This document shows, piece after piece, positions 1 to 64,000 of a DNA stretch of 64,000 nucleotides. Origin of the DNA: Candidatus Babeliales bacterium (GTDB lineage: Bacteria; Babelota; Babeliae; Babelales; Vermiphilaceae); contig CAVUQO010000002.1 of assembly GCA_963743635.1 (NCBI GenBank), forward strand, positions 160,001 to 224,000. The letters run 5' to 3'. Each line of letters opens with the position of its first letter. Within the stretch, counting starts at the first letter, position 1. A program made the position numbers and the translations under genes. The notes below the pieces were generated by a model. That model did no database searches. It was not told where the DNA came from and saw only the letters and a list, made by a program, of their open reading frames with translations.

Positions 1-2
1 TC

Positions 3-767
3 ACTGATATCAAAATTACTGATGCTGCTGCGCTACAAAAAATATCGGGTGCATCTTTTAAAAAATCGCTGATTGGACACGCATTCAGTTCAGTAGAAAG
101 ATTGGGGAAATACCTGGTAATTCATGTAAGTAATTCAGATAAAAAACTGGTAATGCATTTTGGATTAACCGGTTCGCTTTTGTATACCATCGATAAAAAT
201 GAATCGGTACGATTCTCACGCGTACAATTTATATTTAAAAATGGGGTTCTGCATTGGACTTGTATGAGAATGTTCGGGAAAGTATGGCTTGTTGAAGATT
301 TGCAAATTATTCCAGGGCTCAAAAAACTTGGGCTTGATGCGCTTACTATCACCAAAAAACAATTTTTGGATTTGCTTGCTGATAATGAATCAAAAAACAT
401 CAAAGCATTGTTAATGGATCAAGCAAAGATAGCGGGCATTGGCAATGAATATAGTGATGAAGCCTTGTTTCAGGCGGGAATAGATCCGCGGCATAGCGTA
501 GAAGATCTTTCAAGTGCTGCGCGTGTAAAATTATATACCATGCTGCATAAGGTTTTGCTCTACGCAATAAAAGTGCAGAAGAAAAACAGTCATGCATCTT
601 CCGGACCGCAATTATTATCAAAAGAAGCACGCAGTTCTTTCGCCTCATCCTATCTACAGGCGCATCGGCACGTGGATATGATGTGCCCAAAAAATAAAAA
701 TCATACGCTTAAAAAGATAAGCACAGCGGGCAGAACGACTTTCTATTGCCCCGAGGACCAGAAGTAG
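3..767 (+). CDS. mutM: Fpg/Nei family DNA glycosylase (5' end outside the window)
   Basis: Frame is open from position 3 (TDIKITD...RLGKYL). Motifs GKYL, HFGLTG, H2TH 'LMDQAKIAGIGNEYSDEALF', C-terminal 'GRTTFYCP'. Confidence 0.88.
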   Translation, partial: TDIKITDAAALQKISGASFKKSLIGHAFSSVERLGKYLVIHVSNSDKKLVMHFGLTGSLLYTIDKNESVRFSRVQFIFKNGVLHWTCMRMFGKVWLVEDLQIIPGLKKLGLDALTITKKQFLDLLADNESKNIKALLMDQAKIAGIGNEYSDEALFQAGIDPRHSVEDLSSAARVKLYTMLHKVLLYAIKVQKKNSHASSGPQLLSKEARSSFASSYLQAHRHVDMMCPKNKNHTLKKISTAGRTTFYCPEDQK

Positions 768-940
768 GGATTATGCCCGATCGAACCATTCCACCAACCG
801 TCCAAGTGAGAATAGCATGCTGTTTGCCATCCGGCAGCTGCTTATGGAATATCAATTCTAATCATGATATTATTAAAATCATCAATTTTTGCGATTTATA
901 AAGAATAGACTTAACAATAATGATTAGGAGAAATGAAATA

Positions 941-1285
941 ATGATTAATTTGCCAAAGTGTCCAAAATGTAGTTCAGAGTATACTTATGAAGATAATGGG
1001 ATTTTGATTTGTCCAGAATGTGCTCATGAGTGGAGCGAAGAAGTAGAAAGTGACAAGGCTGAAGGTAAAAAGATTGTCAAAGATGCGAATGGAAATATCT
1101 TGAATGATGGTGACACTGTGGCGCTCATCAAAGATCTTAAAATAAAAGGGAGTTCATCGGTCATAAAAGCTGGTACAAAAGTAAAAAACATACGGTTAGT
1201 CGATGAAGATCATAATATTGATTGCAAAATTGATGGATTTGGGAAGATGGGTTTGAAATCTGAGTTTGTCAAAAAGGTAGAGTAG
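941..1285 (+). CDS. phnA: PhnA/YjdM zinc-ribbon protein
   Basis: [15 protein letters not shown]...[23 protein letters not shown]...IDCKIDG; AGGAG upstream of ATG 941. Confidence 0.92.
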
Positions 1286-1325
1286 AGGGTCTGTAAAGTA
1301 ATTAAGAAGTAATAATTGAATACGA

Positions 1326-1358
1326 AAAGCGGTTGGCGAAATCCAGCCGCTTTTTTTT
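1326..1358. terminator. Bidirectional intrinsic terminator
   Basis: aaaagcggttgg-cgaaat-ccagccgctttttttt between convergent genes. Confidence 0.8.
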
Positions 1359-1381
1359 GATAACGAGGAAGAATAACTGAT

Positions 1382-2245
1382 CTATGACGAGTGGTCTACG
1401 TCACCATCACTTATAGATGTAGTTTGTTGCTTTTTAGAGGGTAAAAAATTTTCCGTTGAAACAACGTTGATGCCAGTTTGCTGCTCGATATCTTCTCTCG
1501 TTCTGCCGGCCACAGCGCCGCCATCTTTTGCATCAACTTTTAGTTTTGTTATGCCACGAGAATCTCTTTTCTTTGTTAATTGCGTCGTAGTTGCTTCGCC
1601 AAGCATGGTAATGATGAGCTCTAAATCGGTCATGTGATCGCGCAAATTTTCTTTATCCAAGCCCTTAACCTTTTTATGCTCAGAGGCCTTTAAGCTGAAG
1701 GCTCCTTGCATAATCTCATTGGTTAGGATCGCATAATCAAACTCAGTTTTTGCGCCACGCTCATCCCATTCATCGGTTAGCTTCTGACGAATCGCCATGC
1801 CCTGGAGGCGTTTTTCAATCCAATCTTTTGGATAGCCCTTTTTTGCATACAGAGCTCGCACGCGCTCTATGCCCAATTCAGGATTCTGAATCTCCTCGAT
1901 ACGCTCCCTACCAACCTTGGCAAGCCAAGCCTTAAACGGCTCCGCCTTGGGAGAGGGAATTGATTGAATGATGCGGAACATGCCTTCCATGGTGGCACAT
2001 TCAGTGAGATATTTTTTACCGTCAGCAGCCTGTAATTTCAGTTGTCGACAAATTGTCGACAACTGAACATCCGAGGTGCTCTTTTCCCTGGTTTTCATTT
2101 TGTGCCAATAATCTCGCGGATTTTTGCTCTCCGTAAGAAGTGCAATGACATCTATTACAGCAAACCACCACTCGTTATCGGTGAAAGTTCTTCGTATTTT
2201 CTGTCCATCGAAAACGGATACATGCGTGAGATCATTATTTTTCAT
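1382..2245 (-). CDS. Bro-N domain (phage antirepressor-like) protein
   Basis: IRRTFTDNEWWFAVIDVI...QLKLQAADGKKY...RIIQSIPSPKAEPFKAWLA, LRDHMTDLEL; start set at MKNNDL after AAAGGA. Confidence 0.85.
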   Translation of the reverse strand: MKNNDLTHVSVFDGQKIRRTFTDNEWWFAVIDVIALLTESKNPRDYWHKMKTREKSTSDVQLSTICRQLKLQAADGKKYLTECATMEGMFRIIQSIPSPKAEPFKAWLAKVGRERIEEIQNPELGIERVRALYAKKGYPKDWIEKRLQGMAIRQKLTDEWDERGAKTEFDYAILTNEIMQGAFSLKASEHKKVKGLDKENLRDHMTDLELIITMLGEATTTQLTKKRDSRGITKLKVDAKDGGAVAGRTREDIEQQTGINVVSTENFLPSKKQQTTSISDGDVDHSS

Positions 2246-2331
2246 AAAAATGTCCTTTAAAAAGGGAGGCCTGCCATTCATTTTTTTCAGCTGCGAGGGC
2301 AGCTCTCAGCTTACGAGGATTGAAAAATGAA

Positions 2332-2341
2332 TGGTGTGCCC
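2332..2341 (+). repeat. Left att core (displaced tRNA 3' end)
   Basis: TGGTGTGCCC, identical to 20133-20142 and followed by a 25-codon open extension in the recombinase frame. Confidence 0.75.
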
Positions 2342-2508
2342 TAGCGGACTATTTCGGGAACTTTGTCATTGATAATAATATCATGTCTTCGGTAAAAACA
2401 TTAATGTCGGCTGCATAGATTATTAGTAATGCGCCCGCAAGCTATGATAAAATTGACTATCAGCTCGGTCTGAACCTTTTATGTATAGTTATTCAAGAAG
2501 AAGTAGTC

Positions 2509-3702
2509 GTGAACAGTACAAAATCAAAGCAACTATGCGATCTAATGCAACAGGCATACGATCGAAGTTTCATAGTGTCATCAAACCTCAAAGCCTTCTT
2601 ATCTTCAGCGTTAAGCGAATTCTCCAAGGAGTTGGCAACTAATCCGTTACCGTTGCTGGAGAACGTCAGGAATGAAATAGCGGGCATAGGCAAAAAAAAT
2701 TTAATGCCGATTACAGATGTCAAAATAACGGTTTTGAGTGAGCTTGATGCAACAATCCAACTATTAACCACACACAAAGAAACCATTCCTGCTCTCCGTT
2801 ATTATATTCAAGAGTGCGAGGATGCGAAAAAACGATGCCCTGAAAATAGCAATGCTATGATTCACTTATTGGAACCTATATTTCAAAAGGTCGTAGCATT
2901 CTTTTTATGCGATCGTTCCGCGGATCATAGCAAGCTGCTAGCAGCGCTTGTTGAACTAGATAATGAGGGAAAAATAATAAAATACATTTTTGCTCCAAGT
3001 TTATACGCGTGGCATGAAGAAGGTCAGATATGGGAGCGAAACAACACAAGTAGCATAGAGCAAAGTTTAAGTCGCCTTATCTATCTTTATTCGCTTTACG
3101 ATCTCAAAGCTCGTCAAAATATGATCCAGCATTTTGCTCAAGAGAACAATCAGTTGGCTGTTCATTATATATGCCTAGACGCTGAAAAATTAGACGCCGC
3201 CTTGGAAGGTCGTACACAAAAAGATGCTATCGCCTTAGGGTTCGATATAGAGGAAATCAAGGTTAATATGAGCCGCGTATGGGATTTTATTAAGCCACAA
3301 TTACTTTCTGATGAAGTTAAGCAGGCTATCCCAGAAGATACACACCAAGAAGATACGTACGATGGAGCGACCGGCATACTTAAGATCATGGGAATTCCTA
3401 TACAGTTCCAACGGCATGGCCTAAGGGGGCAAATTATGGAAAATTTATTTCCAGGTAGCAAGACTACCAAGGTACCGATAGTATTTGATGTTCTTTATGA
3501 TGAAATTATCAATCAGCAACTATGTGCAATATGGAGCAAGTTTGGTAATAAGCAATGGGATGGTCTTAGTCAAGACCAAAGAGCGGCGGTAAAAAAGGAT
3601 ATATATGATGCATGTGGCGGCATTAATGATCGAATCGAAAAAATGACCCAGTCAAAAGTAAAAAATTACGTTAAGGTGGACAACTTAACGCTATCTATTT
3701 AA
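2509..3702 (+). CDS. Hypothetical protein (first gene of the element)
   Basis: 397-aa ORF, predicted helical, no motif recognised. Confidence 0.7.
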   Translation: MNSTKSKQLCDLMQQAYDRSFIVSSNLKAFLSSALSEFSKELATNPLPLLENVRNEIAGIGKKNLMPITDVKITVLSELDATIQLLTTHKETIPALRYYIQECEDAKKRCPENSNAMIHLLEPIFQKVVAFFLCDRSADHSKLLAALVELDNEGKIIKYIFAPSLYAWHEEGQIWERNNTSSIEQSLSRLIYLYSLYDLKARQNMIQHFAQENNQLAVHYICLDAEKLDAALEGRTQKDAIALGFDIEEIKVNMSRVWDFIKPQLLSDEVKQAIPEDTHQEDTYDGATGILKIMGIPIQFQRHGLRGQIMENLFPGSKTTKVPIVFDVLYDEIINQQLCAIWSKFGNKQWDGLSQDQRAAVKKDIYDACGGINDRIEKMTQSKVKNYVKVDNLTLSI

Positions 3703-3822
3703 GCAACCACACAATCAGATATCGAATCCTATATCGTCATTATAGGCACTTAATTATGCCTCTATCACCAGAGATTTAAGCGACCATGTTGTCGACTCGA
3801 CAAAAACCAGACTCTCCACGAC

Positions 3823-4011
3823 ATGCCAGACTCTAATCTGGGTCTCATGAAGCAAAAAAAATTAACTATGACCGTACATTTCCAGTCAAGACATCCAGGG
3901 CCCCTAACGGCGGATGAGGGTAAACAACTCGCGGATTTTTTCAGAACACTCATGGATCTTTGCCCTACTAATGATACGAAAAAGGTAAAAACTCATGATT
4001 CGTATAAGTGA
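3823..4011 (+). CDS. Small hypothetical protein
   Basis: 62-aa ORF overlapping the start of the SpoVG-like gene; true start uncertain. Confidence 0.35.
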   Translation: MPDSNLGLMKQKKLTMTVHFQSRHPGPLTADEGKQLADFFRTLMDLCPTNDTKKVKTHDSYK

Positions 4012-4291
4012 AATTCAGATCGTACCCATTCAATCGAATAACGGGCTTGTAGGATTCGCAAGCTTAATCTTTGAAGATGCCTTCTACCTCAGTTCAATAG
4101 GTATCTTCACTAGACCATCCGGAGGATATCGTCTCACTTATCCACTCAGGAAAAACACACGCTCCAATCTCAACTTTTTTTACCCAATCAATAAAGAAGT
4201 GGCTGAGCAGATTGAGCATGCGGTAACTAAAAAATTTGAAGAAATGAAGATGCAAAAACCAGAATTTAACTTACTGAAAAGCGCACTATGA
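3995..4291 (+). CDS. SpoVG-like nucleic-acid-binding protein
   Basis: ISEIQIVP...GLVGFASLIFEDAFYLSSIGI...GYRLTYP...FFYPINKE resembles the SpoVG pattern. Confidence 0.75.
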   Translation: MIRISEIQIVPIQSNNGLVGFASLIFEDAFYLSSIGIFTRPSGGYRLTYPLRKNTRSNLNFFYPINKEVAEQIEHAVTKKFEEMKMQKPEFNLLKSAL

Positions 4292-4509
4292 AGCGTAACT
4301 ACTTTTCTTATCTAAAATTTTCACTACGACGCGACATGGAAAAAAAGGGATGCGCACCTTCAGAGCGCTTATGCATAGACAATAACAAACACACATTTCA
4401 AATACATATTGGCAATAAACCCCAAGGAGCTTCATATGTAGCCTCATTTGATAATTTTGACGATGAAGAAAATGTCTTAACGTGCTCGTACGGACTGCTT
4501 AATTCTTAA
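4288..4509 (+). CDS. Hypothetical protein
   Basis: 73-aa ORF with ATGA overlap to the upstream gene. Confidence 0.5.
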   Translation: MKRNYFSYLKFSLRRDMEKKGCAPSERLCIDNNKHTFQIHIGNKPQGASYVASFDNFDDEENVLTCSYGLLNS

Positions 4510-4613
4510 AATCAGTACCACTTTAAAAAATCAGTTCATCTTCACGATACAAGGTGATTTAAAAAAAAAGGGGCCATCGACTGATATAGATAGGCCCCCA
4601 TAGGAGATTTAGT

Positions 4614-6211
4614 ATGGAAAATAATAACAAAAAAAGCGCCTATTCGACAACCAAGACAAAGGCGTAGCGATCTCATAGAATCAGCAAAAAAACAATGGGA
4701 AGAAGATGCAAATCTATTGGCGCAAGAGAAAGCTGACATCGGCTATTCAGATCTTCTCTTGGGACGCATTTTTAGAACTCTCGCTCCATGCCCTCGATAT
4801 CGAAGTACAATCAAAAATAATCGAACTACAAGATCGATATAAAGATCTGCAAGCTCGCCAGGCAATACATATGGGCGGAAGACAAAGTCATTGACGAATT
4901 CAACAAAAAACATGCCGTAGTGCACGTCGATCAAACCTACATTCTTACCGAAAAAATCAATATGTTTGGTGGTCAGGATTTTTCACTAGAGAAATCGACA
5001 ATCCTTCAGGACATATTATGAAGACGAAACGATTGTATGTATTGATGGAATAGAGCGAAGCAAGGCAGATATATGGCTTAAAAGCCCTAAGCGGCGCAAA
5101 TATAAGGGGATAATCTTTGACCCTACGATCAACAGAATCGTACCAAGGATTACTATAATCTCTGGAAAGGCTTTAGTAGAGTCTCCGATTCAAGGCAATT
5201 GTAAGAAATATTGGGACGCATGTAAAAGAAAACATTTGCGATAACGATGAAGATGCTGTACGATATATTTACGAAAATGGTTAGGATACATTTTTCAAAA
5301 GCCAGCACGAAGTGCATACCGCATTAGTATTATGCGGATCTCAAGGTGTAGGCAAAGAATAGTTTTGTTGAACCACTTGGCATTCTTCTCGGGCTCACAC
5401 TATGCCCCGCTGAGTAGCATTACAGAGTTAGTGTCTAATTTTAATTACCATCTAAAAAATGCCGTATTCATTCATGCCAATGAAGCCTTCTGGGGTGGCA
5501 ATAAGAAAGATATTGGCACAGTAAAGGCTATGATTACAGAGACAAAGATGTCTCGATCGAAGGGAAAGGGAAAAGATCGCATTGTTGTGAGGAATTTTAA
5601 GCATGTAATTCTCAGCAGTAATGAAGATTGGCCTAGTTCATCTTGATCGCTGATGATCGACGCTTCTTTGTCTTACAAGTTTCAGAAAAACATAAAGAAG
5701 ATCAGCGTTATTTCAACGCAATAAAGGAAGAATTAGACAATGGCGGACTATGAGGCACTCTTGCATGATTTGCTGCATGAGGATTTAAAGGGTTTTAATC
5801 CGCGTAAATTACCTTCAAGTTCGGCTTCTTTTCCTATAAAAATGCGTAGCGCGGATTCTGCACATAGATATATTTATGATGCGCTTAATCAGGGTGGATT
5901 TTCAATAGGATTGTTACCTGACAATGATCTACCGGTATGGCAAGAGGAAATACCCAAAAAGATGTGTTTATGATGATTACAAAGCTTGGTGTATATCTGA
6001 CAATGAGAATTCGTTATCCATGGAGCAATTTGGTAAGGTATTCAAGAAATTAATCATATCAATAGATGATAAAAGACCTGGGGGCGGATAACGCGCGCGA
6101 TGCTATAAATTACCGAGTCTCAGACAAGCTCGAAAGGATTTTAGTGAAGCATTCAAAGAGAACCCGGAGAACATTTTTGATGATTACAAATCAGAGGAGG
6201 AAATAATTTAG
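4614..6211 (+). pseudogene. Primase-associated helicase/NTPase (DUF5906-like), multiply frameshifted
   Basis: TAGGAG + ATG 4614; fragments give Walker A 'CGSQGVGK', 'FIHANEAFWGGNKK', 'ILSSNEDW', 'DDRRFFVL'; stop TAG 6209-6211. Breaks may be read errors. Confidence 0.75.
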
Positions 6212-6434
6212 TCCAGGATCGGTCCAGGAATAAGGCAATAGAAAAAGATGCTTAAAACAAACTATAGTCCATGATGTCCATGTAGTCCGGGTTATTTCAA
6301 CGCTAGAAATACAATCTTGTTATGAGATGCGAATATAATTGCGAGAAATAAAGTCGCCTGGACTGTATGGACACCGTGGACAACGCCGTAAGATACGTAT
6401 TTTTACCACAGTGATACATGGACCAAGCGTGGAC
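6211..6434. repeat. Mirror-symmetric array of ten GTCC/GGAC heptamer boxes (candidate replication origin)
   Basis: GTCC(A/G)(G/T)G boxes start at 6211, 6222, 6267, 6276, 6285; inverted TGGAC boxes end at 6363, 6372, 6381, 6423, 6434. Confidence 0.7.
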
Positions 6435-6452
6435 GAGAAGGAGAAAAAGAGC

Positions 6453-7478
6453 ATGACGATTCTTGAATTGGCGCACCAAGCCGGCATAAGACCAAAATGG
6501 GTAGCAAGCACAAATGGTGGCGAATATCATTCACCATGTCCAGCATGTGGTGGTGAAGATAGATTTTACATTCAACCACATCGACCAATGAGTAACTGCA
6601 TCGGCTCTTATTGCTGTCGTCAATGCGGTACATATGGAGATAGTATTGAGTTTGCTCGGCAATTTCTTAATTACTCGTTTGAAGAGGCTATTTCAGCACT
6701 GAATGTTGTTGTAACAGCAAAAATGACATCTTCGATATTCAATGTTTCTCCTACTTACAGAGTATCCGTTCTGCGAAAACCGCCCCAGGAATGGATGATA
6801 AAGGCTACTGCATTTGTTGAGCATGCACACAAAAGCCTTCTGCACAATGAACAATTTTTAACTTATCTGGAATCACGAGGTCTGCCATTAGCCGCTGTTG
6901 AGCGCTATAAGCTGGGTTGGATACATACGAACTTATTCTTGCCTAGAATGAGCTGGGGACTAGAGGAACAACTCAAGCAAGATGGAAAATCGAGCTCATT
7001 ATGGATACCAAAGGGATTGGTAATTCCAAGCATCAATCAAAAAGGTTCAGTAATTCGACTAAAAGTACGCAGAAGTGATTGGAATGAAGATGATACATTG
7101 CCCAAATACGCAGCAATATCTGGGAGTATGAATGGAATGGCCATAGTGGGTTCACCACAATGCTCTACTATGCTTGTCGTAGAATCGGAGCTTGATGCTT
7201 ATGCAATTGACTATGCTGCTGGGGATGTTGTTTGTACGGTTGCTGTTGGTAGCAATATCAAAAATCCTGACAATATCACAGATCGCTTGGCAAAAAATGT
7301 AGCGCGGCTGCTTATATGCCATGACAATGATAAAGCGGGGTTGCAAATGCTTACAAAGTGGAAGACCCTATATCCTAAGGCAAGGGCATGCACGGTGCCC
7401 TCTGGTAAGGATGCCGGAGAGTACATTCAGCATGGTGGTAATATAAGAACATTAGTCTCTAATTTTATAAAGGAATAA
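6453..7478 (+). CDS. Primase: zinc-binding domain + Toprim domain
   Basis: EYHSPCPACGGEDRF...CCRQCG; VVESELDA; CHDNDKAG; GKDAGE; AAGGAG upstream of ATG 6453. Confidence 0.85.
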   Translation: MTILELAHQAGIRPKWVASTNGGEYHSPCPACGGEDRFYIQPHRPMSNCIGSYCCRQCGTYGDSIEFARQFLNYSFEEAISALNVVVTAKMTSSIFNVSPTYRVSVLRKPPQEWMIKATAFVEHAHKSLLHNEQFLTYLESRGLPLAAVERYKLGWIHTNLFLPRMSWGLEEQLKQDGKSSSLWIPKGLVIPSINQKGSVIRLKVRRSDWNEDDTLPKYAAISGSMNGMAIVGSPQCSTMLVVESELDAYAIDYAAGDVVCTVAVGSNIKNPDNITDRLAKNVARLLICHDNDKAGLQMLTKWKTLYPKARACTVPSGKDAGEYIQHGGNIRTLVSNFIKE

Positions 7479-7480
7479 GC

Positions 7481-7849
7481 ATGGAAGATAATAACATACA
7501 AATTGGATGGTTGCCTGAAAACCTGACTCAGGAAACTCAAATGGCTGACGCATTATGTGAATACGCTTCGAGACCAACATCTATCACGCTGCATCCTTTC
7601 GCCTTTGCAAAAAAAATATCCGTAAAAGATTTTGAAAGCTTGGCTGACTTGCCTGAGGATGGACAACAAGTAATTTTACCAAATGCAGCCTATATATGTC
7701 TTAACCTCTTGGAGGCAAGAACAAAGGACATTGGTGGTTTTTGCGAAATGTATTGGCAAGGCAAAGATGGTCTATATTGGAAGGAATTACATATATTCGA
7801 CGAAATAACTGGAATAACATGCCAGAGATTCCTCGAACCAATCTGCTAA
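7481..7849 (+). CDS. Hypothetical protein
   Basis: 122-aa ORF directly after the primase, AAGGA RBS. Confidence 0.6.
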   Translation: MEDNNIQIGWLPENLTQETQMADALCEYASRPTSITLHPFAFAKKISVKDFESLADLPEDGQQVILPNAAYICLNLLEARTKDIGGFCEMYWQGKDGLYWKELHIFDEITGITCQRFLEPIC

Positions 7850-7850
7850 T

Positions 7851-8516
7851 CTAAATTCTCTCAACATAAGCATCATATAAATCCGATGGCACATGGAAGA
7901 AATAGGGATCTCCAATGAGATATTCAGCACGCTCTCCGTACCAATCACGCAATTCCTTATCTGTTGCGTTAAAAGCCATCTCATCGTATTCGACGTATTT
8001 TCTTCTAAGTTTTTGAAATGTAGAGTTTTTCATCCATGGTGGTTTTTGCTTAAGAGAGCCACCTCGATTTTTCAGAAAATTCTCAATGTCATAGCTTGCG
8101 TTTTTACAACGCTCTGAAGGACGAAGCCTTTGTGAGTAATAGCCCAGATTGGCGCACTTTCGACATAAATACATGCCTTTAACACAATAGAGTTTTCGCA
8201 TCCGCTTATCGCATTTCGGACAATGAAAGAAGCGATAAAATCCGCCATAGTTGCACGATTTCTTCTCAACGGGTATTGCGTATGAGCCGCCGCTATATTG
8301 AACTAGAAGGCTATCATCATCTTGCAGAAAAGCCTTCAACGAATAGCGTGGAATCGAAAGGGATAATTTATCTGCGCTTTCTTTAACAAGCTGCACTGCT
8401 TCTGGGTGCTTAAACATATCAAATGAATCGATCTCGCTGAGCCAGAATGCTGAGCAGAGTGATTTCGGTATATGTTGCTTCTTAATCCTCCAATACCAAT
8501 ACCAATTCATATGCAC
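7851..8516 (-). CDS. Zinc-finger protein of a mobile-element-associated type
   Basis: YGGFYRFFHCPKC...KLY...YLCRKCANLGYYSQ...KPPWM. Confidence 0.7.
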   Translation of the reverse strand: MHMNWYWYWRIKKQHIPKSLCSAFWLSEIDSFDMFKHPEAVQLVKESADKLSLSIPRYSLKAFLQDDDSLLVQYSGGSYAIPVEKKSCNYGGFYRFFHCPKCDKRMRKLYCVKGMYLCRKCANLGYYSQRLRPSERCKNASYDIENFLKNRGGSLKQKPPWMKNSTFQKLRRKYVEYDEMAFNATDKELRDWYGERAEYLIGDPYFFHVPSDLYDAYVERI

Positions 8517-8660
8517 TCTTTTCTATTTATCGAAATGTCCAGGTTAAATGACCTAATGGCTTCAACATTTTACTCATAAACTGATATACTATTTTCACAA
8601 TTATACCATATCAATGCTTAGACAAAACATAAAATATCACCCTAACGGAGGCCCGCCCTT

Positions 8661-9227
8661 ATGACCATACATAATTATATCTTTCGTATTATGCTAATCA
8701 GTAATCTTGTTATCTTTTCATGTTATGCAGCTCAAGAATTAAAGGTACTAAAGGGGAGTGATCTTATGAATGATCCTCAGGTAGAATTGAATTTAAAGGC
8801 GGTTTACTTTAAATCTTTTAACGAAGTGTATCGCAATCATTGGTCGATGGAATTCGAAGAAGAAGTTCTTGAAGGTTTTAATACGTACATTGAACGATTT
8901 AAACAATCAAATGATATGGTGCTCGTGGTGGCGACTATGGATGATGCGCTCGCAGGGTGGATACTATTTCAAAAGGAACAACAAAGAGCAATTGTGGAAA
9001 TTATATGCATCAGCCCAGAATATCAGCGAAAAGGTCTTGGTAAAAAACTTATTTTTTCCTTCCGAGAATGTTGGTCTGACCTTACCAACCTTGCAGTCCT
9101 AACACGTAAGATTAATGCTTTTTCGCCCTTATTTTACGAATCACTCGGATTTAGAAAAACTAATTTTATGCTGCCAGAATATAACCCGTCTGATGTACAA
9201 GGCTATGAATTAGATCTCTCTGTTTAA
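8661..9227 (+). CDS. GNAT N-acetyltransferase with N-terminal signal peptide
   Basis: ISPEYQRKGLGKKL acetyl-CoA motif; FYESLGF. Confidence 0.85.
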   Translation: MTIHNYIFRIMLISNLVIFSCYAAQELKVLKGSDLMNDPQVELNLKAVYFKSFNEVYRNHWSMEFEEEVLEGFNTYIERFKQSNDMVLVVATMDDALAGWILFQKEQQRAIVEIICISPEYQRKGLGKKLIFSFRECWSDLTNLAVLTRKINAFSPLFYESLGFRKTNFMLPEYNPSDVQGYELDLSV

Positions 9228-9258
9228 ACGCCCCTACAATTATCACACAAGGATTAAC

Positions 9259-10134
9259 ATGGAAGTAATTATCGATACATCCCTAGTAAAGCGCTTGATT
9301 GCCACTCAATTCCCTCAATGGGCAGACGTACCTATCAAACCAGTCGAAAAACAAGGGTGGGATAATAGAACGTTCCGTTTAGGAAATAACATGCTCATTC
9401 GTCTGCCAAGTGCGCAAAGGTACGCTTTGAAAGTAGAAATAGAACAGCAATGGTTACCCAAACTTGCCCCACATCTCCCTCTTGAAATTCCGGTGCCGCT
9501 CGCAATGGGAAACCCTTCTCATGAATATCCTTGGCATTGGTCTATTTATAAATGGATTGATGGGGAAGCAGCTTCGCTTGATCGCATATCCGATTTAAAT
9601 CAATGTGCTCAATCATTAGCAGAATTTTTAAGGGTACTGGAATCTATTGATGCAACGGGTGGACCTTCTACTGGACCACACAATTTTTATCGAGGCGGTC
9701 CACTGAAAACATACGATGATCAAACCAAGCAAGCTATAGATATTCTTAAGGATAAAATTGATGGCCAAACGATAACTAATATTTGGGATACTGCTCTGAG
9801 TTCTCAATGGCAAAAAAAACCAGTTTGGGTTCACGGGGATATTGAAGCAGATAATTTACTCGTCAAGGATGGCAATCTTAATGCGGTTATTGATTTTGGC
9901 GGCTTAGGAGTAGGTGATCCGGCATGTGATTTAGCAATTGCATGGACCTTCTTTAAGGATGAAAGCCGCGCTATATTTCGCAATTCACTATCATTAGATG
10001 ATGACACGTGGGCACGTGGACGCGGCTGGGCATTATGGAAAGCCCTGATAGTATGCGCCGAACTTACAGGAACCGATAATAAAAAAATCGAAAAATATAA
10101 AAGAGTTTTAGGCGAAGTAATAAAAGGAAAGTGA
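9259..10134 (+). CDS. Aminoglycoside phosphotransferase (APH) family kinase
   Basis: GWDNRTFRLG, WVHGD, VIDFG, GDPACDL, ARGRGWALWK. Confidence 0.92.
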   Translation: MEVIIDTSLVKRLIATQFPQWADVPIKPVEKQGWDNRTFRLGNNMLIRLPSAQRYALKVEIEQQWLPKLAPHLPLEIPVPLAMGNPSHEYPWHWSIYKWIDGEAASLDRISDLNQCAQSLAEFLRVLESIDATGGPSTGPHNFYRGGPLKTYDDQTKQAIDILKDKIDGQTITNIWDTALSSQWQKKPVWVHGDIEADNLLVKDGNLNAVIDFGGLGVGDPACDLAIAWTFFKDESRAIFRNSLSLDDDTWARGRGWALWKALIVCAELTGTDNKKIEKYKRVLGEVIKGK

Positions 10135-10143
10135 AATCGATTT

Positions 10144-11151
10144 ATGACGTTTAAAAAATACACATTGTTGATGTTAGGTTTTATCCTGCTTTTAACTTCT
10201 GTGGCTTTGTTCTACATACAAAATAACAAAAATAAACTGGAAAGCGCATTTAAACAAATGTTATTTGATATACAACAAAACTCGATCAAAAATTTTGAAT
10301 GGCAAGAACGAGACTGGCAAAATTACCATAATAACCAAATAAAAAGACTGCCTATATTTACCAAAAAATATTTTTATGACTGCATTGAGGACGCATTAAA
10401 AGACTTGCAGGACAATCATAGTCTCCTCATAAGGAGGCATAATGGTTCAACCGATACATCAAACGAACCTGTAGAAAAGTTTTCCATTAAAGTTGAAGGA
10501 GGAATAGGCATTATTAATTTCCCAACTTTGGTAACAGAAGTTAATCAGCTGGATGCAATATTGCATGAAGATTGGGTAGTTGAAGCTAATAAAAAATTGA
10601 AGAGATGGCGCCAAAAGTTACTGATGGTTGGATAATTGATCTCACTCAAAATGCTGGCGGCAATATGTTTCCGATGCTTGCGGCATTGAGCTATTTTTAT
10701 AATGAACCTAATATTGGCGGTTTCTATTCTGTTATAAAAAACAAAACAGAAAAAACGCTACTTATCGTTTGATGGCAAATCATTTAAATTTGATGCCCAA
10801 GATTTTTTTACCTATAAAACAACATTTAAAACGAACCAAAACAAGTTGCCGGTGGTAGTTTTAATAGGCAAAAATACCGCAAGTTCAGGAGAGTTCTTAG
10901 CGTTAGCATTAAAAAGACAAAAGCATGTAATTATTGCCGGACAAGAATCTTATGGTATGGCAACTGCAAATGAAGTTATGCAATTACCTCACGATTTGGG
11001 AAATTATATGCTCACTGTCGCTTATTATTTAGATACCAATAACGAACCATTATTAGAGAAAAAAGTTAGTCCATCATTTACATTAAAAGATAATGAAAAT
11101 ATAAGAAGTCAGGCAAAACAACTTATAGAAAATAAGCTTGAACAAATTTAA
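10144..11151 (+). pseudogene. S41 family peptidase, frameshifted
   Basis: After ~10625 another frame reads WIIDLTQNAGGNMFPM; 10846-11151 has TASSGEFLA and GQESYG. Confidence 0.75.
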
Positions 11152-11223
11152 GGGGCGACGCTGCAACCGGTTCTTACTTATGAAAAAATTTTTAATCACC
11201 TACTCCAATGCAAGGAAAAAATA

Positions 11224-12489
11224 ATGATAAGTAAAAACGTCTTGTTACCTTTAAGTTTTATAGTAGTGCTGATAGTAGGGTTATGTGCCTATAAGCATTG
11301 TTTTTCTCATAAACTCAACCTTGAAACAACGAATCCAGCTCTTTTGCAAGAAATAACCGATAAACTTTGCACAATTTTTGGTTCAGATACCCACATGCAA
11401 TCAGTAGCGCAACTCAGTGAGCCTGAACGCAATTGGGTGCTACGCATTACGCTTCAAAGTCCCGTAAACACAGTTCCCAAGAGCGTAATTTTCAAACAAT
11501 TCGTTAAAGAAAAGTCTGTGCAAGACGACAAACAAGCCTTCGCTCGTTTCGCAAGAGATTGGGCCGGGCTTGAATTTTTAAGCAGTATAAAAACAGAACA
11601 ACCTTTAGCGCCTCGCTTTTATGGAGGTAATACGCAGTATCGTTTTATATTGTTTGAAGATTTGGGAGAGAATGTTAGCTTAATGAGCTCGTTAAGAAGG
11701 GGAGATGCGCAAGCAGCAACGTTAGCGTTAGAGCGATTTGTGAAAACCTTTGGCCAAATGCATGCAAATACTTATGGAAAATCAGATGAATATCTTGCAA
11801 TTTTGCATGCGATAAATCCGGCTGCAATCCCATGGCAGGATGAGTTAAAAACCATTGTTAATAAAACTAATTCTAACCTTGCATTAACGTTAAAGGCAAT
11901 AGGGATACCTTATACCCCAGATATAGAAAGCGAGATAAGCACGATTATAAAAACGGCTCTTGAGCCTGGCCCTTTTACAACATTTGTTCATGGTGACATG
12001 TGTCCGGGTAACACTTTTGATTATCCAGCAAAAAATGAATTACTGCTTATAGATTTTGAATGGGGATTCATGCGCAATGCGCTATTGGATGGTACCTATC
12101 TTCGGATGAGTATGCCAAATTGTTGGATTGAGGAAAATGCAGGAACTATCCCGGAAGATTCAATAGAATCACTTGAAAAACTTTACCGACAAGAACTCAT
12201 GAAAAAAATTCCGGCCGCTCAGAATGATGAAATGTTCAACTGTGCGTATGTACATGCTTGCGCATATTGGATGCTGAAATCTGCATTAATAGTGCACCAT
12301 ATTTTAAATCAAGATAAGGAAATATTGGCAAGAGCTCGTGTTTTATCTGATTTGCAAACGTTTGTTGCGGTTTCAAAAAAATATGAACATTTGCCGCATC
12401 TCAGAACAATGGTAGAGCAAATTTTAAAAGAATTAAGTATTCGCTGGCCCAAAGATAAACCGTTAGATATGTTCCCCGCTTTTCAATAA
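11224..12489 (+). CDS. APH/choline-kinase-like phosphotransferase with N-terminal membrane anchor
   Basis: FVHGDMCPGN, LIDFEWG, ILFEDLG. Confidence 0.8.
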   Translation: MISKNVLLPLSFIVVLIVGLCAYKHCFSHKLNLETTNPALLQEITDKLCTIFGSDTHMQSVAQLSEPERNWVLRITLQSPVNTVPKSVIFKQFVKEKSVQDDKQAFARFARDWAGLEFLSSIKTEQPLAPRFYGGNTQYRFILFEDLGENVSLMSSLRRGDAQAATLALERFVKTFGQMHANTYGKSDEYLAILHAINPAAIPWQDELKTIVNKTNSNLALTLKAIGIPYTPDIESEISTIIKTALEPGPFTTFVHGDMCPGNTFDYPAKNELLLIDFEWGFMRNALLDGTYLRMSMPNCWIEENAGTIPEDSIESLEKLYRQELMKKIPAAQNDEMFNCAYVHACAYWMLKSALIVHHILNQDKEILARARVLSDLQTFVAVSKKYEHLPHLRTMVEQILKELSIRWPKDKPLDMFPAFQ

Positions 12490-12510
12490 GATATTCATTA
12501 GAGAGGAAAA

Positions 12511-13908
12511 TTATTTTGCTTGCTTTGGATATGCCTTAGTACTTACGTTTCCGGGTTGAACCAAATCTACTTCAGCAACGTTTCCCGTCGCATCGAGGGT
12601 AAAATTCATCATATAATCGTCAGGTAGACCGTGTAGCTTGAAACTGTTTTCTTTAAAGGGGACTAATCGCAAATTGCCTTCCTTTTTAAAGAGAGCAAAT
12701 AATAAGCCCTTGATCAAGATGACTTCAAAAGTTGAGGTTGGATGATTTGGTGGTGTGTATTCAAAGTTACCCACAAATTTTTGCAGATACTCATCGCGCA
12801 TCAATGCAGCATCGGGAGCAGTAGGAAGTTTGTAGGTCTCGGGATCAAGAATATGTAATCCAAGAGGATCTACACTATTATGAGCATTGCTTAGTATTAC
12901 GACGCCACGCTTGGTCTGCATATTAAAGCCAAGAAAACTGGTATATCCACCAGTGGCTCCATTGTGCCATATAATCTGATCATTGTTTTGTTTTGTGATG
13001 TGCCAACCAAGTCCTACCGTATTGTGTGTATCAGCAAATTGTTCTTGATGAGATGTTGTCATCGCCGGATACAATGGAGTAGTAACAAGACCCATATTTG
13101 CGGCGAGAAATTGCGTCATATCCTTGATGGTAGAGCGTAGGGCGCCTGCGCCGGATAAAGCTGACAGATCCCAATTTTCTACTACTTTGAACATGGCATG
13201 CCCTGATGCTAATTGCGTTTGCAACTCAGGAGAAAGGGTTATTGCGGTATGATTCATGCCAAGCTTAGTTAAGATGCGATCTTGAATGACTTGTTCGTAC
13301 GGTTTATGCTCAATTAATTCTAAAATATGCCCCAAAATCCCCATTCCTAGATTGGAATATTCGCAAATTTCTCCCGGTTTTTTACTCAAATCAGTTGAAC
13401 TGAGACATGTGTATAATTGCTCAGTGGTGTAATCGGCATATGGATTAGCGGGATTTTTCATCTGCATATTGCTCGGCAAGCGAGGTAAGCCGGATGTATG
13501 CGTCGCTAAATGGCGCAGCGTAATTTTTGCTTCATCTTTTTGCGGTATTGTAAGTTGGGGTAAATATTTTTCAATCGGATCATCGAGGGACACCAAACCT
13601 TCACTAACCATGTCCACGAGTGCAATAGTGGTAAACACTTTGGTAATAGACCCGATATCGAATACCGTATCTTGCGTTATTGGACTAGCGTTATCGATAG
13701 TTTTCGTGCCGTAGGTGTAATAGGATATGTGACCATTATCAATGAAACCAATGGCAGCACCGCTTCCCTCACTTTCTTTAACATAGTTTTGAAGTAGTTG
13801 TTGAATATCTAAATTCACGTAATTTCCTTTATTATGGTGCATAGTTTTCACTATAACCGTTGCTGCTATTAAGCCTATGATGATACTAATGATCCATACT
13901 TTTTGCAT
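12511..13908 (-). CDS. Serine hydrolase (class C beta-lactamase/PBP-like)
   Basis: SxxK (GSITK), YSN, HNG motifs; LATHTSGL. Confidence 0.92.
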   Translation of the reverse strand: MQKVWIISIIIGLIAATVIVKTMHHNKGNYVNLDIQQLLQNYVKESEGSGAAIGFIDNGHISYYTYGTKTIDNASPITQDTVFDIGSITKVFTTIALVDMVSEGLVSLDDPIEKYLPQLTIPQKDEAKITLRHLATHTSGLPRLPSNMQMKNPANPYADYTTEQLYTCLSSTDLSKKPGEICEYSNLGMGILGHILELIEHKPYEQVIQDRILTKLGMNHTAITLSPELQTQLASGHAMFKVVENWDLSALSGAGALRSTIKDMTQFLAANMGLVTTPLYPAMTTSHQEQFADTHNTVGLGWHITKQNNDQIIWHNGATGGYTSFLGFNMQTKRGVVILSNAHNSVDPLGLHILDPETYKLPTAPDAALMRDEYLQKFVGNFEYTPPNHPTSTFEVILIKGLLFALFKKEGNLRLVPFKENSFKLHGLPDDYMMNFTLDATGNVAEVDLVQPGNVSTKAYPKQAK

Positions 13909-14000
13909 GTAAAGTTTCCTTGATTTAAGTGATTAGTTCAAAATTTGCCCTAAAGATTTTGCTCAAAAAACGCTACTATTGCTTTATTGATTAATGCAAT
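13825..14000. repeat. ~175 bp diverged direct repeat, copy 1 (copy 2 at 15087-15262)
   Basis: 43 bp identical core 13906-13948 = 15168-15210; also spans the shared signal-anchor coding region and a hydrolase 3' end. Confidence 0.85.
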
Positions 14001-15170
14001 GGTGGCAAAGCCGTCTGCGCTACCGATTGTTGTATCCATATTAAAAATATGCGTATTGTTTTTAAAGAGTGGCATTTCCTTTGTAATCATTAAGTCAGAA
14101 AAGCCAATATGTGTGATGCCTGGTATCATTAATGATTGTATTGATGCTGATGTAATCATTGTATTGTAATTTTTTTTCGTGTTCGCAAGCATTTGTTCAT
14201 TGCTCACTCTCCCTGCAGTAATTTGCTCGATAGGAACACCCAATTTTTTTGCCAATGCCTCATCCGAAGTATATAAGTTATCCATATAGCCATGTGCATA
14301 AATAAACAAAAATGGTTTTTTAAGGGTAGTAATGTCTTTTTCCGGAATAAAATCAAGAGCTATTCCTGCCTTAAAACGTGCATCATACAGACATGCATTA
14401 AATGCTGCATCTCCGCCCATTGAATGGCCCATTACACCAAGGCGATGCGTATCAATAAGTTGGTATAAGATGCTCTTTTCGTCATTGTTTATTTGGATCA
14501 TGTGATCCAGAGCAGATTGTACATCGTGTAACCATAGTTGTTGTTCTTGTTTGGTTGGCATGAATAATTGCGGATTGAGTTTCTCTGGGTTGCACGTCAC
14601 GCTACGGTTATCAGGAAATATAACTATATTGGCATAATGTGTATGGGCTATCGATCCCACTATATAACCATGGCTTGCAAGTTCTTCACAAAATACTGTA
14701 TACATGTCTGCTTGGCATCCGAGATAGCCATGAGAAAAAAGAATGAGTGGAAAAGGTTGTTCTGTGCGCAAGGGTGAAGCGTTTGTTATTGCATGTGTAT
14801 AAACGTGATCTACTGACATGATATCTTGCTCTGGGAATCCTTGTTGTTTCAACATTTGCTTTATTTCGGGAATGCCATGTTCATTATAGACTTCAAGCTT
14901 TTTAGAGGTGTTTTTTGTAGCCGGATACCACACTTTGACCATCAATTCTCTTGGTGCATTAAGATCGTAGATATCTTTTCTTTTTTGGTCTATTACGTGA
15001 ACATCAATGGTTCCGACATCATAAGGTCCAGTCAATGCTGGAAATTCAAAAATCGCTTCGGTTTCTTTTTCCATATGAATACCCATTCCCTTATTGTGGT
15101 GCATCGTTTGCACTATAACGGTGGCCGCTACTACGCCTATGATAATACTGAAAATCCATATTTTATTCAT
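13950..15170 (-). CDS. PAF-acetylhydrolase-like alpha/beta hydrolase
   Basis: RELMVKVWYPA, FSHG, ELASHGYIV, GHSMGG nucleophile elbow, HIGFSD. Confidence 0.88.
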   Translation of the reverse strand: MNKIWIFSIIIGVVAATVIVQTMHHNKGMGIHMEKETEAIFEFPALTGPYDVGTIDVHVIDQKRKDIYDLNAPRELMVKVWYPATKNTSKKLEVYNEHGIPEIKQMLKQQGFPEQDIMSVDHVYTHAITNASPLRTEQPFPLILFSHGYLGCQADMYTVFCEELASHGYIVGSIAHTHYANIVIFPDNRSVTCNPEKLNPQLFMPTKQEQQLWLHDVQSALDHMIQINNDEKSILYQLIDTHRLGVMGHSMGGDAAFNACLYDARFKAGIALDFIPEKDITTLKKPFLFIYAHGYMDNLYTSDEALAKKLGVPIEQITAGRVSNEQMLANTKKNYNTMITSASIQSLMIPGITHIGFSDLMITKEMPLFKNNTHIFNMDTTIGSADGFATIALINKAIVAFFEQNL

Positions 15171-15297
15171 GTAAAGTTTCCTTGATTTAAGTGATTAGTT
15201 CAAAATTTGCATTAAAGATTGCGCTGGAAAAACGCTACCATTGTTTTATTAATTAATGCAATTGTTTGATAGGGATTCACATTTCCTACATCTGCTA

Positions 15298-16146
15298 TCA
15301 GATTCCATGGCCATCGCCAATCCAGCGATGTTCCCTAATCAAATATTCAAATTGTTTCAATGCATCCCAAATATTCCACGCCTTAGGCAATGTTTCTGTG
15401 TGGCGATAATGCATTAAGGTACAAGGAATTGAAGCTGAATCGCAGGTCTTACCAATCGATTGCAGTGCAGTAAGAGAATCATCAAAGGCAATAATATGCG
15501 AAGGTTTAAGCGTTGCGTAGGTTAGAAATGCCTGTAAGACTTCTCCCTTATTTTGTTGATTAGCGCACAAAATGCCTTTGTATAGCACGGGATAATTGGA
15601 TCTGTATAGGGGGAAATTGTTAAAAACATGATCTGCATAGTGTGGACTGAATTCAATCCCCATACTTTCCAACATAGTGTAGCGCCAAGCTGGCATGCTT
15701 TCGATAACACCATAGGAACCAGATTCCATACTGGTTAAGGCCAAAACAGTAGCATGTTTTTCTTGAAAGTTTTTAATAACATCTACGACTGACGGTTCAG
15801 TGAGCATAAATGGAACGGTTGCCCACAGTAGACTATAGGCATTTTCCCAATTGGTGAATATGTATGTTGGATATCTGAGTATGAACAATAGTTTAAACCA
15901 CCAGGTAAAATAATTGGGATGAAGAGCTGGCGATGTTATCAAGGTGTCATCAACATCAAATAATACCAATGTATCTTCATTTACCTCTGGAAGTGGATCT
16001 TGATATGAGGTAATAGTACGCACTGGATAATCATAATGCGGCTCTTGGTTCTGATCCTTTTTATAGAAGAAAGCGAGCACTATAGCAATAACCGCTATGA
16101 CTGCAATAAGGAGCAATGTTTTTAAAATCGTTTTTTTGATACTCAT
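15298..16146 (-). CDS. HAD-superfamily DUF2608-like protein
   Basis: LVLFDVDDTL, ALTS, NKGEVL, FDDS. Confidence 0.8.
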   Translation of the reverse strand: MSIKKTILKTLLLIAVIAVIAIVLAFFYKKDQNQEPHYDYPVRTITSYQDPLPEVNEDTLVLFDVDDTLITSPALHPNYFTWWFKLLFILRYPTYIFTNWENAYSLLWATVPFMLTEPSVVDVIKNFQEKHATVLALTSMESGSYGVIESMPAWRYTMLESMGIEFSPHYADHVFNNFPLYRSNYPVLYKGILCANQQNKGEVLQAFLTYATLKPSHIIAFDDSLTALQSIGKTCDSASIPCTLMHYRHTETLPKAWNIWDALKQFEYLIREHRWIGDGHGI

Positions 16147-17942
16147 AGTGGATATTCTCTAACACAACTACGCGATTGTTGGTCGAAGATTGCTACCTTT
16201 TCAAATAATATAGACGCATTTGTAGTATTCAATAATGCGCGAGAAACACGCTTAGATTCGGCAAGAATGCGCTCTCTGATGCGATCAAAAATGCTTTTAG
16301 TTTGTGATGCATCTTTGATGCGGTCCGTTATGGATGCAGTTCTAATTCGGCCAAGGCCTATGTGTGGATGATATGGAAATCGTTCGCTTTGCGCCTCATT
16401 GTATAATGCTCCACCATGAGATGCATTACATTGGTGCATGCTACCTTTTATCGCACTATTTAAACGCGATAATTCGCCGGCAGGATCATTAACCATAATC
16501 ACCAACTCATCATTGTTATTGCCAAAGAAGGCTACCTCTGGCGCGATATGCGCTTGATTCAATGCAAATTCATTTCTTTTATTTTCGACTATGTTTTTCA
16601 CGGCATCCGCAACAATATCTATTCCTGCATCCACCGAGACTTCATCGACGTAATACAAGGTCAATCGTTGCCAATCTTTAGGCAGAAAAAATTTAAAATC
16701 ATCATCAATGCTTAATCCAAGTTCTTCTTTAATAATCGTATTGATGGCGGGATTCAGCGTATTTTTTATTGAGGTCAACACAGGATTATCAAAAGATCCC
16801 TGAATGAATAAGGAATGCTTTTCTGCGGTTTGTGTTTTTTGAGAAGTTTCTCCCTGTTGCGCCTTCAGGTAGGTATCAAAAAAATTAACCAATAACGTTC
16901 GTGTGATTTGAATGCCTTCCAATGGATCAAGTTGTGACGGTTCTTCCCATTTGGCGATCACATAGAAATCGGTAAATGAGCCATGATCTGCCTTGGGTAT
17001 TTCATTATATTTGGTTGGTGCGGTGGCATTTTTGATGAGATCTTTGATTGGTTGGAGTGTTTTATCAGAATGAGGTGCAACGATGAACATGAATGGTGTT
17101 CTTAATGGTTGCTCCTGATTTAAGTCATACAGTTTCCCATCGATATCAGCACCCGCTTTAAAGCGTGTATCTATCTGACATGCTCCTACTGACGCACTGC
17201 CACCAAATGAATGCCCAAACACACCGAGATGCGCAAGATCGAGCTTGTTATGCAACATACTTTTTTCATCCGCATTCATCTTGAGCAGTTGATCGACCAC
17301 AAACTGAATGTCTTGAACCCATACGCGACATTCAGTTTCTCTATTTTTACGCCGTTGATCTTGATCAACTATTTTCTTCTCAGTGATGATTCTGCCATCA
17401 GGAAAAATAACCTTATCAGTCACATATGGATGATTGAGACCGACCACGATATACCCGTGACTCGCAAGTTCTTCTAATAATGAGGTATACATATTTAACG
17501 GCGCACCGCCTCCAGGAGAGAAGATAATAACGGGATAATGACCTGCAAGGATTGGTGCATTTTTAACTGAATGCGTTCGGAGCGTGTAGAGATAATCGAG
17601 TTTGTCGGCAGGAATATGTGCAGGCGGTTCTTGTAATTGTTTGATCACCGATTCGACGATGACAGGATGCGCATATAATGCTTTTTCTTCGTTGCCCGTA
17701 ATGCGCCCAGGATACCAGATTTGCAGCATCAACTCGCGATGGTCGTTGGGATTGTTGGAGTGACGCTCATGGCGATGCGTATCAATCAGATGATAATCTG
17801 TAGTACCAATGCCTAAAGCTCCCGTTGGCTTTGGCAATTGCATGGATTCAGTGGCATGGGTATGAGAATATGCTTCGTACATACCATATCCAACTGCGAA
17901 GGTGAGGATACAAGAAAGCGCATAGGCTATACTTTTTTTCAT
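16143..17942 (-). CDS. PAF-acetylhydrolase-like hydrolase fused to a 2H-phosphoesterase-like C-terminal domain
   Basis: GHSFGG and HGSFTD in the N-terminal ~360 aa; C-terminal RLTLYY...YHPHIGLGR. Confidence 0.75.
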   Translation of the reverse strand: MKKSIAYALSCILTFAVGYGMYEAYSHTHATESMQLPKPTGALGIGTTDYHLIDTHRHERHSNNPNDHRELMLQIWYPGRITGNEEKALYAHPVIVESVIKQLQEPPAHIPADKLDYLYTLRTHSVKNAPILAGHYPVIIFSPGGGAPLNMYTSLLEELASHGYIVVGLNHPYVTDKVIFPDGRIITEKKIVDQDQRRKNRETECRVWVQDIQFVVDQLLKMNADEKSMLHNKLDLAHLGVFGHSFGGSASVGACQIDTRFKAGADIDGKLYDLNQEQPLRTPFMFIVAPHSDKTLQPIKDLIKNATAPTKYNEIPKADHGSFTDFYVIAKWEEPSQLDPLEGIQITRTLLVNFFDTYLKAQQGETSQKTQTAEKHSLFIQGSFDNPVLTSIKNTLNPAINTIIKEELGLSIDDDFKFFLPKDWQRLTLYYVDEVSVDAGIDIVADAVKNIVENKRNEFALNQAHIAPEVAFFGNNNDELVIMVNDPAGELSRLNSAIKGSMHQCNASHGGALYNEAQSERFPYHPHIGLGRIRTASITDRIKDASQTKSIFDRIRERILAESKRVSRALLNTTNASILFEKVAIFDQQSRSCVREYPL

Positions 17943-18388
17943 AGATTTTCATCCTTTTCTTCTTTGTGGATACTCGCCTAGCGATTGTTGATCAAAGATC
18001 GCTATCTTTATTTCTTTTCAATCAACATCTTAAATTGATCATAATTGAACATTACCTGATCATTTGAGCTATCCAATATTTTATAATATTTGTACCATGA
18101 AGCTTTCAAGTAAAAAATGATATTTTTTAAGAATATAGGATAGGCAAATGCTTTTTAAGCATGATAGAAATGGACAAAAAAGTCCATCAAACCTCAATAC
18201 ACTGAAAAAAGAATATGCACTATACCTGCATTTCCCCCCATAAAACTGATCCTTTGATCGTCCAGAAGAATCGAAGAACATGTAGCATCAAGATGATGTA
18301 ACGCTATAGCCATAAGGCTCTTTGACTTCATTTTGAAAAAAGGGATAATAGTATCTATACAAAAAATTCAATATTCAGAAGGTAAGTC

Positions 18389-18565
18389 ATGGAAGAATCA
18401 GCTACATCAAAAAAGACCAAAACCACCCTTTATATGTCCCAGGAAGATGAACAACTTCTCGATGAGGTCTTCATTAAACGCCTCAGGGACCGTAATAAGA
18501 CAGATAGATCTAGCCTCATCTGCGAGGCTATTCGCCTGCTTTATGAAAAAGAACTAGGCAAATAA
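18389..18565 (+). CDS. Ribbon-helix-helix-like small regulator (58 aa, absent from the ORF track)
   Basis: Manual translation MEESATSKKTKTTLYMSQEDEQLLDEVFIKRLRDRNKTDRSSLICEAIRLLYEKELGK; AAGGT upstream. Confidence 0.7.
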   Translation: MEESATSKKTKTTLYMSQEDEQLLDEVFIKRLRDRNKTDRSSLICEAIRLLYEKELGK

Positions 18566-18671
18566 TATAAAAGTATATCCATGATCATATCCATAGAAGA
18601 TATCGCAACGATCAAAAAAGAATTTGGTTGCCCTCACTCAATAATCTAATCTCAAGAAAAGACATTCATCT

Positions 18672-20174
18672 ATGAACAAAGCTGTTATCTATGCCCGCGT
18701 CTCCTCCAAGGATCAAGAAGTTGAGGGATTCTCTATTCCAGCTCAGCTCAAGCTATTGAATGAGTATGCCAATAAGCATGGCCACCTTGTTATCCAAGAA
18801 TTTTTTGATGTTGATACTGGAAAAAAGGTAGCAAGAAAAGCTTTTACCGCAATGATAAAGTTGCTTAAGGATGATAGAACGATCCAGCATATTTTAGTAG
18901 AAAAAACAGATCGCTTAACAAGAAACTTCACCAGTTATGTCCAGATTGATAACTTGATCGACAATATAGGTCTACAGGTTCATCTTGTAAAAGAAAATTC
19001 TATAATGACCAAAGATTCTCGATCGAATGAAAAATTCATTTTTGGTATTAAGGTTCTTGTGGCAAAAAATTTTTCAGATAATTTATCCGAAGAAGTAAAA
19101 AAGGGTATGTTGGAAAAAGCCTCCCAGGGAATGTATCCATCAGGTGCGCCGTATGGCTACATGAATGTCAGAGAACCGGGAAAAAGAAAAGGCAGAATTG
19201 AAGTCGATCCCAAAGCTGCACCCTTTGTTAAAAAACTGTTCGAGCTGTACGCCACGGGAGAGTACTCATTACTAAGGCTTCGTCAAAAAATGATTGCTGA
19301 TGGGATGGTCTATAGAAACGGCAAAAATTTCTACACAAGTACAATAGAACTTATCTTGAAAAATGAGTTTTATACCGGCGTCTTTTATTGGGCTGACCGC
19401 AAATATGAAAATGCGTTGCATGACCCTATCGTAAGCAAAGAACTCTTTCGACGCGTGCAAAACGTGCTCGCTAATCCTTACAAAAGCAAATCAAGAAAAG
19501 GGCTATTCCCTTACACCAATCTCATTAGATGCGGTATATGTGGCTGTAGATTCACTGCCGTCATCAAAAAAGAAAAGTATATTTATTATCATTGCACCGG
19601 TGCTAAAGGAAAATGCCCACAAGATTACTTAAAACAAGAAATGATCGAAGCGCAGTTTCTCTTATTATTCAAGAGCTTGTATATCACAGATGAGGTGCAG
19701 GCCATCATCTTACAAAGTATACGTGATAGCATGAAGGATAAAATTGAATACCATAATGCTATGGTAGAACAGTTAACGCAGCAAATTAAGCGCCTACAAA
19801 ATAGACTCGATCAAGCATATCTGGACAAGTTAGACGGTAAAATAGGCGAAGAGTTTTGGTACAGCAAAGCGCAAGAATGGTCTGGGGAAAAAGAAAATCT
19901 AAGCATCAAGCTTCTGGCATTTCAAAGAGCGGATACGCTCTATCTTGAAAACACCAACTTTATCCTGGAACTCGCTAAAAACGCGGCACAGAGGTTTGAA
20001 TCCGGTTCTGTCGAGGGAAAGAGGCGCGTCATTGATACCATAACAGGGAACTGCGTTTACAAAGATGGAAACCTCGATGTAGAGCTGAAATCCGTGTTCA
20101 GTATGATAGTGTCTACCGAAAAAACTGGAAACTGGTGTGCCCGGCAGGATTTGAACCTGCGACCTACGGATTAG
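18672..20174 (+). CDS. Large serine recombinase (integrase)
   Basis: AVIYARVSS catalytic motif, DRLTRN, APYGY, zinc ribbon CGICG...YYHC, coiled coil; last 13 codons and the stop lie antisense to the tRNA. Confidence 0.95.
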
Positions 20175-20209
20175 AAATCCGTTGCTCTATCCAACTGAGC
20201 TACGGGCAC
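20133..20209 (-). tRNA. tRNA-Arg(UCU)
   Basis: Reverse complement GTGCCCGTAGCTCAGTTGGATAGAGCAACGGATTTCTAATCCGTAGGTCGCAGGTTCAAATCCTGCCGGGCACACCA; anticodon TCT; encoded CCA. Confidence 0.97.
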
Positions 20210-20368
20210 GTACTAATATTTAGAGATAAATATCTGAAAGAAAGGAATATGAGATTATTATAGCCTAAACTGTCAAAGATCTCAAATAAAGACCTTAAAA
20301 ATCATATTCCTATCTATTATCACTGAAAAATAGGAAATGCTGGATGCATTTCATTAATGTATATAATC

Positions 20369-21094
20369 TTAATCATCGTCCAGCCCAACACTGGTGCAGG
20401 GGGTATCGCAAATTTGTTCAGCCAGATAAGAATCTGGAGAATTAAAAGAACAGGGGGAAGGAGGAAGATCAGGCGGGTTGCACGAGCTTTGACACGTAAG
20501 ATCGCCAAAAAGCAACTGTTGTAAAAAGACGGTGGCATAAGGCAACTCTCCTGCCACTGGCTCTGGAACGGGAAAGGTAAGTACAAATGCCAGGTCGAAT
20601 CGGCAATCTGGGTACTTCTTATTAATATAAGAACATTTAAAGGGCGCTTGATACCCAAAAGCATTCAGTAGGTCATGAATTGAGCTATGGTTCCAACAAA
20701 TGACAATATTTTTCCCATCATACTTACTCGAATTGAGAATGAAATTTGCAATTTCATTGACCTGATATCCGTTAAAAGGAGAATGAATGGGCAGTTGAAG
20801 TAATGCTCCTGTTGGCATCATTGTTTCTATGGTGCGAGGGATAAGGCGATCGGATTTAGGAACGGATCGGGAAGCAAAAAGGGCAGCGGGCGGTCCAAAA
20901 TTAAGAAGGTAATCCGTTTGTGTTAAGTAATAAGCCAGAGCTGCAGCTCTTTCTTCTCCCTGCTGAGTTAAGCCACGAGTCACCGGATCTTTTTCTCCAT
21001 GGCGAATGATAATGACTTGAGCCGGAAGTGCATGAAGTAACGCAGACCAAACTATGCAATGCATAAATAAGCATAAAAAAAGGTTTTTCATCAT
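20369..21094 (-). CDS. Secreted histidine phosphatase family protein
   Basis: Signal peptide, IIRHGEK, ICWNH. Confidence 0.85.
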   Translation of the reverse strand: MMKNLFLCLFMHCIVWSALLHALPAQVIIIRHGEKDPVTRGLTQQGEERAAALAYYLTQTDYLLNFGPPAALFASRSVPKSDRLIPRTIETMMPTGALLQLPIHSPFNGYQVNEIANFILNSSKYDGKNIVICWNHSSIHDLLNAFGYQAPFKCSYINKKYPDCRFDLAFVLTFPVPEPVAGELPYATVFLQQLLFGDLTCQSSCNPPDLPPSPCSFNSPDSYLAEQICDTPCTSVGLDDD

Positions 21095-21099
21095 TCCCC

Positions 21100-22125
21100 T
21101 TAAAAATCAAAGCATACGGAAAAAGCCAGACCATTGAGAGAGAGATTTCGGTCATTGCTTACTAGCCCGAATCTATCCCCTGCAAGTTCAACTTGGTCAA
21201 AGAAAAGATGATATTCCCATCCGAGCGCATAAGTGAGAGCGTAACGTTCTTTGCACAAAAAGGTCTTACACGAGATTCCTCCCATTGCATCGAGCATCCA
21301 TCGAAATCCGCGTGGGCAGCAATTCCTCTGGTAACGTAACGACTTTAAATAGGTTTCCGTTTGGCACACTTTAAAAAAACCATAGTTTAAAGTACCGCAT
21401 GCACTTGCATAGAGGCTCAATTCCCTTGTCAAATTGATTTGAGGCTCTATTCCTAATCGAGGACCGATCCCCCAAAAATTATTTTTCATGTTGATAGCAT
21501 CATATCCAAAGGTACTATCCAGTGCAGGTAAATTAAGACCATTGGCAAAGATTCCACCCCCATAGCGTACATCAAGATCTTGATTAATCCACGCAGCACG
21601 AAGACCGAAAAAAGGACGTAAAAACCATCGATTATCCCAAGAAAAATCTCGCCCAAAATCAAGATCCAAAAGATTAAGATTGAGATTCCAATACATTTTT
21701 GCTTTTGATACCCAATCGAAAGGGATAATATCATCAGCTAAAGACCAGATGGGAAACATTCCTAAACCTATGTTTTCATTAGTCGTTCTACATTGTTGTG
21801 CATGGGTATTGAAATGAGTCAAATTTATGTTCATATCCCACTTGCAGCTTGGGAAAATATATCCAAAGCCGATACGATAACCAACATTCCCGGTTAAATG
21901 AGATTTAACATCTGGCTGCAACGTCACATTGGCGGTAGTAAACAGATTGGTCATTTGATTGGTCAGAACGACGCTCTTTTCTTTTGGAACAAAATAAAGC
22001 AAGTCAACATTCAACGAAAGCTGAGTGTTGCATTCTGTCTGATTTTCTGCGCTGAGCATATTTCCATACAATGGAACTGTTAAACAAAGCATAAGAAGCG
22101 CAAGACTGCATAACCTATTTTTCAC
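21100..22125 (-). CDS. Outer-membrane beta-barrel (Lpg1974/MOMP-like)
   Basis: Signal peptide; GYRIGFGY, LRPFFGLRAAWINQ, FWGIGPRLG; C-terminal FDF; GTG start after GGAGG. Confidence 0.75.
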   Translation of the reverse strand: MKNRLCSLALLMLCLTVPLYGNMLSAENQTECNTQLSLNVDLLYFVPKEKSVVLTNQMTNLFTTANVTLQPDVKSHLTGNVGYRIGFGYIFPSCKWDMNINLTHFNTHAQQCRTTNENIGLGMFPIWSLADDIIPFDWVSKAKMYWNLNLNLLDLDFGRDFSWDNRWFLRPFFGLRAAWINQDLDVRYGGGIFANGLNLPALDSTFGYDAINMKNNFWGIGPRLGIEPQINLTRELSLYASACGTLNYGFFKVCQTETYLKSLRYQRNCCPRGFRWMLDAMGGISCKTFLCKERYALTYALGWEYHLFFDQVELAGDRFGLVSNDRNLSLNGLAFSVCFDF

Positions 22126-22386
22126 GGTTCCTCCCGACAATTTGTATGGACCAATTGATACTAGAAAATTTAAAATATAGCTGTCAATGGATTATCATTA
22201 AGGACGAATTGTGAAATTCGAAAATAGATAAAAAAGAGTAGGCCAACTCAAAATTTCGAATCAAGAAAAAAAGAGTTAGCCAAATGCTAAAAAGTATACA
22301 GATTTCATCACCCAAAATACGAGGCATAAAAAGACAGTAATAGACCCAAGTTAATAGGTCGAGATGTTTTCTTTGAATCATGCCCT

Positions 22387-23799
22387 TTAACAATTTTGAT
22401 CAACCGTTACAACAACTGGTACTGAGGTGGTGCCTACCTGATTAGTGCCGACGATATAGTAAGTGTAGGTGAGATTTGGATTGGTATTATGATCTAAGAA
22501 CATTGGCGGTTGACCAGTGAGCACTGTGCCAGCAAGTTGGGTCAATGCCGCATCCCGGTAGATTGAATAACTTGCGGGGAGTGAAGGGCCGGTGACTGTC
22601 CAAGTGAGTCTATTGATATAATCGGTTTGTGAGAAATATCTATTGTGTGTTCTGCATCCTTGTGCGGTGATCTGGAATGTTTGCAATGCGATGACGCTTA
22701 CCGTGTTGGATGTGTAGTTGGTAACGTAGGCAAAATTACCGTCAGGAGATATGGCAATTTCATTAGGAGATTGGCCAACATCAATCGTTGTTGGCAACAC
22801 TGCATTGTTTGTGATGTCAATAACATTCACGGTTCCTTGGCCTGCCGTTAATCCGGTGAAGTATGTTTGTCCCATGTAGAGCGTGTTATAATTACTGATC
22901 AACGCATAACGGCCATCGGGTGAGATGGCGCTGCCTGCAGGTTGGATGCCCAGTGAATACGTGTTAATAATGGAATTCGAGCTCAAATCAATTTGACTGA
23001 CGGTAGTGCCGAATGGCGAGAAGTTATTGCTACCAAAATTAGTGACGAATGCATAATTGCCGTCCGGCGAGAGTGTAATGTTGAAGGGTCCAAAGAGACC
23101 AGTGACCACGTGGAGCGTTGCGGTATTAGTTGCAGTGTCAATGATCGTAATTGATCCATCATCGGGGACGCCATAGCTATAATCTATGACATAGACCTTG
23201 CTGCCATCAGATGTTATGGCTAATGCTGCAGGAGCGAGGCCCACGTTGATTGTTGCGCCAAGCGTAGGAGTAGTATTGAGATTGTTAACCACATTAACGG
23301 TATGTCCCCTACCGCTGCCAAGAATAGGGCCGCCATAGTTACATACATATCCTGTGTTGCCGTCGGGCATTATTACCATGCCAGATGGGCCATCGAAGCC
23401 ATTAATGGTGCCGATAACGGTGTTGGTTGCAATATCTATGATGGTTACTGTTGAACCAGTACTGTTGGTGATATATGCCCGAGTGCCGGCAGGATTAATG
23501 GTAACGGTGTATGGTTGCAAAAAGGTATTACTATAAATGGTGGTTACCACGGCGTTGTCCGAAAGATCAATGACAGTGACTGAATCAGAATTTACGGTCT
23601 CACCAGCAGGATTGATGTTTTGTAATCCATAATTATTATTGTTCGCGACGTACGCAAAGCGACCATCAGGTGTGATTGCAATGCCACCGGGCGTAACGCC
23701 TACATTAATGGTTGCAACGACGGTATTGGCTGGAGCTGCAGCCAGAAATGCAGGTGATAATAACAAGCTGATTGCGCAGATGATTGATTTTTTTAACAT
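22387..23799 (-). CDS. Secreted YncE/YVTN beta-propeller with C-terminal Fn3-like domain
   Basis: Repeated AITPDG..AYV(T)N...VTVID units; YTYYIVG. Confidence 0.85.
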   Translation of the reverse strand: MLKKSIICAISLLLSPAFLAAAPANTVVATINVGVTPGGIAITPDGRFAYVANNNNYGLQNINPAGETVNSDSVTVIDLSDNAVVTTIYSNTFLQPYTVTINPAGTRAYITNSTGSTVTIIDIATNTVIGTINGFDGPSGMVIMPDGNTGYVCNYGGPILGSGRGHTVNVVNNLNTTPTLGATINVGLAPAALAITSDGSKVYVIDYSYGVPDDGSITIIDTATNTATLHVVTGLFGPFNITLSPDGNYAFVTNFGSNNFSPFGTTVSQIDLSSNSIINTYSLGIQPAGSAISPDGRYALISNYNTLYMGQTYFTGLTAGQGTVNVIDITNNAVLPTTIDVGQSPNEIAISPDGNFAYVTNYTSNTVSVIALQTFQITAQGCRTHNRYFSQTDYINRLTWTVTGPSLPASYSIYRDAALTQLAGTVLTGQPPMFLDHNTNPNLTYTYYIVGTNQVGTTSVPVVVTVDQNC

Positions 23800-23990
23800 G
23801 ACTCTCTCTTTTTTGTAATGGGTTACTCAAGAATTCTTGATACCCTCAAAACTAATTGCAAAACAAAAAGTGTCAATGTGTTGCGCGAGCAGAATTGTGG
23901 CTGTAACTAAAAATCAATGATTTGCAGCAAAAAAAAATGAGGCGGCCGGGACAAAATCACCAGCCGCCCTTATAAGCTCTGTGGAAGATA

Positions 23991-24710
23991 TTATTCTTCG
24001 TTTACTTTTTTAGTAACGCGCTTGATTGCTTTGTCTTCTAACTCTATAACCACTGCTTTTTTAATTTCAATCTCACCTTTGAGTCTAGAGGTAAGCTCTT
24101 CTGATTTCAGATAAGCTTTCATCTTGCGTTCAACCGTCTTGATAACATCGTTGTATTTTACCCTTGCTGCTGTAATGTCCTCAACCTTAGTTGCTTTTTT
24201 TGCATCTTTATGAAATTGCATTACTGCCTTTTGAATATCTTGGTCGAGGCTCTTGTATTGGTCCATCTCTTCTTTTTTTGCAGCAGCTTCTTTTTCTGCT
24301 GCTTCTTTAAAGAAGAGAGCAGTTTCTTTTTCTTCTTTTTGTCTAAGAGCTTTTGCTTCTCTCGCACTTTCTTGCGATATTGCTTGTCTTTCTCTTCGTT
24401 TTCTCAGTACTTCACGACCTTCAGGAGTGCTTGCAAGTTCTTCGTCAACTTTTCTCGTTTGTTCACGTTCAGCTACCGCTCTGCCATATGCTTCACTAGT
24501 TCTGACGTTTTCTTTTTCGCGTGTGCTTGCCATTCGTTCTGAGCGTAATATATCTTCTTCATACGCAAGTTGTCTTTCTCTTGCTAATTTGTTTGCGGCG
24601 GTGCCTGCTTTTTCAGCTCTTTCAGCCAAGCGTTCAGTTTCACTCATTGCCGTTACGTTGGTGACTGGAAGTGCGAGAGCGATAAGGAGTACTTTTTTTA
24701 AGACTGTCAT
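23991..24710 (-). CDS. Secreted charged coiled-coil protein
   Basis: Signal peptide ending VTAM; E/K/R/A-rich body. Confidence 0.7.
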   Translation of the reverse strand: MTVLKKVLLIALALPVTNVTAMSETERLAERAEKAGTAANKLARERQLAYEEDILRSERMASTREKENVRTSEAYGRAVAEREQTRKVDEELASTPEGREVLRKRRERQAISQESAREAKALRQKEEKETALFFKEAAEKEAAAKKEEMDQYKSLDQDIQKAVMQFHKDAKKATKVEDITAARVKYNDVIKTVERKMKAYLKSEELTSRLKGEIEIKKAVVIELEDKAIKRVTKKVNEE

Positions 24711-24954
24711 ACCAGAGTCCTTTCCTATAAGAGGATAAAAAGGGTTATTTTTCATCACCATACTGAGAATATATTTGAGTATGCAATGATTTTTTAATGA
24801 GCTTTTAGAATCCGTACATTTAAGATTGTTTTGCCCGACGCGGTGAAACGGTGATGCATTTTTTCTTTATGTTCAAAGTTATTGATTTTTGATTACGGGG
24901 CTTCCTATACTCGCCTATGATCGATGATTGGTATTATAAAAAAGGAAAATAGCT

Positions 24955-25332
24955 ATGAATAATGCTAAAGTTTTGCACACATGGGTACTGTTAAAAAGCA
25001 CGTATACGCTTGTGCCGATATTGCTTGGCCTTGATAAATGCTTTACGGGTTTGATTGTTAATTGGGCAAAATATGTCAGTCCGTTCATAGCTCAATATAT
25101 TCCGATGGGAATGTCTCAATTTTTAATGGTAGTTGGTATCATAGAAATTGTAGCAGGCTTACTAGTCTGGTTTTATCCGCGATTTGGCGCGTATCTCATA
25201 GTGGCATGGATGGGGTTAATCATATTTGATTTAGCAACCATGAATGCAATGTATGATATTATTGCGCGTGATATCGTAATTGCTATTGGTGCTCTTGCCC
25301 TTGCTTGGCTCAGTGATGCGGTTCAGTCATAA
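24955..25332 (+). CDS. DoxX-like membrane protein
   Basis: GLDK, VGIIEIVAG, YDIIARD. Confidence 0.75.
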   Translation: MNNAKVLHTWVLLKSTYTLVPILLGLDKCFTGLIVNWAKYVSPFIAQYIPMGMSQFLMVVGIIEIVAGLLVWFYPRFGAYLIVAWMGLIIFDLATMNAMYDIIARDIVIAIGALALAWLSDAVQS

Positions 25333-25798
25333 GCTATTTCCGATTATAGTTTTTTCTTTTGTTGGTGCTGCACATGCAGTTGGGGATTTCGAGTCGGCAC
25401 GCAACACTGTTCTCTCGCGGTTGAGCCAAGAAGAGCCTACATGTTTAAAAGAATTTGATAGCTTTTTCAAAAGATACGATGCGTTGGTAGTTAGTTTTTT
25501 TGATAAGAAAAATAATGACCCGCTCGAAACGCATATCGAGCATATGGAAAAAGAACTGCAAACGCTCAAGAATGTATGTGAGGATGCACGATATCGCTGC
25601 GTCAATCCCATTCTGTGTAATTATCGTACGCATATAACAGAACTTATCACGCTCTTAAAGGATTATATCGGCTCGCATGATGCCTTATCGTTAGCATTCA
25701 AAGTACGTAAATTTAAGACCATTTTGCCCGAAGCGGTGAAACAGCGAGGAGATATTTCTCTTTTTTGGTCCTTGTATCATCGACTCAGATGTGAATGA
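25316..25798 (+). CDS. Secreted hypothetical protein
   Basis: Signal peptide ending AHA; start chosen at MRFSHK. Confidence 0.65.
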   Translation: MRFSHKLFPIIVFSFVGAAHAVGDFESARNTVLSRLSQEEPTCLKEFDSFFKRYDALVVSFFDKKNNDPLETHIEHMEKELQTLKNVCEDARYRCVNPILCNYRTHITELITLLKDYIGSHDALSLAFKVRKFKTILPEAVKQRGDISLFWSLYHRLRCE

Positions 25799-25972
25799 TG
25801 GCTGAATCAAGGAATGATTTTTTTCATACTATTGCACAGCGCAAAAGAAAGCGGAGTGCCCAGTACTGATTGTAGCGCGCCGCCAATAGCAAATGAGCGA
25901 TAGGGAGAAAAATAAGCATCTAAAAGTGTTGTTTTCTTAGATCCCGAAAGGTACTAATACTTGATGTCTATT

Positions 25973-28156
25973 TTACGCTGCCATCTGTTCTAAGTGCTCA
26001 ATTCTGGATTTCAAATGCTCGATGACTGCTAATAATTGAGCGATGGTGGCGTGCTGTTGATCTAAGGCGTTCTTATGCTTTTGAATCTCTCTGATGGTAA
26101 GCGCATGAAAACCTTGGTAGTTAAGACTATTTACTTGACCGTCTTTGAAAAGCACCATATTTAACTCCGGTGCTTTTTCATATAGTTCTTCAGCTATAAA
26201 TCCAGGGACATTCTTTTCTTCATTATAATTATAATCAAAAAGTACCGGCTTAATCTCATATAGAAGATTTGATTCCTGTTCTATCGAGCGAATATTTTTT
26301 TTATACCGCTTACTTGAAGGCGCAGCTAAATAAACCTTGCCAGTACCATCTGCAACGAGTGAAGTTGCATAAACTGGAGTATGCAATAAATTCTCCAACT
26401 GCAATGGCGTATCATCATATAAGGCTGTTCCTGCAACACTTAACAAACACGTAACGGTGCTGCCAGTTCCCGGTGCAACAACCTCAAGTTTTGTGGTCGG
26501 TGTGTTGGTGCCGATGCCAACTTTAAAGTTGGTATCATATATACTACTACCTAAAATAAGAGAATCTGCTTGTGGAGCCATGGCTTTTTCGCCTATTGCA
26601 ATACTGTTGGTTGCTAAAGCAGCTGCATTGGTACCTATTGCAATACTATTGCTTGCTGAAGCATTTGCATTTGTACCTATTGCAATTGCTGATTCTTCGT
26701 AAACTCCTGCGTTGGCATTTGCATTGGTGCCAATAGCAATATCATTACCTTGTATTGCTTGTGCGGTGTGTCCTATTGCGATGCTACTATTCCCATTACA
26801 GGTTGAGCTATTTCCCAGGCAAACAGTATTGTCGTTTGTAGCAGTTGTGGCATTGCCAACAGCAAGTGAAGCAAATCCTGAACTTGTAGAGGCAGTTCCG
26901 ATCGCAATACCAAATTGATTAGATACGTGAGCATTTTGGCCAATTGCAATATCATCGCCACCGCTCGCTTGGGCATTGGTGCCAATACCAATATCATTGC
27001 CTTGTATCGCTTGAGCCGTGTGGCCTATTGCAATGCTGCTATTCCCATTACAGGTTGAACCATTTCCTAAGCAAACAGCATTATCTTGCGTAGAAGTTGT
27101 AGCATTACCAACAGCAAGTGAAGCAAATCCTGAGCTTCTAGATATACTGCCAATCGCAATACCAAAAGAATTAGATGTTTGAGCGCTTTGGCCAATTGCA
27201 ATATCACTATTGCCAATAGCAACTGAACTATTTCCAAGGGCTATAGTGTCATTTGCCGAAGTTAATGTGTTATTTGCTTGCGTACCAATGGCAATGTTGT
27301 CTGCTCCGACTACACCAACATTGACCGGGCCATTTGCAATAAAAAGGTTGCGTGCACCAATATCATACATACTAATGTTCGTAGAATTTGTTAATGGACC
27401 ACCCAATACGAGTTGACCTGAAAGCGCCGAAGCGGGTTGTATAACCGTGTTACCATTGGTATCCACACGTAAATTTTGCGTTGCACCACCATCAACACTC
27501 ACAAAAACACCCTTATCATTGGGTATAGGGCTACTACAAATACGTGCTTTTTCCGCCAAACTTGAATCTTTAAAAATGATACATGCTTGTTGTGGGTTGC
27601 CTATGAGAGTGAAACTGTTGTTAACAGTGGGTGAAATTATGGTTAAAATGCCGGCAATTTTTAAATCGCCACATACGGTTAAATTACGGGTCACTTTCAA
27701 ATTACAAAAAGTTTTTGATTTAGGCTTTCGAAATTCCAGATCTTGATCCTCTTCAATATCTATATTCATCAATCCCGCGGTAAGGTGATTCCAGTAATCA
27801 TGTAAGGAAATCTTAAGCTGTGTATATTGTTCAGAGGGAAATGCATCCTTATTAATTTCTAAGATATGCAAAGCTTCTTCCAGCACTTTTATAACTAATG
27901 ACCTTGGTCCTGTAGTATAACCTTCAGCAATTAATGAGCCCAGAGTTGCGAGAGATTCAGCATTTATCGTTTCATATGCAGTCTCATAAATGGTTACAAG
28001 ATCAGTTATTATCGTGCCAAAATATACAAACTCTTGATCTTGCTGCAAAATTTTTTCTGTCTCGTGATGTGAGAGGGTAATTTCTGCAGGTAGAATGGTG
28101 TGCATTGAAAATATGCAGGCAATTATAAAGATGCGCCCTGAAAGTAAATGATTCAT
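25973..28156 (-). CDS. Trimeric fibre/adhesin with YadA-head-like repeats and C-terminal peptidase S74 chaperone
   Basis: 14-aa SIAIG repeats, VGIGTNTP, SSKRYKKNI...GFIAEEL, terminal coiled coil. Confidence 0.82.
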   Translation of the reverse strand: MNHLLSGRIFIIACIFSMHTILPAEITLSHHETEKILQQDQEFVYFGTIITDLVTIYETAYETINAESLATLGSLIAEGYTTGPRSLVIKVLEEALHILEINKDAFPSEQYTQLKISLHDYWNHLTAGLMNIDIEEDQDLEFRKPKSKTFCNLKVTRNLTVCGDLKIAGILTIISPTVNNSFTLIGNPQQACIIFKDSSLAEKARICSSPIPNDKGVFVSVDGGATQNLRVDTNGNTVIQPASALSGQLVLGGPLTNSTNISMYDIGARNLFIANGPVNVGVVGADNIAIGTQANNTLTSANDTIALGNSSVAIGNSDIAIGQSAQTSNSFGIAIGSISRSSGFASLAVGNATTSTQDNAVCLGNGSTCNGNSSIAIGHTAQAIQGNDIGIGTNAQASGGDDIAIGQNAHVSNQFGIAIGTASTSSGFASLAVGNATTATNDNTVCLGNSSTCNGNSSIAIGHTAQAIQGNDIAIGTNANANAGVYEESAIAIGTNANASASNSIAIGTNAAALATNSIAIGEKAMAPQADSLILGSSIYDTNFKVGIGTNTPTTKLEVVAPGTGSTVTCLLSVAGTALYDDTPLQLENLLHTPVYATSLVADGTGKVYLAAPSSKRYKKNIRSIEQESNLLYEIKPVLFDYNYNEEKNVPGFIAEELYEKAPELNMVLFKDGQVNSLNYQGFHALTIREIQKHKNALDQQHATIAQLLAVIEHLKSRIEHLEQMAA

Positions 28157-28280
28157 TATTTCTCCTCGTATGATTCATAGGTTTAAAAGCAGTAGAGCAT
28201 ACAGTGATTTGAATTGCAATATTTTTACAAAACGGTATTTAATATCGTAGAACGTGGAAGGATACCGCACGATCGGTGAT

Positions 28281-29174
28281 CTAAAAACTAATATTCCATG
28301 ATGCCCAGACGGTAATGATATATTTATTGCCGTACGCTTTAGGGCGGTGATCACGGCCGTATGCAACGTTGAGTAAGAATCGATTTGGCAGATCGCGAAT
28401 GAGGAATTTATATTTATACACTGCATAGATGTTACTGCGAATATAGTCGGTTTTTTCGACTGTATCATCAAGTGTTGGATAAATGGCAGCGCCAAATTGA
28501 ATGCGTGAAGTATAACCAAATTCGGCTCCATGTTTCGGCCAGCTATGTTTGTAGGCTATGAGCACATCTTCTACATTGCCAATCGTAAAAAGATAGCGAG
28601 TGCCGCTACTATCACGCGCATGTCGTTCAAAAAAACGAATGTAGCGCGCGCCGCCCAAGAATGCGCCATTGCGGCCAATAGGATATGAGCCATCAAGTTG
28701 AATGCCCGCGCCAAATTGGCCGTAACCAACTGAGGGATGTTGAAGTGTCAATATCTGATGGGTTGGGATCCCCAATAATCCTGATATAGTCAGTACCTTG
28801 TGATATCCAAATACGAAATTGCGGCCTAAAGTAAAAAGAAGGTCGTCTACTTCAGTGCCGGTGAACGTGGTTGTACGCTGATCTTTTGCATGGATATGTG
28901 ATACTGCAAAATCAGCACGCACGTAATATGGTTTAAAATTGTAGATGAACGAAGCTAACCCACCGGCGTAGTTCCGGCTCATATCATCATATGTTTTGTT
29001 ATATTGATCAACTATGAGGGCAATCGCGCTATATTTATGATAATCCTCTTCATCCATGATGGGCTGTTTAGTAATCTGCGCAATGCGGAAGTTGTAAACG
29101 ATCGATATTGCATTGATGGTTGTGTGCGAAAGTATGCAAAGGAGTAAGAGGTATTTTTGCATGGTATGGTTCAT
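28281..29174 (-). CDS. Secreted probable beta-barrel protein, paralog 1
   Basis: Signal peptide, alternating aromatic strands, C-terminal WNISF. Confidence 0.75.
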   Translation of the reverse strand: MNHTMQKYLLLLCILSHTTINAISIVYNFRIAQITKQPIMDEEDYHKYSAIALIVDQYNKTYDDMSRNYAGGLASFIYNFKPYYVRADFAVSHIHAKDQRTTTFTGTEVDDLLFTLGRNFVFGYHKVLTISGLLGIPTHQILTLQHPSVGYGQFGAGIQLDGSYPIGRNGAFLGGARYIRFFERHARDSSGTRYLFTIGNVEDVLIAYKHSWPKHGAEFGYTSRIQFGAAIYPTLDDTVEKTDYIRSNIYAVYKYKFLIRDLPNRFLLNVAYGRDHRPKAYGNKYIITVWASWNISF

Positions 29175-29294
29175 TACTATGTTCCTCACCTATTTAATTG
29201 TTATGGTGTGTAGGATATAGAGTAACCATACTATAAAAATGAAGGGATTAAACCATGGAAAATCAAGAAATAGCGGAGACCGCGTTAGCGCAAG

Positions 29295-29489
29295 ATCCTT
29301 CGCCACGTTCTTCCTGCTCATTGCATTCGCCCTCAGAACACTCAGGACGAGCGGGAAATAGGTTTTATTCTTTAGTCTAAATGACAATCTCGTGCTATGG
29401 GGTATAAATAAATAAGAGAATTTTCATTCTCCGCTCGTCCTGAGTGTTTTTCATATCATGCAAGCATGATGAAAAATGTGGCGAAGGAT
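29295..29489. repeat. REP/REPIN-like inverted repeat pair
   Basis: Perfect 18-bp IR 29337-29354/29431-29448 plus 15-bp IR (one mismatch) 29295-29309/29475-29489. Confidence 0.8.
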
Positions 29490-29599
29490 GCGGAGTAAAG
29501 TGATGCGCGATTTCTCACATAAAAATTTAATTTTCCAACACATAGAGCGAGCTTGCTGTGTTTGACAAGAAATCCAAATGAGGCCGCAATAATTTCACT

Positions 29600-29683
29600 A
29601 TGACACCAAATCAACTCCAATTTTTCAAAGCGTTGTCAACTTCTTGGCAAGAACCATTGCGATCCGTTTGCAGCAGCCCAGAG
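29600..29683 (+). pseudogene. 5' remnant of ung left by the duplication
   Basis: MTPNQLQFFKALSTSWQEPLRSVCSSPE closely matches the start of ung at 30963. Confidence 0.8.
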
Positions 29684-29771
29684 GTAGAGCATACAGGGGC
29701 TTGAATTGCAATATTTTTACAAAACGGTATTTAATATCGTAAGCGTGGAAGGATGCTGCAAGATCGGAAGT

Positions 29772-30662
29772 CTAAAAATTGATAATCCATGATGCCCAAA
29801 CGGAAATGATATATTGATTGCCATACGCTTTAGGACGGTGGTCATGACTATATGCCATGGTGACTAAGAATCGATTTCGCAGATCGTGAATGCAGGATGT
29901 ATATTTATATACGGCATACAAGCTGCTGCGAGTGTAGTTTGTTCTTTCTACCGTATCATCAAGCGCTGGGTAAATAGCAGCGCCAAAGTCAACGCGTGGA
30001 TTATAACCTACTTCAATGCCATTTTTTAGCCAATCGTATTTATAGGCCACTAGCGCATCTTGTATGTTTCCAATCGTAAAGAGGTATCGTGCGCCTGTAC
30101 TATCTTGTGCGGATCGCTCAAAAAAACGTATATATCGTACACCACCTGTCAATGCTCCATGTTGGCCAATAGGATATGATGCATCAAGTTGGATGCCTGC
30201 GCCAAATTGGCCGTATCCAAGTGCCGGATGTTGCAGACTATATATTTGGTGCGTTGGAACGCTGAATAATCCTGTTATGGTGAGGTCCTTGTCCTCTCCA
30301 AATGTAAAAGTGCGGCCTGCATTAAAAAGAATGTCGTCCGTTTCGGTACCGGTGAATGTCGTTGCATATTGATCTTTTGCGTGGATGTGTGCTACGGCAA
30401 AATCAGCGCGAACATAATAAGGACTGAAATTGTAGGCGAAGGCAGCAAATCCGCCAGCATAGTTTTGACGCCTATCATCATAGGTTTTATAATACTGATC
30501 GATGAATAATGCGACTGCCATATATTTACGATTCTCATCCTCTTGCAGGATTGACTGCTCGGTAATTTCAGTAATGCGATAGATATAGACGATTGAGGTC
30601 GCAGATAGGTTTGCATGCGAAAGTATGCAAAGGAGTAGGAGATATTTTTGGTTATGGTTCAT
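29772..30662 (-). CDS. Secreted probable beta-barrel protein, paralog 2
   Basis: Colinear with 28281-29174 (PYYVRADFAV, GYGQFGAGIQLD); ends WIINF. Confidence 0.75.
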   Translation of the reverse strand: MNHNQKYLLLLCILSHANLSATSIVYIYRITEITEQSILQEDENRKYMAVALFIDQYYKTYDDRRQNYAGGFAAFAYNFSPYYVRADFAVAHIHAKDQYATTFTGTETDDILFNAGRTFTFGEDKDLTITGLFSVPTHQIYSLQHPALGYGQFGAGIQLDASYPIGQHGALTGGVRYIRFFERSAQDSTGARYLFTIGNIQDALVAYKYDWLKNGIEVGYNPRVDFGAAIYPALDDTVERTNYTRSSLYAVYKYTSCIHDLRNRFLVTMAYSHDHRPKAYGNQYIISVWASWIINF

Positions 30663-30962
30663 TATTATGTTCCTCGCCTATTTAATTGTTATGGTGTTAT
30701 ATAGAGTAACATACTATAAAAATGAAGGGATTGAACCATGGAAACACAAAAAAAATGGAGAATGCGTTAGCGCAGGATCCCTCGCCAGTTCTTCCTGCTC
30801 ATTGCATTCGCCTTCAGAACACTCAGGATGACCGGGGCGAAGACGGAAGGATGCGGAGTAAAGTGATGCGCGATTTCTCACATAAAAATTTAATTTTCCA
30901 ACACATAGAGCGAGCTTGCCGAGTTTGACAAGAAATCCAAATGAGGCCACAATAATTTCACT

Positions 30963-31667
30963 ATGACACCAAATCAACTCCAATTTTTCAAAGCATTGCC
31001 AGCTTCTTGGCAAGAACCATTGCGATCCGTTTGCAGCAGGCCAGAGATCGATGCGCTTGTGCAGTTTCTGCAAGAACGTGAAGCGGCTGGTGCGGTTATT
31101 TATCCGGAAAAAAATAATATATTTGCCGCATTGCGTGCAACGCCCTTTGATAAGGTGAGCGTCGTCATCGTTGGGCAAGATCCCTATCACGGCCCGGGGC
31201 AAGCGCATGGATTGAGTTTTAGCGTGCCAGCCGGAGTTCCGCAGCCTCCATCGCTCAAAAATATTTTCAAAGAACTGCATGCTGATCTTGGTATACCTAT
31301 ACCGCATACGGGCAATCTTATGCATTGGGCGAAGCAGGGCGTTCTACTGCTTAATGCGATGTTGACCGTTGAAGAAGGAAAACCAGCGGCACATGCCAAT
31401 AAAGGTTGGGAGATCTTTACCGATGCAATCATTGAGCAGATCATCAAGCGCAAGCATCCGACCGTTTTCATGTTATGGGGCGCATATGCGCAAAGAAAAG
31501 TAGAGCACTTGCATATGCATCTCGATCCTGAAAAACATCTTATCTTAAAAGCAGCTCATCCATCGCCGCTCTCGGCATACAATGGTTTTTTGGGATGCCG
31601 CCATTTTTCAAAGGCAAATGCATTTCTAAAAAAACATCATCTGCCCGAGATCGATTGGTCGCTTTAA
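30963..31667 (+). CDS. ung: Uracil-DNA glycosylase family 1
   Basis: GQDPYHG, GVLLLN, HPSPLS. Confidence 0.97.
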   Translation: MTPNQLQFFKALPASWQEPLRSVCSRPEIDALVQFLQEREAAGAVIYPEKNNIFAALRATPFDKVSVVIVGQDPYHGPGQAHGLSFSVPAGVPQPPSLKNIFKELHADLGIPIPHTGNLMHWAKQGVLLLNAMLTVEEGKPAAHANKGWEIFTDAIIEQIIKRKHPTVFMLWGAYAQRKVEHLHMHLDPEKHLILKAAHPSPLSAYNGFLGCRHFSKANAFLKKHHLPEIDWSL

Positions 31668-31702
31668 ATCTACATAATTTCGCGATCAAAATGATGTTTC
31701 AT

Positions 31703-33400
31703 CTAACCGCCAAAAGTAAATGCATATAATGAGACACCTTCGGGAACGCGCAGTGTTAACGTATGGCGTCCATCAATATTCTTAAGATCGAGAATTTCAT
31801 ACATGCGCGATTCTTTAACCATGACCTCACCGCGATCATTCATATCGCGCGTGTGGTAGTCTGAAGAGAGTGGTTGATCATCTAAAAGAACAGTGATGGC
31901 GCTTGATTGTTTCGAGCACACGACGAGATACACATGTCGGGCTTTAAAGTTTAAGGTCAGTGTTGATGTACTGTTTTCTGATGTAATGCATTCAGAGGTA
32001 ATGAGCCAAGAGCCTTTTAGCCCCACAGTATCTGGAGCCAGTGCATTATGATAGTCATAGTCTGCGGTGATGTGAGGGGTTATTCTTAATTCTTGGGTAT
32101 AGTTTTTGGCGCGTTGAACACCTAAGTAGATTTCAGGGGTTAATGTCTCAAACGATTCTCGTTCTTCTTCTTGTGCGAGTGGTGGAAGGCTCAGTAGAGA
32201 GCGAATCATATTTTCAGTCTCGGTATACTTGCCTTCACCAAAATGTATGTATTGTATGATGCCTTTCTGATCTATAAGATAGTGCGCTGGCCAATAACGA
32301 TTATGATAATTCTTCCAGGTACTATAATCATTATCGAGTGCAATAGGATAGGTAATATCAAAGCGTTGCACTGCATTGGCAACATTGGTTCTACTTTTTT
32401 CAAATTCAAATTCGGGTGTATGTACGCCGATAATCACCAATCCCTTATCTTTATATTCTTTGTACCATTGTGTGATATGCGGGAGAGTTCGTATGCAATT
32501 GATACAGCTATAGGTCCAGAAATCTATTAATACTACTTTACCTAATAATTGTTGCATCATAAGAGGATTGCTATTAATCCAGCCTGCGATGCCGATAAAA
32601 TCGGGCGCTGGGCGTCCTATTGCAGGAACTGGTGAATCATTATACATGGTTGCCGCTTTCTGTAATGAATCTAATTCTTTTTTCACAAGTGCATTATCTT
32701 CGATGGTGATCATGGGAAAATAGCGCAGGGCAAATTGTTGTAACACGACATCAAAATGCAATGCTATTGCAAGGGCGCCAAAAATCATGAGGGCTCCAAA
32801 CATTTTCCGTATGATTTCAGTATACGGAGCGAGTGCGCCAATGGACGTCGTAATCTTAGCGCTGCCATACATAATGAAAAACATGGGCAGTGCGGTGCCG
32901 CAACTATATGCCAACGTTATGAGGATGGTGCTTGCGGTAACTGATCGGGTTGCCACGAGTGTGGTAATGGTCGCTAAAATGGGCCCCGCGCAGGGTGACC
33001 AAATTAAACCTAATGCAGTTCCGATAATGAATCCGGACGTAAATCCGGTTGCGCCACTGCTACTATTCTCGAGGCGATTTCCCAATCGCGCCAGCGGTGC
33101 GGTCAGTTTTGCAAACATGATTTCAAATTGAGGAAAGACTAAGGTAAGGCCGAACATGGTAATGAGCCCAAGAGAAAGATAACGCAGCGCATCAGGAGAA
33201 ACTCCCGTTGCGTGAACTAACGTCGTGAGTGAAAGCGTGAAGAAGGTAAAACTGATAATAAGTCCGGTAATGATGCCATAAGGGCGATATCTGCCTTGAC
33301 CAACGCCTGCTGAAAGAAGCAGCGGCAATACGGGAAGTACGCACGGGGAAAGTACCGTTACAATACCAGATAGAAAGGCAAATAATAGGAGCGTGATCAT
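31703..33400 (-). CDS. dipZ: Cytochrome c biogenesis protein DipZ (CcdA + thioredoxin)
   Basis: SPCVLP, WSPCAGP, DFWTYSCINC, YAFTFG. Confidence 0.92.
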   Translation of the reverse strand: MITLLLFAFLSGIVTVLSPCVLPVLPLLLSAGVGQGRYRPYGIITGLIISFTFFTLSLTTLVHATGVSPDALRYLSLGLITMFGLTLVFPQFEIMFAKLTAPLARLGNRLENSSSGATGFTSGFIIGTALGLIWSPCAGPILATITTLVATRSVTASTILITLAYSCGTALPMFFIMYGSAKITTSIGALAPYTEIIRKMFGALMIFGALAIALHFDVVLQQFALRYFPMITIEDNALVKKELDSLQKAATMYNDSPVPAIGRPAPDFIGIAGWINSNPLMMQQLLGKVVLIDFWTYSCINCIRTLPHITQWYKEYKDKGLVIIGVHTPEFEFEKSRTNVANAVQRFDITYPIALDNDYSTWKNYHNRYWPAHYLIDQKGIIQYIHFGEGKYTETENMIRSLLSLPPLAQEEERESFETLTPEIYLGVQRAKNYTQELRITPHITADYDYHNALAPDTVGLKGSWLITSECITSENSTSTLTLNFKARHVYLVVCSKQSSAITVLLDDQPLSSDYHTRDMNDRGEVMVKESRMYEILDLKNIDGRHTLTLRVPEGVSLYAFTFGG

Positions 33401-33433
33401 AATTTCTCCTGCGCGTTTTAATTTGTTCTATAC

Positions 33434-33826
33434 CTACATCGCCCTATATGCAAAAATCAGTATCAAAAAATTAATCACATAGAGCGAGGTGCAGAGTACG
33501 CACAATGATTTTATTTTAAAGATCAGCAAATATGCAAGATAGCATGAAAGTAAGCACGCGCCGATTGCAGCAATAAAAATGGTATTGGCGAGATTAAGTA
33601 TCGCAAGAAGGCCGATACATGCATAGAACGCAAGTGCAAGGCCAAATGTGGAAAAGAAGAACATATTGCTATAGGGGCTTAACATAACTTTTGTGCAGGA
33701 GATTCTATCGGTAATATCGCATGCTGCTTTGAATGATTCATCCTTTTTAACTTTTTGTTCGGTGATATATCCATATACCGAAATTGAAAAACCGATAATG
33801 GCAAGAGCCAGTAATACGTTTAACAT
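33434..33826 (-). CDS. Vitamin K epoxide reductase (VKOR) family protein
   Basis: ACDITDRISCTKVMLSPY, CVLC. Confidence 0.9.
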   Translation of the reverse strand: MLNVLLALAIIGFSISVYGYITEQKVKKDESFKAACDITDRISCTKVMLSPYSNMFFFSTFGLALAFYACIGLLAILNLANTIFIAAIGACLLSCYLAYLLIFKIKSLCVLCTSLYVINFLILIFAYRAM

Positions 33827-33865
33827 GAGTTATTCCTTTTTTTAGGATTATTTAAATTCATTTAT

Positions 33866-34411
33866 TTAAAACAACAACTTCGCTGCCTTGGCAATTTTTT
33901 TTAATTCATTAATTCTGACGCGTGCTAATCCATGCAATGGGGAATGCATGACGAAGATTTTTGATGAGCCGATAGTGGGTTGCCATCCATACTTGCAATG
34001 AGTTGTTTGGCTAAATAATTGGTAAGTGCCTTTTCCAACAAAGGTTACGACTTTTGGATGATACTGATTGATTAAAGAAACAACGTATGCGCTGCCAGGA
34101 ATCGCTTCATTTCGCTTGATATCCACAACACTTTTAGTGGGACGATATACAAGATTGATTAACCCCAGATGATATTTTTTGGTGAAAGAGTTACTGAAAA
34201 TTTTTTTTAGCATTACATCGTTTTGCAAATCCTTTTTATCTTCGGATAAAAGGCCTGCATCATTGAGCAGGTACCAGAATGATTTGTTGCTAGAAAAGGG
34301 GACGCCGTGTTGATAGCTGCCCGGCGATGGATTAGTGCCTACAAATAAAATATGGGTATCGTGTGATACTTGATAATGAATCTTTTTATATTCTTTATTA
34401 GATTTCGTCAT
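33866..34411 (-). CDS. mug: Mismatch-specific uracil-DNA glycosylase (MUG/TDG family)
   Basis: ILFVGTNPS, FWYLL, GLINLVYRPT. Confidence 0.8.
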   Translation of the reverse strand: MTKSNKEYKKIHYQVSHDTHILFVGTNPSPGSYQHGVPFSSNKSFWYLLNDAGLLSEDKKDLQNDVMLKKIFSNSFTKKYHLGLINLVYRPTKSVVDIKRNEAIPGSAYVVSLINQYHPKVVTFVGKGTYQLFSQTTHCKYGWQPTIGSSKIFVMHSPLHGLARVRINELKKIAKAAKLLF

Positions 34412-34623
34412 TTTCTCACTTTCTTGAGCGCAGATCCTTTATGCATAGCCAAATGCGTTGTTTTGGTGCTTTCAATCAAGTATTGTGGTTCTTCTTTGGA
34501 AGCATGAACGGTATAACCCTTAAACGTGATTTCGGATGTAATGATTTTTTTGATTATCCCGCGCACGATGCCTGCTTCTGAATTCCATTCTACGAGATCA
34601 CCAATCTTAAAATGCGTAGACAT
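34408..34623 (-). CDS. DUF2945 / Tudor-like small protein
   Basis: FKIGDLVEWNSEAG...ASKEEPQYLIES...HKGSAL. Confidence 0.85.
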   Translation of the reverse strand: MSTHFKIGDLVEWNSEAGIVRGIIKKIITSEITFKGYTVHASKEEPQYLIESTKTTHLAMHKGSALKKVRK

Positions 34624-34649
34624 ATAGATCCTCTATAACAATCTTATGA

Positions 34650-35183
34650 TTATTTTTCCTCAGCGGGATAGGTTATGGTTGTGCCGTGTACTTCAGCCCA
34701 TGGCGTTAACGTATGGGGCTTGGCAGACGTCATGCTATAAATATCTTCTACCTCTATATTGCGCACCAATAATGCATCGCCAATCAATGAGCGATGGCAG
34801 CGCCAGGGGACTGCTTCTGCGCACATAATAACAACCGTTTTTTCATGCGCGATTTTAACAAGTTCATCGATGCCTTCTTTAAACTCAGGCGTTTGCATAT
34901 AATCTGCATATCCCCGAAAAGATTCATTTTCCCAGCCCATATTTATCGAATCAGCATGCGTATGGCGCAGTCCGCCTAAATTTTTTTGATGGCGGTATCC
35001 AATATGATGATTTCTCAAAGTGTGGGCCAATTCTGGGCCATTAAATTGCGGATTGTGGCGTGATTTGGGAATCGTGCGAATATCGACAACCTCAGTAATA
35101 TGATAGTGTTTGAGGATATCTACGAATTCTTCTATGGGATGCGTTGAATGCCCGATCGTAAATACACATAATTTTTTATTCAT
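34650..35183 (-). CDS. DUF488 family protein
   Basis: FTIGHS, DIRTIPKSR, LGGLR, MCAEAVPWRCHR. Confidence 0.92.
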   Translation of the reverse strand: MNKKLCVFTIGHSTHPIEEFVDILKHYHITEVVDIRTIPKSRHNPQFNGPELAHTLRNHHIGYRHQKNLGGLRHTHADSINMGWENESFRGYADYMQTPEFKEGIDELVKIAHEKTVVIMCAEAVPWRCHRSLIGDALLVRNIEVEDIYSMTSAKPHTLTPWAEVHGTTITYPAEEK

Positions 35184-35202
35184 GGGCTCAACCTCACTCC
35201 AT

Positions 35203-35853
35203 TCAGGACATATACTGAGTGAACCATTGACTCGTTATCATCGCAACTTCATCAAGAGTCCCGGGCTCTTCAAAAAGATGAGTTGCGCCGGGAATGAGAA
35301 TCATCTTTTTTTCATGCTTTAATTGTGCATAGGCCTGCTCATTTAAAGTAATAACTTCATAGTCGAGTGCGCCCACGATTAATAAGGTAGGTGCGCAGAC
35401 CTCTGCGAGATAATCATGCGCTAAGTCTGGCCTTCCGCCGCGAGAAACTACTGCTGAAATTTCTTTTTTTAAATGAGCAGCAGCAATTAATGCGGCAGCT
35501 GCACCGGTACTCGCCCCAAAATAGCCGAGTTTTTGTTGCTTGGTATGCTCATGCGTTTGAAGCCATCGTGATACGGCGATAAGGCGTTCTGCTAATAAGG
35601 GGATGTTGAATCTGAATTCTCGTGAATATTGATCAATGGCTTCCTCTTCTCCCGTTAATAAATCGAATAAGAGAGTAGAAAAATGCGCTTTCTGTAAAAT
35701 GTGTGCAACGTGTTGGTTCCTGCTGCTAAAACGACTACTGCCACTGCCATGTGCAAATACGATAATGCCTTTTGAGTTCTCTACAAGATTGAGATCGCCA
35801 TATATAAAAAAGTTACCAACTGGTATCGCTACTTCACTTTTTTGAATATTCAT
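35203..35853 (-). CDS. Dienelactone hydrolase-like alpha/beta hydrolase
   Basis: FAHGSGSSR, GYFGASTG, VVSRGGRPDLA, GATHLFEEPG. Confidence 0.9.
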   Translation of the reverse strand: MNIQKSEVAIPVGNFFIYGDLNLVENSKGIIVFAHGSGSSRFSSRNQHVAHILQKAHFSTLLFDLLTGEEEAIDQYSREFRFNIPLLAERLIAVSRWLQTHEHTKQQKLGYFGASTGAAAALIAAAHLKKEISAVVSRGGRPDLAHDYLAEVCAPTLLIVGALDYEVITLNEQAYAQLKHEKKMILIPGATHLFEEPGTLDEVAMITSQWFTQYMS

Positions 35854-35871
35854 AAAAACCCTTTTTATTAT

Positions 35872-36714
35872 TTAGGCACGTTTTTTTGCATGCTTTTTTT
35901 TAACCGTTCTTTTTTTTGCATGGATAGCAACGCTTTCAGTAGGCTTGCGTCTTTTAATGCTTGCTTTGAGTGTTTCAGAAAGTGATTCTTTTTTTGGTTT
36001 AGAGACGGCGCGCGTGCTTTTTCGCCTAGTTTTTTTATGTTTTGATTCTTTGATAGCCTTCTTTAATTTTTCAGCGAAGCTATCTTTAAAGATCGAAATA
36101 TCGAATGTTTTGGCCGTATGTTGTGCGATGAGTTGTTTTGCAAGTTTGAGCTCAGTGGCTGAAGGCTTTTTAATTTTCGCAGCGGCAAAAATTTCTTTAG
36201 TGGGCACAATTTCATAGGCGTAATTAAGGGTTGTTAGCAATAATCCTTTTTCATACGGCGATATCGCACAGACATATTCTTTATCGCGCATTACAAAGGT
36301 GGCAATCGCTGCTTTTTGAGTTTCATGTAATGCTGCGCAAAAAAGATTGAATGATGTTTGCCCATCTTTCGCAGCGCTTAGATAATAATGATGCTCAAAA
36401 TAAATAACGTCGATCGCATCGAGAGCAACAAATTCTTTAATGAGGATTTCGTCCATTTTCTCTGGTTTTAAAGCTTTTAATTTCTCAGGCGTGATTACGA
36501 AATAATGGCCATCGGGTAATTTTAGGCCTTTTACCACGTTATTCCAGGTAATTTCTTTCTTACAATGCGGGCAGAAGCGTTCGTAGTGAATGGGGGTATT
36601 GCATTTTGCACATAATAATTTAAAGCCAAGAACATGTTCCTTGACTGCGGAATAGAGTCTGACCGGAATAGTCACGAGACTAAAAGATAATGAACCACTC
36701 CATATTTGTTTCAT
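35872..36714 (-). CDS. ku: NHEJ Ku protein
   Basis: IWSGSLSFSLVTIPVRLYSA; basic C-terminal tail. Confidence 0.93.
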   Translation of the reverse strand: MKQIWSGSLSFSLVTIPVRLYSAVKEHVLGFKLLCAKCNTPIHYERFCPHCKKEITWNNVVKGLKLPDGHYFVITPEKLKALKPEKMDEILIKEFVALDAIDVIYFEHHYYLSAAKDGQTSFNLFCAALHETQKAAIATFVMRDKEYVCAISPYEKGLLLTTLNYAYEIVPTKEIFAAAKIKKPSATELKLAKQLIAQHTAKTFDISIFKDSFAEKLKKAIKESKHKKTRRKSTRAVSKPKKESLSETLKASIKRRKPTESVAIHAKKRTVKKKHAKKRA

Positions 36715-36747
36715 ATGTCTCCTCGCTCTTTTTTTATTTTTTCTTGT

Positions 36748-37791
36748 TTATCTAGTTTTAATAGGTCCGATGGCTTTGGGCGTTTCTTTCACGACGTCTT
36801 TTGCATCTTTATCATCGCGCAGGCCTTTATAGCGTCCGACGCGCAGGCGTCCGGCATTCGTCCATTGCGCGAATTGAAATTCAGCCACTAACACCGGCTT
36901 TACCCAGGTAACGTTCGTTACTGATCCTTCATAATCAGCAAAAGGGCATTTTTTGACCGTGAGTTTTTGCAGTTTTTTGCCGAGCAGCGCAAGCGTGTCT
37001 TCAGAATAACCAGTGCCGACTTTGCCGGCATACATCAGTTTTCCCTCTTTATTATAATAGCCGACCAACAGCGCACCAAAATAAGAGCGCGATCCTTGCG
37101 GTTTAGTGTACCCGACGATAATGAGCTCTTGTTTCATGATGCATTTGAATTTGAGCCAATCGCGCGAACGTACGCCAACATATTCACTATCGATACGTTT
37201 TGCAATAAGGCCTTCCCAGTTGAGCTTGCATGCTTGTTTGAAGTAGGCAATGCCATCACCTATTTTATGTTCCGTATATATGAGGATTTTATTGTAGGAA
37301 AGAAGCTTTTTAAGAAGATCTTTGCGTGCATAGAGAGGAAGTTTTCGAATATCATACCCATCAACGTACATAAGATCGAATAGACAGTAGGTGATGGGAA
37401 TCTTTTTTTGTTTTGCCTTTTCTGAGGTTGCACGCAGATTAATGCGGCCTTGCAGGAGTTCAAAATCAGATACGCCTTTTTTATCAACGCTGATTATTTC
37501 CCCATCGATAATGAAATTGTCGGCAGCTTGTTTAGTGAGCGCGGTCACAAGCTCTGGATAAATCTCATTCATATTTTTTTTATTGCGGGACATGAGGTTA
37601 ACGACACCATTTTTTTTGAAGGCGATGCAGCGTTCCCCATCAAATTTATGTTCGTAAAGCCATTCTTTACTTGAGAAATAATCTTTCGTGAGCGTTGCGA
37701 GCATGACGGGAATAAAAGAGGGCTGGCGAACCTTCTTGATTTTCTGGCGCAGGTCAAGCGAAAGGCCTGGGATTATCGTGTTATTACGCAT
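36748..37791 (-). CDS. ligD: ATP-dependent DNA ligase (LigD ligase domain only)
   Basis: YEHKFDGER, DGEI, FDL, EGLIAK, WLKFK, GKVGTG, YKGLRDDK. Confidence 0.9.
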   Translation of the reverse strand: MRNNTIIPGLSLDLRQKIKKVRQPSFIPVMLATLTKDYFSSKEWLYEHKFDGERCIAFKKNGVVNLMSRNKKNMNEIYPELVTALTKQAADNFIIDGEIISVDKKGVSDFELLQGRINLRATSEKAKQKKIPITYCLFDLMYVDGYDIRKLPLYARKDLLKKLLSYNKILIYTEHKIGDGIAYFKQACKLNWEGLIAKRIDSEYVGVRSRDWLKFKCIMKQELIIVGYTKPQGSRSYFGALLVGYYNKEGKLMYAGKVGTGYSEDTLALLGKKLQKLTVKKCPFADYEGSVTNVTWVKPVLVAEFQFAQWTNAGRLRVGRYKGLRDDKDAKDVVKETPKAIGPIKTR

Positions 37792-38011
37792 TTCTCACTC
37801 ATTGTAATCATGAACCAATATCTTATAAGGGGCACTATACTATTTCGTGGTTTGCTTTTGTAAGAACTGTGATTAAAGAGATGAAATAGACAGTTATTTT
37901 AAGGATGAATTGCTTGGCGCGGGTTTGCATCTAGACATGGCCTTCATTTGTACTATGATGAATAGTCGATAAGAAAGAGTCGGTAGTAAAATCTCGTATA
38001 TAAGGAAACGT

Positions 38012-38851
38012 ATGAAGCACAATAAAAACTATTTTTTAAGTTATGGTTTTATTTCTTTAATAATCTGCGCGTCACTCAGAGCAGATGATCAAATACAAAT
38101 ACCTGAAGGCTATACGCAGCTCGAGTGTACCCTGCAGCCATTTAAACGGCCAGAAGCTGAAGCATCTTTTACGCGTCCGCATATTCCGCTCAGAGAGGGA
38201 ACGAGTATTAACTGGAGTGGCTATGCCGCTGAAACTAATTTCAATAATCCAGCACATACTGTTACTAAAGTTGCCGGCACTTGGATAGTTCCTACGATTT
38301 CACGACCAACCAACAATACCAATACGTATTGTTCTATCTGGGTTGGCATTGATGGTTTTAGTGATGGCACGGTTGAGCAAATTGGCACCGAACATGATTG
38401 GTCTAGAGGGCGCCAGCAAAACTATGCATGGTTTGAAATGTATCCAAATTATCCCTATGAAATAGTTGGATTTCCCGTTAATATCGGCGATAGTATCAGT
38501 GCATCAGTGCAATATATGGGAAATAATGTGTATCAACTATACATGATCAATAATACGCACCATGTGTACATAACTATTCCTTATTCATACACTCGCTCAT
38601 CTGCGGGATTAAGAACATCGGCTGAATGGATCGTGGAAGCACCGTATGATAATACCGTATTGCCGCTTTCACATTTTAGTCCTGTGCAATTTTCAAATTG
38701 TTCTGCAACTATTGGGAACGTAAATGAAACGCTTTCCCAAACTACACATCAGCCACTTACTATGATTACTACTACCGATATTGCAAAGGCAGTCCCGTCA
38801 GCGATTATAGCTCAGACAAATGGCTTTTCTGTTACCTGGGATCATCAGTAG
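38012..38851 (+). CDS. Secreted glutamic peptidase G1 (eqolisin) family
   Basis: SINWSGY, WVGIDG, EQIGT, YAWFEMYP, SAEWIVEAP. Confidence 0.9.
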   Translation: MKHNKNYFLSYGFISLIICASLRADDQIQIPEGYTQLECTLQPFKRPEAEASFTRPHIPLREGTSINWSGYAAETNFNNPAHTVTKVAGTWIVPTISRPTNNTNTYCSIWVGIDGFSDGTVEQIGTEHDWSRGRQQNYAWFEMYPNYPYEIVGFPVNIGDSISASVQYMGNNVYQLYMINNTHHVYITIPYSYTRSSAGLRTSAEWIVEAPYDNTVLPLSHFSPVQFSNCSATIGNVNETLSQTTHQPLTMITTTDIAKAVPSAIIAQTNGFSVTWDHQ

Positions 38852-39161
38852 GATTCCATGCCCCGCAGACGGTGCATGGCATTGGTCTTGAGTATGGGCA
38901 ATTTCTATCACCACAATAGCAAAGATTGAAGATGTAATCGCACGTATGCGTTTTAATCGTGGTGTCAGTCGCGGTTTGCGATTGTTGTTGCGGTTTGGCG
39001 CATTGTGTGTGTTGACCATCCGCATCATTGTGTGGTTTAGGTTTTTGTTTTGGCGGTTGTACTTTTTGTTTTTGTTTCTGCTGCTGCATTTGCATGGCAA
39101 GGACGCTTTGTGGCATGAGCGAAAGTGCGAGAATGAGTGTCAGTGTTAATTTCTTAAACAT
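38832..39161 (-). CDS. Secreted Gln-rich/His-Cys cluster protein (array member 7)
   Basis: Signal peptide-AMQMQQQ...HTC...CTVC. Confidence 0.75.
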   Translation of the reverse strand: MFKKLTLTLILALSLMPQSVLAMQMQQQKQKQKVQPPKQKPKPHNDADGQHTQCAKPQQQSQTATDTTIKTHTCDYIFNLCYCGDRNCPYSRPMPCTVCGAWNPTDDPR

Positions 39162-39180
39162 AGTGCGTCCTTTTTCTATT

Positions 39181-39579
39181 TTACTTACGCATTGCGGCAG
39201 TAGATTTTTGTAGACCGCACACGGTACAGGTCAATAAGTGCGGGTATCCATGACACTGGGTGTATGGACCATCACTTCGGGTGCAGCAGCCAAGAGGAGA
39301 TATGCCATCACATCCGCATATATGGCAGGGTGGATGTTCCGGAGCGAAGGTGCAGATATGCGTTTGAACGGCAGTGTCTTGCGCCGTTTGCGTACTGGTT
39401 GCTTGCTGTGTGGCATCCTGCGTTTGCGGCGCAACGTCCGTTTTTGGTTCTTCATGATGCGCATGATTGTGGGTTTTCTGTTTTTGCTGTTGTTTTTGAG
39501 TTTGCTGTTGCTGCTGCATAGCAAATGTATGCGGCATGCTGAGTGCAAGAGCGAGTGTAATTATTATTCTTTTCATCAT
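39181..39579 (-). CDS. Secreted Gln-rich/His-Cys cluster protein (array member 6)
   Basis: MMKRIIITLA...AMQQQQ...HIC...CHICGCDG...CTVC. Confidence 0.78.
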   Translation of the reverse strand: MMKRIIITLALALSMPHTFAMQQQQQTQKQQQKQKTHNHAHHEEPKTDVAPQTQDATQQATSTQTAQDTAVQTHICTFAPEHPPCHICGCDGISPLGCCTRSDGPYTQCHGYPHLLTCTVCGLQKSTAAMRK

Positions 39580-39582
39580 GAT

Positions 39583-40083
39583 TTATCTCCCGTAGTTTGC
39601 TTCCGCTTGTCGTCGCGCTTCTTCATAACTTAACTGTGGGTTTGATCTTAGTAGCCAGTTAGTCTGTCGATGTATATCAATTTGTTTCCAGGCAGCTTCC
39701 CGCTCTTCAGGTTGCATACCGTAAAGGATGTTGTGGGCCTCATCGCGAGCCTTTCTCGCACGTGGAGTATTGCATATAACACATACCCAGGTTTCGGGGC
39801 AGTGGTCGCATGGGTTAAGGCATCCACGGCATCCACAGTGAGTGCAAGGAGCATGAACTAATATACACGTATGCGCCTTAACGGCGGTGTCTTGTGCTGT
39901 TTGTGTATTTTGCTCTGTATTTTCACCTGCATGCTCAGTAGTATCTGCTTTTGGTTCTTCATGAGCATGATTGTGGGTTTTCTGTTTTTGCTTTTGCTGT
40001 TGTTTTTGTTGTTGTTGCTGCATAGCAAATGTATGCGGCATGCTGAGTGCAAAAGCGAGTGTGATTATTATTCTTTTCATCAT
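39583..40083 (-). CDS. Secreted Gln-rich/His-Cys cluster protein (array member 5)
   Basis: Leader almost identical to member 6; HTC...CTHCGCRG...CVIC; ends PQLSYEEARR. Confidence 0.78.
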   Translation of the reverse strand: MMKRIIITLAFALSMPHTFAMQQQQQKQQQKQKQKTHNHAHEEPKADTTEHAGENTEQNTQTAQDTAVKAHTCILVHAPCTHCGCRGCLNPCDHCPETWVCVICNTPRARKARDEAHNILYGMQPEEREAAWKQIDIHRQTNWLLRSNPQLSYEEARRQAEANYGR

Positions 40084-40108
40084 GATTATAGTCCCTAATT
40101 ACTTTCTA

Positions 40109-40321
40109 TTAATATGAGTAACCGCCGGTACAAAGATCTATTCCCGTTGCTCGAACTTCGTCATGTTCGATGCGCGCTGCTTCGTGCTCTTCTTGACTGA
40201 TATTATTTGACGCAGCTCCCATTGCTGCACGGAGTTTCGTGGTCTCCACTTGCACAGGCTGATCACATCGTGCGCCAAATGGTAGAAGGAATATGAAAGT
40301 AATTAATAATTTTTTAATCAT
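40109..40321 (-). CDS. Short secreted protein, LPFGARCD leader type (array member 4)
   Basis: Leader shared with 40318-41292; ATGA overlap. Confidence 0.65.
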   Translation of the reverse strand: MIKKLLITFIFLLPFGARCDQPVQVETTKLRAAMGAASNNISQEEHEAARIEHDEVRATGIDLCTGGYSY

Positions 40322-41292
40322 GATTTTTTCCCATTCTTATAGAAATTGCGCCATAAATATTTACCTGCTTCTATAGCACCTATCGCCAGTACGCATCCAG
40401 CCGCTAGAGCAACGAACTTAGGAATCTGGGCAGGAGCAAGTGCTGCACGTTCTGATGCTTCTTTCGCGCGCTGTGTAAACTCCGCTGCTCGCTGTGCAAA
40501 CTCCGCTGCTCGCTGTGCAAACTGCGCTGGCAGTTTTGGAATAACATATTTAAGGTCGTAAGCATGTCCAGCAGTGACGAGTGCTGTACAACCCAGTCCT
40601 ACTTGACATAACTCCACTGCATCTAATGGACGGGCTGTATTTAAAGAGTTTCTAGCTCTATTCCATTGGGCAATCTGTACTTCTTGCTCTTTTTTGTTAT
40701 ACGCGTTGAGCCATTCTTGGCGTTGTTGTGGAGTAGCTTCCTCTACCATACGCTGCGCATCTTGATAGCTGAGCTTTGGATTCTGTATGAGGATTATTTT
40801 GATCTGGTTATTTGTGTCTTGTTGTTCGTTTGTTCTTGTTCGTTGTTCTAGCCACATTTTTTGGCGTTCTGCATTGATACGTTCTTGTAGTATTGTGTGA
40901 GCATCAAGCCATTCTTGCCGTTGGGCGGGCGCTGCTTGCCGTATTTTTTGGATAAGTTGTTCGTTGTCTAACTCAGGATTTTGAAACAATAGTATTTCTA
41001 GACATTGAATAATTTCTTGTTCGTTTTGTTGTTTTCGCTGCTCATTCTTTCGCTGATTTTTTTCTTCAACAACAATAATTCTTGCATTGTCATCACTTAA
41101 TTCAGGAAACTCTTGGCGTAATCGATAGATCTCTTGCTCTGTATAGGTATTTTCACGATCCTGTTCATTCATGCTATTCCAGGCCGCTCTTGCTTTTGCG
41201 CGAGCAGCAGCTTGATCTGTTTGTGTAGGCATATCGCATCGTGCGCCAAATGGTAGAACGAGTATGAAAGTAAGTAATAATTTTTTCATCAT
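40318..41292 (-). CDS. Secreted helical protein, LPFGARCD leader, C-terminal hydrophobic segments (array member 3)
   Basis: Internal repeats (QNPEL/QNPKL...QRQEWL), 21-bp AQRAAEF tandem repeat near 40470-40530. Confidence 0.75.
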   Translation of the reverse strand: MMKKLLLTFILVLPFGARCDMPTQTDQAAARAKARAAWNSMNEQDRENTYTEQEIYRLRQEFPELSDDNARIIVVEEKNQRKNEQRKQQNEQEIIQCLEILLFQNPELDNEQLIQKIRQAAPAQRQEWLDAHTILQERINAERQKMWLEQRTRTNEQQDTNNQIKIILIQNPKLSYQDAQRMVEEATPQQRQEWLNAYNKKEQEVQIAQWNRARNSLNTARPLDAVELCQVGLGCTALVTAGHAYDLKYVIPKLPAQFAQRAAEFAQRAAEFTQRAKEASERAALAPAQIPKFVALAAGCVLAIGAIEAGKYLWRNFYKNGKKS

Positions 41293-41939
41293 GATGGGGC
41301 TCCATTTTTAGAGAGGTAATTTTTGATTGCTAATTGAGCAGTTGCTAATGATTTTTTTCCTGCTCTAAAAAGATATTGACCTGTCCATAAAGTGGCTGCT
41401 CCTGCTGCACATCCTACTGCTGCAGTGCCCCATCCACAGAGTCCAGTCAACACTGCTGTAGCCACCAGAGAATTTCTTATTTGATTTGCTAAGGGTTGGG
41501 ATTTTATGGCCTCATTGTGAGTCATTATTCGTTTACAGATACTGCATTGAAAAATATGATTATGATTTCCATACATAGAACACCCGGGTGCAAAACATCC
41601 AACCCAATATCCTGGACATATGCATTCAGTGCACGGAACATGCCCATTAGACACACACGTATGCGCTTTTACCGCTGTTGCAGTATTAGTATCATTTTTC
41701 GCAGCATCTTGAGTAGCAGTTTGCGACGTTGCAGTCTCAATTTCTTTCGTTTGCTGCGTTTGAGCAGTGTGGTGCGCGCAGTCACAGCCATGATGATCAT
41801 GTGGTTTAGCAGTGTGCATTGCAGGCTTTTTTGCTGGCTGATGATTTTGTTTCTGTTCTTGCTGTACTTGCATAGCAACAGCATAATGGGAGCCGAGTCC
41901 CACTGTAAGAACAAAAATAAGTAATAATTTTTTCATCAT
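41289..41939 (-). CDS. Secreted Gln/His-rich His-Cys cluster protein with C-terminal hydrophobic segment (array member 2)
   Basis: AMQVQQ...HHGCDCAHH...HTC...CSIC. Confidence 0.78.
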   Translation of the reverse strand: MMKKLLLIFVLTVGLGSHYAVAMQVQQEQKQNHQPAKKPAMHTAKPHDHHGCDCAHHTAQTQQTKEIETATSQTATQDAAKNDTNTATAVKAHTCVSNGHVPCTECICPGYWVGCFAPGCSMYGNHNHIFQCSICKRIMTHNEAIKSQPLANQIRNSLVATAVLTGLCGWGTAAVGCAAGAATLWTGQYLFRAGKKSLATAQLAIKNYLSKNGAPS

Positions 41940-43636
41940 AATGGTGCTCCATTGTTAGTGAAGTAGGCGCGCTTGACGCGTTTCTTTGCGCAGAGAGCGA
42001 GTGCTGCCAATCCACTGATTGCTATTGGTACCGCTATTATAGTTCCGATGGTCGTAAGCGAAACTCCTGTTATAAGAGGCGCTGATGCTGCGGCTATGTT
42101 AACCAGTGCAGTAGGTGCCGATGCGGATGTTGCCGTACTAGCGACCATCCCGGCAGTTGCGGCAGGTCCCACAGGTGCAGTTGCCATTAGGTGGCTCATG
42201 TAGCCTAAGTAGGCTACGATAAAGACTACACCACCCCCCATTGTTTCTAGGGCTTCTTTTCGGTCTTCTGCTGTTAATCGATCACGTGCAATCTTTTTTG
42301 CCTCTTCATGTTTTAAGGTTGGTGTTTCTCTCATGACCTGTACGAATTTGTCTACTATCCTCCAGCCTTCTCGTGCAATCTTTAGTGCTTCCTCATGACT
42401 TAAGGTTGGCACAGACTGCATTAAACCTATGAATGGTCGTACGTCCCAGCCTTCTCGCGCAATATTTTCCGCCTCTTCAAGACTCATATTTGGAACTTGT
42501 TGAACGAGGTTTATGATTGAATAAGGGCATCCTGTGCGTGCAAGCCTTATTGCTTCATTATGTTCTACGTTAATTGATTGAAGGGTATATATGAATTGTG
42601 TAGCTATTCCCATTCGTGCAATCTTTATTGCTTCCTCATGACTTAAGGTTGGCACTTCTTTGATGAGATTTATAACTTCACGCGTTGTCTGCTGTTCATG
42701 GTAGGCCATTTTTTTTGCTTCGCTATAGCTTAAGGATGGAGCTAGAAGAAGTAGTTCTCTGAGTATTTCTGATCTAGTCTGATTATCCTGATCTTCTATT
42801 ATCATTTTTGCTTCGTCGTAAGTTAAGCGTGGAATTTCTTGGCGCAAAGAAGCGATGTTACGCTCTTTTTCTGCTGCAATTTGCTGCTCGACCATTTTTT
42901 TTGCTTCGTCATATGCCAAGTTCGGATCATTTTTAAGAAGTGCGAAAACTTGAGAATATAGATTTATGTGTTTATAAGATCTTCGGTCTTTTATCATGCA
43001 GATCGCTTCGTGATAACGTAAGTGCGGCACGTGCCGCATCAAATCTATAAATGTATGAGCTATCCCTTCGCGTACAATGGCTCTTGCTTCGGTATAACGT
43101 AATGTTGGAATTGCCAGAAGCAGTTTTTTAATCTGATCAGATCCCCCATTAATCTGTTCTTGTATCATCATTTTTGCTTCGTCATAGCTCAATCGTGGAA
43201 TTTCTTTGAGAAGATCATATATTTGAGCTTCCATTGCAGCTTCCTGAGCAGTAAAAGATTTTTTGCATGAGGTGCATTTAAGCGTGCTCGGGCAGAAAGG
43301 GCAGGGTTCATTACATCCATCGCATCCGCACCATTTGCATGAATCATGCACTAAGGTACATCGGTGAGATGTTGTTGTTGAATCAGTAGTGATTTCATTT
43401 TTCGCAGCATCTTGAGTTATTGTTCCAGTTTCTTGTGGTTGCTGCGTTTGAGCAGTGTGGTGCGCGCAGTCGCAGCCATGATGATCATCCGATTCAGCAG
43501 TGTGCACTGCAGGCTTTTTTGCCGGCTGATGATTTTGGCGTTGAACGTGCTGTTGCTGCATTTGCATTGCAACAGCAACATTTGAGCGTAGTGGTAGTAT
43601 CAGGAGCGAGATAAGTATTAGTCTTTTGGTCATCAT
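41936..43636 (-). CDS. Secreted His-Cys cluster protein with ~11 PxL(S/T/R)(Y/H)xEA helical repeats and C-terminal TM segments (array member 1)
   Basis: Leader shared with member 2; repeats such as PRLSYDEAK and PTLSHEEAI. Confidence 0.8.
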   Translation of the reverse strand: MMTKRLILISLLILPLRSNVAVAMQMQQQHVQRQNHQPAKKPAVHTAESDDHHGCDCAHHTAQTQQPQETGTITQDAAKNEITTDSTTTSHRCTLVHDSCKWCGCDGCNEPCPFCPSTLKCTSCKKSFTAQEAAMEAQIYDLLKEIPRLSYDEAKMMIQEQINGGSDQIKKLLLAIPTLRYTEARAIVREGIAHTFIDLMRHVPHLRYHEAICMIKDRRSYKHINLYSQVFALLKNDPNLAYDEAKKMVEQQIAAEKERNIASLRQEIPRLTYDEAKMIIEDQDNQTRSEILRELLLLAPSLSYSEAKKMAYHEQQTTREVINLIKEVPTLSHEEAIKIARMGIATQFIYTLQSINVEHNEAIRLARTGCPYSIINLVQQVPNMSLEEAENIAREGWDVRPFIGLMQSVPTLSHEEALKIAREGWRIVDKFVQVMRETPTLKHEEAKKIARDRLTAEDRKEALETMGGGVVFIVAYLGYMSHLMATAPVGPAATAGMVASTATSASAPTALVNIAAASAPLITGVSLTTIGTIIAVPIAISGLAALALCAKKRVKRAYFTNNGAPL

Positions 43637-43667
43637 AATTATTTCCTTCCTGATACTACTGCCAGGT

Positions 43668-46124
43668 TTATCGATTTAAGTATGTATTAGCGCGAGTTTC
43701 GTTGTCCGCTTTTATCTCTCTGAGCGCTTGATCGAATGCAGCTTGCGTAATGCTATCCGCGCGACTGCGCATAGCGATACTCGCCGCTTTATTGACCAAT
43801 TCTTTGATATCAGCAGCATTACAACCATCGAGTTGTTGTGCTAGACGATCAAAAGATACACCAGTGACTGGACGATTTTTACTATAGAACTCTAAAAGAG
43901 CCTTACGTTTTGCAAGATTTGGTAAACCAATTTCAATGATGGTATCGAATCTTCCTGCACGTAATAATGCAGAGTCGATTGAGTTTGGACTATTGGTTGC
44001 ACCGATTACAATCACGGATTCATCTTTAAGGAAACCATCCATTTGCGTCAGAAGTTCAGTGATAATTCCTTCTTCTGATTGTGTCATATGATTGCCAGAA
44101 CGGGAGCCGATCGCATCAAGTTCATCGATAAAGATGATTGTTTTGCGGCCATTGGCTTTTTCCCGTGCCTCAGCAAAGAGAGTACGCACGTTTTCTGCGC
44201 CCTCACCGACCCATTTAGATGCAAAGTTAGAAGCTTTGGTTTCTATAAATTCGCAGCCGAGTTCTTCAGCGATTGCTTTTGCAAGCATCGTTTTACCCGT
44301 TCCTGGAGGACCTGTGAATAAGATACCCTTTGGATAAGGCACACCAAACTTCTTATAATCAAGGGTACCACTCATCATATCTGCAAGCTGTTGAATGTGA
44401 GGCGGAACGCCACCAACGATTTGGTTAAATCCTTTTGTACTCGCTTTGCCATTGAAGATTACATCAAGAGCATCCATTTGCTGTTGAGCACTTGCTTCAC
44501 CTTTGAGTAATTTCTCATTCAAGCCTTGCCTGATTGCTTCAATCATATGATTGAGTTCTATCTGACGAGCTTTATCTTTCGCAGCCAACGTACCTGCTTT
44601 TTCTAGAAGTTCTTGAAGATCGGCAGGGCTGTAATTATTCGTAGCTTCAGCAATCTTTTGCAGATTGATAGTCTGAGTATTATATGGCTTTTTCTTGCTG
44701 TAATGTTTTAAAAGAAGTTCGCGCGTTGCAAGATCAGGTAAGCCAATTTTAATAACCTTATCAAAGCGGCGCGGTCTGAGTAATGCCGGATCAAGATTTT
44801 TAGGGTTATTCGTTGCTGCTATAACAATGACGGAATCATCTTCTTCAAATCCATCCATCTCTGTCAGCAAGGTGGTAATTGTTGAATCAAGAGTATTGCC
44901 GTTACGTTTACCAATTGCATCGATTTCATCGATGAAAAGAATTGTTTTGCCTGATTGGCTGTTTGCAGCTTTTTCGCGCGCTTCTTTAAAGAGCGTTCTG
45001 ATTCTATCACCGCCTGCTCCTACGAAGGATTGTACAAACTCGGCGCCGGATACAGACATGAATTCACACTGAGCTTCTTCAGCAACGGCGCGTGCAAGCG
45101 TCGTCTTACCGGTTCCTGGAGGACCCGTAAATAAGAAACCTTTGGGTACTTTCAGATTAAATGGATTAGAGCGACCACTGTTTTTTAGCGTTTCCACCAA
45201 CTCTTTAACGTCGTGCGGAATAGTACCAATGACTCGTTTAAAACCTTTATCTTCTTGTTTGTTATTTTTTAAGGTGTTTATCGCAACCTTTAAGCGAACC
45301 AATAAGCTCTTATCAGTGCGGCACTTAGAAGTAAGAATATCAAGGAATGCCTGATTCAATTGGCTTTGCGTGATCGTGGATGTTTTTTCAACTTCTGCAA
45401 GAATGTTAGCCTTGTTTACCAGCGTTTTTAAATCGCCTGGAGTAAAGTTATAGGCTAATTTCGCAACTACGTTCACGTCAACGGTGCGATCAAAAGGACG
45501 GCCTTGATTGAGGCTTTTGATCATTGATACACGGGTTTTTTCATCAGGTAGTGGAAGTTCCACGATCTGACTGAATCTTCCCGGGCGTAATACTGATTTA
45601 TGGAATTTATCGGTTTGACTCGCAGCTATAACAATAACTGAAAGATCCTCTTTATAGCCATCCATTTCATTCATAAGCGTAACGACTTTTTCACGAATTT
45701 CGCTTTTGCCGCTATTATCATCAAAATTGTCTAATGCGAATGCGTCAAATTCATCTAAAAAGAGAATGGTCATGCCATTGGGAGATTGTTTTGCCTTTTT
45801 GCGTGCTTCTTCATACACCGCTTTTACTGCTTTAGCATCTTCGAGATCAGTCACGTTTACATAGGTGAACTGACTGTTATCAAGTTCTTCTGAAAATGCC
45901 TTTGCAAAACGAGTTTTACCCATTCCTGATTGACCAACAATAATGGTCCCTTTGGGAAAATTTAACTTATAGGTTGGTTTGGGATTTTTAAAGTACGCAT
46001 TTAAACTGGTCAGCTCAACGGGGACGCTGAGACCTAGATCAGAAAATCCTTTTGGATGGGTTGTACTGCTGATAAAAAGGATGAGCGTGGCTACTCGAGC
46101 CACATGTTTCACATGGTTTCTCAT
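43668..46124 (-). CDS. Triple AAA+ ATPase (three FtsH/Cdc48-type modules) with N-terminal hydrophobic signal-like segment
   Basis: Walker A GQSGMGKT, GPPGTGKT, GPPGTGKT; Walker B FLDE, FIDE, FIDE; SRH LRPGRF, LRPRRFD, LRAGRFD; no HEXXH protease domain; TGGAG before ATG 46124. Confidence 0.9.
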   Translation of the reverse strand: MRNHVKHVARVATLILFISSTTHPKGFSDLGLSVPVELTSLNAYFKNPKPTYKLNFPKGTIIVGQSGMGKTRFAKAFSEELDNSQFTYVNVTDLEDAKAVKAVYEEARKKAKQSPNGMTILFLDEFDAFALDNFDDNSGKSEIREKVVTLMNEMDGYKEDLSVIVIAASQTDKFHKSVLRPGRFSQIVELPLPDEKTRVSMIKSLNQGRPFDRTVDVNVVAKLAYNFTPGDLKTLVNKANILAEVEKTSTITQSQLNQAFLDILTSKCRTDKSLLVRLKVAINTLKNNKQEDKGFKRVIGTIPHDVKELVETLKNSGRSNPFNLKVPKGFLFTGPPGTGKTTLARAVAEEAQCEFMSVSGAEFVQSFVGAGGDRIRTLFKEAREKAANSQSGKTILFIDEIDAIGKRNGNTLDSTITTLLTEMDGFEEDDSVIVIAATNNPKNLDPALLRPRRFDKVIKIGLPDLATRELLLKHYSKKKPYNTQTINLQKIAEATNNYSPADLQELLEKAGTLAAKDKARQIELNHMIEAIRQGLNEKLLKGEASAQQQMDALDVIFNGKASTKGFNQIVGGVPPHIQQLADMMSGTLDYKKFGVPYPKGILFTGPPGTGKTMLAKAIAEELGCEFIETKASNFASKWVGEGAENVRTLFAEAREKANGRKTIIFIDELDAIGSRSGNHMTQSEEGIITELLTQMDGFLKDESVIVIGATNSPNSIDSALLRAGRFDTIIEIGLPNLAKRKALLEFYSKNRPVTGVSFDRLAQQLDGCNAADIKELVNKAASIAMRSRADSITQAAFDQALREIKADNETRANTYLNR

Positions 46125-46333
46125 GCTAATAACTCCATTATTAAGAATGATTGAAAAACGCATTACTATAATGCTTTTCATTATTTTTAAGTATAAGCAT
46201 ATGAATTGAAACATCAAAAGCCCCTAGAATTCAGATTTTATATCAAATTGAATTCTTCGCAGGGAAGGGCGCATAATGCGGTTGCGGGGGGATTAAAAAA
46301 GATTTTAAAAGTTTTGTGAAAAAATGATTAAAA

Positions 46334-46690
46334 GGGGGGATTTTGCAAGCCCCGGCCACACTTTGGGCCTACATTCACAATAAGGGCCGCATGGGGATTA
46401 ACCTCTTTCAAGGCCCAAGATTCCCCCAACGGGTAAAGATGAGCTGGATACCAGTAAGCCCTGGGTATTAGCCCCCCCTTACAGGGTACGTCTAGGGCCT
46501 TGATACTAGGTATAGGCCTCTCTAATTACTCATAGTGAAGTCAAGATTCCATTTTGGTAATAAATTTGTCCTAGGGGGTATGGGCCGGAATCGCTCAATA
46601 GTGCGACCTAGACGCATTATAGGGGGGGCTTTTGTGGTTCTGACATGAACGTGTTAGACTTAATTTAAGTCGACAAAGAGCCCAAAAGCC
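46334..46690 (+). ncRNA. Candidate structured RNA or long leader (unclassified)
   Basis: Nested helices, e.g. 46470-46479/46621-46630 and 46489-46496/46607-46614; several need G-U pairs on the + strand. Confidence 0.4.
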
Positions 46691-46854
46691 ATTGGCTAGT
46701 AAGGTTTCTACATTCCGGAATATAAAGAGAGTATCTAATGTATATGCGCACTACCCTATTAGGTAACGGGCATTTATATAGATAAATAAAAAAGGGGCCG
46801 TAGTTAATGAGAGCGATGTATGTATATCATTCCATTAATAGGAGGTTTATTATT

Positions 46855-47973
46855 ATGGAAACGAAATTAATATTAAAACGAATGGCGCTTGTTGCGTCAT
46901 TAACGTTGTCTGTTGGCTTGAATGCAATGCAACAACCAACTACTACAACTGAGACAACTACTACAACTACAGCTGCAACTGATGCAACCGCATCAGCAAA
47001 TGCACCTACAACAGCACCTAAATCATCGTGGATATCTACATTCAGTATGCCAAAGCCTGGGATGAAAGAAACAGGCGTTGGTATTGCAGCAGTAGTTTTA
47101 CCAGTTGCGGGTTATTATGCTCCAGCTTCAACAACTGTTCGCGGTTACAATATTCCTGTAAAGGATATCGTAACGGTTCATGCGGTGAATGGTGCTAAAT
47201 ATGCCGGTAACGGTATTATGGACGCTGCTAAATATGCCGGTAACGGTATTGCGGGCGCTGCTAAATATGCCGGTAACGGTATTGCGGGCGCTGCAAAATC
47301 TGGATATAACTATTTTGTTGCTGCTAAGCCAGCAGTTAAAGTAGTTAATGCTAATCCAACACCGAGACTTGCGGCATTCTTTGGTAAGAAACAACCAGAA
47401 GTTAAGCCTGGTATGTTGTCACTAGAATCTGCTAAGAATGGTGCATTGTGGTTAAGCGATAAAACGCTTGGCGCTATGTATCGAAATCCTCGTACATCAG
47501 GAGCAGTTACTGCCGCAGTTGTAGCACTTGGTGTAGCATATAAGTATGATGTTCATTCTTCTGTATATAACAAGTTGTTCAAATCTGCTTCAGCATCTAC
47601 TCCAGCAACAACTCCAGCTCCAGCTGCAGCAAATGGTGCAGCAGTTGCTCCAACAACTGTAGCTCAATTTGATGCGCTTATCAGAGCTTATGAAATCGCT
47701 ACTAATAAAGATTCTACGAATCTTGAAAATGCGAGAGATAATAAAGCGGTGATTAATGAGCAATCATTGGTAGTATCTACTGTTGATATTTCAGTACTAA
47801 ACGGTGACGTAAAGACTGCGGTTACTGCAGGTATCAACGCTATCCAAGCAGAATATGCAAAATTGAGAGCTGATTACCTAGCTGGTAAGAAGTCTAGTCG
47901 ATTAACGCATAAACGGCTTGTAGCGACAACTCATGCAGCGTTAACAACTGCTAGAGCAGCAATAGCTCAGTAA
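46855..47973 (+). CDS. Secreted Ala/Thr-rich protein
   Basis: AGGAGG RBS; signal METKLILKRMALVASLTLSVGLNA; 33-bp internal repeats. Confidence 0.8.
   Translation: METKLILKRMALVASLTLSVGLNAMQQPTTTTETTTTTTAATDATASANAPTTAPKSSWISTFSMPKPGMKETGVGIAAVVLPVAGYYAPASTTVRGYNIPVKDIVTVHAVNGAKYAGNGIMDAAKYAGNGIAGAAKYAGNGIAGAAKSGYNYFVAAKPAVKVVNANPTPRLAAFFGKKQPEVKPGMLSLESAKNGALWLSDKTLGAMYRNPRTSGAVTAAVVALGVAYKYDVHSSVYNKLFKSASASTPATTPAPAAANGAAVAPTTVAQFDALIRAYEIATNKDSTNLENARDNKAVINEQSLVVSTVDISVLNGDVKTAVTAGINAIQAEYAKLRADYLAGKKSSRLTHKRLVATTHAALTTARAAIAQ
47194..47292 (+). repeat. Three tandem 33-bp coding repeats, AKYAGNGI(M/A)(D/G)A
   Basis: gctaaatatgccggtaacggtatt x3. Confidence 0.9.
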
Positions 47974-48012
47974 CGAGTTAATTATCGCACATACTGACTT
48001 TGTAAAAAAAAC

Positions 48013-48044
48013 AAGGGAGCCTGTAGGAAACTATAGGCTCCTTT
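48013..48044 (+). terminator. Intrinsic terminator
   Basis: aagggagcctgtag-gaaa-ctataggctccttt. Confidence 0.8.
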
Positions 48045-48146
48045 GAAAATCGCATAACAGTATGAAGATTGAAATAAAAATAATAAAAAGAAGACGTAGA
48101 TAATGAAAGCAAGTATTTATAATTCCACTAATAGGAGGTTTTTATT

Positions 48147-48827
48147 ATGGAAACGAATTTATTGAAACGTATGGCGCTTGTTGCGTCATTAACATTGTCT
48201 GTTGGCTTACAAGCTGAAGGCGTGATGACTTATTCTTTCTGGTTTCCAAAGAAAGCAGAAGTTCAAGCTCCAGTAGTTCCAGCAGCAGCAACTACAACTA
48301 CTACAACTGAAGAAGCAAGCGCATCAACAACTCCAGTAGCTCCAGTAGTTACAACTACTCCAGCTCAGGACTCATTTTCATGGTCAGCAGCAGCAGCAGT
48401 AGCTGGTGTTACAGCAGCAGCAGCAAAAGGCAGCCAATGGCTTTATAATTATGCAACAGCTCCTAAAGCAGTTGTAGAAGTTGTAAAACCTGCACCTGCT
48501 CCATTGATTATGTATCCAGCAGGGACTCAACCATTTCCAGGTTTTGATATCAGAAATGCGTTTGTTGATAAACTGGCAGCAAAAGCAGCTAGAGAAGCAG
48601 CAGCTATTTGGTACAACCGCCTTGGTAAGTTTGTGTATGACAGCGCGACTAAGCGTAATGCTTATGTAGCAGCAGGTGTCGTAGGTACTGCAGCACTAGC
48701 ATATGGTGCTTATAAGTTGTACAACGCTTATTACCCAGCAGCTTCTACTTCAGCACCAGCAGCAAGCAGTTCATCTTCAGCATCATCTTCTAGTTCAGCT
48801 CCAGCAGCAGCAACTCCAGCTAAGTAA
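48147..48827 (+). CDS. Secreted Ala/Thr/Ser-rich protein with leader paralogous to 46855
   Basis: Same aataggaggttt RBS and KRMALVASLTLSVGL signal. Confidence 0.8.
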   Translation: METNLLKRMALVASLTLSVGLQAEGVMTYSFWFPKKAEVQAPVVPAAATTTTTTEEASASTTPVAPVVTTTPAQDSFSWSAAAAVAGVTAAAAKGSQWLYNYATAPKAVVEVVKPAPAPLIMYPAGTQPFPGFDIRNAFVDKLAAKAAREAAAIWYNRLGKFVYDSATKRNAYVAAGVVGTAALAYGAYKLYNAYYPAASTSAPAASSSSSASSSSSAPAAATPAK

Positions 48828-48868
48828 CTAGTTACTTACTGCATAAACATCTTGTTTTGTAAAAAACC

Positions 48869-48900
48869 AAACGAGCCCGTGGGAAACTACGGGCTCGTTT
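48869..48900 (+). terminator. Intrinsic terminator
   Basis: aaacgagcccgtgg-gaaa-ctacgggctcgttt. Confidence 0.8.
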
Positions 48901-48922
48901 CATAGCACGACGAAAGGCTCAT

Positions 48923-49297
48923 ATGAAAAAACTATTCTTAGCATTTACATTATTGTGCGGATTTTATACTCACCTTAAAGCGTTTAGCTTGAGTGATGTG
49001 ACTTCCTTTGTGCAAGAATGCGTTGATTCATTGAGCGATACGATCGATACAATTTATCAAGCAGCATCGGGGCAGGAATCTACGCGCGTAATGATTGCGC
49101 GCATGCTCGGCATGCGTATACCGACTGTTACCGAATATTTGATCGAACGCGCGAAAACTAATCCATTGGAAGCAATTGGCGCATTAACAGTCATATATTT
49201 AGCATTATGGCTTTTGTATAAAGCATATCGCTTACTGTATCGCATCTTATATTGGTTAATCGTAAAAAGACCCGCACGTAAAAAAATAACACGTTGA
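48923..49297 (+). CDS. Secreted/membrane hypothetical protein
   Basis: Signal peptide plus C-terminal TM segment and basic tail. Confidence 0.65.
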   Translation: MKKLFLAFTLLCGFYTHLKAFSLSDVTSFVQECVDSLSDTIDTIYQAASGQESTRVMIARMLGMRIPTVTEYLIERAKTNPLEAIGALTVIYLALWLLYKAYRLLYRILYWLIVKRPARKKITR

Positions 49298-49323
49298 ATG
49301 CCCATCGGAAACGGTGGGTGTTT

Positions 49324-49977
49324 TTATTTAATACATTTTTCCAATGCGCTGAGCGCCGCAACACGATCGGGATTTGCAAAAATAGCAGATGCGGCAGCAA
49401 TGTGATCAACGCCATGCTGCACGACGTTTGCAATAGTGTGTGTATTAATACCGCCATCGATTCCGATCAAGAAATTGAGTTTATGTTCTGCGCGAAATTG
49501 AACGAGCGCATCAATTTTAGCGACTACATCAGGCATAAATGATTGACCCGCAAAACCGGGCTCTACGGACATAACTAAAACTTGATAAATCTCACGATCG
49601 ATAAAATCAAAGAGTTGTGCCACGTCCGTTTTTGGTTTGATGGCGATACTCGGAAGCCAGTTTTTTTCTGACAGTTTTTTCATGATATCTTTTTTAATGA
49701 ATTTAGATTCAATGTGAAATGAGTAGATCGCATTGGTTGGAAGATGAAGTTGATCAATCATGGAAGTCGGATTATCAACCATCGCGTGAAGCCATAATTG
49801 CTTGTTTGTAATTCGTGCAATTGCATGAATCGTATCAAAGCCGAAGGTCATGTTTGGCACAAAATGATTGTCCATAATATCGATATGATAACCGGGTACG
49901 TGTGGATTGAGTGTGCTGATTTCTCGCTCAAGATTGAGTAAGTTTGCGCTCATGAGTGAGGGGTATATAGTTGCCAT
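49324..49977 (-). CDS. rpe: Ribulose-phosphate 3-epimerase
   Basis: IYPSLMSAN, HIDIMDNHFVPN, MSVEPGFAGQ, IDGGIN. Confidence 0.95.
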   Translation of the reverse strand: MATIYPSLMSANLLNLEREISTLNPHVPGYHIDIMDNHFVPNMTFGFDTIHAIARITNKQLWLHAMVDNPTSMIDQLHLPTNAIYSFHIESKFIKKDIMKKLSEKNWLPSIAIKPKTDVAQLFDFIDREIYQVLVMSVEPGFAGQSFMPDVVAKIDALVQFRAEHKLNFLIGIDGGINTHTIANVVQHGVDHIAAASAIFANPDRVAALSALEKCIK

Positions 49978-50083
49978 AGAGTATTCCTTTTTTATAGCGT
50001 GGTATCGCATTTTCATTCCATAACAACGATGTTATACTTGAGTAATAGATAAAGCCAATAATACAGTAAAACAAAGGAATATA

Positions 50084-50509
50084 ATGGCGGGGATACAGAT
50101 TCAAAAAGTAGGAATGATAATCTTAATGCAGCGCGATCTTGACGCAGCTGTTTCTTTTTATCTGCGATTAGGGTTATCGCTTAAATTTCGCATGAAAGAA
50201 AAATGGGCGGAATTTGATATTGATGGGGTAAAACTCGGTTTATGCCCAACTTCCCAGGATATGCAGGGGCGCCGCTCAGGAATCGTCCTTGACGTGAACG
50301 ATGTCCATGCCATTTACAATGAGCTCAAAGACGAAGTTACGTTCGTTGGTGAGCCCGTAGAAGCGCTCCATGGCATTATGGTAAGTATTCAAGATCCAGG
50401 TGGGAATATTCTCGACCTCTATCAGCCAACCCCTGAGAAGGTCAAGGATCTGGTTCAGAACGTAAAGAAGCAAGAAGGCTGCTGCCAGGGCGAGGGTGGC
50501 TGCAAGTAA
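50084..50509 (+). CDS. VOC/glyoxalase family protein
   Basis: DLDAAVSFY, WAEF, QDPGGNILDL. Confidence 0.85.
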   Translation: MAGIQIQKVGMIILMQRDLDAAVSFYLRLGLSLKFRMKEKWAEFDIDGVKLGLCPTSQDMQGRRSGIVLDVNDVHAIYNELKDEVTFVGEPVEALHGIMVSIQDPGGNILDLYQPTPEKVKDLVQNVKKQEGCCQGEGGCK

Positions 50510-50805
50510 ATACGACTGTTTTGGGCGTTTTTTGATACTCGTCTTGCGCGATGAGTGGCGAGACTGGACGGGGATGCCGAAAACACACTATTTTAGCCAT
50601 TTTTGGACAGTGCGCTGCAGGGTCCGATTGCAGTTAATCTTCAGTTCGTATTTAATAAATCTGAGTCAGTTGCTATAAGATAAAATTCGTTGAATTTTTT
50701 AGACTTTAATCTATACTTATACCTGTAAGACAAGAATGTTTTACAGGCTGTTTTCAGCATATTTTTGATAGAAATACACTATATATTGTTCAATAAGGAG
50801 GAACT

Positions 50806-51096
50806 ATGTTCGATAAATTACGTCCTCTAGGCAATCGCGTGCTGGTAAAGCGCGTGAAAAATGAGGAAAGAACGGCTTCAGGGCTTTATATCCCTGATTC
50901 AGCTCAAGAAAAAGCTCAGCAAGGAGCGGTACTTGCGGTTGGACCTGGTGGTCGAGACGCTGCGGGTAACGCAATTCCTATGCAAGTTAAAGCGGGTGAT
51001 TTGATCTATTTTGGCAAGTACAGTGGAACTGAAGCTGCTGATGATTATTTAATCATTCGTGAAGATGAAATTTTGGGTGTCATTGATAAAGCATAA
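50806..51096 (+). CDS. groES: Co-chaperonin GroES
   Basis: LRPLGNRVLV, TASGLYIPDSA, GKYSGTE. Confidence 0.97.
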   Translation: MFDKLRPLGNRVLVKRVKNEERTASGLYIPDSAQEKAQQGAVLAVGPGGRDAAGNAIPMQVKAGDLIYFGKYSGTEAADDYLIIREDEILGVIDKA

Positions 51097-51120
51097 AATC
51101 TACTATAGGAGTTGAATATT

Positions 51121-52772
51121 ATGGCATCAAAGAAAAAAATAATTTTTGGCGTCGATGCACGCGAAAAAATTCGTAAAGGTATTGATACCTTAGCAAACGC
51201 GGTCAAAGTAACTCTTGGGCCCAAAGGGCGTAACGTGATCTTTGAACGTTCATTTGGTCCACCATCAATTACCAAAGACGGTGTCACCGTTGCAAAAGAA
51301 ATCGAACTTTCAGACCCTATTGAAAATATGGGTGCACAGAGTGTTCGTGAAGTTGCAAGCAGAACTGCCGACATCGCGGGTGATGGTACTACCACCGCAA
51401 CCGTATTAGCGCAAGCATTGTTCCGTGAAGGAAATAAGTATGTTGCTGCCGGTGCAAATCCAATGGAATTAAAACGCGGTATCGATAAAGCCGTTAAAGC
51501 GGTTGTAGAAGATATTAAATCGCGCGCAAAATTAGTCAGTGAAAAAAAAGAAATTCAGCAAGTTGCGACTATTTCCGCAAACTCAGATAACTCAATCGGC
51601 GAACAAATTGCAGAAGCAATGGACCGTGTTGGACGCGATGGTGTAATCACCGTTGAAGAAGCAAAAGGTATGAACGACGAGCTTGAAGTTGTTGAAGGTA
51701 TGCAATTTGATCGTGGTTATCTTTCTCCATACTTCGTGACCAATTCTGAAAAAATGGAATCGGTTCTTGAAAATCCATTTATTCTTGTGTTCGAAAAGAA
51801 AATTTCAAGCATGAAAACATGATGCCGGTTCTTGAGCAAGTTGCAAAATCAGGCCGATCATTATTCATCATAGCTGAAGACGTTGAAGGTGAAGCGCTTG
51901 CTACTTTAGTGGTGAACAAAATGCGTGGTACCTTGAAAGTTGCAGCAGCGAAAGCGCCAGGTTTTGGGGATCGTCGTAAAGCGATGCTTGAAGATATTGC
52001 GATTTTGACTGGCGGAAACATGGTCTGCGAAGATCTTGGTATGAAGTTGGAAGCAATTAGCGCATCTCAATTGGGTACTGCAAAACGTGCCGTGTTGACT
52101 AAAGATACGACTATCATCATTGATGGTCATGGCAATGCCGAAGCAATCAATGGCCGTGTGATGCAAATCAGAGCGCAGATTGAAAATACTACTTCCGATT
52201 ATGACAAAGAAAAGTTGCATGAACGGTTAGCAAAACTTTCTGGTGGCGTTGCGGTTATCAAAGTTGGTGCTGCGACTGAAACTGAAATGAAAGAAAAGAA
52301 AGACCGTATCGAGGATGCGCTGAGCGCGACGCGTGCGGCAGTTGAAGAAGGTGTTGTCGCTGGCGGTGGTGTTGCATTAATTCGTGCACAGCAAGCGCTT
52401 GACGGTATCACCAATCTTGAAGGCGATGAAAAACTGGGTGTAGATATTGTGCGACGCGCGCTTGAAGAGCCGTTACGTATTATCGTTTCAAACGCAGGAT
52501 ATGAAGCCTCAGTGATTGTCAACAAAGTAAAAGAATATAGTGGCAACATGGGCTTTGATGCAAAGCATGGTGAATACGTTGATATGGTCCAAGCTGGGAT
52601 CATTGATCCAGCGAAAGTGACTCGTTCAGCAATTCAACACGCGGCATCAATTTCTGGCCTTCTTCTGACAACAGAAGCAACTATTTACGAGATTCCAGAA
52701 GAAAAGAAAGAGGCGCAAGGTCCAGCAGCCCCAGGAATGGGTGGCATGGGCGGTATGGGTGGTATGTACTAA
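51121..52772 (+). CDS. groEL: Chaperonin GroEL, single frameshift near 51815 (likely sequencing error)
   Basis: [30 protein letters not shown] tail; one A appears missing in the run at atgaaaacatg. Confidence 0.95.
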
Positions 52773-52821
52773 TCCATATGCGTATCAATCAAAGCAGTCT
52801 TTGTTTTGATGTTGTAAATAT

Positions 52822-52861
52822 AAAAACAGGGTTACATAGGGTTTCTATGTAACCCTGTTTT
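52822..52861 (+). terminator. Terminator after groEL
   Basis: aaaacagggttacatag...ctatgtaaccctgtttt. Confidence 0.85.
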
Positions 52862-53006
52862 GCGCTGAGAACATGCGACTGGATATTCATTGGTTCCATA
52901 TAGTGCAATTTTAAATAAAAATAAAAGCTCTTGCATTTAATGTGTACAATCTTTTATCATTGGGATTGTAAATATATCAAAATGCTTTTTCAAAAGGAGT
53001 TAATTT

Positions 53007-53396
53007 ATGAAAAAAAGCATATTTTCAGCAATGATGCTTGTTGCGTGTAATCAGATGTTTGCCACTACGGCCGGCACCATCGATCAGGTAACAATTATGA
53101 ATAAATCATCAAGCTATAGCATGGAAGTAGGTAATACCGTACAGAAAGGTAATACTGATGCGCTTGCAGATAAAACGACTATAAAGGCGGGTGGAGCAGC
53201 TAACGTTTACATAAAGCCAGGTGGAACGTTCACTCTTGTTGCTATAAACTCTACAACAAACGCGAGAAGCTCTATAGAAAGCGTACAGCGCAAAGGCAAC
53301 AGTAAATCAGAATTTCCGTGTAGCTATTATGTCGATTATAGCGGATTGTCAAAGAAGTTTGACATTAAGACTGGTGATCTTAAAAAAAATGAGTAA
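53007..53396 (+). CDS. Secreted hypothetical beta-rich protein
   Basis: AAGGAG RBS, signal peptide, downstream hairpin at 53427-53469. Confidence 0.7.
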   Translation: MKKSIFSAMMLVACNQMFATTAGTIDQVTIMNKSSSYSMEVGNTVQKGNTDALADKTTIKAGGAANVYIKPGGTFTLVAINSTTNARSSIESVQRKGNSKSEFPCSYYVDYSGLSKKFDIKTGDLKKNE

Positions 53397-53712
53397 ACGG
53401 CTTTAAGCGTATTTACGATATATAAATAAAGATGGTAGTTTGTTCGTATAGAACTGACTACCATCTTTACTTTGTGTGAAAGTACTCACCAAAGGACAGC
53501 CCTTCCGCCAGATCAGTGATATTTTGCGTTTAAAATATGCGCATTTTTGTTCCCTTTCAGGCTATGCATCGTGTAAAGGCTAGAGTCAGCATCCAAGGCA
53601 TTGCTTGTCGGGCTTTTTTGATTCTTCATTGTTTTTAGATCATCAATTTTGCCACAATAGATCATGTAAGGTATGAGATAGGGATTCATATCAGTTTTTA
53701 AAAGGGGGAAAA

Positions 53713-55560
53713 GTGGAAAGAAATAAAATTATAGCAGTTGCCGTGCTGGCGATTGGCATTATTGCATGGCGCGTGGGCGCGATGGAGCAGGGCGGGCAAG
53801 CGCAGGCTGGTCAAGAAATGATAACGGTCTATCAACTCAATAACGCTGGCAATGAGGAAAGCGTCCAGGTTCCATGGGATCAGCTGCGGCTTTTTGAAAT
53901 GTTTAGCGATATGCGTGGTTATGTGCAGGAGATGAATCCAGCTGAAGCAAATAGATTGCCGCTCAGTAATACTATTTCAATGAATATCTTCAAAACATTA
54001 TTAGCGGAATTGCCGTGGGCGCAGCAGGTGCGGATTAACCGGCAGCAAAATGAGACTGAAGAGCAAGCGGCAAAAAGAATGGCGAAAACCATGCCGGCGG
54101 TAGCATTCAATCGAGATAGATTAAGCGCATTGGCGGTTCAATTAAAGGCAGCAGATTTTTTACAACAACAGCCATTAATAGAACTGTATACGCATCAGAT
54201 AGTAGGCATGATCATGTCCGAGGCATCAATGAGATTGTTGAGTCAAGTCGATAAGAAATACGGTCACGACGTCGCTGCCTTAGTGAATGCGTTGCCTCCC
54301 GAACTGGCGTTGCATATTGTGAAAAGTATGCCAAGAGCAGCAATATGGCTTGAGCAGCATACGATTGCGCATGATAAGGTTACCTCAGTAGCGATATCAG
54401 CAGATGGCAATAAAGTGGTGACGGGATCTGTTGATCATACGGCAAAGATATTTGCATGGAATGGCAATGCATGGGTTGAGGATCATACGATTCGGCATGC
54501 TGATATAGTTAACTCAGTAGCGATATCAGCAGATGGCAATAGGGTAGTGACGGGATCGTGGGATAGGACGGCAAAGATAGTGGTCTGGGATGGCGCTGCA
54601 TGGATTGAGCAGCATATGATTCGTCATAATAATTGGGTTAACTCAGTAGCGATATCGGCAGATGGCAATAAGGTGGTGACGGGATCTGTTGATCATACGG
54701 CAAAGATATTTGCATGGAATGGCAATGCATGGATTGAGGAGCATACGATTCGGCATAACAATGCGGTTGACTCAGTAGCGATATCAGCAGATGGCAATAA
54801 GGTGGTGACGGGATCTGTTGATCATACGGCAAAGATATTTGCATGGAATGGCAATGCATGGGTTGAGGAGCATACGATTCGGCATAACAATGCGGTTGAC
54901 TCAGTAGCGATATCAGCAGATGGCAATAGGGTGGTGACGGGAGCTGATGAGAGGGTGTTAAGAATCTTTGCATGGGATGGTAATGCATGGAGAGAGCAGC
55001 ATACGCTTGAGGATAGTGGAAAAGTTTACTTAGTAGCGATATCAGCGGATGGCAATACGGTGGTGGGGATATCTTTTCGTGCGGCAAAGATAGTCGGATG
55101 GAATGGCAATGCATGGATTGAGCAGCCTCCGATTGCGCAGGGCGCGGTTAACTCAGTAGCGATATCAGCAGATGGCAAGAGGGTGGTGACTGGATCTGAT
55201 GATGGTACGGCAAAGATATTTGCATGGAATGGCAATGCATGGATTGAGCAGCATACGATTGTGCATGATGAGAAGGTTATGTCAGTAGCGATATCAGCGG
55301 ATGGCAATAGGGCGGTGGCGGGATATGAGGGTCCGGCAAAGATAGTGGGGCTTGTATCAAGATCATTGCCTGGAATATCTGATTTGGATACCTGTTTATT
55401 TGAGCATCTATTGCTGTGGGCAAAGAGAAGTGGGGAGAAAATATCTAAATTCGGCTGGGCAGGAGATATATTGCGGAGTATTCAATGGCGTGCTGTAGAG
55501 CCAGTTGCTAGAGAACAACTTCAAAAATTAATTCGAGAAACAATGCAGCATGCAGTGTGA
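53713..55560 (+). CDS. Secreted Skp1/BTB-like + F-box-like + WD40 repeat protein
   Basis: LKAADFLQQQPLIEL...IVGMI; LVNALPPELALHIV; eight SVAISADG.-type repeats of ~43 aa. Confidence 0.8.
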   Translation: MERNKIIAVAVLAIGIIAWRVGAMEQGGQAQAGQEMITVYQLNNAGNEESVQVPWDQLRLFEMFSDMRGYVQEMNPAEANRLPLSNTISMNIFKTLLAELPWAQQVRINRQQNETEEQAAKRMAKTMPAVAFNRDRLSALAVQLKAADFLQQQPLIELYTHQIVGMIMSEASMRLLSQVDKKYGHDVAALVNALPPELALHIVKSMPRAAIWLEQHTIAHDKVTSVAISADGNKVVTGSVDHTAKIFAWNGNAWVEDHTIRHADIVNSVAISADGNRVVTGSWDRTAKIVVWDGAAWIEQHMIRHNNWVNSVAISADGNKVVTGSVDHTAKIFAWNGNAWIEEHTIRHNNAVDSVAISADGNKVVTGSVDHTAKIFAWNGNAWVEEHTIRHNNAVDSVAISADGNRVVTGADERVLRIFAWDGNAWREQHTLEDSGKVYLVAISADGNTVVGISFRAAKIVGWNGNAWIEQPPIAQGAVNSVAISADGKRVVTGSDDGTAKIFAWNGNAWIEQHTIVHDEKVMSVAISADGNRAVAGYEGPAKIVGLVSRSLPGISDLDTCLFEHLLLWAKRSGEKISKFGWAGDILRSIQWRAVEPVAREQLQKLIRETMQHAV

Positions 55561-55590
55561 TAGCGGTAGTCGCAGAATAAAAGGAACACG

Positions 55591-55619
55591 GCCCCGGGAT
55601 ATACTCCCGGGGCTTTTTT
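55591..55619 (+). terminator. Intrinsic terminator
   Basis: gccccggga-tatac-tcccggggc-tttttt. Confidence 0.85.
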
Positions 55620-55784
55620 ATTACTTCATTTATTTGAATAATCTCGTATAGTATTTGTACGTATATTCACAGAGTCAATTAACGCAATATTGATCAACTT
55701 TAATTGATAAAATATGTATATAAGCTAGTCTCATAAAGATGTTTTATAAATAATCCGTTATTCCGATTAGAAAGGATACGATTT

Positions 55785-56567
55785 ATGGTTCGTTCACGAT
55801 TTTTAACTCTTACGTTGATTTCACTCTGCAGTGTGCAGATAGCGCAAGGTGCTTTACTTAAAGATACAGGCCGCGTAATTGGCGGCACCGCCGCAGGTGC
55901 AGCTTGTTACGGAGCAGTATGTGCTACCGCGAATGCCGCAAAAATGTTGATTTGGGATGGTACCTTTGATGCATCCAAATTGGTCTCTTTTAGCCCTGAG
56001 CATTTACGGGCATATCGTGCAAGTGCTGCAGCTGGTTTTCTTATCGGATCTGCAACTACAACCTATGGCCGTTCACTACGTGCACAATGGATTCTATGGT
56101 GGTTCACAAGCAAGGATCTCATTGCAATCGTTAGCGCTGAGTATGAAGATGATGCGCAATTAACTGCTGCTCTTGAAAAATATTATTTAAGTTCTGTCGT
56201 CTACCCATTGGTTGGTGCTAAGATAGTATTATCCAATAACCTGAACAGCCTTACGCAAGCAGCGGAATTGATTGAAGCGGCGCTTGAAGATCTATCACAT
56301 GATGCCGAACGCGCTCGATCATATAATGCATGGCTTGATGACGTCTATGCAATACGTGCACATATTATGTATGCAGCGAACGTGATAGAAAATGATCCGC
56401 GCTTACCTGCAATGCTTGACGCAAACACTAAGCTTCTGGAGGCACAAGCGCATCAAAATTTAGCAACTGCTCATAACAAGCAAGCTAATGCGCAGTCTGT
56501 TCATGCAGGAGCAAAACTTATTGAAGTAGGATTTAATATTTTGAATGCTATGTTCTCAAGTAAGTAA
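55785..56567 (+). CDS. Secreted helical protein, paralog A
   Basis: MVRSR leader; TTYGRSLRAQ motif shared with the next gene. Confidence 0.75.
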   Translation: MVRSRFLTLTLISLCSVQIAQGALLKDTGRVIGGTAAGAACYGAVCATANAAKMLIWDGTFDASKLVSFSPEHLRAYRASAAAGFLIGSATTTYGRSLRAQWILWWFTSKDLIAIVSAEYEDDAQLTAALEKYYLSSVVYPLVGAKIVLSNNLNSLTQAAELIEAALEDLSHDAERARSYNAWLDDVYAIRAHIMYAANVIENDPRLPAMLDANTKLLEAQAHQNLATAHNKQANAQSVHAGAKLIEVGFNILNAMFSSK

Positions 56568-56603
56568 TCTGAACGTTTTCAAAAACGTCTGACAATATAA
56601 AAA

Positions 56604-56633
56604 GAACCCGTCATCGCAAGGTGGCGGGTTTTT
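56604..56633 (+). terminator. Repeated GCAA-loop terminator (other copies at ~57450-57477 and ~58413-58438)
   Basis: cccg(t/c)catcgcaa(gg/ta)tggcggg follows three consecutive genes. Confidence 0.8.
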
Positions 56634-56727
56634 GCATGCGGTCGCACTTCTATTTAATTTGATAAATTGCATTGATGTTATAGACTGGCAGCAAAATAGT
56701 ATGTTTCTCATAGAAAGGATGTTTCAT

Positions 56728-57417
56728 ATGATTCGTTCACGCACGTTAATAATGGTTGTGATGGCTGCCTTCAGTATGCATAAAGTGCATGCGAGTGTTA
56801 CGGGAGATTTGACGCATTTAGCAGCAGGCATTGGCGCAGTTTCCGGATGTAAAGTGGCACAACAATTATTTGAGAATCGAGCAATAAATTTCACCAATCT
56901 TAAGGGAATTATCACAAATCAATCAACGCTGATGGCTGGCGCAATCCTTGGATTTCCATTCACCACTTATGGCCGTACATTGCGTGCGCAGTTGAATCTA
57001 TCCATGTTGGATGAAAAATTAATGTCTGTAGTAATAGATTATTATGCGAGCGACGCGGATTTTACGCAAGCATTGGAACAGTATTGTATTCGTTCAAAAT
57101 TTCCGTTAATGCAAGCATATGAAAAATTAGCATCGCAGCATTACTATTTGGTAACTGCGGGAGATCTCCTTGAATCGGTATTAGAAGATATTGCAGAAGA
57201 TTCTGATCGCGCTGAAGCTATCGAAGATTCATTAACTGATATTTATGCAATGCGCGCGAGCATTGAATATGCGTTAAATATGATCAGAAATGATGCTCAA
57301 TGGTCTGCGCAGCTTGTAGGAAAAAATGCAGAAGATATGACTCGTGCAATGGCAGCAAGCAATTATCAAATTCATGCACTATTGCCGATTCCTATTTTTA
57401 AAGGGGCGCGTTTTTAA
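56728..57417 (+). CDS. Secreted helical protein, paralog B
   Basis: MIRSR leader after AGAAAGGA; TTYGRTLRAQ, ALEQY, DIYAMRA. Confidence 0.75.
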   Translation: MIRSRTLIMVVMAAFSMHKVHASVTGDLTHLAAGIGAVSGCKVAQQLFENRAINFTNLKGIITNQSTLMAGAILGFPFTTYGRTLRAQLNLSMLDEKLMSVVIDYYASDADFTQALEQYCIRSKFPLMQAYEKLASQHYYLVTAGDLLESVLEDIAEDSDRAEAIEDSLTDIYAMRASIEYALNMIRNDAQWSAQLVGKNAEDMTRAMAASNYQIHALLPIPIFKGARF

Positions 57418-57583
57418 GAATGCGCGTAGCATATACGTTCTCAGATAGACCCCGCCATCGCAATATGGCGGGGTTTTCATTTAAAAAAAATATTGCATGG
57501 GTGATGAAGTTGCGCTAGAGTTTCCACAGCATCGATGATGATTCTAGGAAATTTAATTACCATATTTTATAAAGGATACTGTT

Positions 57584-58387
57584 ATGACAATTCGTGTAAG
57601 ATCTATAGCGGTAGTATGTGGTGGATATCTTGCTGTAACAATGGCACAGGCTCATACTGTAAAAAATAGTGTGAGTGTACCAATGAACGATGTTTTAGTT
57701 GATGCAATCAAATCAACGACGGCTACACCGGCAGGCGTTATAGACCAAGATCTTATGAATCTCGTTGGTCAATTAATGTACGGTAAAACGGCTGGGGAAG
57801 TTATTGACCAGCTCGTATATACATATGGTAATGGCGAGCAGACTACCGTTGCGTTAGTCAATATAGCGCAACTTCTATCTCAACAGTTGGGTTATTTGAG
57901 TATGGCCATTCAATCGGCACAAATTATTATTAGTGTCTTGCCTCCAACATCGCCACATGTCATGGCAGCTAAGTTAGTGATCAATGAAATGAGTGCATTG
58001 AGCGCCTGTGTCCAAACGATATTGGTAGAAATTCAGCAAAATGCTTCAACAACTCCGTCAGCTACAAGCGCGGCTGCAGCTCCAGTTTTAAATGCGGCAC
58101 CTGTTGCTTCGGCTTCAACTTCCACAGCACTGGTAACGCCAGCTACACAGACCGCGCCTGCTCCAGTTGCCGCGGCTGCTGCTAATGCAGCGCCCGGTTC
58201 AGATGCAGCGCTTGCCAGCGCGGCGATAACACTGTTGGGTGATGTGGTATCTGATATGGCAGCATCATCTAATGCGCCATCTTCATCAACTACAGCCGCA
58301 TCATCTGCATCGGCTACAACGGGAACATCAACTTCAACAGTAGCATCCTCCACAAATACAACAACGCATCATCATTCAGGTTGGTAA
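57584..58387 (+). CDS. Secreted protein with Ala/Ser/Thr-rich tail
   Basis: Signal ending AQA; low-complexity C-terminus ending HHHSGW. Confidence 0.7.
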   Translation: MTIRVRSIAVVCGGYLAVTMAQAHTVKNSVSVPMNDVLVDAIKSTTATPAGVIDQDLMNLVGQLMYGKTAGEVIDQLVYTYGNGEQTTVALVNIAQLLSQQLGYLSMAIQSAQIIISVLPPTSPHVMAAKLVINEMSALSACVQTILVEIQQNASTTPSATSAAAAPVLNAAPVASASTSTALVTPATQTAPAPVAAAAANAAPGSDAALASAAITLLGDVVSDMAASSNAPSSSTTAASSASATTGTSTSTVASSTNTTTHHHSGW

Positions 58388-58529
58388 GCCAAAGATATTT
58401 GTTTCTACTTGGGCCCGTCATCGCAAGGTGGCGGGTTCTTTATATAGAAGGGTTTAAAATCTTGTGAATGCCATGCGGTTAAGGGTAGAGTGATCACAAA
58501 GAATTTCAGGTTTATAGAAAGGTGTACGC

Positions 58530-58691
58530 ATGAATGGATGGAAAGCATTAGTGATGATCGTTGCCATTTTGGCATTTGCGGGCGTTGCATTATATATTTT
58601 TGACGAAATAAAAAAGGCTAAGATTCAGCAGGCGCAGGCAGAGGCAGTAACCGGTTTTATTTCAGGTTTTATTCCTGGTTCTAAAAAATAG
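58530..58691 (+). CDS. Small membrane protein (53 aa, absent from the ORF track)
   Basis: AGAAAGGTG RBS; MNGWKALVMIVAILAFAGVALYIFDEIKKAKIQQ...; terminator hairpin 58721-58748. Confidence 0.65.
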   Translation: MNGWKALVMIVAILAFAGVALYIFDEIKKAKIQQAQAEAVTGFISGFIPGSKK

Positions 58692-58833
58692 ATCCTTATT
58701 AATGCTGCGATTTTTCACATAAAGCCCATCGGTTATACGGTGGGCTTTATCATTTATATTATTCCCTTGACTATGAAATTCTATTTGTATTACGATCGTA
58801 ATCAAAGAGGACGATGGGGAAAAGGGGAGTAGT

Positions 58834-59520
58834 ATGAGCTGGGGGAAAAAACAAATAGCCTTTGTGGTAGTGTTTGGGACCATTGGTGTTGGCTTAGCCA
58901 TTGCCAATGAAAAGCGGCGAGCTGCAGTCATTGAACAAAATGGAGCTATTGCAAAAATGGCTGAGCAGGAGCTCGGTGATTTACAGCGTCTGGGATTTTT
59001 AGATCGAGATATGGCAGTCCAATCTACCTATGAGCGGCTCCAGGCTGCAAAAGCAGGTATCGATCTTGCCAATTGTAAGTGGTGGATGATTTCGATAAAA
59101 ACAGAAGAAGGCAAAGGCAAGCAGGCCAAGTTGAAGCGTTTACTGTCTCTCAATAATAAGCTTCTCAAAAGTTATCGCCAGGATCTGAATGATCTGCGTA
59201 AATTTGGTTTTCCTGAAAATGATCCAAAAGTAGTCTTCAGCCGGAATAAGGTCGCCCAGATTGTGGTTGAATTGGCCCATTTAGCCCGAGAATATAAGCA
59301 GGCAACCAATAAAAAGATGGTTATGAACAGTGAACAGACCGCCTTGGTCAACCGGATGATCGAGCTCAATCGGGCATCAATCGGGAATTTTAAGGCTGAG
59401 ATTGAGGAGTATTTGGCCCAAGGGTTGAACCTTCAAGATAGGCGGATACAGGCAGTTCGTGCCAAAATGTCAGCAAAATTGGCAGAAAATGGCCTTCTTG
59501 AGCGAAAGTTACATCGCTAG
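58834..59520 (+). CDS. Membrane-anchored helical hypothetical protein
   Basis: GGGGAG RBS; N-terminal TM; recurring DL..LGF/FGF/QGL motif. Confidence 0.7.
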   Translation: MSWGKKQIAFVVVFGTIGVGLAIANEKRRAAVIEQNGAIAKMAEQELGDLQRLGFLDRDMAVQSTYERLQAAKAGIDLANCKWWMISIKTEEGKGKQAKLKRLLSLNNKLLKSYRQDLNDLRKFGFPENDPKVVFSRNKVAQIVVELAHLAREYKQATNKKMVMNSEQTALVNRMIELNRASIGNFKAEIEEYLAQGLNLQDRRIQAVRAKMSAKLAENGLLERKLHR

Positions 59521-59632
59521 ATCTAGAGGGTTTATCGGATAAATCACAATAAAATTATTGACTATCTGAAAACGTCCCTGATAAAATGAAGGTGATGGGT
59601 ATCATAGTTTTTCATTACCACAAGGGAGAGGT

Positions 59633-59815
59633 ATGAATAAGAAGAATTGTGCAATGGTATGTTCAGGCTGTTGCGAAGATTGTAAAGAATTATGCGTTAC
59701 TGAGTGTGAACAAGCATGTGAATACGGTCAAACAGACCCGATCGAACTTTGCAGCGGTTCGTGCAATGATTGCGCGGAGCTTTGTGAAAAAAAATGTGCT
59801 GAGTGTAAAGATTAG
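59633..59815 (+). CDS. Cys-rich microprotein 1 (14 Cys, CxxxC spacing)
   Basis: GGAGAGG RBS; paralog directly downstream. Confidence 0.75.
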   Translation: MNKKNCAMVCSGCCEDCKELCVTECEQACEYGQTDPIELCSGSCNDCAELCEKKCAECKD

Positions 59816-59855
59816 TCAGATATCAAAATAATTGAACATTTAAAGGGGGTAAACC

Positions 59856-60038
59856 GTGGAAAAGAAAAATTGCGCATTAGTATGTTCAAAATGCTGTGAT
59901 GATTGCAAAGAAATTTGCATTATGCAGTGTGAAGATGCATGCGAGCATCATGAAAATAATCCCGCAGAGATTTGCAATGGTTCGTGCAATAAGTGCGCGA
60001 GAACATGCGAAGTAGCGTGTACTGCGTTTGTAAAGTAA
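59856..60038 (+). CDS. Cys-rich microprotein 2 (13 Cys)
   Basis: All 13 Cys align without gaps to microprotein 1. Confidence 0.75.
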   Translation: MEKKNCALVCSKCCDDCKEICIMQCEDACEHHENNPAEICNGSCNKCARTCEVACTAFVK

Positions 60039-60056
60039 GGCGATAAAGAGCGTGGG

Positions 60057-61559
60057 TTAAAACGCAGAACCGAATTTGAGCCATGCGCCCCATAATTTGA
60101 GGCAGCTATTTTTTTGTGGAATATCGTAGAAGAAGCCGGTGCCGATAAAGCCTTCCATTTTCTTCTCTTTGCCGCTATGCCAGCCTAAAAAGCCGTGAAA
60201 CTTATAGTTCAATGAACTTTGCGCGGCACCAGAATTGAGATTAAGATCGCATTCGCGAATGGGTATAAACACATTTTGACGAACGCCATTAATGCAAGCC
60301 ATATCGTTTGGTGCTTGGCATTTAATCGTGCTCAGGCTCGCCGTAGCCGGTTGCAAGCAGGTTGTTATGCATTCGTCATACCCGCTATTTACTCCTGCAA
60401 TACCAAATTTTCCTTCAGGAAAGTGTTTCGCGCATAAGATCCGTTCAGTCCCGCGGCCCCAAATATTAAAACCGAGTTCGAAATCAAGCGATTCAGTTTT
60501 TGCGCGCAGACCCGTTGAGAAATCAACGGTGTTATAGGGCCGCACCAGTACTTCTTGTGTCAGCACGTTTGCGGCAGGAATCGTGTATCCCGGGGGGAAG
60601 TCTCGTTGTACTAAACGCATATAACGGCTCCAGGGTTTTCCGCGTAAATCGAAGGTGCGGTGTTCATGATCACGGATGTAAAAAGTTCCTTCAAGATTGA
60701 TAAACATGCAGAGAATATGACGGTCGGTATCGCGCGTGAGTTGAAATTGAAAATTGACGCCGGTACCAAATCCGGCATGTCCATTATTGCCGACGTAGGG
60801 ATCGAATAAATATGCGGCGTTTTGTTTTTGTCCGGTTGGGAGAGACATTTTTGAGTAATAGACCACGAGTGCATTGTTATGACACAAATAGGTCCGACCA
60901 AATTTGAAGTTAAGTTCAGCAACTTCAACGTTCGTGCGTTTACCCGTAATTTTTGCATATCTCATATCTGGCTGATCGAATGCATCGACGATGCTGTAGG
61001 GAGGCTTTGTGCCTTGATTGAATACGAATTTTTGTCCGAGTTGCATATTGTTTTCTATTGCGTAGAGTGGCGCGGCAACACTAACCCAGGTGCCTTCAAA
61101 AAAACTCAATTTTGTCCATTTACCAATGTCTTGATATGCCTCAAGCCAAATTCCCCCTTGTTGTTGGCGCGGATTAATCAAGAGTACACCGCGATAATCG
61201 GATGGTAGTTGCAGCCATTCTGCCCGTACATCGCGATTCTCGACTAGAAAGCAGGGATTACAATCGCCCGCTACGAGTAATTCATCTTTTCCATGAAAAA
61301 GAAAGTAACGTTTTGTTTTATTTTCATCGATTGATTGTATGTAGACGGGAGTTGCATTCCATGCAGTACGTAATATGCCCTCTTTATTATGAATGATGGT
61401 GTACCATAAGGCTTGCTCTATCGATAAGTGTTGATTGGGTGGGCGTGTGAACATAAATGACTGCGCAAAATGTTCATTGCTACGATTTTCATCATCATCA
61501 TCAGACATAAGCCAGGACGTTGAAAGCATGCATATCACAAGCAGTAGATATCGTTTCAT
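60057..61559 (-). CDS. Secreted probable outer-membrane beta-barrel protein
   Basis: Signal peptide, VGNNGHAGFG, C-terminal WGAWLKFGSAF. Confidence 0.7.
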   Translation of the reverse strand: MKRYLLLVICMLSTSWLMSDDDDENRSNEHFAQSFMFTRPPNQHLSIEQALWYTIIHNKEGILRTAWNATPVYIQSIDENKTKRYFLFHGKDELLVAGDCNPCFLVENRDVRAEWLQLPSDYRGVLLINPRQQQGGIWLEAYQDIGKWTKLSFFEGTWVSVAAPLYAIENNMQLGQKFVFNQGTKPPYSIVDAFDQPDMRYAKITGKRTNVEVAELNFKFGRTYLCHNNALVVYYSKMSLPTGQKQNAAYLFDPYVGNNGHAGFGTGVNFQFQLTRDTDRHILCMFINLEGTFYIRDHEHRTFDLRGKPWSRYMRLVQRDFPPGYTIPAANVLTQEVLVRPYNTVDFSTGLRAKTESLDFELGFNIWGRGTERILCAKHFPEGKFGIAGVNSGYDECITTCLQPATASLSTIKCQAPNDMACINGVRQNVFIPIRECDLNLNSGAAQSSLNYKFHGFLGWHSGKEKKMEGFIGTGFFYDIPQKNSCLKLWGAWLKFGSAF

Positions 61560-61683
61560 TCGTCTTTCCTTTTTTGGATCAGAGTAACGTACGTTTTCTA
61601 GCTTAGGACAGCTTCCTCATAAAAACAAGCGATTTTCACAGAGATAATAGGCTGAAGTGCTTAAAAAATCGGGATTATCTTTC

Positions 61684-62619
61684 TCATTTACTGGAATGAG
61701 TATACATTTTCAGTGCGTCTTTCACCGAACTATTATCATACACTAATGCCGCTAATGCCTGCACAAATGCGCATGCATCTTTGCGTGAGCGTTGGAAGAT
61801 ATTGCGTCCAGTTGCGCAGCCGCTGGTGTTAGCGATATGCAGTTGATCATGCAGATCAGATAAGAATGCTGCAACATCAATTTTTTCACCACCAGAACAG
61901 ATTACTTTCGTGTTGCCTGCGGCGATAACGGCACGCTTGAGCTGTTCTGCTTGGTATTTTTTTTCGTCGATTCAGGCGGTTTTATTTTTACAAAATCAGC
62001 GCCAAGTGATGTGGCAACGCCAGTAGCTCCGGCAAGTAATACTGGATCAGTATCATTTTTGATTGCTTTACCGCGTAGATAAATCCAGATGATCGCAACG
62101 AGACCATGTTCGTGCGCTTGGCGAATAATTTGTGCTGCTTGCGTGAGCATGATGTGTTCATATTCGCTGCCCAAGATAGATCGTGTAGCCAACGCCGCAG
62201 ATGTGCAAGTTTACTAGTTCTTTTTCAGTTCGATAACATCCTGTACTGACCATAATTGATTGCTTAATGGCTCCTGCTGTGTCGGTAGGCACGAGATTTG
62301 TTTTTCCATTTAATTTTACGATGTAGTTGATGCTTGGATATGCAGCAGCCGTAGCGTGCAATAAGCCCAAAATGTGCTGCCAATGCGCCAATGGGTGCGC
62401 TCGATGCGATCTGAAATATATGTTCTGGTTCGCGTGCATCAGCGATGAATATTTGAGTCCTTCAAAATCAAGATCGAGATGTTCAATTTTTTGATCACAT
62501 GCAAATAAAAGTAGGCGATCGGTGGAGTGGGTAATTGCATTATAGTTGTGAATAAAGGTTTTACGCGCACGAGAAGGGACATCGGCGGGTACGATTATAT
62601 TATTTTTTTTAGCTGCCAT
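61684..62619 (-). CDS. fbaB: Class I (DhnA-type) fructose-bisphosphate aldolase, several frameshifts
   Basis: LFACDQKIEH, KLNGKTNL, GVGYTIYLG, LGADFVKIKPP, ATGRNIFQR spread over different frames. Confidence 0.82.
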
Positions 62620-62628
62620 AGAGATCCT

Positions 62629-64000
62629 TTACGTGATAATAGCATCATGAATTAAAACTTTTTGTGCAACTCGTTCAAATAAGGGTGCGGTAACCATAGA
62701 AGCAAATAGATTAGGTTTTGATGCTTCTTTTATGAACGTGACCACGACTCGTTTATAGCCATCTTTTTCTATAATACCGGCGCAAGTAAAGATATTTTTA
62801 TTGGGCTCATATTGCCCTATCAACTAACATGTTTGCCGTACCCGTTTTACTCATGATGCGGTAACCCTTCATGGCGGCGCGTTTCATACTCCCCTTTAAG
62901 GTTGTTTGCTCAAGAATATATTTAATATCATTGATTGCTTCGGGACTGAATACTGCATCGGCTGCCGGTTTATGTTCCGGAGTTTTGAGTAATAAAGTTG
63001 GTTTGATTGGATGGCCATCATTGGCAATGAGTGAAAACGCGCAGGCGAGTTGTAGTAATGTTGCGGTGATTTCATAGCCATATGAAAGAGAGATAATCGA
63101 TTGTTTTGACCATTTTTGTGGCGGATTTACAAATCCTTTTTGTTCACCCGCAAATTCTATGTTTGTTTTTTTACCAAAGCCGATTCGTTTATAATGATCA
63201 TATAATTTTTCGCCAACTCGTTTGGTAACAATTGCGGTACCAATGTTATTGGAGAATGCGATAACTTCCGCAAATGATATAACGCCATCTTTAAATGGTG
63301 TATTTATTTTGCGCCCATCGATGTAGGTTGTATTGGTGTTTTGGCAATCGATTTGTTCGTCAAGTGTTACCACTTTTTCTTCGAGCGCCGCGAGTGATGC
63401 AAATACTTTGATCACCGATCCCAACTCATAGGCTTCGGTAATGCATTTACTTTTCATAGTTTCAAGATTGATGTGATCGCGATCATTCGGATCAAAGGTT
63501 GGAAGGGTCGCCATCGCCAGGATTTCTCCATTGGATGGATTCATAACAAGCACCGATCCTTCACGTGCATTGTACGCATCAATCGTTTTTTGGAGCTCTT
63601 CTTGTACTAAGAATTGTAAATCACTATCGATTGAAAGGTAGACTGGTTCCCCTGAAGTGCCTTGTACGGTTGTTTCTTTTTTGAAATAAAAACGTCCGGA
63701 ACGGGCATCTTTTTCAAGCGTAACCGTACTCGGCGTTCCCGCGAGTTGCTTATTAAAGTAGAGCTCAGTGCCGACCAAGCCCTGGTTATCAATATCCGTA
63801 ATGCCGATAATTTGAGCCGCAGCTTCCAGCGGATAAAAGCGATTTGGTTCATTAAGGAGCTGAATATCACTCAAGTTGCTTTTCGTAATGAGTTTGATCT
63901 GTTCATCGGAAAGCTTGCGCTTTATATACATGAATTTATGGTCACGATTTTGTTTAAGACGAGCAACGCTTTCAGGGAAATGTTTCTTTAAGAATGCAAT
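62629..64000 (-). CDS. ftsI: Class B PBP (FtsI-like), 5' end outside the window, frameshift near 62815
   Basis: RFYP, GEILAMA, ELGSVIK, SNNIG, SYGY, KTGTA. Confidence 0.88.

Follow-up and report, generated by a model that had tools for sequence, protein, structure and literature searches.

A probable mobile island of Dependentiae whose serine integrase gene spans its own attP and whose integrase tail depends on the state of the DNA

The integrase gene and the ends of the island

The window (the whole stretch of DNA that was analyzed, 64,000 nucleotides long) contains an ORF for a large serine recombinase of 500 aa, which is the integrated isoform of an integrase (Table 1). Profile searches assigned only serine recombinase domains to it, namely Resolvase (PF00239; 1.5e-23), Recombinase (PF07508), and Zn_ribbon_recom (PF13408), and none of a tyrosine recombinase. 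The catalytic residues R9, S11, and S12 are invariant in 30 integrase homologues, as are the cysteines of the zinc ribbon (C287, C290, C308, and C315) in the homologues. The protein combines a resolvase catalytic domain holding the Arg and Ser with a Recombinase domain and a four-Cys ribbon with a coiled coil, which is the order of parts (Resolvase, Recombinase, zinc ribbon, long coiled coil) in the integrases of A118/LI, TP901-1, phiC31, Bxb1, and SPbeta (SprA). Sequence similarity to characterized enzymes is weak (TP901-1 catalytic domain, E 1e-7; A118 C-terminal domain, E 1e-5). The closest named homologues among the best 120 listed are labeled Candidatus Chromulinivorax, Babeliales, or Dependentiae. 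Within the phylum, 85 of 261 genomes contain a homologue at E ≤ 1e-50.

Close to its 3′ end, the integrase ORF traverses TGGTGTGCCC in frame and then runs antisense through tRNA-Arg(TCT), the sole TCT tRNA found in the genome. TGGTGTGCCC is the antisense of the last ten bases of this tRNA (GGGCACACCA); the last 14 codons of the integrase (WCA included, stop excluded) overlap the tRNA gene, and the last 11 residues are tRNA-antisense. At the second copy of the core, the sequence reads on in the same frame as WCA-LADYFGNFVIDNNIMSSVKTLMSAA* (stop at 2416-2418). The window contains these two copies of TGGTGTGCCC versus 0.01 expected from shuffles, and the genome (1.45 Mb in three contigs) contains three. 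A previous reading made from the letters of the window (hereafter the sequence-only reading) had located the ORF, the core copies, the tail, and the stop, and all of these coordinates hold. Its main proposal, that the att core lies within the integrase ORF and integration swaps the C-terminus of the enzyme, is borne out by the cores, by relatives, and by joined tails (see below). In the integrated state, no ORF of at least 50 aa covers the tail exon; only circular or otherwise unintegrated DNA would encode the full integrase of 514 aa.

Table 1. Coordinates of features of the island and its borders within the window.
Feature	Position	Strand	Remark
Displaced native 3′ flank of tRNA-Arg, post-tRNA hairpin; B arm of attL	2260..2331	-	Same element after other tRNAs
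att core copy, attL; displaced last 10 nt of tRNA-Arg	2332..2341	+	GGGCACACCA on minus strand
Headless integrase tail exon: WCA + 25 codons + stop	2332..2418	+	In frame with integrase only after circularization
P′ arm, conserved, inside tail exon	2342-2364
Island body, 17.8 kb	2342..20132		Gene order matches G024 element
Conserved ORF	2509-3702
SpoVG-like	3995-4291
DUF5906 piece, 104 aa	5332-5646
Toprim primase	6339-7478
Cargo: GNAT, two APH-family kinases, S41 peptidase fragment, beta-lactamase-family hydrolase, two PAF-acetylhydrolase-like lipases, DUF2608	8661-17942
58-aa RHH-like protein; candidate regulator or directionality factor	18389..18565	+	Fold read from sequence
Large serine recombinase, 500 aa (integrated isoform)	18672..20174	+	Resolvase, Recombinase, Zn_ribbon_recom domains
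P arm of attP, within integrase 3′ coding end	20110..20132	+
att core copy, attR; 3′ end of intact tRNA-Arg	20133..20142	+
tRNA-Arg(TCT), intact	20133..20209	-	Now without hairpin, directed into integrase gene
Promoter-like site upstream of tRNA	20257..20285	-	TTGAGA-17-TATAAT, 11/12, consensus match only

A match of 10 nt is, on its own, weak evidence for a junction; when the 180 nt around the tRNA were scanned against the window, many chance matches of 9–11 nt were obtained. It is the context that makes the left copy a real junction, i.e., the hairpin flanking it, the conserved 23 nt next to it, and the gene order of the related element in G024. When read on the strand of the tRNA, the left core is followed by a hairpin element of ∼65 nt (ttcatttttcaatcctcg...aaaaatgaatgg). 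The same hairpin follows directly after the ...CCA of tRNA-Phe, tRNA-Gly, tRNA-Leu(CAA), tRNA-Met, and tmRNA (five of the nine other genes inspected), while the flanks of the tRNAs for Pro, Thr, Arg(ACG), and Val differ from it. Because this post-CCA hairpin is shared, positions 2260-2341 were taken as the native end and flank of tRNA-Arg, moved 17.8 kb away. On the right-hand side of the left core, 23 nt are conserved in further genomes, and the sequence there is homologous to integrase tails found elsewhere. The G024 element, counted from its own tail, is composed of the conserved ORF, the SpoVG-like gene, the DUF5906 piece, the primase, the small gene, and the integrase, in this order. The island has, like other islands in tRNA genes, the intact tRNA at one end and its displaced 3′ fragment, here of only 10 nt, at the other, and relatives possess the empty site.

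The hairpin element is palindromic and ∼65–75 nt long; apart from window positions 2260-2336 it was found on contig C2 near 526195, 280063, 247776, 44259, and 390043. Its appearance is that of a terminator common to several tRNA genes or of a REP-like repeat. On the minus strand between 19498 and 20132, no terminator-like site was observed after the tRNA until about position 19500. Given this arrangement and the strong promoter-like site of the tRNA, it is plausible that transcription reads through the tRNA and covers the end of the integrase gene in antisense.

The hexamers CCGAAA (20116-20121) and TTTCGG (2352-2357), which had been described as placed symmetrically about the core of the rebuilt attP, are indeed present, but they lie 11 and 10 nt from the core, respectively, so that they miss symmetry by one base, and they are not kept in relatives. 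There, a looser AAAWAST at −13 to −7 of both arms and a GT at the core center can be read by eye.

The small gene for the RHH-like protein is located 106 nt upstream of the integrase gene. Its product is 65% identical to the G024 homologue in a pair alignment (72% over a 43-aa tblastn match), and similar small genes precede the integrase by 3–11 nt at the loci L001, L002, and L036; in at least five of the seven elements inspected, a small gene is conserved at this place. No Pfam match was obtained for the RHH-like protein, and modeling of its complex with integrase residues 270–489 gave no verdict either way (score of 0.00, run without controls). PHROGs and Pfam gave no names for the small ORFs of the island beyond primase pieces. 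The DUF5906 piece next to the primase is 75–78% conserved in two other elements and is, by this conservation, probably a real small gene. The cargo may represent host-interaction enzymes of an intracellular parasite.

Occupied sites, empty sites, and joined tails in relatives

Loci of other genomes in which a DNA match runs from the tRNA into the integrase end were compared with loci lacking such a match. All five examined loci with the match, each from a different genus (G013, G002, G024, G017, and G038), are occupied, and the integrase reads into tRNA-Arg, the anticodon of which is CCT in G038. The homologues encoded there can be aligned over 500 aa with 49–67% identity, and their integrated ends are set by the tRNA antisense (WCA*, WCAR*, or WCARQDSNLRPTD*). 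All five examined loci without the match (G029, G039, G011, G014, and G034) contain TGGTGTGCCC and the tRNA but no integrase, so the empty tRNA-Arg site anticipated earlier exists in relatives; in G029, G039, and G011, a short hairpin-like repeat, read by eye, abuts the core. The presence of occupied and empty sites is indirect support for attP × attB recombination, which the integrase would catalyze. All 30 aligned homologues, some of which use other tRNA targets, keep the Trp of the core; its codon, TGG, corresponds to the encoded CCA read in antisense. Even in subfamilies that share only about 30% identity and use other tRNA targets, the gene is split at the same Trp codon.

Among the 120 best homologues listed, seven (P0006, P0007, P0011, P0041, P0062, P0067, and P0083) carry the same type of tail fused to the integrase (512–515 aa in total), e.g., ...NWCALSDYFSNFLYENINFFALKQLLYA and ...NWCALQDFLRNLIIDDGTMFAIKQFVMAA. 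A further five homologues end in long tails of another kind, which do not stem from a tRNA; four of these proteins are members of subfamilies in which another codon pair follows the Trp. The majority of the remaining listed homologues end no more than about 25 residues past the Trp, mostly with tRNA-antisense residues, and a few are truncated or end otherwise. None of the 12 long-tailed homologues, versus 38 of the 108 others, resides on a contig >25 kb (hand count), which fits with small free elements; the joined forms, known here from proteins alone, might also derive from tandem arrays rather than free circles. At the single metagenome locus where an integrase end is fused to a tail (L015), only a 56-codon integrase remnant is left. 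Viral contigs yielded no pattern match and no relative of P0007, and the search of genome contigs with P0113 yielded one relative, which was integrated, and no joined form. Four matches past residue 491, obtained when the phylum was searched with P0006, were rejected as joined tails; all of them are integrations in another tRNA.

Counting the window and the occupied loci of three of the five relatives, the core together with the P′ arm was found at nine sites; it was also found at 29 metagenome loci, 10 of which are of high GC content and mostly seem unrelated (one of these, L029, is tail-like). The ORF that continues in frame from the core is 20–35 codons long at 22 of 28 low-GC sites. Codons 1–11 of the tail are at the same time the P′ arm, with 84% nucleotide identity. 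Past the arm, in codons 12–26, nucleotide identity is 0.42 across 21 distinct tails. In this part, BLOSUM62 scores average +0.56 in the integrase frame versus −0.51 and −0.92 out of frame, and the three codon positions have identities of 0.38, 0.53, and 0.34, respectively. The tails conform to the pattern WCAL[SA][DE]YF[RSG][NT]F..[ED][DN]...[LIM]..[IV][KR][QK][LIF][LV]; the W-x4-D-x-F tail that the sequence-only reading had proposed to look for in homologues thus holds as WCAL[SA][DE]YF. By these measures, the distal tail truly belongs to the protein, is conserved, and is under selection at the protein level.

The proposed role of the tail and alternative explanations

The most probable explanation (roughly 0.8) is that the locus is an integrated mobile island of the Dependentiae (Babeliales type), in which the serine integrase gene spans its own attP and the tail of the enzyme depends on the state of the DNA. 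While the architecture, its conservation, and protein-level selection on the tail are established by the data described above, the course of events would be as follows. Recombination within the 10-bp identity at the acceptor/CCA end of tRNA-Arg(TCT) would part the last 25 codons from the gene, and the chromosome would then give rise to a 500-aa enzyme with a tRNA-antisense end. The tail would be a working module of the free-form enzyme, the amount or activity of which would follow the state of the DNA. Integration would also remove the hairpin from the tRNA, so that read-through could run antisense into the integrase gene. As to what the tail does, it is conceivable, at odds of clearly less than even, that it is a C-terminal degron matched to the ClpXP-less, Lon-type tmRNA system of this lineage; that it is a part tuning integration or directionality is proposed just as tentatively. 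The remainder of the odds falls to a C-terminus that is helpful but not regulatory.

Alternatively, the overlap of attP with the 3′ end of the integrase gene could be a mere by-product of compaction, with a tail that does not regulate anything and a clipped enzyme that is equal or somewhat weaker, and we regard this as possible, if doubtful. Part of the conservation would indeed be constraint on the DNA site, the first 11 tail codons being the P′ arm, and the integrated forms remain intact (488–500 aa) in many genomes. For P0006, one of the joined homologues, the AlphaFold2 model (mean pLDDT of 77) shows the expected domains and the long coiled coil (helices 338–385 and 391–442), while the tail, modeled as coil (484–502) followed by a short helix (503–511), is of low confidence (pLDDT 46–58) and is not docked in the monomer. 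What speaks for more than a by-product is that the amino acids of codons 12–26, outside the P′ arm, are conserved in a frame-specific manner, with little variation in where the stop falls, and that the same-Trp split is retained at about 30% identity and with other tRNA targets.

It is rather unlikely that the island is dead and domesticated, the integrase being permanently clipped and the element immobile. Such a state would agree with the cargo, which resembles host-adaptive enzymes, with the presence of just a 104-aa DUF5906 piece beside the primase, and with the lack of junction reads. Neither reads joining 20142 to 2342, which had been suggested as a check of excision, nor the excised chromosome were found in four soil, permafrost, and peat runs (Logan contigs compared with positions 2000-20400); they contained only short, low-depth pieces of the island with 0–5 differences. 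No sequencing run contains the locus, and the highest fraction of sampled words reached in any run was 0.19. One X1 contig covers 2335-2729 followed by 84 letters that were not placed on the window, and another ends at 20143; a joint of 5696 to 20145 was discounted, as one of its sides comprises only 20 letters. Immobility is at odds with the identity of both cores, with an intact integrase and tail ORF, and with a tail that keeps the family pattern, and the DUF5906 piece, being conserved in two other elements, is hardly a sign of decay. From the relatives, we infer that the island can be excised.

The sequence-only reading proposed that the terminal Ala-Ala directs the excised form of the integrase to ClpXP and that such a switch may take the place of an RDF; this now appears very improbable. 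The tail in the window does end in -LMSAA, and two joined homologues end in -MAA and -TAA, but -AA terminates only three of the 35 tails inspected and is, consequently, not conserved. Furthermore, the genome, which is 85% complete, yielded only AAA+ cross-matches below the cut-off for ClpX (TIGR00382) and no match for ClpP (PF00574). In six of the 41 genomes searched (its own and those of 40 relatives), ClpP-fold matches exceeded the cut-off, all of them weak and partial (20–27 bits, ORFs of ∼190–330 aa), and the relatives thus yielded essentially no ClpP. As ClpX and ClpP were not found, a ClpXP signal in the tail is not supported. Also, the small gene preceding the integrase in at least five of seven elements makes a separate cofactor possible. 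Finally, that the repeat arose by chance, the island ending elsewhere and the tail ORF being accidental, can practically be dismissed: the weakness of a lone 10-mer, the frequency of chance 9–11-mers around the tRNA, and a phage-type Bro-N gene just beyond the proposed left end with a homologue inside the element of G002 are outweighed by the displaced tRNA end with its hairpin, by the conservation of P′ arm and tail in relatives and joined proteins, by the G024 gene order beginning at the tail, and by empty sites ending at the same core.

For a tail that depends on the state of the DNA, degradation by Lon, which is present in the genome, is the form of the degron proposal to be considered. 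The tmRNA tag of the organism is ANDTFVPAFA (C2:43900-44261), and those of relatives end in APAFA, GPVFA, QPAFA, and GALA (L041-L044); ARAGORN found no tmRNA in the G013 locus, and G017 contains two full tmRNA matches about 10 kb apart. Alanine is the last residue in six of the seven joined tails (LYA, LFA, MAA, TAA, VFA, and LIA; the other ends in LLI) and in three of the four tails nearest to an intact integrase (SAA, LFA, and ASA; the other ends in LFN), but in only one of five other genome copies of the tail, one of 19 low-GC metagenome tails, and one of five other long (non-tRNA) tails. Of the 1116 ORFs of at least 150 aa in the genome, 7.4% end in A and 0.27% in FA; -FA was found at the end of five of the 35 tails, while the tail in the window ends in -LMSAA. 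Many metagenome tails extend 1–8 residues beyond an LFA-like motif, and conservation extends over the full length of the tail, farther than a minimal end signal would require. Taken at the level of these sequences, a degron of the Lon form is possible, but the data are uneven in this respect. As the tails are related to one another, counts drawn from them are not independent.

Members of the Mollicutes lack active ClpXP, and the tag of Mesoplasma florum, which ends in NYAFA, is read by Lon (excerpts of PMC9382460). The lineage studied here is similar in that the searches detected Lon but neither ClpX nor ClpP, and in that its tags end in -PAFA or -PVFA, a parallel which is noteworthy in itself; unlike in Mollicutes, reading of the tags of Dependentiae or of the integrase tails by Lon is a candidate mechanism by analogy.

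The DNA-state-dependent tail can be extended to a whole clade of tRNA-targeting integrases that use their own DNA state as a switch with mimicry of Lon-type tags (-FA); we consider this broader version improbable, though worth spelling out. Full enzyme would be made from the circle only, and integrase present after entry or excision would be short-lived. Upon integration, the degron would be lost and a stable, clipped enzyme would be poised for excision, the expression of which would be damped from the antisense side by read-through from the terminator-less tRNA. In relatives, arrays of orphan cores and tails would bound toxin–immunity cassettes, which the same enzyme may shuffle.

Comparison with known systems and observations at neighboring elements

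Like the island, the Myxococcus phage Mx8 targets a tRNA gene, and its attP is located inside the integrase coding sequence (IntP/IntX). Unlike the tyrosine recombinase of Mx8, the enzyme described here is a large serine recombinase, the swapped piece comprises 25 residues, and the identity with the target 10 bp. To our knowledge, the characterized large serine integrases have attP outside the gene and their targets in protein genes or intergenic DNA; the integrase of the island differs from them by a tRNA-end target and an attP inside the gene. The integrases of both Mx8 and SSV, tyrosine recombinases, extend across attP (as given in parts of PMC4383910), and integration of Mx8 provides its integrase gene with a new 3′ end, which changes the activity of the enzyme but does not destroy it (according to excerpts of a review, PMC6070905). 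The integrase of the island works like this class of genes spanning attP without being a member of it. The Islander paper of 2015 states, in the sections available, that tRNA genes are not among the known targets of serine integrases (PMC4383910), and the accessible parts of the open-access literature, including PMC12884075, describe no serine integrase gene that spans attP or targets tRNA ends.

The integration-dependent immunity of mycobacteriophages resembles the situation at the island in that attP lies inside a gene and integration changes the C-terminus of the product. These phages employ a tyrosine integrase, and their host has the relevant protease. In BPs, Brujita, and the cluster P phages, attP is situated in the repressor gene, and integration removes an ssrA-like tag and thereby alters the stability of the repressor (excerpts of PMC4557955 and PMC5764923). 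Unlike in the BPs type, the gene split here is that of the integrase, attP lying in no repressor gene, and degradation is only a candidate mechanism.

Large serine integrases are prized for genome engineering, in which the att sites and the RDF set the direction of the reaction. A natural family in which recombination rewrites its own enzyme would provide an extra, testable layer of control. An integrase set aimed at tRNA ends would represent a class of targets deemed unknown for serine integrases in the available sections of PMC4383910. For the Dependentiae, which are uncultured parasites of protists, the island would constitute a widespread vehicle of gene flow (integrase homologues in 85/261 genomes) bearing enzyme cargo.

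Several observations concern other elements at these sites. The gene with Bro-N and PHROG 15286 matches at 1382-2281 (minus strand) lies just outside the left end of the island; in G002, the element itself includes a homologue of this gene, and in G024 the homologue lies beside an integrase fragment beyond the orphan tails. These placements suggest remains of older elements at tRNA-Arg. The empty tRNA-Arg site of G029 (L003) is 1.2 kb away from a second hairpin with a degenerate core and tail-like sequence (∼5945-6000 and ∼7120-7225), which is, judging by these parts, probably the scar of an earlier element.

At L001 (G013:C1:995800-1015700), tandem units of ∼2.9 kb, which are 95–97% identical, occupy positions ∼10550-18900, and the end of each lies some 30 nt beyond an att core with an orphan tail. 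The units contain a gene of 496–643 aa with a common N-terminal part and a variable C-terminus, followed by a small ORF; one of these genes has a Colicin_D domain (5.7e-22). By its composition, the array looks like a series of toxin–immunity cassettes bounded by att half-sites. For orphan-tail arrays to arise by sequential integration, an attB beside the tRNA would be needed, and the occupied sites are without one. In the window itself, the minus strand at 21100-22140 encodes an outer-membrane protein of the Legionella_OMP family (1.3e-28), here in a genome of the Dependentiae.
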